This document shows positions 1-64,000 of a DNA stretch of 64,000 nt, piece by piece. The position numbers were made by a program, and so were the translations under genes. The notes beneath the pieces are model-generated. The model was not told the origin of the DNA and did no database searches. It worked only from the letters and a program-made list of their open reading frames with translations. This stretch comes from Eledone cirrhosa (lineage: Eukaryota). Each line of letters begins with the position of its first letter. The stretch's first letter is position 1. The DNA lies in assembly GCA_964016885.1 (NCBI GenBank), contig OZ024748.1, forward strand, positions 28,520,001 to 28,584,000, read 5' to 3'.

Positions 1-12974: not shown

Positions 12975-15730
12975 GTAGTGGTTTAGTGGTAGTCGTAGTA
13001 GTGTTGGTCGTGGCAGTGGTGGACGTGACAGTGGTGGTAGTGGTGGTAATGGTAGTGGTGGTAGTGGTTTAGTGGTAGTTGTAGTAGTGTTGGTCGTGGC
13101 AGTGTTGGACGTGACAGTGGTGGTAGTGGTGGTAATGGTAGAGGTGGTAGTGGTTTAGTGGTAGCCGTAGTAGTGTTGGTCGTGGCAGTGTTGGACGTGA
13201 CAGTGGTGGTAGTGGTGGTAATGGTAGAGGTGGTAGTGGTTTAGTGGTAGCCGTAGTAGTGTTGGTCGTGGCAGTGGTGGACGTGACAGTGGTGGTAGTG
13301 GTGGTAATGGTAGAGGTGGTAGTGGTTTAGTGGTAGTCGTAGTAGTGTTGGTCGTGGCAGTGGTGGACGTGGCTGTAGTGGTAGTGGTGGTAATGGTAGA
13401 GGTGGTAGTGGTTTAGTGGTAGCCGTAGTAGTGTTGGTCGTGGCAGTGTTGGACGTGACAGTGGTGGTAGTGGTGGTAATGGTAGAGGTGGTAGTGGTTT
13501 AGTGGTAGTTGTAGTAGTGTTGGTCGTGGCAGTGGTGGACGTGACAGTGGTGGTAGTGGTGGTAATGGTAGAGGTGGTAGAGGTTTAGTGGTAGTTGTAG
13601 TAGTGTTGGTCGTGGCAGTGGTGGACGTGGCTGTAGTGGTAGTGGTGGTAATGGTAGAGGTGGTAGTGGTTTAGTGGTAGTTGTAGTAGTGTTGGTCGTG
13701 GCAGTGGTGGACGTGGCTGTAGTGGTAGTGGTGGTAATGGTAGAGGTGGTAGTGGTTTAGTGGTAGTTGTAGTAGTGTTGGTCGTGGCAGTGGTGGACGT
13801 GACAGTGGTGGTAGTGGTGGTAATGGTAGAGGTGGTAGTGGTTTAGTGGTAGTCGTAGTAGTGTTGGTCGTGGCAGTGTTGGACGTGACAGTGGTGGTAG
13901 TGGTGGTAATGGTAGAGGTGGTAGTGGTTTAGTGGTAGCCGTAGTAGTGTTGGTCGTGGCAGTGTTGGACGTGACAGTGGTGGTAGTGGTGGTAATGGTA
14001 GAGGTGGTAGTGGTTTAGTGGTAGTTGTAGTAGTGTTGGTCGTGGCAGTGGTGGACGTGACAGTGGTGGTAGTGGTGGTAATGGTAGAGGTGGTAGTGGT
14101 TTAGTGGTAGTCGTAGTAGTGTTGGTCGTGGCAGTGTTGGACGTGACAGTGGTGGTAGTGGTGGTAATGGTAGAGGTGGTAGTGGTTTAGTGGTAGCCGT
14201 AGTAGTGTTGGTCGTGGCAGTGTTGGACGTGACAGTGGTGGTAGTGGTGGTAATGGTAGAGGTGGTAGTGGTTTAGTGGTAGTTGTAGTAGTGTTGGTCG
14301 TGGCAGTGGTGGACGTGACAGTGGTGGTAGTGGTGGTAATGGTAGAGGTGGTAGAGGTTTAGTGGTAGTTGTAGTAGTGTTGGTCGTGGCAGTGGTGGAC
14401 GTGACAGTGGTGGTAGTGGTGGTAATGGTAGAGGTGGTAGTGGTTTAGTGGTAGTCGTAGTAGTGTTGGTCGTGGCAGTGGTGGACGTGACAGTGGTGGT
14501 AGTGGTGGTAATGGTAGAGGTGGTAGAGGTTTAGTGGTAGTTGTAGTAGTGTTGGTCGTGGCAGTGGTGGACGTGACAGTAGTGGTAGTGGTGGTAATGG
14601 TAGAGGTGGTAGAGGTTTAGTGGTAGTTGTAGTAGTGTTGGTCGTGGCAGTGGTGGACGTGACAGTAGTGGTAGTGGTGGTAATGGTAGAGGTGGTAGAG
14701 GTTTAGTGGTAGTTGTAGTAGTGTTGGTCGTGGCAGTGGTGGACGTGACAGTAGTGGTAGTGGTGGTAATGGTAGAGGTGGTAGAGGTTTAGTGGTAGTT
14801 GTAGTAGTGTTGGTCGTGGCAGTGGTGGACGTGGCTGTAGTGGTAGTGGTGGTAATGGTAGAGGTGGTAGAGGTTTAGTGGTAGTTGTAGTAGTGTTGGT
14901 CGTGGCAGTGTTGGACGTGACAGTAGTGGTAGTGGTGGTAATGGTAGAGGTGGTAGTGGTTTAGTGGTAGTTGTAGTAGTGTTGGTCGTGGCAGTGTTGG
15001 ACGTGACAGTGGTGGTAGTGGTGGTAATGGTAGAGGTGGTAGTGGTTTAGTGGTAGTTGTAGTAGTGTTGGTCGTGGCAGTGTTGGACGTGACAGTGGTG
15101 GTAGTGGTGGTAATGGTAGAGGTGGTAGTGGTTTAGTGGTAGTTGTAGTAGTGTTGGTCGTGGCAGTGTTGGACGTGACAGTGGTGGTAGTGGTGGTAAT
15201 GGTAGAGGTGGTAGTGGTTTAGTGGTAGTTGTAGTAGTGTTGGTCGTGGCAGTGTTGGACGTGACAGTGGTGGTAGTGGTGGTAATGGTAGAGGTGGTAG
15301 TGGTTTAGTGGTAGTTGTAGTAGTGTTGGTCGTGGCAGTGTTGGACGTGACAGTAGTGGTAGTGGTGGTAATGGTAGAGGTGGTAGTGGTTTAGTGGTAG
15401 TTGTAGTAGTGTTGGTCGTGGCAGTGTTGGACGTGACAGTAGTGGTAGTGGTGGTAATGGTAGAGGTGGTAGTGGTTTAGTGGTAGCCGTAGTAGTGTTG
15501 GTCGTGGCAGTGTTGGACGTGACAGTGGTGGTAGTGGTGGTAATGGTAGTGGTGTTAGTGGTTTAGTGGTAGTTGTAGTAGTGTTGGTCGTGGCAGTGTT
15601 GGACGTGACAGTGGTGGTAGTGGTGGTAATGGTAGTGGTGGTAGTGGTTTAGTGGTAGTTGTAGTAGTGTTGGTCGTGGCAGTGTTGGACGTGACAGTGG
15701 TGGTAGTGGTGGTAATGGTAGAGGTGGTAG
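12975..15730. repeat. 86-bp minisatellite, about 32 copies
   Basis: gtttag anchor at 12981, 13067 and 13153 (period 86). Highly homogeneous with a few diagnostic variants. Confidence 0.96.
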
Positions 15731-15949
15731 TCGTAGTAGTGGTGAACGCGAGAGTGGTGGTAATGGTAATGGTGGTAGAAGTATTGGTTGTTGGTCGTGG
15801 TAGTGATGCTGGAAAGGAAAACTTTGATGCTGGCGTTTTAACATGGTTAGTTCTTCCTCACCCCGGACTGTTAAAGGTTTAAAGAGAAGCACTCAGGCGG
15901 ATAATTATCACACTACACTACCATTGTACACACCGCACACACACATAAT

Positions 15950-18850
<2,901 letters not shown>

Positions 18851-18854
18851 ATAT

Positions 18855-19019
18855 CCAAAGAGCGTAACGCGGAGTTACTATTGGTTCACCCGGGTGAGCA
18901 CTCGATGTTTAGGTTCGTGTTTTATTATACTACACTCTGTCTAGCTCGAGGTGTAGAGCTAGACAGAATGTAGTATAATAAAACACGGACGAATGGTTAC
19001 TCCTTCATTACGTTTTTGG
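18855..19019. repeat. Fold-back palindrome (PLE-terminus-like)
   Basis: 32-bp inner arms 18916-18947 and 18956-18987 with 1 mismatch, plus imperfect outer arms. Confidence 0.85.
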
Positions 19020-19168
19020 TTAGTGATTTCTGATCAGTGGATCTGCTAATATGCAGATCTGACTGATCAGCCAGTCTGCTAATATGCAGATGAGGTTGAT
19101 CAGTCACTGTATATTTTAGAAAATAGCATATATTTTCATTAGCCCTGACAGTTTGGCAGGTGAATAGT

Positions 19169-19218
19169 GAGCTGTACTGATGAAGGGTGATACCCAGAAA
19201 CATTAGTGTCTGAAGTTC
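19169..19218 (+). ncRNA. Minimal type-I hammerhead ribozyme (PLE-type)
   Basis: gagctgta-CTGATGA-agggtgataccca-GAAA-cattagtg-TC-tgaagttc: intact core, GUC triplet, helix I with one mismatch. Confidence 0.72.
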
Positions 19219-19398
19219 TGTTTACATGCCAAGACAAGAGCAAGAATGAAGGGTTCATTCTACTGACATGGCTTTAAAGATGAGGCTTGTTTGCATAATT
19301 GCAAACGAATCGAATGTTATTATTAATATTCGAAAAACTCAGATTACATTTAATGTATTCAGCCATGTAGAGTGAAATTTATATATATATATATATAT

Positions 19399-19460
19399 CA
19401 AGGGCGGTGCCCCAGCATGGCCGCAGCCGGATGGCTGGAACAGGTAAAAGAGTAAAAGAG

Positions 19461-19462
<2 letters not shown>
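19399..19462 (+). mobile_element. 3' fragment of another SINE with a gtaaaaga-repeat tail
   Basis: gggcggtgccccagcatggccgcag...aacaggtaaaagagtaaaaga between (TA)n tracts. Resembles octopus SINE tails from memory. Confidence 0.55.
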
Positions 19463-19509
<47 letters not shown>

Positions 19510-19683
19510 AACTTTAGTACAGCATCAACGAAGCCATGGTTGCAGCCAAGCTTACGAATGCAGTTTCAGTGTGCAGCTAAGCACTGGATAGGGTATATAA
19601 CCCTAGAGTTATAACATTACGTTTAGACAGCTTTGCAAAATGAAGACAGTGACCGACGAAAAAGACTGAACTCAGGAAAAGTT

Positions 19684-19735
<52 letters not shown>

Positions 19736-20469
19736 TAGACTACATTACACCACTATATAATTAAATGTAAACTTTAAACACTGAATTGTTTGTGCTAATG
19801 TTGTTCTGTGTATGGAGTGCCATCATTGGATAAATGGAAGATTAACTTATTAACATAAAAGAGCTATATAACCTATATGTTGAGTGCAATGAATTATGTA
19901 CAAGTGATATATGAGTTATACATACATGTATGACTTGATAGAGAGATTAATGACATTGTAAGTGAGAATTGCTCTCTGGTCTACCCTAGAGATATTTAAC
20001 TTTGCCATGCAATCAGACATGCGCTGACCCAGAGCTTACCAGGGGTTGTATATAGACGTAGTTCTAATAAAATCCTGCCAGGTTCTGTGGGTAGACTACA
20101 TTTACAAAGATCATTGATTTGGAGATCTGACTCTTCATGTGGAATATTCAGTTGTGGCACTCTATGATAGACGGTAATCATCCTAATATGGACACCTTTA
20201 GTACTTCTTGATAGAGTAGACTGTAATTTAAAGATAGGATACTTAAATTTAGAAACTGTTTATAACCATATATGTTAGGGACTCAATTGGGACACCGTTT
20301 AATGTACATTGGAATAATAAATTTAGTTATAGAAATCAACTAGTTACCTCCCCTCACGCATTAACTCCCCTTATTCACACACACACTTCCGGAAAATAAA
20401 ACGATGTAAATTCTCGCAACAAAAACAACCTGCTCTATAAAATTGGATTAAAGAACAACAAGCTGTAAT

Positions 20470-21210
20470 AATCTAACCTAATACATCAAGCATCCAATAC
20501 TAAATTATCGTTGATTATGTGAAGGACATATAATCTATATATTACGTTTCCTGGATTGTGAAAATGGTGGTGTATACGAAAACCATAACATTATTTTGCC
20601 TCTCATTTTTAATATTTCTCTGCATACAAGCTTCTTTATCATACATAAAAAATACTTTACCAATACAACCCCCATAATACTCTTGATTGCCCGCTTAAAG
20701 TGCTTGTATTGCATATAACACCTTGCCGCACAATAATCTTATATAAATAAGACACACGTGCATGCCCCACGTGTAACTATTGCATACACTAACTACTTCA
20801 AACTATCCTCTTGCATTATCTTCGTAAACTGCCGATGTTGTATTTTAATTTTAATTTTGTTTTAATTTTCTTTTAATATGATTTTAATTTTTGAATGTAA
20901 ATTGCCATGCTAAAATATTATAATGGATGTCACCCCACTATGCATCGATATATACACATGTTTCTGTATGTCTCTTGTGTTGGAAAGGAGGTCATGTATG
21001 TAAACAATCATTGAAAAATTGCTCCGAAGACTCCAAACCTCGGTTTGGACGAAACAATTGTAAGCTAATAAATGGTTTGAACATAACTTTGATTCATGTA
21101 ATTTCTATATAACTGCTCTGTAGAACAACTGATGTTATTACATTGAGCTATTTATCTTACTGGTAATAAGGTAGTAATAAATTACTGTCTTTCACTGTTT
21201 AGGGTTTAAA
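20470..21210 (+). mobile_element. Highly decayed Penelope-like element remnant
   Basis: Frameshifted FLD...VY-KP (PLE RT thumb-like) at about 20545-20585, hammerhead-like motif at 21021, and 3' block 21115-21200 similar to 52591-52678. Confidence 0.4.
21021..21065 (+). ncRNA. Hammerhead-like motif with core variant CCGAAGA
   Basis: gct-CCGAAGA-ctccaaacc-tc-ggtttggac-GAAA-caattg-TA-agc: 8-bp helix II, palindromic helix III, short helix I. Confidence 0.55.
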
Positions 21211-21305
21211 ATATATATAACTATAAAAAGTTTTAGTATATACATAACCATAAATAGTATCCTTAATACTATATATATATATATATATTGTAATTATGTA
21301 ATTAT

Positions 21306-21522
21306 GAAGGCGTGTGGCTGAGTGGTTAGAGAATTGGATTCACAATCGTAAGGTTGTGAGTTCGATTCCAGGACCAGGCGATGCGTTATGTCCTTGAGCA
21401 AGACACTTTATTTCACGTTGCTCCTTCTACCTGGAGTTGCGACCGATAGATAGTATTAGCAATTGGAAAGACCAACGGAAACTTTGTTCCCTCGGTCCGA
21501 TTTGACGAAAGTCGATCGTTCC
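21306..21522 (+). mobile_element. tRNA-derived CORE-type SINE family B
   Basis: A-box tggctgagtgg, B-box gagttcgattcc, CORE-like tgtccttgagcaagacacttta. Near-identical to 54502-54716. Confidence 0.88.
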
Positions 21523-21523
21523 T

Positions 21524-21575
<52 letters not shown>

Positions 21576-21720
21576 AGAATAAATATACCAAATGAGTGTT
21601 TACGACAACTTATGCGAAAATGTTCCATGTTTCGACGGGTTTAACGACTATACAGTGTATTGGTTCCATACCATCAACCCAGTCTCTTCAGACGGTCTTC
21701 CGAACATTATTTGTATCCAT

Positions 21721-21852
21721 GCCCTTGCCATTCTGAGTTCAAATCCCGCCGAGGTTAACTTTGCTTTTCATCCTTACGGGGTCGATAAAATAAAGTACCA
21801 GTAATGCACTGAGTAATTGCTGGCCTTGTGCCAAAAGGTAGAAACAATTATT
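21721..21852 (+). mobile_element. 5'-truncated SINE family A
   Basis: Matches the consensus from the B-box to the gtagaaacaattatt tail. Confidence 0.88.
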
Positions 21853-22209
21853 TTTATCCACCCCTTGTTTTCTGGGGAACCCAGGGTGGTGAGATAGGGG
21901 AACTGATAAAATATCAACTCCCCTATAATTTAGCGACCATGTCAATACCTATTTATAGCATTGTAAGAATGTTACCCCGCCACCACCCACCCACGGTACC
22001 GGCTATCCATGGCATACCCACTACGGCCATTCATAGTGACATTTTAGTCACAGACACCTACTTGTAGCAGTGGTCAAGCATGGCATCACTCCCAGTAGCC
22101 ATGTCGTTATATATCCCCATCTTACTCAGCCATCTCATGCCCCCGTAGTGATGGCAACACGAAGGAATCTGGATGTAATCTGTGATGCTTCAAGATACTG
22201 GGTGCTTAC

Positions 22210-22251
22210 CTCAGGATACTTCCAGTTACAATGCCCTAACTGGTCATCTAC
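22210..22251 (-). CDS. Candidate 42-nt internal exon of an unidentified host gene (VDDQLGHCNWKYPE)
   Basis: Minus strand ttatatgcag|GTAGAT...CCTGAG|gtaagc: good acceptor, strong donor, only phase 0 open. Confidence 0.45.
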
Positions 22252-22392
22252 CTGCATATAATATATATATAAATGTAGGATCTCGATGTAGATCGGGTGG
22301 CGACCATTGTAGTGCACGTACAACATATAGAAATGGTTTCTACTGTTTCATTCATAAGAAATCATCATCATCAGGAAAATCCATATATATAA

Positions 22393-22465
<73 letters not shown>

Positions 22466-22621
22466 CTTACACCATTTCTATCTCCAGGAGTAATTTACCC
22501 GATATATCCACTTATATCTTTGTAGTTAACTATTATTATAGTTATGTGCATTGTGGCGACTATATATACATATACATATACATATATATATATATTGATA
22601 CAAATACGCGTGTATTATATA

Positions 22622-22799
22622 TTGGCAGTATCGGTAGAGGGTCGGGCACCATGCTTTGAAGCATAGAGTTACCTCCCTTTATGATCTGAGTTCAAATCCC
22701 GCGGAGGTTAACTTTGCCTTTCGTCCTTACGGGTTCGATAAAATAAAGTACCAGTAATGCACTGGGATAATTGCTGGCCTTGTGCCAATAGTAGAAACA
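22622..22799 (+). mobile_element. SINE family A (short form)
   Basis: Full consensus match. 8-bp TSD attatata (22614-22621 and 22800-22807). Confidence 0.9.
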
Positions 22800-22927
22800 A
22801 TTATATAGTTATAGAGGTGCGTATATACATTTTAATTTATATTTTTAATTATTGTGTGTCTACCATTGATTATAGATTCCATACACTGGTGGCATTCCCT
22901 GTTTTATTGATGGCACACTTTCTCTCT

Positions 22928-22995
<68 letters not shown>

Positions 22996-22997
<2 letters not shown>

Positions 22998-23194
22998 CGA
23001 GGGGGTGTGGTAAGGAACCAGATGGACCATAACGCACCAGAGTACTCAATACTTAGGGTAGTAGAGTGGGTAATAGGAAAGAGTTTGAGCCCGACGGCAG
23101 AGCTCAAGCCGTTTCGACGGCTATTTCTGGACTACAGAAATAGTCCAGAAATAGCCGTCGAAACGGCTTGAGCTCTGCCGTCGGGGTCAAACTT

Positions 23195-23240
<46 letters not shown>

Positions 23241-23368
23241 CGAAAGAAATGTGGTAAGGAACCAGGTGGACCATAACGCACCAAAGTACTCAATACTTAG
23301 GGTAGTAGAGTGGGTAATAGAAACAAGTAAGACCCCGACGGCTGAGCTCCGTCGGGGTCTTACTTATT

Positions 23369-23373
<5 letters not shown>
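22996..23373. repeat. Two related fold-back elements in (TA)n
   Basis: About 100-bp direct repeat (22996 and 23239), each ending in a palindrome. Arms 23077-23134/23141-23198 and 23317-23341/23349-23373. Confidence 0.88.
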
Positions 23374-23413
<40 letters not shown>

Positions 23414-23628
23414 TACAGTAGACGAGGAGTGGACATTACAGTGGGTATACATATATGCTACAATAATCTGTAATATTTATTCTCTAGTCATATGCTACAT
23501 TGGGCTGTCAATATTCCTGAGATAGCTAATAGCACACACTCTGATATGATGCTATTTATACACACCTATCACTCTATATTGATATATTACTAAATTATAT
23601 GGAAATGAGCAATCTAGTGCACACACAC

Positions 23629-23659
<31 letters not shown>

Positions 23660-23784
23660 TGTATGTATGTATGTATGTATGTATGTATGTATGTATGTAT
23701 GTATGTATATGAATGTGTGTGTGTGTGTGTATGTATATATATTTGTGTGGGCGGATACAAATGATTAATCTCTCTCTCACTCTC

Positions 23785-23868
<84 letters not shown>

Positions 23869-23870
23869 TG

Positions 23871-23924
<54 letters not shown>

Positions 23925-23948
23925 TGTATGTATATATATATAAATATG

Positions 23949-24011
<63 letters not shown>

Positions 24012-24834
24012 TTATGGTAAATATAAACATGCTGACTATAGAGGGTTGCGTATGTAACGCATCAATCAGTAAATAATGAAGCAATTCGCATCAAGCACCC
24101 AACGTCAGGTTTATTCAACATCCAAATATGATTTGACAGTCAATGATGGAGTATCTAAACTATAATAAAGTAAGAAGCGCGGGACTGCGTACGGTTTATG
24201 ATTTTTTTTTATCCCAGTAGTAAAATAAGTTGGATTACTTTGAATAAATAATGAATGAATATTACATAATTTATCATCTACTAAATTTCACAGCTGTTTA
24301 TTAAATATATTTTATTACTTATTTAGAGATTCACTTCTTTAAAATTTTCAAATGTCAACACTTCCGGTTAGCGATCGTTTAAATAAATATTCATATATTT
24401 CTGTCACTAATTTTCTCCTAATGCAGTTTATATATAATATCGTCTTTTTTTAATGTATCATGGATTACGTTACTGATTACATAAGACAGTGTAACGCAGT
24501 CTTCGTTCAATTTCTATGTATTATATATTGTCAATTACGATTTTCTTTGCTGTATCATATCTACAATATATATATCTGCGTATAATATCAATATACACAC
24601 TACACATGCTAGCAGAAAACCACCCTAAGGGTGGTTTTTTTGCTAGTATATAGAATAAGTAAAATGCGAAGTTCAGTGTAGATGTTAAAGAGTTATTTAT
24701 TAACAAAGCTGTGATACACATTTCCAAGACGGTCATGACTACATGATTGTTCAATCATGTAACCGGTCGCATGAAATCATTAAACAGTAGCTCATATAAT
24801 AAGTCTATCCAATCTAAAGACTTCGCATTTTCCT

Positions 24835-24969
<135 letters not shown>

Positions 24970-24973
24970 ATAT

Positions 24974-25043
<70 letters not shown>

Positions 25044-25164
25044 TCAAAATTGACAGAAGAATTTCTCACCCACTGAGTAAATTTGATTATTTACTTATAA
25101 TAACTATCTTCGGTTCCGTTAAATTAAATTATAAACAATAATTGTAAAGTTCTGTTTTTATATG

Positions 25165-25449
25165 TGTTGTATTCCTCTCGGTACTCGCAGAGAAAACACA
25201 ACGAGTTATATCAAATAATTTGTGTATTGTACGAAACAACCAAAACGCCCCCCCCCCCTCACAGTAGCAGAATAACATAAAGTAAGTCCCAGCAGCAGTC
25301 TGTGACCGAGTTTTTAATACCAACGCTGACTGACTGCCCAGGTCACGTGATTCATATGCAAATGCGTGAGCACGTGTAAATTGAATAAAACGAATTTAAC
25401 AGTCCATACAACAATGAGGTTGTGAGTTCGATTCCCAGTCCATACAACA
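25165..25449 (-). repeat. 3' LTR (285 bp)
   Basis: Differs from the 5' LTR by 2 substitutions and poly-C length (11 versus 16). Contains two cacgtg boxes and atgcaaat. Confidence 0.96.
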
Positions 25450-25483
25450 CCTCCCCACCGAAATTGATGCAACAAAAGAAGCA

Positions 25484-28400
25484 TCAACAGCAAAGTCTCT
25501 CTGGGGGTTTACGAGTTCTCTTGGACCGTCTTCGATTGTCTGGTCCATACTCTGGAACGGGCAACAAGGTCTTGGGTCTGGTCTGTCTTGGAGTTAGTGG
25601 CACTATTTCCGAGATCTCCATCGGGTGATCTGTTGCAAATTCAAAAACAGTGTCTACTGCATCACCAGGTTCATTGTCTTCCTCAGCAGTGTACCGCGGT
25701 TGCAGCTGTTCCCAGTGTCGTCTCCACACCGGGCCATGAGGTATGTCCTTAACGTTGAAGCAGCGAGCACCCAATGACTTCTTAATGATTGCTGGTACCC
25801 ATCGGGGATCTTTGTCTCGGCGAGGTCCGTAGTACAGTGCATACACAGGATATCCAGCCTTGTACTGCCTGGTAACCTTAGCGACACCTGCCGAGTCCGG
25901 AGTCATCTGAGACTTATATGCTTCCTTAGACTGCTTGCCTTGAGCGATGTGTGCTGGCGAGGGCAGCAGAGAATCAATCCTTGTCCGTATCTGCCGGTGA
26001 TTCAAAAGTTCACTCGGAGAGAATCCACTGGATGTCGGTGTTCTCCGGTACTACATCAAGAACTCTTGAAGTGCTCGCTTCGGCGGAAGAGAAGTCTTCC
26101 TCGGAGCTTGTTTGAAGGTCTGCACCAAACGTTCCGCTGCTCCGTTGGTAGCTGTGTGGTAAGGTGCCCCTGTCAGGTGCGTGATCCCACATTCTTTGCA
26201 CCAGCTCTGGAACTCCTCAGAAATAAAAGTTGGTGCGTTATCGGTGACTAGCGTGTGAGGAAATCCGAAGTGCGCAAAGTCTTCTTCAAGCAGATCTAAA
26301 GTGGCTCTGGAGGACGTGGATGACGTAGGATGAATGCATGGATACTTGGAATAAGCATCCGTGATCACCAACCAATTACTGCCCATGAAATTTATTGCGT
26401 GGTCCAGGTGTAAGCGGCTCCACGGCTTTTCAAGTAATATCCATGGGTGAACTGGAGACTTGGATGGCTGGTTTTGATGTTTACCACACGAATCACATTG
26501 TCGACTGGTTTTCTCTATAGCAGCATCGATACCAGGCCAATAAACAGCAGTTCTTGCCAATTGTTTCATGCGCTCCATGCCAAAGTGTCCGAGATGCAGA
26601 AGATTGAGGATCTTTGGCTGTAAGCTATGTGGAATCACAACTCTCGATCCATGGATAGGGCATCCGTGGCAGATACTGAGTGAATCCGATAACTTCCGGA
26701 ACTTATTGACTTCGTCATTGATCTCAGTATTCTTTGGTGGCCAGCCTTCACGGACGTAGCGTATCACTGTAGATATCACTGGATCTTTCCCTGACTCTTG
26801 ACGGAGGACGTTAGCATCGATAGGTTGGACTTGAAGACTGAGAGCTTTGATGGCGCACACCATGTCCATGTCTTCACCATTTTCCTTCCTGTCAAAGTCG
26901 ATGTCATTACCAAATGGCAAGCGACTGAGGGCATCTGCATTGCCATGATCCGCTGTTTTCCGATATTCGATGGTGTAGTCAAACTGGTTCAGCCACAGGG
27001 CCCACCGTGCTAGTCGGTTAGCAGCGAGAAGTGGCGTCCCTTTCCTCGGACTGAACAGTAATGTCAGTGGCTTGTGGTCAGTTACGAGTATAAACTGATG
27101 TCCGTACAGATACTGATAGAACTTCTGCAAGCCAAATATGATGGCCAGGGCTTCCTTTTGAATTTGGCCGTAGTTACGCTGTGCAGAAGTAAGAGTCTTG
27201 GACACATTGGATATTGTGCGCTCGCTTCCATCAGGATAGCGATGAAACAGGACTGCTCCAATACCAACGTTTGACGCGTCGCAAGCCAGTCCCAAAGTTT
27301 TGTTTGGATCGAAGTGTATCAGAACTCGATCCGATGAAAGCACATTTTTCGACTGATCGAAAACTGACTGTTCTTCATCTCCCCACTTCCAAGTAGTCGT
27401 TTTTTTCGTAAGGCAATAGAGTGGCTCTGCCATGCTGGTCAGGTTTGGGATAAACTTTCCATAGAACTGAACTGAACCCAGGAAAGACTTCAAGCTTGAG
27501 ACGTTCGTTGGAGGTGGCATCTTTAAAACTGCTTCGACCTTGGATCCCTTCAGCCGACAAGGTATTCCACACTGGGTAGTGCAAACTGGCACTTGTCACG
27601 GCGACATCTGAGTCCTTTGTCGCACAGACGTGTGAGCAGACACTTTAGGTTGTTCAAGTGATCGTTTGCATCTTTCCCACTGACGAGCATGTAGTCCTGG
27701 AAGACGGCCACACCAGGTAGATCTTGAGTCAGGTTTTCTATGATCTCCTGAAAGTAACCAGGTGCTGACTTGATTCCGAAAGGGAGTCGTTCCTGCAGGA
27801 GCACCCCACGGTGAGTGCTGAGTGCAAGCCTGTGTTGACTTTCTGGAGCCAGCTTGATCTGATTATAGGCATCAGCAAGATCAATCTTTGTGTATCCGAA
27901 TCCACCTCCGAGCTTCTGCATCAGTTCCTCTGGGAGTGGCATTGGATGACAATGATCTGCAAGTTGGTCATTAATTCCCACAGAGTAGTCACCACAAATC
28001 CGTAGTTTGGGCTTCAGGTTGCCTGAAGTATGTGCTTTACGAATCGGTACCACTGGCGTTCCGTATTGGTTGAACTGTACTGGCTTCCAGATTCCTTTGG
28101 CGATGCCTTCTTCGTAACCTTTGGCCAGGTCATCACGAAGAGCAAACGGGACCGGGCGTGCTTTGTGAAAGACCGGTGTCGCGTCCGACTTGAACTTCAC
28201 TTCCAGTTCGAAGTCATTAAGACATCCCAATTCTTGCTTGAAGAGATCTGGGAATTCATCACACATGTTGTGACAATCTCGTTGCATGGAAATATAGGGC
28301 TCATTTGAGGTCTTTGGATGCATCACTTCTGCACCCTCACTCTTGGCCTGGCTGTCTATGCTTTTCAATCCTAGAGCATTGTCCACGGAAATTCCCAGAG

Positions 28401-28602
28401 ACTGGATAGCGTTTCGTCCCAGCAAATTAAGATCAGGGATCTTGGTGACGATGTAGGGTATTGAATTCCGTTTACCGGTCGTTGGATCCTTGGTTTGGCT
28501 CATGAAAGTTCCCAGAACGGGCAGGTCGTGCTTGCTGGCAGATTCAAACCGATGTTTGACATCTTGCAGCTTCGGTTTTCCTAATTGTTTCCAAACTGAC
28601 AA
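25484..28602 (-). pseudogene. pol: pol (protease remnant, RT, RNase H, integrase), disrupted
   Basis: RT: KIDLADAYNQI, LPFGIKSAP, FQDY (YxDD broken). RNase H: LACDAS, KEALA, TDHKPL, NADALSR. IN: HHCC, LHLD, TDNA, NGAAER. Frameshifts near 27560 and 26008, stop at 26051. Confidence 0.95.
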
Positions 28603-29680
28603 GGAAACAAAATTCCATTGTGAAAAGTCTGTTCTGGATTGTTATTGGCACTTTCAAACTATGAGTATCGTGGGGAACTTCACCAAGGATCGCCTTGACT
28701 AGCTCAGCTTTCGTGATTCTTTTCACATAATTCTGTGAGCGTTGATTACGTTGCTGATGTTGTTTCTTTCTACACACCGCTTGCAAATGTCCCTTTTTGT
28801 CACAAAAATGACATTTGGCTTCTTTGAAGGAGCAGTCTGTCGCTTTGTGGGCCTTTCCACATCGGTAGTACATCTCCTGGTCTGTGGAATAAGACTGCTG
28901 ATGGTTCTTTCGAGGACCCTTGTTCTTGTTCTGCTGGACCTTGTAGACTTGCTTGGTTTTGGAACCGTAAACAGTTTCCTTGGCAACCTTTGCTGCGTTT
29001 TCGGTCCCGATGGCAACTTGGACAGCACGGGCGAAATCTAGTTCTGTATCCTTGATCTTGAAAATAGCCTTCAACACAGCTTCATTATTGACAGAACATA
29101 TAAATCTCTGTCTTAGAGCTTCATCTTGTGGATTTGTGATCGAAGGAAAATCACAGGTAGCTGCATCCTGACGTATACGTGCTGCCAGATCCTGGAGAGT
29201 TTCGCCTGGCTTCCGTTGCATGTCACTCCAGAACTTGAAACGTTCTCTCACAATGAAAAGTTTTGGGTCGAACTGTTCTTTCATGAAGTCAACAATTTCG
29301 TCCATTCTCAACTTGTTGATATCCTTAGGCGGATTTTGTTGAGCAGCCAGATTTGCAAGTTGTTTGTAGATAGCAGCCGTCTGATTAGTCAGGAACACTT
29401 GTGCCATGCGTTGCTCGGGTACAGCGTTAGCAGCCACAAACGTGCAGAATCTTGACCAGTAATCAGGCCATAGTTCTGTTGTTGAATCAAAAGCAGCAAA
29501 TGGTGGGATGAATGCTGTTGGTGTCGAAGCAACAGGCGACGCCAATAAACTCTGTTGTTCAAAATCTCGAGCACCAAACAGTTTTATCAGAGTGTCCATA
29601 TCTTTCTTGTGTTGATGCATTTGTTGTTCCATCTGTTCTCTAAACAACTTTATTAGCTCCGCTGTTTGTTGTTCCGCCAT
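28603..29680 (-). pseudogene. gag: gag with two zinc knuckles
   Basis: ATG at 29680 (MAEQQT...). Capsid-like QRKPGETLQDLAARIR...CDF. Knuckles YYRCGKAHKATDC (first Cys lost) and CHFCDKKGHLQAVC. Confidence 0.9.
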
Positions 29681-29787
29681 GTTTTTATGATAAACAATTT
29701 CCCGGCAATGTAGGTAAATCCTATCGGCAATGTAGGTAAATCCTATCGGCAATGTAGGTAAATCTTATCGGCGACGCCAATAAACTC

Positions 29788-30077
29788 TGTTGTATTCCTC
29801 TCGGTACTCGCAGAGAAAACACAACGAGTTATATCAAATAATTTGTGTATTGTACGAAACAACCAAAACGCCCCCCCCCCCCCCCCTCACAGTAGCAGAA
29901 TAACATAAAGTAAGTCCCAGCAGCAGTCTGTGACCGAGTTTTTAATACCAACGCTGACTGACTGCCCAGGTCACGTGATTCATATGCAAATGTGTGAGCA
30001 CGTGTAAATTGAATAAAACGATTTTAACAGTCCATACAACAATGAGGTTGTGAGTTCGATTCCCAGTCCATACAACA
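29788..30077 (-). repeat. 5' LTR (290 bp)
   Basis: Direct repeat of 25165-25449, followed on the minus strand by a PBS-like tggcgtcgccgata. Confidence 0.96.
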
Positions 30078-30748
30078 ATATGTATACTTTTATACATACA
30101 TTTGGTGAACATTCTAATATATAAATCTATGTAAAATCTACAAAATAATTGTTTAATTATGTATCTTTCTATATTTATTTATTTCTATCTCAATGTATTG
30201 AATTATATTATAAATAAGATTGCTATAAGTTTTACGGTTAGAGTGTGTTTGTGTACCGTTGAAAATCATCTTATTAAGAAGAAATACTTTTAAACTAGAA
30301 TTCTTACGAAATTATAAACTTTCTTTTCCATTTTTTCTTTTTCTTTTTACATATTTGTATACGTCTAACTCATAGTTGACTAACTACTGACCCTTTTCCC
30401 GTAAATATGCACACTCTTATTGTCATGTAATTTTTAATCTTATATCTGTTGATGTATGGAAGTATAGAAGTACTACATTTTGATATATTGTTTTTAATAC
30501 CACCTCTGCTTTGCTGTTGCTTTTAATTGTACTTGTAATTTGCAATATATTAATTGATATGGTATGAACCTCATCTGTGTTAAGGAGTTAATCTCTCGTA
30601 TGTAATACTCTTGAAACGTTTAGCAATATCTACATTCCTGGAGATATGTAGATTAAGGGACAGTTACATCGTATGTATCCTGGTATGGCTTGCCGCTCTA
30701 CATTGAAACATATGTAGAATTAAAATTATGTTTTAAGTATAACTTCGT

Positions 30749-30873
<125 letters not shown>

Positions 30874-30882
30874 TATAGATAT

Positions 30883-30925
<43 letters not shown>

Positions 30926-31057
30926 CTAGACCACTCGTGATCCGTTGGATCACGTTCACTTAAAAAATAATTTTAAAATAATTAACACAGACATGTATAT
31001 AATGTAAAATGAAATTGGAAGGCCCATATATATATGGATATATATATATAGAGAGAG

Positions 31058-31499
31058 AGAGAATTAGTACATCTACCAACATATGCGTACAGATGTACAC
31101 TAATGCTAGCAAATATATAAGTTATGTCATAGTACCTAGGTGGTTCTATGCAGGGGGATATGAAAGACGTAAAATAAGAAAATTTTAAAAATTAAAAATT
31201 AACTTACTAAAATTTTCACTCCAACTAATTAGTTTCTGTAATGGGATAAATATAGTTACGCAATGTAACTATCGAGAATTCATTACGTCATCAGGTAGTC
31301 TATTCTCAGCTAAGTTCCCAGTGAAAATTTTAGTAAGTAAGTTAATTTTTAATTTTTAAAATTTTCTTATTTTACGTCTTTCATATAATTGTTCTGCATC
31401 CCCCTGCATAGAACCACCTAGGTACTATGACATAACTTATATATTTGCTAGCATTAGTGTACATCTGTACGCATATGTTGGTAGATGTACTAATTCTCT
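31058..31499. repeat. Long inverted repeat (about 160-180 bp arms) with a degenerate hammerhead in the spacer
   Basis: Arms 31058-31220 and 31320-31499 are reverse complements apart from two small indels. Spacer minus strand reads CTGATGA-cgtaatg...cattgc-GTAA. Confidence 0.9.
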
Positions 31500-31891
31500 A
31501 TATTTATCTCCAAATTATTTATTTGTTGAGCAAACTTGCCAAATCCACTGCGAATTCATAGTAGTAGTGGTAGTAGGCTCTTGTCATAATACCACCTCAC
31601 TCCTACTGACTAACCTCAGTGTCACGTGATTGATTCTTTAGAATCTGCCACTTGACCAGAGGCAGAGAACTTTTTCAGTGCTACGGAATTTAGTCCTCGC
31701 TAGCTATTCCATCCACTGAATTATTATTTTTATATGAGTTCCTAGTGTCCGCGCATTGCCAAAGAGGGCTTGATAAGGATAAATATATATCAAATATATA
31801 AGAACCGTAGAGCAAATATTTATTAAAATAACAGATTAAAGTTTAAGCAAAGAATCGCTGCTTTCACCTTTAACTTTAATCTGTTATTTTA

Positions 31892-31972
<81 letters not shown>

Positions 31973-32437
31973 TATATACATATATATATTCATATATATA
32001 TTCACACACGGACATATATACACCCACACTTAGAAACCCTTTCTATTTAGCAGGATACAGTAAAGCTGTATTCGTTTCTTTGAAGTCACCGGTTGTAATT
32101 TCATTCAACAACACCACCATCTCTCTCTCTCTCTCTTCCATTTTCCTTCTCTGTCTCCTTCTCTCTCCTCTCAATCTACTCTCTCACAAACCACTCTCCC
32201 TTTCTTTCTATCCTACTCTCTCTATTTATGAAGGTGCCCAGAAAACCCCATATATCGGGAACCAGTGCTCCGATTTCGCGAAACTTGTTTTATTCCATTT
32301 GTATTCCCATTTCAGGGGGCAACTTTCTTTCAAAGTATTTTTCCATTATGCGCCCTTTGGGCTGTATTACATTACAGACAAGCAAGCAATCACATATAGA
32401 TAGATAGATAAATTATTTGTATCTACCCACACAAATA

Positions 32438-32494
<57 letters not shown>

Positions 32495-32660
32495 CATAAA
32501 GTAGGTCCATAGAATCATTTGATAAAATATATACACCATTTTCTCTCCCAATTAGCATAATTAACCACATATATGCATATATATAAATATAGCCAAATCT
32601 ACGGTATGAGAGTCATGGAACTTTGTTGAGAAAGCCCCGATTATATCTATCCGGTCGCAT

Positions 32661-33319
32661 CTAGGAATCATGGGTATTTCTTCGCTTTAGAGACAATATA
32701 CCTCAGCCTAGGGCGAAACAATAACTAAAATAAGTTATTGGGATAAAAGAAAGGTGAGGAGGGGGGGGGGGGGGGGGGGCATGTAAACAGACACGAAGGG
32801 TGAAGCAACATAAAGAGAGGAAAATTAGGAAAATATCAAGTCAACAACTTATTTCGAACATAAGAACGGGCGAATTTTGACTAGAGAGAAAATAAGACAC
32901 GACTTGACCGTACGGGTGTGAGCGAGAAAAGAGGCTAGCCCCTCACTATAACTATCTCTTTCTCGTTTCCTCTCACTTTCACTCACTCCCTCTCTGCTAG
33001 TCATCCTCTCTCCGCGCTAGCTCACTTCCCCCCTCGTCCACCACTGTATGCAGCCTCTTTTCTCACTTACACGGCTACGGCTAAGACGTGTCTTTTTTTT
33101 TTCTCTCTCGTCAAAATTCGCCCATGTTCGAAATAAGTTGTTGACTTGATATTTTCCTAATTTTCCTCTCTTTATGTTGCTTCACCCTTCGTGTCTGTTT
33201 ACATGTTTTTCTCACACCCCCCCCCTCTTTCTCTTATCCCAATAACTTATTTTAGTTATTGTTTCGCCCTAGGCTGAGGTATATTGTCTCTAACGCGAAG
33301 AAATACGCATGATTCCTAG
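32661..33319. repeat. Long inverted repeat (about 270 bp arms)
   Basis: 32661-32936 versus 33052-33319. The right arm resembles 52805-52880, which is followed by a CTGATGA core. Confidence 0.9.
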
Positions 33320-33850
33320 TATGATTCACCCTTAACTTTTATTTTTCATTATATATGTGTATGTGTAACTCTACAATTTTCACATACACATATATAAATG
33401 CACACAATGCTGTCCTTATCTTAGTCATGTTGTTACAATAAGAAGTTCACTTTCCAATCTAGGTTCTAACCCTATCTTTGTCCCTGTAAATAGTTATTTT
33501 CCTGAAGTTACTCTTACATTGAATCATGTATGTCATTTGTACATATATGCTGAACATTTAGAAATAAATTAAAGTAAGACTTTAATCTTTAATCGTTTCC
33601 ACGTGTCATTAATCAACATAAACTCTAGAGTTTGTCTAATACAAACGATATATTTGTTAAAACAAAATTATGTTTGTATGATTACTCATATATCCAGTAA
33701 TCCCGGGTATATATAACACACTGATCCTGGGCTAAAAAAAAACAACAAATAAATTCGTTTAATCCTATTGCCGTCATTATTGGCGTCACGGGTCCACTAA
33801 AAGGACTCGATCAACAAGATGTCAGACCTCATTCACTTACTAAGTGGAGT

Positions 33851-34045
33851 GGAACTCGTCAAACTGAATCAAAGAAACAATGTTTCCATTGCTGATACTA
33901 TCTACCGGTCGCAAATCCTGGCAGAAGGAGCAAAGTGAAATAAAGTGTCTTGTTCAAGGACATAATGCATCACCCGATCCGGGATCAAACTCACAATCTC
34001 ACAATTGCGAATCCAATTCTCTAACCACTAAGCCGAACGTCTTCA
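33851..34045 (-). mobile_element. CORE-type SINE family B, older copy
   Basis: Reverse complement of the 21306 element. Confidence 0.82.
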
Positions 34046-34790
34046 CAGAAAATGGAAATTGTGAGCATATCTCCATATATTGACAGGTGGTGGCCAACTG
34101 GAGCATTGTTGTTGAGAACTGAAGAACTGGCTATAAAAACATTATTAGAAAACGGTTAGTTTGTCAAAACTGAACATATCTTAGCCGCCATGGAAAAAGA
34201 TTTATGACTTATTGACTTGGCTGCTTTAATTCTTAATCAATGCTAGTCAGTCCGGTACACATACACACACACAGACATACACACACACAAATACATAAAC
34301 ACATAAAATCATACACAAATAAACACATTCTCCTATATGGGCGCACGCACAGACACATACATAAACACACTTACTTACACATACTTACACATGTACATAT
34401 ACATGTGCATACACATACACGCATACACACACACACACACACTCATATACACAGAAACACAGACACACACGCACACGCATACACACACATTCACACACAT
34501 ATACATAGGCACAGGCACACACACACACACACACACAGAAAATTGTAAAGAAAAGCATGCAGACATAAATGTATGTGAACAGAACACGTGGAACAAGTAT
34601 TAAACATGCGCATGTGCGTGTTATTGGTATGGTTGTTGTTGCTGGTGGTGGTAGGGTGTTGTTGTTGTTGTTGGTGGTGGTGGTCGCCGTAGTGGCGCTG
34701 GTCGTGATGCATGTGTATGGTGTGCATATCATGTACGTTTATTATAATTGTATATATATATACAGTTACATATATATGTATGTGGACAAT

Positions 34791-34834
<44 letters not shown>

Positions 34835-34892
34835 TGCTGCAGCATGGTCTTATCTGTGATGGCTAATGGCAAAACGAAACTAGCGAATTAAA

Positions 34893-35000
<108 letters not shown>

Positions 35001-35085
35001 AGAAAATATCCATAGGTGTGAAAAAAAAAAGGAAAACAATGCTGAATCAGGAAGAGAGCAGAAATATTATATTATTTATTTATAG

Positions 35086-35276
35086 GGCTGTAGATTGGCA
35101 GTATCGGTAGAGGGTCGGGCGCTATGCTTTGACGCATAGAATTACGGCCCTTGCCATTCTGAGTTCAAATACTGCCGAGGTTAACTATGCCTTTCATCCT
35201 TACGGGGTCGATAAAATAAAGTACCAGTAATGCACTGGGTAATTGCTGGCCTTGTACCAAAAGTAGAAACAATTAT
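35086..35276 (+). mobile_element. SINE family A (short form)
   Basis: Full consensus, directly downstream of an attattatt run. Confidence 0.9.
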
Positions 35277-35559
35277 TTAAATATATATACGGTACATATA
35301 TATTTTAAATTATCCAAATGCCTCCATAAATATATATATATATATATATAGATATAAGTATATCTGATATTTATTGGAAACAACATAATCTATATATAGG
35401 TTAGACGTGTGTAAGACTCCAGACTTTGAGATTTCAGTTTCATGCACTATATACACAATCAGCAGCGAAGGAAGAAACATATTTTGATCAGATGTACGTG
35501 ATTTGTAGTGGCACAAACTAAGCGAAACAACTAGAAATAAATGTAATACATACATACAT

Positions 35560-36154
35560 GGTGGCTGCCAACTCGTTTTCGAGTACGGCCACTACTTTAT
35601 ATCCATGTAGGAGAACCCCTATCGAGGCGCTGAACGAGTGTGACTTTTTAGTCCAGCCAGCGACTTGAAAACTCTAGTACAAACACTACACTTGTGACAA
35701 TTATTGACACATAGTGCTGGGCCCATGGTACCATGTGACGACAAGTGCAGAGAGATCTCCAGATATAAAGCAATGCCTGTGCCGTGAAGCTTTTATAGTG
35801 AGCAAAGGCACTGCACAAAGCCAGTCCCACTCTCTTAACCAAGATGATATTTACCAAAAAGAAGAACAAGTCAACATCATTGGATACCATTAGGGTTGCA
35901 GGTGTTATACCAGAGTTTTCCTTCTCCTAGAATTCTGCCTTGACAAAGGCTAAGGGGTCATCTCTCCCGGTGATTTTGGATGGCCATTGACTCTTAAGAG
36001 CTCCTTTGCCCTTTGACAGGTTTTGTTTTTAGTCCTGCAGGATGTCCAAAGTCACCCTCCTCACCAAGAAACCTTGGTGGGGTTGCCAGTTTAGTCGCCA
36101 ACGACCCGACCATGAGACAGGTTGTACTGGGATACATGTTACCAGTAGCACCAA
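35560..36154 (+). mobile_element. Unclassified insertion of about 600 bp, probably a non-autonomous retroelement, flanked by (ACAT)n
   Basis: Complex-sequence island bounded on both sides by (acat)n. No recognisable ORF. Confidence 0.45.
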
Positions 36155-36584
36155 ACATACATACATACATACATACATACATACATACATACATCTAGTT
36201 AGGAAATTACAAGTACAATCCATTAATGGAACAGTAAAAATATGTAAAACATTCCAAACATTTTGCATCTAATAACTGCATATACACATGCACACATACA
36301 ACTCAAAACATACACATCCATATCTACACATGCATGCATACATAATCTACCTAGTTGATGTTGTGTAAATTCCAATGAGAGTGTCTTGTGTCTATGTTAG
36401 AAACCGACTCTCTCTCTATTGGTAAACATTTGTGAAATTATAAAACCAGAAGAACATACATACATACATACATACATACATACATACATACATACATACA
36501 TACATACATACACATACATACATACATACATACATACATACATACATACATACATACATACATACATACATACATACATACATA

Positions 36585-36942
36585 CATCTGATTCACAAAA
36601 GAGATAGGGATGCAGGCAAAACAACTACATGTGACAACAAGTGCAGACTCTGCAGAATTAACATAGATGTCAGCCATGTAATAAGCAGCTGTCCAAAGAT
36701 GTCATCGCGGTACTATCTAACTATGAGGCATGATGTAGTGGCCAAAACACTGTACAATGCAATCCGTAGGAAAGATAGCCCCGGCAATAAACACATTAAA
36801 AAGCTCCAGCAATTTGGAAGATATACACATACATAATATGAAATGTTCCAGTAAAAACCCCAATAAAATGCAGGCATAACAGACCAGATATAATGATATG
36901 GAACAGGGAAAAGAAGACATGCACCATAATGGAAGTTAGTTG
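36585..36942 (+). pseudogene. Fragment of an RLE-type (R4/Dong-like) LINE: CCHC finger plus PD-(D/E)xK endonuclease
   Basis: Frameshifted translation KCRLCRIN..VSHVISSCPKMSSRYYLTMRHDVVAK...HNRPDIMIWNREKKTCTIMEVS. Follows (ACAT)n. Confidence 0.8.
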
Positions 36943-36964
36943 AGCAGCTAACTTCCATTACTTC

Positions 36965-37520
36965 TTTCTACTTTTGGTACAAGGCCAGCAATCCACCTTC
37001 TGAAGACGGGGCTGAAGCCAGCTGCCTTGAGGACAGCCTCCTGGTACCGATGGTCGACCCTATCGTATGCTTTCGATTGATCTAAATTGATCAGAGCCCC
37101 ACCGAAGCCAGGTTTACACCCTACCCTCTCTATGATGTATCGCATGAGGTGGAGGTTGTCGTGTATGGACCTGGTCGGGATTCCGCAAGTTTGCGCCTCC
37201 CTACCAAATCCCCGACGACAAGCACCAACCTCTTCGCTAACACCTTGGCCAAAATCTTAAACTCCGTGTTGAACAGCGTTATGGGCCTGAAATTGTCTAA
37301 TGTTGTTGTCGTTGGTGTTGTCGTCGTTGTTGTTGTTGTTGTTGCTGTTATCACTGTTACAGTTGGTTATATCTTTGGTGCCGCCGCTGTTATTGTTCTC
37401 GGTGCAGTTGGTATTGTTGTTGTTGGTGCTGTCGCTGTTTATGTTCTGGTTAGTGGTGTTAATTTCGTTGCTGTTTTTGTTGTCATCATTTCTGTTGTCT
37501 GTCTTTTGGTTGTCGCTGTC
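36965..37520 (-). mobile_element. Chimeric Tx1 fragment (ORF1-like Asn-rich stretch + RT + SINE A tail)
   Basis: DNFRPITL...LDQSKAYDRVDH...RRWIA fused to the SINE tail attgctggccttgtaccaaaagtagaaa. Confidence 0.8.
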
Positions 37521-38219
37521 CGAGATGCGCGCAGGGCGACGAAACCGTCCTGCACGCACTCGTTCAGTGCCCGAGCATTGCTGATTTGTGGAGCTATGTC
37601 GAACAGTTGCTGTCGCGTGTAGAGTGGATTCGGTTATCGACTGAGACCATTGTGCAGATAGCCCCGCCATCCTCCTTTAAAGAGGAGGAAGGGCAGGCAG
37701 TTTTCATCTGCCTGGTGGCCATGGCGAAAGAGATTGTGTGGTGGACAAGGTTGAAAGGGTTGAAGATAGACACTTTCCTCTTAGGCGAATCCCTGATTAA
37801 CTTTTTCAAGTTTCACTTGAAGAGGAAAATCAGGGTGGAGAGGTAAGTGCTGTCTTCTAGTAAATTTGTTGAAAGGTGGGTGAAAATGGCGAGTCTGGTC
37901 CGAGTGAAAGAGCCCGCTCTGAGTATGCGCCTGTAGACTGAGGAGTGGGAAAACTGAGAGAGGGTGCTTGCCCTGGTGGTCAGGATGGCCGTGGTCTTTT
38001 GTGTAGTTTTCGAAACGAGTGACCCTCGAAAGTCTCCCCCCTATTGGGGAATTTTTTTGTCGTTTGAATTTTTTTTTATATTTCTATCTTCTTGTTATAA
38101 CCTTTTTACACGGCGAAAACCCACTTTGTATCGTCCTGTACCCTTCTGTGCCGTCTGTAATGTTTTTCTTCATGTTAGCCCTTGTGATCAATAAAGAAAT
38201 CATTATTATTATTATTATT
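37518..38219 (+). mobile_element. 5'-truncated Tx1-clade LINE (ORF2 C-terminus, 3'UTR, (ATT)n tail)
   Basis: Homologous to 44658-45345. Ends aataaagaaatc(att)6. Confidence 0.92.
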
Positions 38220-39299
38220 GGCTGTCAGTAAAGACGTATTTTTGGAGCTCCGCAAAAGTAGGAAATTTTCTGTTTATTTTCATTTATAATAATTGTTGTA
38301 TTCTTTGAAAAGGGTCGTAAGACTTCCGTCTTTGCCCTCTGAAGGGGTGACTGTGTAATATTTGGGCCTTTTGGCCCAAATATTTGAACTTTTTTGTATT
38401 TTAAAAAAATTCTCGGAAAAAAAAAACATGGCTGAGCCACGCCCCCCAAATTTAAGTCTGCTGTCGTGTGACAGCGACCTAAATGTTGAGAGGAGGGAAG
38501 CAGCAAACACATCGATCTATACTACAAATACATTTAGCAACACCATCACAAACAACATGAACAGTTGCAGCAGCAACATCAATAGTGAGAACAATAATCT
38601 TTAAAAAAAATCAGTCTACAGGCACGGAAGTGCTGTCAGACGGACCTGCCCAAAAGATGCGCGCAGAGCGACGAAACCGTTATGCACGCACACGTCTAGT
38701 ATCCGTGCATTACTGACTTGTGGAGTTATGTCGAACAGCTGTTGTCGCGTGTAGAACGGATCCGGCTATCGGCCGAGTCCATAGTGAAGATCGACCCGCC
38801 GCCTTCTTTTGGCCAGGAAGGGCAGGCAATTTTCCTCTGTCTGGTGGCAGTAGCGAAGAGGTTGTATGGTGGACGAGGCTGAAAGGACTGAAGACAGACA
38901 CTTTTCTCTTCGGCCAATCCCTCATCAACTTCTTCAAGTTTCACTTGAAAAGGAAGGTGAGGGTGGAGAGAGAAGTGCTGCCCCCCCCCCCCCCCCCCAA
39001 TACATTTGCTGAAAGGTGGATGAATGTGGCGAGAATGGCCCATGTGAGTGGGCCTACTCTGATCATGCGCCTGTAAGTGGGTAAATTTGAGGAGGAGAGG
39101 GGTGCCCTTCCCGGATGCTCTCGAAGCGTCGGGTCGTTCAGGATTGTTGTATTTTCTTGTTACTTTGTTATTGTTATTTATATTGTTTACACGTTGTATT
39201 TGTATATGTAAACTCCCACTGTCCCAGTCTTTTGTATTGTCCCCTATATGTCGGCCCTTGTGGCCAATAAATGAATTCATTATTATTATTATTATTATT
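38220..39299 (+). mobile_element. Internally deleted Tx1-clade LINE (5'UTR and ORF1 start joined to the ORF2 3' end)
   Basis: 5' end resembles 62881 onward (gagctccgcaaa, hairpin before ATG 38428). From about 38615 it matches 44625 onward. (ATT)n tail. Confidence 0.8.
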
Positions 39300-39513
39300 G
39301 AATGCTATGGTTGACGGTGGCTCGGCTCTGTAAGGTATTGTAAACTTTGACCGCTATAACAATTGTAAATTGTTTTAAACTTTAACCAACTTGTAGACAA
39401 AAACACCCTCCTCCTCGTGAGAGGGGTCTTTCTGCCCGTTATTTGGCCCTTCGGGGTTAAATAACTGCTTATTGGGTTTTGTGCCCAATATTTATTTTAA
39501 ACCAAAAAACAAC

Positions 39514-41617
39514 ATGGCTACGAAAAAGAATTTTCATAGGTCACTCCCACTCATTCCATCTTCTTCTTCCTCAATCGTCACTACAGCAGAGAGAAGATTG
39601 TCTCTCTCCCTCCCTTCTTTAAATGTGTCTCTCTCCCTCCCTTCTCTTTAGCAAGCGACGACAGAAAAGAAAAGTCTCGTGCAAAGCGTGCAAGATTTCT
39701 CCACGACGACGACAACGACGAAACAGGTGTGAGGGAAATACGAAAACCCATTTCATTCGTCTGACGTCAGGAATAATAGCAGTAGCAGCCGTAATAACAA
39801 CAGCAACAGTGACAATGAAAACAACAGTAGCAGCCACAACAGCATCAGCAGCAGCATAAACAACAACAGCATTAGCAGCAGCAACAACAACAACAACCAC
39901 AGCAACAGCGGCGGCGGCAGTAGTCGTAGTACCTGCAGCAACAACAAAAGTAACAGCAGCTCTGACGACAACAACAACAACAACAGCAGCAAAGAAAAAC
40001 CAATCTCGTTTGCAGGTATCGCAAAGAACCTGGAAACCATCCTCATAACAAATGAGGAATTAGAGGAAGCGAAGAAGATGGTGACAAAAACTGGACACCG
40101 AGCAATCTGCAAGGCAGCGGAAAATGTTTTAGAAACCCAACAGCACTGTACGGTCACGTACCGTACAGTAAGTACAAAATCCCGTAGGGTTGAAAGAGCC
40201 ACAGAGGCTCAAATACAAAAAGCCTTGGGGTCTGTGTGGCAGCGGAAAACGCACATCACCCGAGGCAAGAAATATGCCACCGTAGACGTACTTTTTGCCA
40301 CACCCCAGGAGGCAAAGGCTCAATCCTTAGTGACCCTAAGGAGCGAGGAAATGGTGTTGGTGCCCTCCTACTGCGGGCAAAAAATTGTGAGGGTCAAACT
40401 GACCCACGTCCCCCCCCGGGATGGCCCCTTCTTGGCTGGCCGCGTCTGTCCTCGTCGGAATCGAGGACAAAACAACTGTACTGCAAGTACAGAAAAAAGT
40501 AAGAGAAGATTGGGTCGGCAACTCCATTGAGATGTTAATCCAAACCAACTAGGAGTGCATCGAAGCTATCGCGGATGTGATAGACTTCGATAACGGCACT
40601 CAACTGCCCATAAGTGTTGAGGGCAAACGCCTGAAATGCTTTCGCTGTGGATCGAAGACTCACCTCAGGGCCTTCTGCAACGAGAAGACCCTGAGAAAGG
40701 AGAAAACCCCCCTCCTTCCGAAACCGGCTCCACGGCTACCAGCAACAGGACAAGCGGTAACCAGGAACGATAGGTCCGTGGCACCCATACCCACGCCACG
40801 GAAATCAAAAACAGCAGCAGCAGTGGAAGTATTAACAACAACAACAGCAATACCAAATGCAGCTGCAACAGAGACTCCAGTGCAAACATCACCAACAACA
40901 ACAAGTGAAAGAGTGGAGCTGGTACCCCTCCTTGACCTCACAGAATCAGACATGGAGTGTGAGGTGGGAGAGGGATAGCAAAAGGTCGTAAGAAGGCACA
41001 AACGCAGAAGCAGCGCATCGTCGCCTTTGAAAAGGGAGGAAAGAAATGAAAAAAGGGTAAAGGCTACTGCAAAGAGACTCACAGCAGCAACACCACCAAC
41101 ACCATCACCACCCACACTAGCATCACCATTACCACCGGCGACAACCCCACCGCCAACAACACCTTCAACACCACCACCACAAGCACCAACATCGCAAACA
41201 CAACAACAAAACACACACACCGAGCAATAACGACAAGAAAATAGCAGAACCACACCCCACCCACAGAAAAACAAATGCACGGCAATAAATACACACAACA
41301 AGAAACTAATGACTTACATAATTGAACACACAGACATTTCACAACACGACTACATAATACCAGCACCAATCAAAACGCCAACTAACATAAGACTGCTAAA
41401 AATAGCACAGAAACAATACACAAACATTAAAACGAAATTCCCCAACGCAGTTGGTGATTTCAGAGACCTAGGAGGGACACTCAACCGAAGAGTATATTCG
41501 GACATACTCATAGAAGAGCCGACGACCAGCCGAAGGGACGATTCAACGGTCCCTTCACCAGACGATCAAGTGAAAAGGGATGGAAAAACCATCCCTCCTC
41601 TACGAAAAGTACGGTAA
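39514..41617 (+). pseudogene. Tx1 ORF1 (nucleic-acid binding, zinc knuckle), disrupted
   Basis: CFRCGSKTHLRAFC knuckle. SFAGIAK...EELEEAKKMV is homologous to the copy at 63066 onward. Several stops and a frameshift at the poly-C near 40410. Confidence 0.82.
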
Positions 41618-41652
41618 GTGGTCTTTCCCATCTTTTCCACTCTATTTTAAAC

Positions 41653-44600
41653 ATGACCTCACTCAGAATAGGCAGCATAAATGCACGTGGCTTGGGGTCG
41701 TCATGGAAGCAGGGTCACCTGCTCAACGACCTCAGGTCACTAAACATAGATGTAGTGGCCATCAGCGAGACCAGAATCTCCGAAGCACGGGCCTTCACAC
41801 CGATCTTCGGCGGCTACGATGTGTACGCATCTCCCAGCCGTCCTGGATCGGGGGGAGGAGTTGCTGTGCTTTTTCGGAGAGGTTTGGACCTCGTCATACG
41901 GACCATCTTCCTGGACCCAGAGGGTAAGTTGGTGGTGCTGGACGTGACCAGCGGAGACGGGCAAGCTTTCAGGTTAGTGGCCGTCTATGCCCCGACAGGA
42001 GCAGGGCGGCCTGATTTCTTCCGGCGTCTGGAGACCTTTCTTGGAACGTCCCGCTCTTTAGTGTTAGTGGGCGACTGGAACGGGATCTTAGATGCACGCT
42101 GGGACTGTGTGGGATTAGCAGATAGGGGTGGAGGGTGCAAGAGCCTCACCAACCTGCTCAGGCGTTTTGAACTGTCTGACAGGTACCGATTGGATTTCCC
42201 GAATGTGCCAATGTGGACTTGGACAAATCGCATAGGGTCATCCAGATCATATCTAGATAGAGTATTTTGTAGGGAAATAGATAGGTCTAGCATAGGCTGT
42301 CCACAATTCAAGATAGTCAGCTACACGGACCACAAATTCGTGATCTGTGTGCTTGACTTAGATAGGCTTCATAGACGAGGACCCGGCTACTGGAAGCTAA
42401 ACGCGTCCTTACCAGCGCGCAAGGCCTACAGAGACCCGATTAGCGAACTAGTTAAGCGGCCGTTGACGGGGGCCATCGTCAACAACAAGTGGTGGTTTGC
42501 TCTGAAAAGAGCGATTAGAATAGAATCGATTAGGTTTAGTAAAGCTTTAGCAATAGAGAAAAATAGAGCAGAGGGAGAATTAGTTAGAAAATTAGACGAG
42601 GCGCTTAGCAAAGGCATTGCGACCGACGTGCTTGCGGCGAAATTGGCCCTTGACCAATTCTTCAATGCAAAGCACGAAGGCTGCGTTGTCAGAGCAAGAG
42701 TGCGTGCTCTCAGACACGAGGGGACGAAAGCCGTTCAATGGGCCCGAGTGGCGGAGGCGCGTCGTGGCAACAAAGCCACGATCCGGTCTTTGGTGGACCA
42801 CGACGGGCGCATGCTACTCGATCCCGAGCAAATGTGTGAAGCTTTTCAGCGACACTTCGCTCAGCTGTTCGGGGGCAGCGGTGGGCCGGGTCGAGGGATG
42901 GACTTTAGTGTCTACCTCGACGGACTGCCGCGGCTCTCGGCCACTGAGGCGTAGTGTTGCGAAAAGCCGATAACAGCCGCTGAAGTAAGGGAGGCAATGA
43001 CTGGCTGCACAAGGGGTAAATCGCCTGGTTTGGATGGTCTGCCCTATGAACTTTACGTACAGATGCCAGACTTGTTCGGAGGCCTCTTGGCGGACGTCTA
43101 CTGCAACTGGCAACAGAACGGGAGAATTCCCAGTTCTGTGAACCGAGGAGCGGTGGTACTGCTGAGAAAGGACCCGAACAAGGGGGATAACATAGATAAT
43201 TTCCGGCCCATAACTCTGCAAAACACAGAGTTCAAGATTTTGGCCAAGGTGCTAGCAAAGAGGTTGGCGCTTGTCGTTGGTGGTCTGGTGGGAGAGGCGC
43301 AGACATGCGCCATTCCCGACAGATCCATCCACGACAACCTCCACCTCATGCGATACATCGCAGAGAGGGTAGCTAGGGAACCTGGCACGGGTAGGTCCTT
43401 GATCAATTTAGATCAGTCGAAAGCTTTCGATAGGGTCGACCATCGTTACCTAGCGGCAGTCCTGAGGGCGGCTGGCTTTGGGCCCGTCTTCAGAGGCTGG
43501 ATCGCTGCCATGCACAGCGACATCTGCTCTGTGGTGAGAGTGAACGGTCACCTTTCGGAACCGTTCAACATCATGCGCTCGGTCCGCCAAGGATGTCCCC
43601 TCTCGTCCCTCTTGTACGTATTGACTCTCGAGCCATTACTGCACAAACTGGAGACGTTGAGGGGCGTCCCGCGCTAACTAGGTTGCGGAAGATCCGTGTC
43701 AGCATATGCGGACGATGTCACCGTAGTGGTGTCGAACGCCAAACACATCGAGGCGATCGGCACTACACTAAGAGAATACGAAGCGGTGACAGGAGCAATG
43801 ATCAACCAGGAAAAGTCAGTGGGCCTGCAGCTCGGCACCTGGAGAGGCAGGTCCATGCCGTCCAACAGCGTCGTCGGACGCTGGACGGACGGACCGGTTA
43901 AATTGCTAGGGGCCTGATTCGGTCCGGACCTCCAGACGGACAAAAACTGGGACGAGGTAACGAGCAGGGTGGCTTCTCTCACCCAGAAATGGGCGAAGAG
44001 GAAGCTATCGCTGAAAGGTCGAGCGGAGGTGGCTAACGCGTACATCGCGTCCGTCATCTACTACCGCCTGACCGTCGTACCTTGTCCTAAGCCTCACCTG
44101 ACTGCGCTGGAGCGTTTGCTCTTTCGCTTTTTGTGGAAGGGACGCGCTGCGATGGTCAGGCGGTCCATCTGTTGTCAACATCCGCTACGTGGAGGGCTGG
44201 GCATGCCGTGGCTGATGATGCGCAGGCACGCGCTCAGGCTACGACATCTCCACCTCTTCCTCGACGGTGATCAGGTGTGGTCGCCGTTTGCTAGACACGT
44301 ATTCCCCAGCTCGTTTCCTTGACGGAGCTGCAGTCCTGGGTCAAGCGAAGACCGAGAGGGAGCGCCTGGAGACTGGAATGTCTTCTGGCGCTCACAGCCC
44401 TCGACCAATCGGGCAATGTGATCGGTGGAAACATTCCACCTCGGCGTTCTATAGAGGATTAGTGGAGGGGAAGAGCGACGACGTACTTGGGGAAACTCTA
44501 GGCGTCGACGAAAATCAACTAGCCAATCTCTTCGGAAGAACTTTCGGGCCAGGGCCTATGGACAACTTCCAGAAATCTCTGGCCTGGCAGTGCTACCGAG

Positions 44601-45073
44601 GAGTCTTGCCAGTTCGCGATAAACTCTACAGGCATGGAGGTGCCGTCAGCCGGGCATGTCCGAGATGCGCGCAGGGCGACGAAACCGTCCTGCACGCACT
44701 CGTCCAGTGTCCGAAAATTGCTGACTTGTGGGTTTATGTCGAACACCTGCTGTCGCGTGTAGGACGGATCCGGCTATCATCTGAGTCCATCGTGAGGATT
44801 TCCCCGCCCTCCTCCTTTAGCCGGGAAGGGCAGGCAGTTTTTATCTGTCTGGTGGTCATGGCGAAAGAGATAGTATGGTGGACACGTTTGAATGGGCTGA
44901 AGACGAGCACTTACCTCTTCGGTGATGCTCTGATTGACTTTTTCAAATTTCATTTGAAAAGGAAAATCAGAGTAGAGAGGGAAGTGCTCTCTTCCCAGCA
45001 TTTTGTTGAAAGATGGGTGAGAGAAGCAAGAATGGCCCGAGTGAATGGGCCTACTCTGAGTATATATCTGTAA
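41653..45073 (+). pseudogene. Tx1 ORF2 (APE endonuclease, reverse transcriptase, C-terminal zinc finger), disrupted
   Basis: APE: SINARG, ISET, VYAP, VGDWN, LDR, TDH. RT: KSPGLDG, FRPITL, LDQSKAFDRV, RQGCPLS, YADD. Finger CPRC...HALVQC. Stops at 42952, 43675 and 43915, frameshifts near 44310-44440. Confidence 0.96.
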
Positions 45074-45376
45074 ATTAAAGGTGGAAAACTGGGAGAGGGC
45101 ACTTGCCTTGGTGGTCAGGGTCACTGTGGCCTTTTACTGGGCTTTCTCCACAAATGTCCCTCCGAAGTCTCCCCCCTATTGGGGAATTTTTCATTGTTAT
45201 TTCTTTGTTACATCCTCTGTTTTTGTTTTTTACACCCAGAAATGCCCATTTGTACCGTCCTGTATTGTCCTGCACTGTCCTTAATGTCTACTTTATGTAA
45301 ACCCTTGTGGTTAATAAAGAAATCATTATTATTATTATTATTATTAGTAGTAGTAGTAGTAGTAGTATTAATATTA

Positions 45377-45537
45377 TGGATTGGCAGTATCGGTAGAGGG
45401 TCAGACGCCATGCTTTGCAGCATAGAGTTCCGACCCTTTATGATCCGAGTTCAAATCACGCCGAGGTTAACTTTGCCTTTCATCCTTACGGGGTCGATGA
45501 AATGAAGTACCAGTAATACACTGGAATAATTGCTGAT
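45377..45537 (+). mobile_element. SINE family A adjoining the Tx1 tail
   Basis: Consensus head and body. 3' end lost into (TA)n. Confidence 0.88.
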
Positions 45538-45575
<38 letters not shown>

Positions 45576-46202
45576 AAGTGTGTACATAGGTATTTGGGTG
45601 AGGCACTGACCACATGTACTCCTCATCCTTCTCCCCATCCTAGCCCCACCACCTCCTCCCAACTGTACTCCACCTCTTCACCTCAGCCCCCCCCCCTTAC
45701 TTGACTCCCAGTCAAAACCCGGCCTAATTCCTCAAATTGTCCTCCTTTTAAAAACCAGACATTCTTGGAGCGGTTCTCACCTTCCCTCTCTCTCTCCCTC
45801 ACTCTCTCTCTCACCTTCCACATCCCTTGCCTCTCTCTCTCCCTCACTCTCTCTCTCCCTCACTCTCTCTCTCCCTCCCTCTCTTTCTTCCTCTTTTTCT
45901 TTCTTTATCTTCCTCCCGCATCCCACATCACACCTCCTTCTCTCACTCTCTATAATTCCCTATATCCCTCTCCGTCTCTCTCTTTTTCTCTTTTTACTCC
46001 TTGCTTTTAGGTTACACTGTTACTTATCACCTACCCCCCCCCCTCCCTCTCTCTCTCTCTCTCTGCCCACTTATCACTTTTTCTCTCTATCTACCTATCT
46101 TTATCTATCTACCTCTTTAAAATACACCTTTTTTCAAACCCATTCTCTCTCTCTCTTCTCTCTCTCTCTGTCTCTCTCTCTCTCGCTCTCCTTCTACCTC
46201 AA

Positions 46203-46362
<160 letters not shown>

Positions 46363-46380
46363 TACATATATATATATATA

Positions 46381-46420
<40 letters not shown>

Positions 46421-46443
46421 TATATATATATATATGTATATAT

Positions 46444-46518
<75 letters not shown>

Positions 46519-46611
46519 CATATATATTAGATAGAATGATAGATAGATAGATAGATAGATATCGGTCTAGCTTATAGCCCCCTAAATAGAGATTTTGGCT
46601 TAGGTTTTAAT

Positions 46612-46714
<103 letters not shown>

Positions 46715-47159
46715 ATCTTCATCCTTCTCCCATCCCCCTACTATCTCTTCATCAACCACCACCATCAGCAGCATCATCCTCACCCCACCCCCCATCACAA
46801 TCACCACCACCAACACGACCAGCGTCACCATTTCCCACCACCACAATCACTTACACCACCACTGTTTTTCTCTAAATACTGCATCTAACCAAACACGCCA
46901 CCGCCATCCACACCGTGTCTACTGCCATCAGTTGTGTGACACAATTCCCACGCTACAAGAATATTCACAGAATTGACGCCCCTACACCCCACCTCCATTA
47001 TTGCTACCTCTTTGCATCACCAGCACCGGCACCACCACAGTCACCAAACACACACCACCACCACCACCACCAGCACCACCACACCCTCTACCAGAGTCAC
47101 CACACATACATTAGCCTCACCGACACCATTCCGATACCAAAGACACCACCACCACCACC

Positions 47160-47590
47160 ACCACCACAGACACCATCGTCACCAACACCATTACAACACA
47201 GTACCCCATTACCACCACCGCCAGCACCACCACCACCACTGCCACCATGGCACACCACCACCACCACCACCACCACCAGCATCAAGCACCACAGGCAGAC
47301 AACATCGTCACCAACACCATTACAACATTAGCACCACCGCCAGCACCACCACCACCACTGCCACCATGGCACACCACCACCACCACCACCACCACCACAG
47401 ACAACATCGTCACCAACACCATTACAACACAGTACACCATTACCACCACCGCCAGCACCACCACCACCACTGCCACCATGGCACACCACCACCACCACCA
47501 CTACCACCAGCATCAAGCACCACAGACACCATCGTCACCAACACCATTACAACACAGTACACCATTACCACCACCACCACCACCACCACC
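47160..47590. repeat. Tandem repeat of about 100-130 bp, 3-4 copies
   Basis: Recurring catcgtcaccaacaccattacaaca...ctgccaccatggcac. Confidence 0.85.
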
Positions 47591-47829
47591 AAAGACAACA
47601 CTATCACCACCTCCACCACTACCTACCACAAACAGACCACCACTGTCACGACATCCACCCCAGTGCAACCTTTTCTACTAGCACCGCCACATCATTAGCA
47701 CCGACAGTCCTACCATAACCCGCCATCAACACCACTACCACTACCACCAGTACCACCACCAATATAACATCATTGACATCATTACCATCAATACCATCCT
47801 CAACACCACCACCACTACGACCACCACAT

Positions 47830-47901
<72 letters not shown>

Positions 47902-48051
47902 CTGCAACATCACACCGTTACCACCACAAACACCACACCACAATCACCCAACGCTACCATCACCTCAACCCATCACATACTATCACCAACACCACCTCAT
48001 CAGTGTCATGAACACCATCATACCACTAACACTAACTTTACCATAGTACTA

Positions 48052-48440
48052 CCTTCAACACCACCACACCACTGCCTTCAACACCACCACACCACTGCCT
48101 TCAACACCACCACACCACTGCCTTCAACACCACCACACCACTGCCTTCAACACCACCACACCACTACCTTCAACACCACCACACCACTACCTTCAACACC
48201 ACCACACCACTACATTCAACACCACCACACCACTACCTTCAACACCACCACACCACTACCTTCAACACCACCACACCACTACCTTCAACACCACCACACC
48301 ACTACCTTCAACACCACCACACCGCTACATTCAACACCACCACACCACCGCCATCAATACCACCACACCACTGCCATCAACACCACCACACCACTGCATC
48401 AACACCCCCACACCACTACCATCAACACCACCACACCACT
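48052..48440. repeat. 23-bp minisatellite (ccttcaacaccaccacaccact[g/a])
   Basis: ccttca at 48075, 48098 and onward; about 16 copies. Confidence 0.9.
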
Positions 48441-48499
48441 ACCACCAACACCACCAACCCCACTACCTCCAACACCATCATTACCACCCCACTACCTCC

Positions 48500-49563
48500 A
48501 CCAATACAACCACACACCATCACCACCACCACCTCCATAACCACCACCATCACCACCATCACCACCACCATCTCCACGACCGCCACTACCACCACGACCT
48601 CCATCAGTACCACAAACACCACCACTACCACCACCACAATCCACCACCACCGCCACTACCACCAGCAGCACCACCACCACCATCTCCACCACCGCCACTA
48701 CCACCACGACCTCCATCATTACCACAACCACCACCACTACCACCACCACCACCACCACCACCCACATCACTACCAGCACCACTACCAGCACCACCACCAC
48801 CACCACCAGCACCACCACCACCAGCACCACCACCACCACTAGCTCCACCACCATCATTACCACCCCACTACTTCTACCAATACAATCACATACCATCACA
48901 TCACGACAACCTGTAGCTCCACCTCTACCCTCTGTGACCACATCCACCACCACCGCCACCACACCCATAGCAGCAATTTCCAGCACCACCACAACATCAC
49001 CCCTACCATCCCCACCACCATAACCACCACCCATGTCAATGTCACCGCTACAACCCCACCACCACCACTAACAACAACAACAACACCATCACCACCATCA
49101 ACACCACTGCCTGTGTCACCATCACCACCATCACTCCACCACGGCCAGTGTCACCATCGCCACCACCACTACCACCACCACCACCACTATCACTACCACC
49201 ACCACCACCACCACGGCCACCACTACCACCACCACTACCACAGCCACCACCACCACTACCACCACCACCACCACTACCACCTCCACCACCACCACTACCA
49301 CCACTACCACTACCACCACCACTACCACCACTACCACCTCCACCACCTCCACCACTACCACCACCACCACCACCACCACCACCACCACTACTACCACCAC
49401 CACTACCACCGCCACCACTACCACCGCCACCACTACCACCACCACTACCACCACCACCACCACTACCAGCACCACCACTACCACTACCACCACCACCACC
49501 ACCACTACCACCACCACCACTACCACCACCACCACTACCAGCACCACCACCATCACCACCACT

Positions 49564-49594
<31 letters not shown>

Positions 49595-51090
49595 CCACTA
49601 CCACCACCACCACTACCACCGCCACCACTACCACCACTACCACCACCACCACTACCACCACCACCACCACCACAACCACCACCACCACTACCACCACCAC
49701 CACTACCACCACCACCACTCCACCTCCACCACCACCATTACCACCACCACCACTACCACCACCACTCCACCTCCACCACTACCACCACTACCACCACCAC
49801 CACCACCACCACCAGCACCATCACCACCACTACCACTACCATCACCACCACCACCACCACTACTACCACCACCACTACCACCACCACCACTACCAGCACC
49901 ACCACTACCACCACCACCACTACCACCACCACCACCACTACCACCACTACCAGCACCACCACCACCACCACCACCACTCCACCTCCACCTCCACCACTAC
50001 CACCACCACCACCACTACTACCACCACCACTACCACTACCACCACCTCCACCACCACCACTACCACCACCACCACTACCAGCACCACTACTACCACCACC
50101 ACCACTACCACCACCACCACCACCACCACCACCACCACCACTACTACCCCCACCACCACCACTCCACCTCCACCACCACCACTACCACTACCAGCACCAC
50201 CACTACCACCAGCACCACCACCACCACTACCACCACCACTCCACCTCCACCACCACCACTACCACCACTACCACCGCCACCACTACCAGCACCACCACTA
50301 CCACCAGCACCAGCACCACCACTACCACCACCACTCCACCTCCACTACCACCACTACCACCGCCACCACCACTACCACTACCACCACCACCACCACACCA
50401 CCTCCACCACTACCACTACCACCACCACCACCACTACTACCACCACCACCACCACTCCACCTCCACCTCCACCACTACCACCACCACCACTACCACTACC
50501 ACCACCACCACCACTACTACCACCACCACCACTACTACCACCACCACCACCACTCCACCTCCACCTCCACCACTACCACCACTACCACCACCACCACCAC
50601 CACTACCAGCACCACCACTACCACCACCACCACCACCACTACCACCACCACCACTACCACTACCAGCACCACCACTACCACCACCACTCCACCTCCACCA
50701 CCACCACCACCACTACCACCACCACCACCACTACCACCACCACCACCACCACTCCACCTCCAACACCACCACCACCACCACCACCACCACTCCACCTCCA
50801 CCACCACCACTACCACTACCACCACCACCACTACCACCACCACCACTACCACTACCAGCACCACCACTACCACCACCACTCCACCTCCACCACCACCACC
50901 ACCACCACTCCACCTCCACCACCACCACCACCACCACTCCACCTCCACCACCACTCCACCTCCACCACCACCACCACCACCACCACCACCACCACCACCA
51001 CTCCACCACCACCACCACCACCACCACCACCACCACCACCACTCCACCACCACCACCACCACCACCACCACCACCACCACCACCACTACC
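48500..51090. repeat. (CCA)n/(CTA) degenerate trinucleotide array
   Basis: Source of the poly-Pro, poly-His and poly-Thr pseudo-ORFs. Confidence 0.95.
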
Positions 51091-51485
51091 AACAACCTAC
51101 TAACAATCTAACCATTTCTATATTTAGTCCCTGGTTACTGTACCCAGGTCAACTTCGAAAATGTCTGTGACGCTCTGACTCGCTGCCTCCGATCCCCCTC
51201 CCCCCTCCCCCTGTGTTACAGACATTGCTTCTTTTTCACTGTCACTCCCCCCCCCCCCTGCCTCGTAGGCATTGCCTCTCTTTCACTCTCACTCCTCGCC
51301 CTCTGTCTCACAGTCATTGCCTCTCTACCTACCACTCCTCATGGTTCTTTCTTGCAGACCTTGCCTCTCTCACTATCACTCCTCACCCTCTGTTTCAGAT
51401 CTTTCGTCTCTTTCACTGTCTCTCCTCCACCTTTCTCTCTGTCAGACCATCCCTCTCCGTCACTATCATTCACACACTCATTCTG

Positions 51486-51543
<58 letters not shown>

Positions 51544-51680
51544 GGCCGCGCATATTCTCTACCTATAAACATTTGTAACTATGTAACTAGCTATTTATTT
51601 GTCTTTCTGTTTATCTGTCTGTATAATATCCAGCACATACCTACCTCCTGCACTTCGTCTATATATATGACTGAGAAATT

Positions 51681-51734
<54 letters not shown>

Positions 51735-51848
51735 TAAATGAAAAAGTATATATATATATATATATAAGAGATATTTAATTTGTTGGAAATCCAACAAATA
51801 TAGATGTTTACAACTGATGCAAAGCACTCGACATTATAAAACATTTCG

Positions 51849-51910
51849 TATTTTATCTGATGATAGCGTACCAAAAATGTTGGTACCCTTGAAATATATA
51901 TAATAGAATA
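51849..51910 (+). ncRNA. Minimal type-I hammerhead ribozyme
   Basis: tattttat-CTGATGA-tagcgtaccaa-aaatg-ttggtaccctt-GAAA-tatata-TA-atagaata: 8-bp helix I, 7-bp helix II core, palindromic helix III, AUA triplet. Confidence 0.82.
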
Positions 51911-52007
51911 AATATGGTTTTATAAATATAGTTTCCATTTATTTAATATCAATTGTATATATATATATATATATATATAAATATATATATGTGTGTGTGT
52001 GTGTGTG

Positions 52008-52178
<171 letters not shown>

Positions 52179-52204
52179 TGTAATAAACAACATAAGATAA
52201 TTAT

Positions 52205-52275
52205 TTCATTTACCAAAGGTTTCACGAAGACAGACGAGCTTGGCACAGATGTCCGCCTTCAATCATCAGAATGAA
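52205..52275 (-). ncRNA. Minimal type-I hammerhead ribozyme
   Basis: Minus strand: ttcatt-CTGATGA-ttgaaggcggac...gtctgtcttcgt-GAAA-cctttgg-TA-aatgaa: 6-bp helix I, 11-bp helix II, GUA triplet. Confidence 0.85.
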
Positions 52276-52490
52276 TTTTATTTAAAACACTAACCACTAA
52301 CCACTAAGCCATGCGCCTTCACTGTATGTTTTGAAACAGTGAGCAGGTTTGAAATTAGGAAATAGAATAGCTTTGACCATATTTTTTTGACTAAAGAAAT
52401 TTTAGTCTGATTAATGGGATTTAGAACCTTCAGATAAATGGGAAAAGATGAGCATTGATGTACATGGGACTAGTCGCAAGCGGTGGGAGG

Positions 52491-52535
52491 GACCGTCCTG
52501 ACGATGGCCAGTTAAGCCTGAAATGCATAGGGGTC
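52491..52535 (+). ncRNA. Minimal type-I hammerhead ribozyme
   Basis: gaccgtc-CTGACGA-tggccagttaagcct-GAAA-tgca-TA-ggggtc: palindromic helix III, bulged helix I. Confidence 0.68.
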
Positions 52536-52544
52536 ATACTTTTT

Positions 52545-52579
<35 letters not shown>

Positions 52580-52718
52580 TTTATATTCCTGCTCTGTAAA
52601 ACATCTGATGTATTTACATTGAGTTATTTTTCTTACTGGTAATAAGTTAGTAATGAATTGCTGATCTCTCCTGTTTATAATTATATATAGTGTATATATA
52701 AGTATAAATAATATTATC

Positions 52719-52787
<69 letters not shown>

Positions 52788-52957
52788 CTTCAGGGTATTT
52801 TACTTGTCCCAATAACTTTATTTAGTTATTGCTCGCACCAACCAGAGGTATATGATTTTTAAAGCGATGAAATACCAATGAAGGTTGGAAGATCACTGAT
52901 GAAGGACTAATTTTGTTCATATGTAACCCATGTGCAGCCACGCAGCACTCCATTTTT

Positions 52958-53018
<61 letters not shown>

Positions 53019-53207
53019 CTGATACATTTCAGTATATATATATATTTTGTTATACTTGGGGAGGGTCATATTGTTGTAATAATATTGCCAGAAATAATAA
53101 CAGAACACACTCACTGTTTGGTTGGTTTTCGCTTCTGTATCTTTTATATCTCCAATTCATTTGGTCCTCACTGTTTATCATTGATTGACCATATAAATAT
53201 AAATATA

Positions 53208-53241
<34 letters not shown>

Positions 53242-53252
53242 TAAATTATATG

Positions 53253-53289
<37 letters not shown>

Positions 53290-53430
53290 CTGATAAATTT
53301 CAGAAAGCCGATACAATACGGTAGATAAAGGGCAAATCATGACAAATAAAACAAAGTAATATTACCCACTATATTTTAGCATATTTCATGGTTAATACCC
53401 CCTTTTAAATGTAAAAACAAAAACGAGCGA

Positions 53431-53743
53431 TCGATGTGTGTTTCCCTAATTGGTCTAACTGTGTAGAATGCGCATGCGTGGAGCAGTTATATTAGCCACT
53501 CTGCTCCATGGAGTTCTGACATATTATTTGTTTGTGGCTTTTGCGTGTTGGTGATTAGAACCTTTTTGATTCTTAAATTTCCCATATTCCTCTATAGTGA
53601 TCTTAATGTCTCGGCTCCGACATCTGTCAAGATGTTTTTTCACAGAAGCTTACGTCGTCATGTGCTCCTTGATCCATATATGCAGGTGGGTACTTGGGTA
53701 CTTCCGATGTACGAGTTCACAGTACTAGAACTGTGGCTTAAAA
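53431..53743 (-). mobile_element. Penelope-like GIY-YIG endonuclease 3' remnant, copy 1
   Basis: Minus strand frameshifted YIGST..LHIWIKEH...SVKKHL..C...NLRIKKVLI...KPQTN. Duplicated at 54783-55095. Confidence 0.7.
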
Positions 53744-53772
53744 TTGGCTTAAAATCTTGGTATTATTATAGA

Positions 53773-54040
53773 ACACCCCTCTCAAATTCAGCGTGAAAAA
53801 ATTTTTTTCCTCGGTTATCCACTAATCTGACCTCCGGAAACGGAGGGGAATGCGCTATATTATCCCTTTTTTAGTTAACCGTACCTCACGACAAATGTCA
53901 GAAGGATTAAAGTTAGGATAGTGTTAGGTTTAGTGTTAGGGGTTAGGGTTCGAGTAAGTGTGTCTGGAGGTCAGATTCGTCGATAACGTGAAAATAATTC
54001 TATGAAAAAATATATTCCCCACCAAACGCGAGAGTGGTGT
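53773..54040. mobile_element. MITE-like element with nested inverted repeats and degenerate TTAGGG
   Basis: Outer acacccctctc/gagagtggtgt. Inner 25-bp IR 53814-53838 and 53963-53987. Internal ttaggtttagtgttaggggttaggg. Confidence 0.6.
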
Positions 54041-54501
54041 AGATGTGTGTAATTCTGAGGGGCCCCCTCACCCGTTTTTCATACAAAGCTACTCATTTTC
54101 GACTGCTTTCTTTTTTTTATAGTTGCTTTGTTTTCCTGGGTGTAGATTCGGTTATTACCTTGCGTTTGTTTTAGATGTATCTACATTCATATTTAGGTAT
54201 TTGTCGGTCCTATTTGCTTATTTACGCACATAAACACACACATACACATACACATACATGTATATATATACACGTACAGACATAGAAAGTGCATCAGTTC
54301 ATTTGCCAATTTCATAGGAAATATGATCTTCTCAGACTCTCATGTCGCACTCCTCCCTTACCCAGAGAGAGAGAGAGGGGGGGGGGGTTGAGTTAGAGTG
54401 GGATCCATAGCAGCTGCTGAATATTGAGAGTGACAGTGGTGGAAGTAAATATTAGTAATCCAGTTGATCGATCAATTGAACAGCCTTCTTGTGAAATTAG
54501 T

Positions 54502-54716
54502 GAAGGCGTGTGGCTGAGTGGTTAGAGAATTGGATTCACAATCGTGATGTTGTGAGTTCGATTCCCGGACCGAACGATGCGTTATGTCCTTGAGCAAGAC
54601 ACTTTATTTCACGTTGCTCCTTCTACCTGGAGTTGCGACCGATAGAGAGTATTAGCAATTGGAAAGACTAATGGAAACATTGTTTCCTCGGTCCGATTTG
54701 ACGAATGTCGATCGTT
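54502..54716 (+). mobile_element. CORE-type SINE family B
   Basis: Matches 21306-21522. 16-bp TSD ccttcttgtgaaatta (54484-54499 and 54717-54732). Confidence 0.92.
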
Positions 54717-54782
54717 CCTTCTTGTGAAATTAACCTTAAAGTAGTAGCTAAGAATTGCACAGACACGTGTACATTCTGGGCG

Positions 54783-55095
54783 TCGATATGTGTTTCCCTA
54801 ATTGGTCTAACTATATAGAATGCGCATGCGTGGAGCAGTTATATTAGCCACTCTGCTCCATGGAGTTCTGACATATTATTTGTTTGTGGCTTTTGCGTGT
54901 TGGTGATTAGAACCTTTTTGATTCTTAAATTTCCCATATTCCTCTATAGTGATCTTAATGTCTCGGCTCCGACATCTGTCAAGATGTTTTTTCACAGAAG
55001 CTTACGTCGTCATGTGCTCCTTGATCCATATATGCAGGTGGGTACTTGGGTACTTCCGATGTACGAGTTCACAGTACTAGAACTGTGGCTTAAAA
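54783..55095 (-). mobile_element. Penelope-like GIY-YIG endonuclease 3' remnant, copy 2
   Basis: 313-bp direct repeat of 53431-53743 with 3 mismatches. Confidence 0.7.
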
Positions 55096-55347
55096 AGTTT
55101 GAATTACAGATACAGTCCATCTGACGGGCTTCCAACCATTTCCATTCTATTCAGTCTCACAGACAAGGCTTTGAATACCACGAGGTTTCGGTGAATGATG
55201 CTCATCGGATTGGGAAACAAACGTCTTGAACATTCAGCCAGACAGTTGCTATGCAGCGATCTCGGAAATCGTCGAATATCTAGAAAGACTTGTCCGGATT
55301 TCAAAGGAGACCAAAACTTACCTACACCGAGTTCAACGAATTCTTCG

Positions 55348-56002
55348 CCATCACCATCAACAACATCACTACCATCATCAAGACCATCACCATCACCATC
55401 AACACCATCACCACCAGCATCAACACCATCACTACCACCGCCACAACCACCATCAACAAAATCACTACCACCATCAACACCATCATCAACACCATCACTA
55501 CCACCGCCACCCCCACCATCAACAACATCACTACCATCATCAACACCACCACCACCATCAACAACATCACTACCACCATCAACACCATCACCACCGCCAT
55601 CAGCACCATCACTACCACCGCCACGACCACCACTATCAACAACGTCAATAACACTATCACCACCACCATCAACACCATCATAAACGCCATCAACAACATC
55701 ACTACCTCCATCTTCACCACCATCAACACCATCACTTTCACCGTCACCACCACCATCAACACCATCGCTACCATCATTACCACCACCACCACCACCACTA
55801 TCACCATCACCACCACCATCACCACCACCACCATCATAACCATTATCACCATCATCACCACCACTATCACCATCACCACCACCATCACCACCACCACCAT
55901 CATAACCATTATCACCATCATCACCTCCACTACCACCATCACCACCACCATCACCAACACTATCATAACCCTCCATTACCACCACCACCACCACCACTAC
56001 CA
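55348..56002. repeat. (CAT/CAC/CAA) degenerate trinucleotide tract
   Basis: Direct reading of the sequence. Confidence 0.88.
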
Positions 56003-56644
56003 ATAGACAATGTAACCATTGATGTGAACATCAGACCTGACAGTAACATCAAACGCTAAAATCACCAACCATTATCGATTTCGGTTGGTATCGAACTCTT
56101 GTAGCCATTAATGAACCGGTACAAAATCTTATTGTTGTTGCCCTCCCCTCTTTCTTTCATGTATAAGGCCATCATCACATCGACACCACATCGCGACATC
56201 ACCAACCCTACACCACCATACTAGCTCACCAACACACACTGACCTGACCTGGATCCGCATACCACCACCACACCACCACGCTACCACCACCACCACAACT
56301 ACCACCACCACCACACCACCACATCACTCCACACAACCACTCCATCATCACCGCACCACCGGACCAAAACACTGACCAACCTTGGATCAATCCTACGCAC
56401 CACCAACCTTGGACCACCCCTCCACATCACACATCAGACCTACACACCCACATCACCACCACCACCACTACCACCACCACCATCCCTCACCCCATTCCAT
56501 CAACACAAGCACCACTGGTCATTACCTACCTGTTGCCACCACTAAATATGCGATCCTTTATGAAACGCACCACCAGAACGACACCTCTTGAAGTAGTAGT
56601 AGTAGTAGTAGTAGTAGTAATAGTAGTAGTAGTAGTAGTAGTAA

Positions 56645-56714
<70 letters not shown>

Positions 56715-56961
56715 TGTTGCTGGACCTCCCATCCTCTTCATTTCCTCCACCAATATCATCATCATCTTCATCATCATCATTTATTATCCACTTCATCTTC
56801 GCCTCTACCATAACTACCTCCATCGCATTCAAAGTTATTTCACGTGACATCCGGTATTTTCGGTGACTTTTCGCTTCTTCAGCCGAAGTTGAACTTAAGA
56901 CAGTTACTGCGTTGAGCACTCTGTATATGGAGCAGTTATTGACATTATTAGTGGTTGGTAT

Positions 56962-57147
56962 TGCGGTGGATTGGCAGTATCGGTAGAGGGTCGGACGTCA
57001 TGCTTTGACGCATAGAGTTACGTCCCTTTCCATTCTGAGTTCAAATCCCGCCGAGGTCAACTTTGCCTTTCATCCTTACGGGGTCGATAAAATAAAGTAC
57101 CAGTAATGCACTGGGTGATTGCTGACCTTGTGCCAAAAGTAGAAACA
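56962..57147 (+). mobile_element. SINE family A (short form), full length
   Basis: 18-bp TSD attattagtggttggtat (56944-56961 and 57148-57165). Confidence 0.93.
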
Positions 57148-57416
57148 ATTATTAGTGGTTGGTATATAAATCGACCGGAAACGGACAAAGGAACGAAATG
57201 GTCATTTTATATATCCCCGAGAAATATAAACTGTTTTTTGAAAGGTAAAGAAAATGTTTCCCTGAGAGCTCTAGTGGGTATGGGGGATATGATTAGGTGA
57301 GGTGGGGTGTGGGTTAAATACATGCCAAGAACTATATGGCAGAGATGTGCCAGTAAGCCCCATCGCTACCGCCACCACCACAAACACCATCATCATAATC
57401 ACTACCATCATCATCT

Positions 57417-57752
57417 TAATAATAATAATTGTTTCTACTGTTGGCACAAGGCCAGCAATTACCCAGTACATTACTGGTACTTTATTTTATCGACCCCGTA
57501 AGGATGACAGGCAAAGTTAACCTCGGCGGGATTTGAACTCAGAATGGCAAGGGCCGTAACTCTATGCGTCAAAGCATGGCGTCCGACCATCTACCGATAC
57601 TGCCAATTCACCTTAGGCACAAAGCCAACAATTTTGGCGGGGGAGTCGCTTAAATCGGTCCCAGTGTATTACTGGTACTTTGTTTTATCGACTCCGTAAG
57701 CTACCTTCGATGGAATTTCAACCCAGAACGTAAAGAGCCGTAACTATATGCA
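57417..57752 (-). mobile_element. Two nested SINE family A copies (57417-57612 young, 57613-57752 older long form)
   Basis: Reverse-complement consensus with an (aat)n tail. The young copy sits at the tail of the older one. Confidence 0.88.
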
Positions 57753-57889
57753 ACAACAACCGCAACAACAACAATATCAACATCACCACCACCACCATCA
57801 TCATCACCATCATCATCATCATCATCATCATTTACATCATCACTCTCACCATATATGTCTTCTCGCTGTCTATGTTTAGACAGATAAGT

Positions 57890-58416
57890 AACAACAATAA
57901 CAACAACCACCATCATGATCATCACCATCACTACCATCATCACCACCATCATCACCATCATTGTTATCATCACCACCTTCACCATCATCACCATCATTAT
58001 CATCACCACCATCATCATCACCACCATCACCACCATCATCACCATCACCATCACCACCATCATCGTCATCACCACCATCACCATCATCATCATCATCACC
58101 ATCATCATCACCATCACCATCATCGTCATCACCACCATCATTGTCATCACCACCATCACCATCATCATCATCACCATCATCACCATCACCACCATCACCA
58201 TCACCACCATCACCACCATCACCACCACCACCACCATCACCATCACCACCATCACCATCACCATCACCACCACCATCACCACCATCACCATCACCATCAC
58301 CACCACCACCACCACCACCATCACCATCACCACCATCACCATCACCACCACCATCACCACCACCATCACCATCATCACCATCACCATCACCACCACCACC
58401 ACCATCACCACCACCA
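57890..58416. repeat. (CAT/CAC)n array
   Basis: Source of the poly-His pseudo-ORF. Confidence 0.93.
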
Positions 58417-58744
58417 TTAAAAACAACTCACACTACAATAACAACAAAGATATTTATTTAGCGACGTAGAAAAGAACAACAACAACAACAACAACAACAA
58501 CATTACTTAATCAACAAAAGATGAAAAGATTAATAAGTATTGATTGATTACTCCTCTTGAAAAGTCCCCTTCCCCTTATTCTTCTACTACTACTACCACC
58601 ACCACCAACACCAGCACCATTACCACCATTGCCATCACAAAACCACCACCGCCACTACCACCACTACAACCACCACCACCACCACTACTACCACCACCAC
58701 CACCGCCACCACTACAACCACCACTACTACCACCACCACCACCA

Positions 58745-59664
58745 TGCGGGGGAACCGTGTCAGCATATGCCGACGACGTCACCGTAGTGGTGTTGAGCGC
58801 CAAACACTTCGAGGCGATCGGCACTACACTAAAAGAATTCAAGGTGGTGAGAGGAGCAATGAGTAACCAGGTAAAGTTGCTGAGCCTGTTTCTCAGCACC
58901 TGGAGAGGCAGATCCATGCTATCCAACTGTCTTGTCTGGCCCTAGACGGACGGACCCGTTAAATTGTTAGGGGCCTGGTTCTGTCCGGATCTCCAGACAG
59001 ACAAAAACTGGGACGAGGTGACGGGCAGAGTGGCTTGCCCAGATATGGACCGAGAGGAATCTATCCCTGAAAGGTCGAGCGGAGGTGGCAAACGCGTACA
59101 CCATGTCCGTCATCTACTACCACTTGACCGTCGTGCCTTGACCTAGCCTCGCCTGACGGCACTGGAGCCTTTGCTCTTTCGCTTTTTGTGGAAGGTACGC
59201 GCTCCGATAGTCACACGTTCCATCTGCTGTCAACACACGCTATGTGGAGAGCTGGGCATGCCGTGGCTGATGATGTGCAGACATGCGCTCAAGCTACGAC
59301 ATCTCCACCTCTTCCACGACGGTGAACAGGTTTAGTCATCGTTTGCTAGACACTTTTTCCCCAGCTCGTCTCCTTGGTGGTCTAGCGAAGACCGAGAGGG
59401 AGCGCTTGGAGATTGGAATGTTTTCAGGCGCTTACATCCCTTGACCAGTCAGGCGATGCGATCGGTGGGAACTCCACCTTGGTGTTCTATAGAGGGTTAG
59501 TGGGGGGAAAGAGCGACGACGTCCTTGGGGAGACTCTGGGTGTCGACGAAAATCAACTAACCAATCTCTTCGTGAGGACTTTCGGGCCAGGGCCCATGGA
59601 GAACTTCCAGAAATCCCTGGCCTGGCAGTACTATCGAGGAGCTTTGACAGTTCGGGATAAGCTC
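58745..59664 (+). pseudogene. Internal Tx1 ORF2 fragment (YADD to pre-zinc finger)
   Basis: Colinear with 43684-44626 (VSAYADDVTVVV...FQKSLAWQ...VRDKL). Confidence 0.93.
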
Positions 59665-59719
59665 CCACTTTTAATCATGGTATCAGTTAATTTTCTCCTT
59701 TTCTTGCACTCTTGTATTA

Positions 59720-62345
59720 TTTTTTTTTCAATTATCTTGCTTTATGTTCATACGAGTTACCACCAAGTCACAACCAGTGACCTCAAGAGACAACAAGGTC
59801 CGCCATGTTCAAGAAAGAACATACACACACACATGTATCTTTAGATGTTTAGACTTGTGGTGCATTTATATTGACAGAATCTTCCTTAGTATATGGGCAG
59901 TTCCCATTAGTACGATCTTTTGTATTTCTTCTAAATGCGGGTTTCCTGGGATTTGGGATAAGTAATCATTAGACCCTCTTAGGTATCATTCCTAGAGTGC
60001 CTACAACCACTGGTGTTGTTTTAGTTCTCAACTTCCACATTTTTCCAATCTCTATCTCTAGGTCTTGCTCAATTTTTTCAAATGTTTTTATAGATACATT
60101 CTTGTCTATAGGAACAGTCATGTCAATTAGCAGGCATACCCTCTTTTTAAAGTCCTTCAGTATTATATCAGGTCTATTTGCATCTATTTTTCAGTCTGTT
60201 TGGATGCTAAAGTTCCACAAAATTGAGATGTGATCTTTTTCAAGTACGGGAGGTAGTTGAAGCTCCCACCAATTCTTTTGATGGGGAAGGTCAAAATTCT
60301 TCACATTACTCAATGTATGTATTATGCAGCTCTGTCATGCCTGTTTAGGTATTCGGTTGGAGTTATAGGACTGCACATTGAAATTATATGATCAATGGTC
60401 TGGTTATTTTTTTCATACACTGCATAATGGGTTGTATCCATTTTTAATCATGTTGGCTTGATAATGTTTTGTTGGCAGACACTGATCTTGTGCTGATATA
60501 ATCAGTCCTTTAGTCTCCGATTTCAGTCCAGAGGATGCCAACCACTGATGACTTAAAGTTTTGTCAACATCAGGATTGTTAGCTCTGTCTGGGTATTTTC
60601 GATGCTGAGGCTTTTCTTGCCATTTCTTAGCCAGTTTCTGTAGCAGTTTTTTCTTTGCAGTTACTTTTACCTGCTTTGCTTTTTCTGTGTTTCAGCAGTA
60701 AAGGGAACTTCTGAAAATTGTAGTTCATTATTGTATCTATGGGCATCTTTTGTAATGGAGTATGATCTTTTGTTGTTTTCATGTTTCAAAACGAGTTTGG
60801 TCATCCAAAATTTGGAATTTTGCCTTTCTCTGGGGTTTCTGTTTGCTGGATTTTCTAAGATCTAAACGCAGATGTTCAACTGTTATATTTTCCCATGTTT
60901 GTTCCTCAAGGTGAACTGTATCTTTCATTTGTCTGTCTAACTATGGAGCATGTATATTATGAACATTTTTCTTCGGCCCAGATCTTTTTCCAGAATTCTT
61001 GCACTTCCTCCTTGGGTGTTATTGATTTAGTAGTTATTGTTGACTTGCCAATTTTTCTGCAGAAGGTTTTTTGGGTTGTTTTTGAACTTATTATTGTCCT
61101 TATTGAATCTGGAGCGTTTTTCAAAGCGCCTTATACGAGCAGCTTTGGCCGACACTTTTTGCTTGATTGTTTCTATCATCATATCTATGTCGCTTGTTGA
61201 TTTTATATTGTATTATCTTTTCAATTTTCCGAGTTTAGTTTGTTTAACATGTTCATCTACTTTGTAGTTTGCTAAAATTTCTGTCAGATCGGAGAAGGTT
61301 TATTTGGCGATTGATGTTCTCTTGCCAAGTAGGTTTTTTGTGGGCATTCCTTTGTTTTTTTCATTTTCACTCCACATAATTGAGTGGTGACTTTAGCCGA
61401 TGCATGATAGAGATGATTTAGTTCAGTAATGTTTAGTTTATTTGTGGTAATAATTGTCTTTAAGAGTTATGCGAGTCTTGCGTATTATCCTCTGGTTTTG
61501 TTTGGAGTTCTGGATCTCCATGTCAGATTCTTTCATTTTTATCCATTCGATTATAATTTTATTTTTCAAGTTGGCGAGTTCATTCGCATTCATTTCTTTA
61601 TCATTGATGATCTCTTCATTGTTTTCCTTTTGAGTTTCATCTTGAACATGCACTCCTTCCACTTTTTCGATCCCTTCATTAATTTGTTCTGCTGTCAGTG
61701 ATTCCGCCCCGACCCTGGGATTTAAAGTGTTACAATTTACTTCGTTTTCACTGACACCTGTTTCATTTTCCCTTCGGTGACTTTGCGCTAACTGCTTGAT
61801 CTGATCAATTTCTATGTCAGTTAGTAATTTCTTCTTAACGATGTTTCTTCGTATATTAGCTAGTGTTTTTACTATCAATATAATCTCTGTTTTCAGGATG
61901 TTTCTTTTTCCAGTGGATATATGTTTGTTCTGTATTCTACTGATGGGCAGTAATTGGCAGTGTAGAAAGTCTCAAGGACTTTATTGTCTTCTCTTGACCA
62001 TTTTCCGCTCCTTATCTTTAGATTTGTTGGTGGTGAACATGGAGTGCCATCAGTAGGAGTATTCCGGTTATGGGAGGTCTCCAGCTCCGAATTGATGGGA
62101 AGGTCTGAACCATTAGGTGATTTTTCGACCCCAGTCTGGTTCCTCTCTGGAGGCCGCGGCCCTTGTTGAACCGGGTGATGACTGATCCGGTATGAGTTTT
62201 TATCCTTTGTTATTGGATTTATTTTGTTGAATTTTATCCTTAGCCACCAAGGGATAATCATTTCGAGTTACCACTCCTAGGACGTAGTGTCAACCAAGAC
62301 TATACCCCGCCGGCCGCCAGCCCGGTATTTCTTGGTCACGGGTTA
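59720..62345 (-). mobile_element. R4/Dong-clade RLE LINE, both ends present, RT deleted
   Basis: N-terminal KWSREDNK and LANIRRNI. C-terminal GLKSET..AQDQCL, IDHIIS.C, RHD, NRPDIILKD..LIDMTVP, VVVGTLG, TAHILRKIL*. TAA-rich 5' flank. Confidence 0.85.
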
Positions 62346-62364
62346 TTTTTTAATTGTTATTATT

Positions 62365-62418
62365 ATAAATGTTTCCTTAATGTGAGCCCTATATGGCTAA
62401 TAAAGAAATTATTATTAT
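62365..62418 (+). mobile_element. Extreme 3' stub of a Tx1-type LINE
   Basis: agccctatatggctaataaagaaattattatt, flanked by attattataa on both sides. Confidence 0.6.
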
Positions 62419-62439
62419 AATATACTTTTATTATTATTT

Positions 62440-62844
62440 TGGCAGTATCGGTAGAGGGTCGGACATGCTTTCCAGCGTAGTTACATCCTTTTACGATCTG
62501 AGTTCAATACATGAAACTATTATTACTATTATTATTATCATAACCAAGAGCGGTGAATTGGCAGTATCGGTAGAGGGTCGGACGCCATGCTTTGATGCAT
62601 GAGTTACGGCCCTTTCCATTGTGAGTTCAAATCCCGCCGAGGTTAACTTTGCCTTTCATCCTTACGATAAAATAAAGTACCAGTAATGTACTGTGCAATT
62701 GCTGGCCTTGTGCCAAAAGTAGAAACAATTATTATTATTATTATTGGCCGAGGTTAACTTTGCCTTTCATCCTTACGGGGTCGATAAAATAAAGTACCAG
62801 TAATGCATTGGGTAATTGCTGGCCTTGTGCCAAAAGTAGAAACA

Positions 62845-62880
<36 letters not shown>
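62440..62880 (+). mobile_element. Three tandem SINE family A copies or fragments separated by (ATT)n
   Basis: 62440-62508 head, 62550-62745 full copy, 62746-62880 5'-truncated copy with (att)12. Confidence 0.9.
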
Positions 62881-64000
62881 GGCGACCTACATAGTAAATC
62901 GTATCATCGTGAGCTCCGCAAAGGTTTGTTATTTCAGTTATTTAAAATTGCCATTTATGGAAAATTTTTATTTTATTGAAAAGGACACTCAAAAATATTG
63001 GGGCCTTGAGCCCAAAATTTAAACTTTTTATAATTATCAAACAAAAGATTTTTTCTTTGAAAAATAATGGATGACCCAGATTCACTCCTTCCTCACAATC
63101 CAACACCTCACACCGATACCACCATTGTAAATATTGCTACGTTTGCCAACACTGGAATTGTAAGCAGTAGCAATATTTTAAATTTGTCTCAGGCAGACGT
63201 TCATTTCCCGCCATTACCAAGGACTGCAGATGTTAAAGCCGCCACCACCACCACCACCACCACCACCACCACCGCGACAACCCCCCCCCCCCCCCTCACC
63301 ACCACCACCACAGCGACAACAGAAACAAAAGAAAAATAATAAATTAACTCATGATATCGAAATGAATTCAACCAAAATGAACTCTTCCACACCGAACACC
63401 ACTGACGCCACCACCACCACAACTGAAACTAAAATTAACAATAGCAAAAATAACGATAATAACAACAGCAACAATAAAATTAAGAAAACTACCCTGAGTT
63501 TTGCCAAAGTAGCAAAAACGTGCGAAGCGATCCAGGTAACTCAGGAAGAATTAGACGAAGCCAAAGGAATGGTAAAGAAAGATGGGTACAGGGTCAGCCC
63601 CCCCCTAATAAAATGGAGCATGTCGCCTATGCACCGTGTCTTATCGAACAATTAACATAAAATCGCGCCGAGTGGAGCGGGCATCCGAGTCCCAAATCCA
63701 AAAAGCTTTGGGACATGTGTGGGCAAAAAAAACCCACATCAGACGTGGGCAGAAGTATGGAACCGTGGACGTGTTCTTTGAAACACCACAGGAGGCCAGA
63801 GAACACTCCGTGGCCCCATTAAAAAGTGACGACTTCACACTCATCCCAAGCTATTGTGGCCAGAGACTTGTGAAGATCAGGGTGACCCACGTTCCACCGG
63901 CCATCGAAATTCCCTGGCTAATGGCCGCCGTCCTCGCCGGCATCGAGGCCAACACCAAAATAATAGAAATAGCAAAAGAAAAGCAGGAGAACTGGTCCGG
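62881..64000 (+). mobile_element. 5' end (UTR and disrupted ORF1) of another Tx1-clade LINE, runs off the window
   Basis: Starts right after (att)12. ATG at 63067. SFAKVAK...EELDEAKGMV, KSRRVERA, PSYCGQ homologous to 40005-40500. Confidence 0.88.

What the first reader, a model, noticed from the sequence alone, without database searches (positions are those of the whole stretch)
25400..25449. Both LTRs end with a captured SINE B-box between duplicated LTR termini
Each LTR has cagtccatacaaca-[atgaggttgtgagttcgattcc]-cagtccatacaaca (25400-25449 and 30028-30077). The 22-mer matches the tRNA-like B-box region of SINE B in this window (aggttgtgagttcgattcc at 21351). The PPT and TSD abut the outer copy, so the element integrated with this foreign piece. 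Inference: a template switch captured SINE or flanking DNA into U3, giving an LTR with a potential TFIIIC site and two possible integrase attachment ends.
Basis: partly seen in the sequence, partly recalled or inferred. Interest (0 to 1): 0.7.

Follow-up and report, generated by a model that had tools for sequence, protein, structure and literature searches.

The report
Retrotransposon family carrying captured SINE scrap
Nearly every examined copy of a young jumping-gene family in this animal genome starts its terminal repeat twice, with a 22-letter scrap of another repeat (a SINE) in between, likely the fossil of one copying error that picked up neighbouring DNA and was inherited by the whole family, with no sign so far that the scrap has a job.

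Summary
The element is a Ty3/Gypsy (Mag-like) retrotransposon whose U3 begins: 14-bp terminus, 22-bp antisense SINE piece, same 14-bp terminus. 182 of 199 exact inner-terminus hits carry the junction; 69 of 70 integrase-anchored 3' LTRs carry the piece. The 22-mer has 281 exact non-LTR copies (30 of 30 viewed are SINE heads) and matches the primer tRNA-Ser at only 11/22. A relative in another organism has the single terminus, so the piece is a recent gain. The inner junction breaks cleanly at TG; the outer has up to 5/6-nt microhomology; the piece carries the minority CpG-decayed SINE allele. This fits capture of the 5' flank of a copy inserted in a SINE, at minus-strand transfer (inferred; progenitor not found). 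The functional claims are weak: target-site duplications abut the outer end (21 of 22 pairs, 6 of 6 solos), there is no A-box, the piece is no more conserved than the rest of the LTR, and alleles that break the B-box were replicated. Look-ups of earlier scan notes showed no report of this LTR.

The parts
25165..25449 (-). 3' LTR (285 bp), TG...CA
   Evidence: at least 199 family LTR ends in the genome
29788..30077 (-). 5' LTR (290 bp)
25436..25449 (-). outer 14-bp U3 terminus of the 3' LTR (the end that abuts PPT)
   Evidence: 0 of 14 sites with shared variants
25414..25435 (+). 22-bp SINE-head piece (SINE sense on +, antisense to the element); B-box at 25425-25435
25400..25413 (-). inner 14-bp terminus (ancestral U3 start, continuous with the LTR core)
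   Evidence: organism B contig runs from LTR core through one terminus into the PPT
30064..30077 (-). outer 14-bp terminus of the 5' LTR, abuts TSD
30042..30063 (+). 22-bp SINE-head piece in the 5' LTR; B-box at 30053-30063
30028..30041 (-). inner 14-bp terminus of the 5' LTR
25160..25164 (.). 5-bp target-site duplication, left copy
30078..30082 (.). 5-bp target-site duplication, right copy
25450..25459 (-). polypurine tract
   Evidence: sequence; same in family copies
29762..29779 (-). 18-nt primer-binding site for tRNA-Ser, 8 nt after the 5' LTR (one mismatch in this copy)
28544..29764 (-). first open frame, gag position; no Pfam hit
27550..28641 (-). pol piece with reverse transcriptase (RVT_1); frame shifts against its neighbours
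26051..27595 (-). pol piece with RNase H, integrase zinc finger and core; best solved relative Ty3-G Gag-Pol
25484..26050 (-). last pol piece (integrase C-terminal position), after a stop; no Pfam hit
21305..21460 (+). SINE copy of the donor family (aligned part); further copies at 54496-54656 (+) and 33891-34045 (-). Same family as the donor, not the donor itself

Best explanation
This Ty3/Gypsy family's U3 begins with two copies of its 14-bp terminus around a 22-bp antisense piece of a SINE head, likely the fossil of one faulty minus-strand transfer that captured 5' flanking DNA, and likely a neutral passenger since. Inferred steps: an ancestral short-LTR copy integrated antisense into a decayed SINE; a read-through RNA from upstream was packaged; minus-strand strong-stop DNA ran through U5-R-U3 into the SINE flank; on transfer to the 3' end its tip paired with U3 nt 9-14, which resemble the next SINE bases, and copied U3 nt 1-14 and the PPT. 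PPT priming then made the outer copy the new terminus of both LTRs, and this one copy founded the present burst. Shown: the structure, its family-wide spread, the SINE source, use of the outer end, a short form in a relative.
For: Family-wide: 182 of 199, 69 of 70 integrase-anchored 3' LTRs, 81 of 83 3' and 37 of 37 5'/solo ends. Derived: organism B contig joins LTR core, one terminus and PPT, skipping the piece (1 contig, depth 26.7), while the piece is still 22/22 identical to SINE copies (281 exact). Inner junction falls exactly on the TG and lacks contiguous homology: no SINE head with the LTR's adjoining bases among the exact hits, none among 100 listed of 1588. Outer junction: SINE continues with matches at positions 3, 5, 6 in 24, 26, 21 of 30 copies, and 5 of 30 match the first three. 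The piece has the A allele found in 10 of 100 listed SINE heads at a CpG, pointing to a decayed genomic donor. The family does land in this SINE (1 of 128 flanks inside, 1 more within 35 nt). No constraint: 4 of 22 against 33 of 208 sites with shared variants, Fisher p = 0.76; B-box core broken in 8 of 81 long LTRs, one broken haplotype at three sites with different flanks. Microsimilarity-guided switches by LTR-retrotransposon RT are documented (PMC5131818, passages).
Against: The predicted progenitor was not found: 0 of 4 hits for the left junction were LTRs and 0 hits for the right junction; both patterns were tight. LTR nt 3-6 do resemble the SINE beyond the inner junction (29, 30, 27, 15 of 30), which a double switch would also explain. 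The outgroup rests on contigs of one run; a contig of organism D carries the long form (226 nt, 5 differences, depth 3), and other relatives were not resolved. The conservation test has little power (22 sites, young family). Short revertants arise (2 of 83) but have left no short-short offspring, which is compatible with, though no proof of, an advantage for the long form.
Confidence: 0.58

Rival explanations
1. Double template switch inside the particle onto a co-packaged SINE-bearing RNA: PPT-primed plus-strand DNA left the template after 14 nt, copied 22 nt of sense SINE RNA and returned to the start of U3 (or the same on the minus strand with antisense RNA). No progenitor in a SINE is needed.
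For: Outer-junction microhomology; partial likeness at LTR nt 3-6; Ty3 re-primes repeatedly at the PPT/U3 junction (PMC5371799, passages); double switches described in PMC5131818; no progenitor found.
Against: A return by homology should leave the SINE's two bases at the inner junction, but the LTR's TG is there; a donor with contiguous homology was not found; the allele is the decayed minority one rather than the common form.
Confidence: 0.22
2. DNA-level insertion into a resident 3' LTR: internally primed target-primed reverse transcription or break repair templated by a SINE, the 14-bp repeat being a target-site duplication.
For: 14 bp is in the usual range of LINE-made duplications (recalled); priming microhomology at one end; cqgypsy_1 of Culex has tRNA copies between a 26-nt LTR duplication, read by its authors as an insertion (PMC3286476, passages).
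Against: The duplication starts exactly at LTR base 1, a coincidence of roughly 1 in 100 for a random site in a 285-bp LTR (inference); the piece is internal, without the SINE 3' end or tail.
Confidence: 0.1
3. Whatever its origin, the piece was kept because the lone B-box binds TFIIIC at the outer edge of the 5' LTR and shields the promoter from silencing.
For: B-box core intact in 73 of 83 3' LTRs; only the long form amplified in this genome; TFIIIC binding to SINEs and lone B-boxes is reported elsewhere (search listing only).
Against: No excess conservation; sub-lineages with T54, C61 or C62 changed were replicated; a founder effect explains fixation.
Confidence: 0.08
4. The piece is a 3' tRNA-binding element like the U3 half of the Ty3 bipartite primer-binding site.
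For: It is antisense to a tRNA-like T arm and lies in U3, where Ty3 has such boxes (PMC5371799).
Against: Duplex with tRNA-Ser outside the PBS-bound 18 nt is -12.3 kcal/mol, reached by 265 of 500 shuffles; organism B's relative lacks it.
Confidence: 0.02

Closest known systems
Mag-lineage Ty3/Gypsy elements (PMC3286476 and PMC3601003, passages)
   Same: about 4.9 kb, short LTRs, tRNA-Ser PBS, 5-bp TSD, Mag A-type att motifs, RT-RH-IN order
   Different: U3 start doubled around a SINE piece; clade not tested by phylogeny
LTR-mediated retroposition by microsimilarity-dependent template switching (Tan et al. 2016, PMC5131818, passages)
   Same: host sequence joined to an LTR element through a few shared bases, then re-amplified
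   Different: there host mRNA replaces internal coding sequence; here 22 bp enter the LTR terminus of a coding family, with duplication of the att end and homology at one junction only
cqgypsy_1 of Culex quinquefasciatus (PMC3286476, passages)
   Same: Gypsy element with tRNA-like DNA between direct duplications of LTR sequence
   Different: whole tRNA dimer at the U5/PBS side, 26-nt duplication, one assembled copy; here a SINE fragment at U3 in both LTRs of about 200 LTR ends
TRIMp3: Cassandra, Helenus, Ajax (Kojima 2024, PMC10886601, first of six parts and passages)
   Same: Pol III-gene-derived sequence inside LTRs; SINE insertion into an LTR proposed as origin
   Different: those are non-coding, under 1 kb, with conserved A and B boxes serving as promoter; here a coding element, B-box only, antisense, unconstrained

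Membership tests
Ty3/Gypsy LTR retrotransposon | two LTRs TG...CA, PBS, PPT, TSD | tested here: met
Ty3/Gypsy LTR retrotransposon | pol order RT - RNase H - integrase, nearest to Ty3 | tested here: met
   (Ty3-G Gag-Pol E 1.9e-38)
Mag lineage | PBS for tRNA-Ser or -Leu, 5-bp TSD, LTR about 120-300 bp | tested here: met
   against the table in PMC3286476
Mag lineage | att motifs TGTTRKR ... RMRWMYAYAACA (Mag A) | tested here: met
   7 of 7 and 11 of 12 positions by eye, motif from PMC3601003
Mag lineage | placement in the Mag clade on an RT tree | not tested
   no reference RT set was fetched
TRIMp3 (Helenus/Cassandra/Ajax) | non-coding, under 1 kb | tested here: not met
   4.9-kb element with RT, RNase H, integrase
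TRIMp3 (Helenus/Cassandra/Ajax) | conserved A and B boxes in the LTR | tested here: not met
   no A-box with 0-1 mismatch 25-110 nt upstream, while 19 of 30 SINE heads match a looser A-box pattern exactly; B-box unconstrained
Ty3-type bipartite PBS | U3 box complementary to the primer tRNA | tested here: not met
Extra-TFIIIC (lone B-box) site | B-box core motif | tested here: met
   73 of 83 3' LTRs; consensus recalled
Extra-TFIIIC (lone B-box) site | TFIIIC occupancy in vivo | not testable with these tools
   needs ChIP or CUT&RUN

The most novel reading that the evidence does not exclude
A coding Gypsy family gained a host TFIIIC site in one step by transducing 5' flanking SINE DNA into its U3 terminus, and swept the genome because that site insulates its promoter: 5'-flank capture at minus-strand transfer as a route by which LTRs sample host regulatory DNA.
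Probability: 0.1. Interest if true: 0.65.

Novelty: new variant of a known kind. Interest (0 to 1): 0.36.

Why it matters
U3 is the fastest-changing part of LTRs and the sources of its new sequence are rarely traceable. Here donor, both junctions, an outgroup without the piece and about 200 descendants are all readable, which makes it a clean natural example of an LTR growing outward by capturing host DNA and re-making its attachment end. If the flank-capture route is general, terminus-insert-terminus signatures should be found in other families and would date and place progenitor copies. No function is shown, so the importance is mechanistic rather than biological.

Tried and rejected
Search for a short-LTR sister family in the own genome: PPT plus short form gave 1 exact hit; a looser PPT-terminus pattern gave 189 hits, of which the 100 listed held only 3 family LTRs, unrelated hits and a satellite on C10, 89 unlisted; the integrase-end protein search returned 148 matches, none from a clearly separate family. 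Progenitor patterns: nothing. tRNA gene as donor: ARAGORN of 7 SINE loci a tRNA, Rfam lists no tRNA in 21200-25600 at E up to 10, the T-stem has the SINE's A-C mismatch; not every tRNA isotype of the genome was compared. Expression: no RNA holder listed, no evidence either way. Runs of organisms C and E did not resolve the U3 start (tables cut: 734 pieces not shown), and whether organism B also has a long form, or what organisms F, G and H carry, is left open. The long5/short5 labels printed are a script error (the outer terminus was matched); its TSD and divergence values stand, and one search is the clean census. Folding the RNA 3' end did not explain the A>G clusters (mean pairing 0.50 against 0.36). 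PMC4494074 (passages) and PMC6238403 (passages) held nothing on this structure. The repeat finder was swamped by satellites.

Full report
The observation. The window holds a 4.9-kb LTR retrotransposon on the minus strand: LTRs at 29788-30077 and 25165-25449, differing by 2 substitutions and one homopolymer indel, with a 5-bp TSD and a PPT. Its coding region is in four pieces with RT, RNase H and integrase domains in Gypsy order; the best solved relative is Ty3-G Gag-Pol. The PBS matches tRNA-Ser genes of this genome. These traits fit the Mag lineage as tabulated in PMC3286476 (passages) and PMC3601003 (passages); no tree was built. Read in the element's direction, each LTR starts with a 14-bp terminus, 22 foreign bases and the same 14 bp again. 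The 19-nt match to the SINE at 21351 is real; 0 of 200 shuffled LTRs reach it.

It is a family trait. The inner terminus plus five core bases occurs 199 times exactly, 182 times with the SINE junction in front. Of the 17 others, the 10 among the first 100 listed were all viewed: 6 carry a mutated piece, 2 are short 3' LTRs whose own 5' LTR is long (L045, L092), 1 is an internal-deletion junction (L097), 1 is a mini-element of two inverted U3 ends (L093); 7 were not seen. To avoid selecting on the LTR I anchored on the integrase end (148 matches) and read 70 3' LTRs (the 30 loci given plus 40 chosen mostly as not yet seen; L045, already known to be short, was not refetched): 69 carry the piece, 1 does not. 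Over all loci held, 81 of 83 3' LTRs and 37 of 37 5' or solo ends are long (LTRs with a damaged inner terminus drop out of this count). One 5' LTR has the 36-bp unit twice (L053). Gains and losses affect one LTR of a pair, as slippage between 14-bp repeats would. Paired LTRs differ by a median 1.4% (22 pairs, maximum 4.1%): a young burst from one long-form founder. No short-short element and no short sister family was found.

Source of the piece. The 22-mer has 281 exact copies outside the LTRs; 30 of 30 viewed are heads of the tRNA-like SINE family also present three times in the window. Against tRNA-Ser the best ungapped identity is 11 of 22; ARAGORN of 7 such SINE loci a tRNA. At the first base of the piece, 90 of 100 listed SINE heads (of 1588) have G, mostly in a CpG, and 10 have A (counted by eye); the LTR has A, the allele expected from CpG decay, which suggests a decayed genomic donor rather than the common form.

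Polarity. In contigs of organism B one joint skips the piece and runs from the LTR core through a single terminus into the PPT (1 contig, depth 26.7; two more contigs leave the reference at the same point and one stops at 25413), while that run holds the SINE word at very high depth. B's LTR core differs at 15 of about 113 bases, whereas the piece is still identical to SINE copies, so the inner copy is the ancestral terminus and the gain is recent. Against a tidy picture: one contig of organism D has the long form (226 nt, 5 differences, depth 3), which may be a close relative or trace DNA; C and E were not resolved; the tables were cut.

Mechanism. The two junctions differ. The inner one falls exactly on the TG of the old terminus. 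No SINE head with the LTR's adjoining bases appeared among the exact hits (2 exact hits, both with the SINE's T), though LTR nt 3-6 resemble the SINE beyond it. The outer one lies where U3 nt 9-14 resemble the SINE's continuation (24, 26, 21 of 30 at three positions; 5 of 30 match the first three bases). An integration junction inside plus a microhomology junction outside is what follows if a short-LTR copy sat antisense in a SINE, was transcribed from upstream, and its minus-strand strong-stop DNA ran into the flank before the obligatory transfer (inference from the standard scheme, as reviewed in PMC5371799, passages). The family does insert into this SINE (L014; 1 of 128 flanks). The progenitor was sought and not found, so a double switch onto a packaged SINE RNA (0.22) and a DNA-level templated insertion (0.10) remain.

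Function. Two attachment ends: the TSD abuts the outer terminus in 21 of 22 pairs (at most one mismatch) and 6 of 6 solo LTRs. Only L093 has a TSD at an inner terminus, and a 36-bp slip gives the same result. Pol III promoter: no A-box within one mismatch upstream. TFIIIC site: the core is intact in 73 of 83 3' LTRs, but shared variants hit 4 of 22 sites against 33 of 208 elsewhere (p = 0.76), while the outer 14 bp have 0 of 14. A haplotype that changes T54 sits at three sites with different flanks, and one that changes C62 in 9 elements. tRNA binding: no better than shuffles (265 of 500). The piece is most likely a passenger; the test is weak in so young a family.

Known systems. Microsimilarity-guided capture of host RNA by LTR elements is established (PMC5131818, passages). 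cqgypsy_1 has tRNA copies between an LTR duplication (PMC3286476). Cassandra, Helenus and Ajax carry Pol III-gene sequence in LTRs but are non-coding with both boxes (PMC10886601, first part and passages); this element fails that membership. Nine literature searches (listings) showed no report of a doubled U3 terminus around captured flank; the library lacks most subscription papers, and Repbase entries were not searchable. No supplements were read. Earlier scan notes gave nothing for this sequence or wording; they call the genome octopus-type, which I did not test.

Verdict. Real, well documented, a new variant of a known process; mechanism inferred at about 0.58; no function shown. Interest 0.36.

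Noticed in passing
LTR nt 23-132 in L057/L092/L155/L162/L203/L208 and in L187/L192/L210: Two sub-lineages carry 7-9 A>G changes (element sense) confined to LTR nt 1-140, against 0-1 in six control copies and no excess in the internal region where covered; A>G makes 15 of 41 shared but 10 of 157 private variants. Looks like ADAR editing of the RNA 3' end fixed by reverse transcription and then amplified; one such change breaks the B-box. The double-strand partner is unknown.
   Followed up: partly
window 29707-29772: A 22-bp unit overlapping the PBS is repeated three times here and one to four or more times in other copies; it includes part of the PBS and bases complementary to the tRNA-Ser T stem.
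   Followed up: partly
window 29535-29558: A 24-nt second copy of LTR end + spacer + PBS start lies inside the gag frame, present in 22 of the 23 rows printed (one is a deletion junction); unexplained.
   Followed up: partly
L093:196-378: A 183-bp insertion made of two inverted U3 ends with a 5-bp TSD, one end at the outer and one at the inner terminus.
   Followed up: partly
G000:C4:316088823-316170147 (L136-L141): Tandem cluster of tRNA-Ser genes, many at about 317-bp spacing; PBS variants among family copies mirror variants among these genes.
   Followed up: no
L009/L010, G000:C28:45228740-45234843: Two 3' LTRs with identical flanks in inverted orientation about 5.5 kb apart: an inverted duplication.
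   Followed up: no
window 23080-23195 and 24595-24661: Long inverted repeats that draw only chance-level Rfam hits below gathering scores; possibly DNA-transposon ends.
   Followed up: no

Follow-up and report, generated by a model that had tools for sequence, protein, structure and literature searches.

Tx1-type LINE copies in phase with (ATT)n tracts in Eledone cirrhosa and a tail that may renew their target

We describe a LINE whose copies sit in (ATT)n tracts in one orientation and one phase, with ATT on both sides, with copies of different lineages stacked on one another and with one target duplication that begins at the tail. The element probably nicks the AAT strand of a tract and primes on its AUU tail, each insertion leaving a new target. 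The group is young and abundant, without constituting a class of its own among mobile elements.

Three LINE lineages in one stack

The window is the whole 64-kb stretch of DNA analyzed here, and positions count from its first letter. Its relevant features are as follows.

36986..37519, minus strand: B-like LINE piece, inverted and internally deleted (ORF1 start and reverse transcriptase piece), 85% and 80% identical to B copy L227
37518..38201, plus strand: copy A, a 5'-truncated 3' end (ORF2 C-terminus, 3' UTR, AATAAA), 77.6% identical to C copy L125
38177-38189, plus strand: imperfect hairpin of copy A
38202..38219, plus strand: (ATT)6, both A's tail and B's target
38220..39278, plus strand: copy B, B-type 5' UTR and ORF1 start fused near 38615 to ORF2 C-terminus and 3' UTR
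39253-39265, plus strand: hairpin of copy B, GGCC-CTTGT-GGCC
39279..39299, plus strand: (ATT)7, both B's tail and C's target
39300..45324, plus strand: copy C, a near full-length LINE of 6,025 bp, 97.5% identical to L125 end to end
39514..41617, plus strand: ORF1 of C, frameshifted, with a low-complexity N-terminus (tblastn with the open ORF1 of L126)
41653..45073, plus strand: ORF2 of C, with APE endonuclease, reverse transcriptase and zf-RVT (PF03372, PF00078, PF13966)
45300..45312, plus strand: 3' hairpin of C, AACC-CTTGT-GGTT, followed by AATAAA and GAAATC
45325..45345, plus strand: (ATT)7 tail of C, followed by (AGT)n
45372..45535, plus strand: SINE head and body without tail, behind the tract of C, 79-92% identical to other window copies
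59715..62345, minus strand: internally deleted Dong/R4-like LINE lying antisense to the Tx1-type copies, right end set by eye, 87-92% identical to the element downstream of L128
62368..62416, plus strand: LINE 3' stub with (ATT)3 at 62408-62416, 81.5% identical to C's 3' end across 54 nt
62550..62880, plus strand: a stacked pair of SINEs, both bearing hairpin TGGC-CTTGT-GCCA and ATT tails (62728-62745; 62845-62880, 12 units)
62881..64000, plus strand: 5' end of copy D, continuing beyond the window (genome locus L159)

The stack consists of LINE copies A, B and C, linked by (ATT)6 and (ATT)7. The preliminary description, made from the window alone, saw three distinct subfamilies stacked head to tail, and the lineages are indeed only 70-78% alike: the 3' part of A shares 77.6% identity with C and 77.5% with a B copy, and a B copy is 70.0% identical to C over ORF2. 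The (ATT)n tails that it placed at 38202, 39279, 45325 and 62409 are all present, the last beginning at 62408 and belonging to the 54-nt 3' stub. The 5' ends at 38220, 39300 and 62881 start with G directly behind ATT runs, as had been described, although the run preceding 62881 is a SINE tail and not a Tx1 tail. The 5' junction of the truncated copy A (37518) meets the adjoining inverted B-like piece, not ATT.

Copy A matches ORF2 residues 1002-1139 at 75.5% (tblastn). Copy B is 87.8% identical to L227 in its 5' part and 79.1% in its 3' part, and most of the middle between its two ends is gone. Copy C is broken by stops and frameshifts, its ORF2 carrying stops and two frameshifts. Copy D is 5,812 bp as a whole (L159), and a C-type head comes after its terminal ATT tract.

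Open reading frames were found in other copies (ORF2 in L125; ORF1, 734 aa and upstream of ORF2, in L126). The APE domain lies at the N-terminus of ORF2 (PF03372, E 5.6e-14), with what we take to be the catalytic motifs of the L1 enzyme visible in the open copy, and the C-terminal zinc finger PF13966 scored above cut-off. Among solved structures the best match was L1 ORF2p over APE and reverse transcriptase (E 3.5e-53), ahead of R2 (2e-21), which places the reverse transcriptase nearer to L1. No Pfam family scored above cut-off for ORF1, in which a CCHC-like knuckle was seen by eye. The closest named protein was from Argonauta hians (74%), and an automatically named match was the Alligator 'transposon TX1 149 kDa protein' (41%). 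In a quick tree built without labelled Tx1 references, the copies grouped with Argonauta and an ENA clade, apart from the vertebrate matches; an ESM Atlas search returned APE-RT clusters without taxa. The LINE is of L1/Tx1 type (APE, reverse transcriptase, zinc finger), the name Tx1 resting on domain layout and the automatically named match.

ATT at both ends of the element across the genome

Genome-wide, 2,523 of 2,585 C-type heads (97.6%) directly follow an in-phase ATTATT. Only nine C heads lack T at position -1, eight of them in in-phase tracts with the final base altered. D-type heads behind ATTATT number 1,614, with 10 lacking T at -1 (counts made without a total of D heads), and in all 30 best-matching loci two or more ATT units stand at the B head or no more than a few bases from it. 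A lack of ATT enrichment over background in the 5' flanks had been named beforehand as refuting the idea. The observed frequency exceeds chance: 97.6% compares with 0.09% of window positions, and 0.2% of positions in 30 SINE loci, that are immediately preceded by ATTATT. The flank criterion for target preference in PMC4494074 is more than 20% of one sequence type, and 97.6% of C heads share theirs. An initial metagenome scan for close relatives yielded nothing; in the LINE loci of a second, used as a control and almost all distant (79 of 80 at 25-33% identity), (ATT)4 occurred anywhere in 2 of 80.

Truncated copies bear on whether the tract belongs to the target or to the element. Among 70 loci sampled at their 3' ends, all 21 full-length copies lie behind an ATT tract. 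Twelve of 29 5'-truncated copies follow (ATT)2 or more, against a background of 0.5-1.2% for ATT within 6 nt; three more adjoin, or lie close to, a SINE or ATT tail, four follow other units (CTT twice, ACT, AAT) and ten have no simple repeat at the junction. Their joints often show TT/ATT microhomology. A clean duplication was found in one of 24 truncated copies scanned (L241), where 16-17 nt start with ATTATT and run into non-ATT sequence on both sides. Because truncated copies also follow ATT and the L241 duplication starts with ATTATT, we interpret the tract as target DNA.

The opposite arrangement, in which transcription starts in the upstream tract and an RNA with ATT at both ends is written into arbitrary sites, with SINEs and Dong-like elements arriving later, would account for the almost invariant phase of full-length copies. 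It would also agree with the 28 of 90 heads whose upstream neighbor is unclassified sequence and with the lack of an observed empty site: no empty allele of L126, a highly repetitive stretch, was seen among the joints listed from public contigs of four runs. We nevertheless consider it very unlikely, since 12 to 15 of the 29 copies without a 5' end still stand behind ATT, the L241 duplication passes from ATTATT into non-ATT sequence, and 62 of 90 heads follow elements that themselves bring or use ATT tracts. No non-repeat duplication surrounded the 38 long-copy ends examined; like the unobserved empty allele, the single clean duplication among truncated copies and the truncated junctions without ATT, this counts against our reading. 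No loose end at the C-type head appeared among the rows listed for other organisms; contigs of three of four runs cover the C-type 5' UTR. No RNA data set containing the element was listed, which carries no information on its expression.

At the other end of the element, 68 of 70 3' ends begin with ATT. We counted at least 6,399 nearly identical 3' ends in the genome, alongside more than 4,100 intact heads. Between neighboring 3' ends, 23 of 99 gaps are 7 kb or less, all between same-strand copies, where 1.2 are expected. Upstream of 90 heads we found a Tx1-type 3' end in 27 cases, a SINE tail in 16, an antisense Dong-like LINE in 19 and none of these in 28.

Without any active targeting, such stacks might have grown if copies were duplicated in tandem, if ATT tracts recombined unequally, or if insertions in microsatellites passively survived. 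Two identical 885-bp Dong pieces in one array, part of which therefore arose through duplication, conversion or transduction, speak for this, as do two pairs of loci (L036/L037 and L119/L120) that share a flank. However, the copies in a five-copy array diverge by 0.4-1.2% from each other and by 0.3-1.0% from two copies on other contigs; being no closer mutually than to distant copies, they fit separate insertions. The window stack joins three distinct lineages, and passive survival cannot yield 97.6% in a single phase and orientation. As the main cause of the stacks this explanation is largely refuted, and we hold it to be highly improbable.

The preliminary proposal of an ATT-specific LINE with a target-recreating tail thus extends to the whole genome in orientation, phase, tails and stacking by separate insertions. 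Each insertion likely makes the next landing site, which would explain the head-to-tail stacks. The proposed landing pads are provided by Tx1-type tails (27 of 90 heads) but not by this LINE alone, given the SINE and Dong-like neighbors.

A SINE and Dong/R4-like elements at the same tracts

Exact SINE tails number 137,049 in the genome, a minimum for its copies. The SINE and the LINE share a 3' hairpin with an invariant CCTTGTG at equal distance from the tail, within a common 3' end of only ~30 nt; in seven hand-picked ends, three of four inner stem pairs keep pairing despite changes on both sides. The SINE carries putative Pol III A- and B-box-like motifs, seen by eye and of the kind expected in a tRNA-like head; Rfam gave no match at threshold. 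Non-repeat duplications of 11-25 nt flank 30 of 113 SINE ends. All start with ATTA, with a mode of 16 nt, A at position 4 in 30 and T at position 5 in 27; position -1 is C in 18, T in 8, A in 4 and G in none. Their lengths spread evenly modulo 3 (10/12/8). L241 is the only comparable LINE duplication.

From the common hairpin and the ATT-starting duplications, the ORF2 protein of the LINE likely mobilizes the SINE in trans. No SINE duplication flanked a SINE-plus-LINE composite in 38 ends, and no LINE carrying the exact SINE hairpin was found, the three matching sites all being SINEs. Two of these three SINEs end in a LINE-type AATAAA...GAAA tail; these two cases would fit shared ancestry or template switching.

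Dong/R4-like LINEs share the ATT tracts, nearly always on the opposite strand. In a sample confined to copies beside the LINE, the 3' end borders the tract in 22 of 70 cases and the 5' end in 19 of 90. The ORF of the element downstream of L128 matched only R2 proteins among structures (residues 307-1019), and Pfam detected no APE family in it. With this match, its C-terminal motifs lead us to assume the label Dong; an earlier label, RTE, was dropped on the same two grounds. One transduced Dong piece behind all the downstream Dong neighbors was rejected, their lengths running from 385 to more than 3,300 bp.

In the mechanism we propose, the APE domain cuts the AAT strand between T and a purine (5'-ATAAT/G or 5'-ATAAT/A, as the SINE duplications suggest). 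The freed (AAT)n end would pair with the (AUU)n RNA tail and prime reverse transcription, and a second nick ~11-21 nt along would create the duplication. In a pure tract the sole TpA step on the ATT strand is ATT/ATT, and this would set the 5' junction's phase. Because the even modulo-3 lengths of the SINE duplications are joined by a length in L241 that is not a multiple of 3, a phase-locked second nick is a guess and for pure tracts only. The LINE's own 3' junction, C/ATTAT, matches the favored site, so older copies would attract newer ones. With less weight, we suggest that the ORF2 protein recognizes the CUUGU hairpin and mobilizes the SINE, whose tails would supply further targets, and that Dong-like elements may use the tracts from the other strand. 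The SINE lies mostly at short ATTA sites and the LINE at tracts, a difference that a single enzyme would have to account for.

Priming rather than cutting might set the target. A loosely specific APE would nick AT-rich DNA, only (AAT)n ends would pair with (AUU)n and be extended, and the 5' phase would be set where a short ATT leader or bases added on the cDNA anneal. The SINE duplications, which need only ATTA(T) and no fixed length, agree with this, as do the TT/ATT microhomologies of truncated copies and the match of tail repeats to the first base of duplications in RTE-related elements (PMC6007223). On the other hand, the -1 bias of the SINE duplications lies outside the part that can pair with the tail and points to a nuclease preference, and in vitro the endonuclease of Xenopus Tx1L shows sequence specificity (PMC1950540). 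We regard target choice by priming as unlikely, though a reading to be kept in mind; a self-renewing target is the outcome of both the nuclease and the priming models.

More tentatively, the (ATT)n niche may be a shared and self-renewing one, in which an APE LINE and Dong converged on opposite strands with reciprocal targets and the SINE, a major one in octopods, driven via the hairpin, seeded more than 100,000 targets. If so, the niche would build mixed retroelement arrays throughout the genome, and the LINE would be the first named motor for an octopus SINE expansion. The LINE is a candidate partner of this highly abundant SINE, one that can be put to the test. Copies with open ORF1 and ORF2 offer a clean system for telling a specific nuclease apart from priming by the tail. 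Retroelement junctions also confound ATT markers and repeat-masking in octopod genomes.

Comparison with known systems

Dong is a member of the R4 clade whose C-terminal nuclease is restriction-like. It has the identical double-stranded microsatellite target and its relatives flank many LINE copies; it differs in reading the tract as (TAA)n and lying opposite to the LINE. A review describes (TAA)n-targeting Dong in Bombyx, Anopheles and the snail Biomphalaria, places it among APE types and calls microsatellite targeting poorly understood (PMC3812793).

In Octopus vulgaris, 13 L1-Tx1 families with recent activity and 5 families of Dong-R4 are annotated (PMC13282606), and our LINE and Dong-like families probably fall within the annotated coleoid L1-Tx1 and Dong-R4 groups (PMC13282606, PMC8967140). 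The target of coleoid families appears undescribed there: the word 'target' occurs 0 times in the accessible text of PMC13282606 and its one supplement, and once in that of PMC8967140, in an unrelated sense. An ATT-targeting Tx1 was not found in the literature searched, a body of text distinct from Repbase and from the Tx1 target lists in Figure 3 and the supplements of PMC4494074, which may bear on novelty. The LINE offers a mechanism for the clustered transposable element landscapes of octopods, where hotspots have been mapped and left unexplained in the text available (PMC13282606).

Mammalian L1 and Alu resemble the pair described here in their APE-RT-zinc finger ORF2 and similar duplication lengths, and the A-rich tails of L1 resemble its T-tract/A target. 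The LINE differs from mammalian L1 in having an (ATT)n tail behind AATAAA and not poly(A), in its 97.6% in-phase targeting and in its conserved 3' hairpin. Duplications in the L1 clade span 7-18 bp (PMC6007223).

In crocodilians, the Tx1-Mar group is proposed to mobilize SINEU, with which it shares a target, and tandem SINEU insertions sandwich a duplication (PMC4494074). The target there is a Mariner transposon, whereas the pair described here also shares a 3' hairpin and a repeat tail. In target choice the LINE resembles the microsatellite Tx1 families Kibi in (TC)n, Koshi in (TTC)n and the crocodilian families in (TTCC)n/(TTTC)n (PMC4494074, PMC3812793), all APE-type LINEs in one microsatellite unit. 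The LINE heads lie at (ATT)n and not at the (TC)n or (TTC)n of Kibi and Koshi. Koshi's (TTC)n is one base from the (TTA)n used here, and (CTT)n stands at 2 of 29 truncated junctions. Compared with Kibi and Koshi, the unit here is ATT, the host is a mollusc and the copies number in the thousands. Site-specific LINEs are usually rare and bound to a fixed host repeat. Unlike these, the LINE described here would have a target that grows with each insertion.

LINE copies in the window

Three LINE copies lie head to tail in the order A (a 3' piece), (ATT)6, B (a 5' end fused to a 3' end), (ATT)7, C (6,025 bp), (ATT)7, (AGT)n and a SINE. Mutual identities of 70-78% mark A, B and C as separate lineages, in agreement with the preliminary description of three distinct subfamilies with ATT joints. 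C encodes ORF1 and ORF2 (APE, RT and zf-RVT domains) and is broken in the window; open ORF2 and ORF1 were found in other genome copies (L125 and L126, respectively).

Features of the window (strand where assigned)
5898-9954: minisatellite, period 19 bp, about 215 copies
12964-15743: minisatellite, period 86 bp, about 32 copies, 97% matches
25484-29764, - strand: Ty3/Gypsy-like LTR retrotransposon frames (RT, RNase H, integrase)
36444-36836, + strand: further Dong-like fragment with RHD motif
38202-38219, 39279-39299, 45325-45345, 62408-62416, 62845-62880: ATT runs
38220, 39300, 62881: LINE heads (intact 5' ends), first base G
About 38357-38386, 39472-39492, 62995-63022: GGG...CCCAA inverted repeats
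58745-59664, + strand: isolated LINE ORF2 fragment, 84% to C

It had also been claimed that every intact head starts at a G directly after an (ATT)n run in the same orientation. All three heads start with G after a run; the run preceding copy D (62881) is a SINE tail, not a Tx1 tail. The 5' junction of A carries an inverted B-like piece, not ATT. Next to this inverted LINE piece, at 36960-36990, lies an antisense SINE tail of ~27 nt; the two meet at a 7-nt microhomology, and a template switch or a deletion may be the cause. Sequence from 41656-45324 is present in public runs of 16 studies from many organisms (at least half of its words in 6), with very high depth in two runs (organisms A and B).

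ATT tracts at LINE 5' ends

The ATT association of the LINE is a real, strong and genome-wide feature. Exact matches over the 3.0 Gb genome gave 6,399 3' ends and 2,585 heads of C type. Immediately 3' of ATTATT lie 2,523 of these heads, against a background frequency of 0.09% for the window and 0.2% across 30 SINE loci, which bears out an ATT enrichment of 5' flanks. Only nine C-type heads lack T at -1, and eight of them follow an in-phase tract with its last base altered. By the same counts, 1,614 D-type heads follow ATTATT versus 10 without T at -1. Each of the 30 best loci among 41 B-type matches carries two or more ATT units, either directly at the head or a few bases away. Distant metagenome relatives had such runs in just 2 of 80.

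We examined 70 C-type 3' ends, comprising the first 30 in the list and 40 of the next 60 (ends already assigned to a C head were excluded, as were two members of a short three-copy cluster). Twenty-one were full length, 32 truncated and 17 ran off the fetched stretch; all 21 full-length copies have an upstream ATT tract. By eye, four truncated copies were removed (L170, L253 and L267, internal rearrangements; L260, an otherwise full-length copy that has a small deletion) and L164 was added, leaving 29. Because the 5' end of such a copy is missing, an upstream tract was not brought by that copy. At least two ATT units precede 12 of the 29 (background within 6 nt, 0.5-1.2%), three are at a SINE or ATT tail or close to one, four follow another repeat (CTT twice, ACT, AAT) and 10 have no upstream repeat. 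One of 24 truncated copies scanned (L241) has a 16-17 nt target duplication, with ATTATT at the tail and then non-ATT sequence. No flanking non-repeat duplication turned up when 38 long-copy ends were scanned, which is what a duplication made of ATT would predict. The case for the tract as target DNA rather than LINE cargo is indirect, because no empty allele was recovered from public run contigs. (CTT)n, the Koshi target unit, lies directly at several junctions (L016, L057, L139, L155, L181 and L183).

C and D types are 95.3% identical across ORF2 and the 3' UTR (3,766 columns); their 5' UTR and ORF1 have no DNA match, and the ORF1 proteins are 57% identical over 122 aa (L125 versus L160; window 39300-41617 versus 62881-64000). 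Judging from these alignments, the types differ by a swap of the 5' module. Since they have ORF2 and the 3' UTR in common and their 5' parts are unmatched, the ATT preference goes along with ORF2 across the swap. Each of the three types of 5' UTR has a short GGG...CCCAA inverted repeat just upstream of the ORF1 start, and its sequence in some D copies, GGGC-CTTGT-GCCC, resembles the 3' hairpin.

Arrays and ATT-associated neighbours

Among the first 100 3' ends of contig 1, 23 of 99 gaps were at most 7 kb (1.2 expected), every one same-strand. One five-copy array (L299-L302, G000:C1:55419000-55458999) is bounded by a SINE tail on one side and a SINE head on the other. Its copies diverge by 0.4-1.2% from each other and by 0.3-1.0% from two copies on other contigs; being as close to these as to one another, they fit an origin by separate insertions. 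Two antisense Dong pieces of 885 bp between the first three copies are identical, which shows that part of the array came about by duplication, conversion or 3' transduction; they are possibly a 3' transduction stopping at the next ATT tract.

Upstream of 90 heads (the best 30 per type, among them the three heads in the window and two pairs of near duplicates) we found a LINE-group 3' end in 27 cases, an antisense Dong-like element in 19, a SINE tail in 16 and none of these in 28. ATT begins the sequence after 68 of 70 LINE 3' ends. Downstream of the 70 lie antisense Dong-like 3' ends (22), LINE-group heads (12), SINE heads (4), an antisense SINE tail (1) and other sequence (31). The Dong-like orientation is opposite to the LINE in 19/19 upstream and 22/22 downstream cases; one truncated copy, L178, lies after a same-sense Dong tail. 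These antisense neighbours have an RT, structure matches to R2 only and no APE match, and from their motifs we take them to be Dong/R4-like. (TAA)n is a known Dong target, in a snail too, according to a portion of PMC3812793. Downstream of the LINE at L136, L137, L143 and L147, Dong-like elements form head-to-tail stacks of their own, with (AAT)n at the joints and two different Dong families represented.

The SINE tail (26 nt) has 137,049 exact copies. In a comparison of seven hand-picked ends, a CCTTGTG loop is invariant in SINE and LINE ends at equal distance from the tail; the stems read AACC/GGTT, GGCC/GGCC and TGGC/GCCA. Non-repeat duplications of 11-25 nt (mode 16) accompany 30 of 113 SINE-type ends. 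Their ATT start was set by the search itself; A at position 4 (30/30), T at 5 (27), T at 6 (23) and C at -1 (18, with G in 0) were not. Taken jointly, a shared ATT niche of the LINE and Dong-like elements with the LINE as SINE partner is a tentative reading, given slightly less than even credence.

Some SINE copies have a LINE-type AATAAA...GAAA tail (L304:1330-1560, L305:1420-1560), and a second SINE family has the same hairpin tail. A further high-copy short repeat (L296:7200-7400), where contigs from two runs extend into ATT runs near 7295, is possibly another ATT-tailed element.

Putative insertion route and known elements

We infer every enzymatic step of the following route. A nick on the opposite strand at 5'-ATAAT/G or /A, a T-purine step deduced from SINE sites, would free a DNA end that could pair with the (AUU)n tail of the RNA. 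In a pure tract, the ATT/ATT boundary is the sole TpA step on the ATT strand, so the phase would be fixed if the same enzyme also made the second nick. The phase could equally come from a short leader of ATT in the RNA or from added bases. The LINE end GAAATC/ATTATT matches the SINE-favoured C/ATTAT site, and the tracts between the window's stacked copies (18 and 21 nt) fall within the duplication range.

Octopod annotations in parts of PMC13282606 and PMC8967140 already list L1-Tx1 and Dong-R4 as abundant, active groups; the available sections of these papers and the supplement of the former describe no target site for them. Sections of PMC4824008, PMC4758252, PMC3747384 and PMC6007223 name no ATT-targeting Tx1 or octopus SINE partner. 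Neither such a Tx1 nor a Tx1 partner for an octopus SINE was found in the literature searched, Repbase lying outside the search, and earlier cataloguing of the family is possible.

The closest named protein is from Argonauta hians (74%), which points to an octopod host. In a quick tree, the genome's copies group with Argonauta and one NCBI protein (support 100), an ENA clade is sister (100) and vertebrate matches fall apart from that group. The LINE likely belongs to the Tx1 clade proper. A tail resembling the target was already seen in L1/Alu. Tandem SINEU-3 has one too, according to part of PMC4494074, so the principle is not new. The site of the proposed T-purine nick resembles the poly(T)-A junction that the L1 endonuclease cleaves (PMC1950540, in part). 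From the portion of PMC4494074 on Kibi, Koshi and the crocodilian microsatellite Tx1 group, these elements share the mode of working of the present LINE but differ in the repeat unit.
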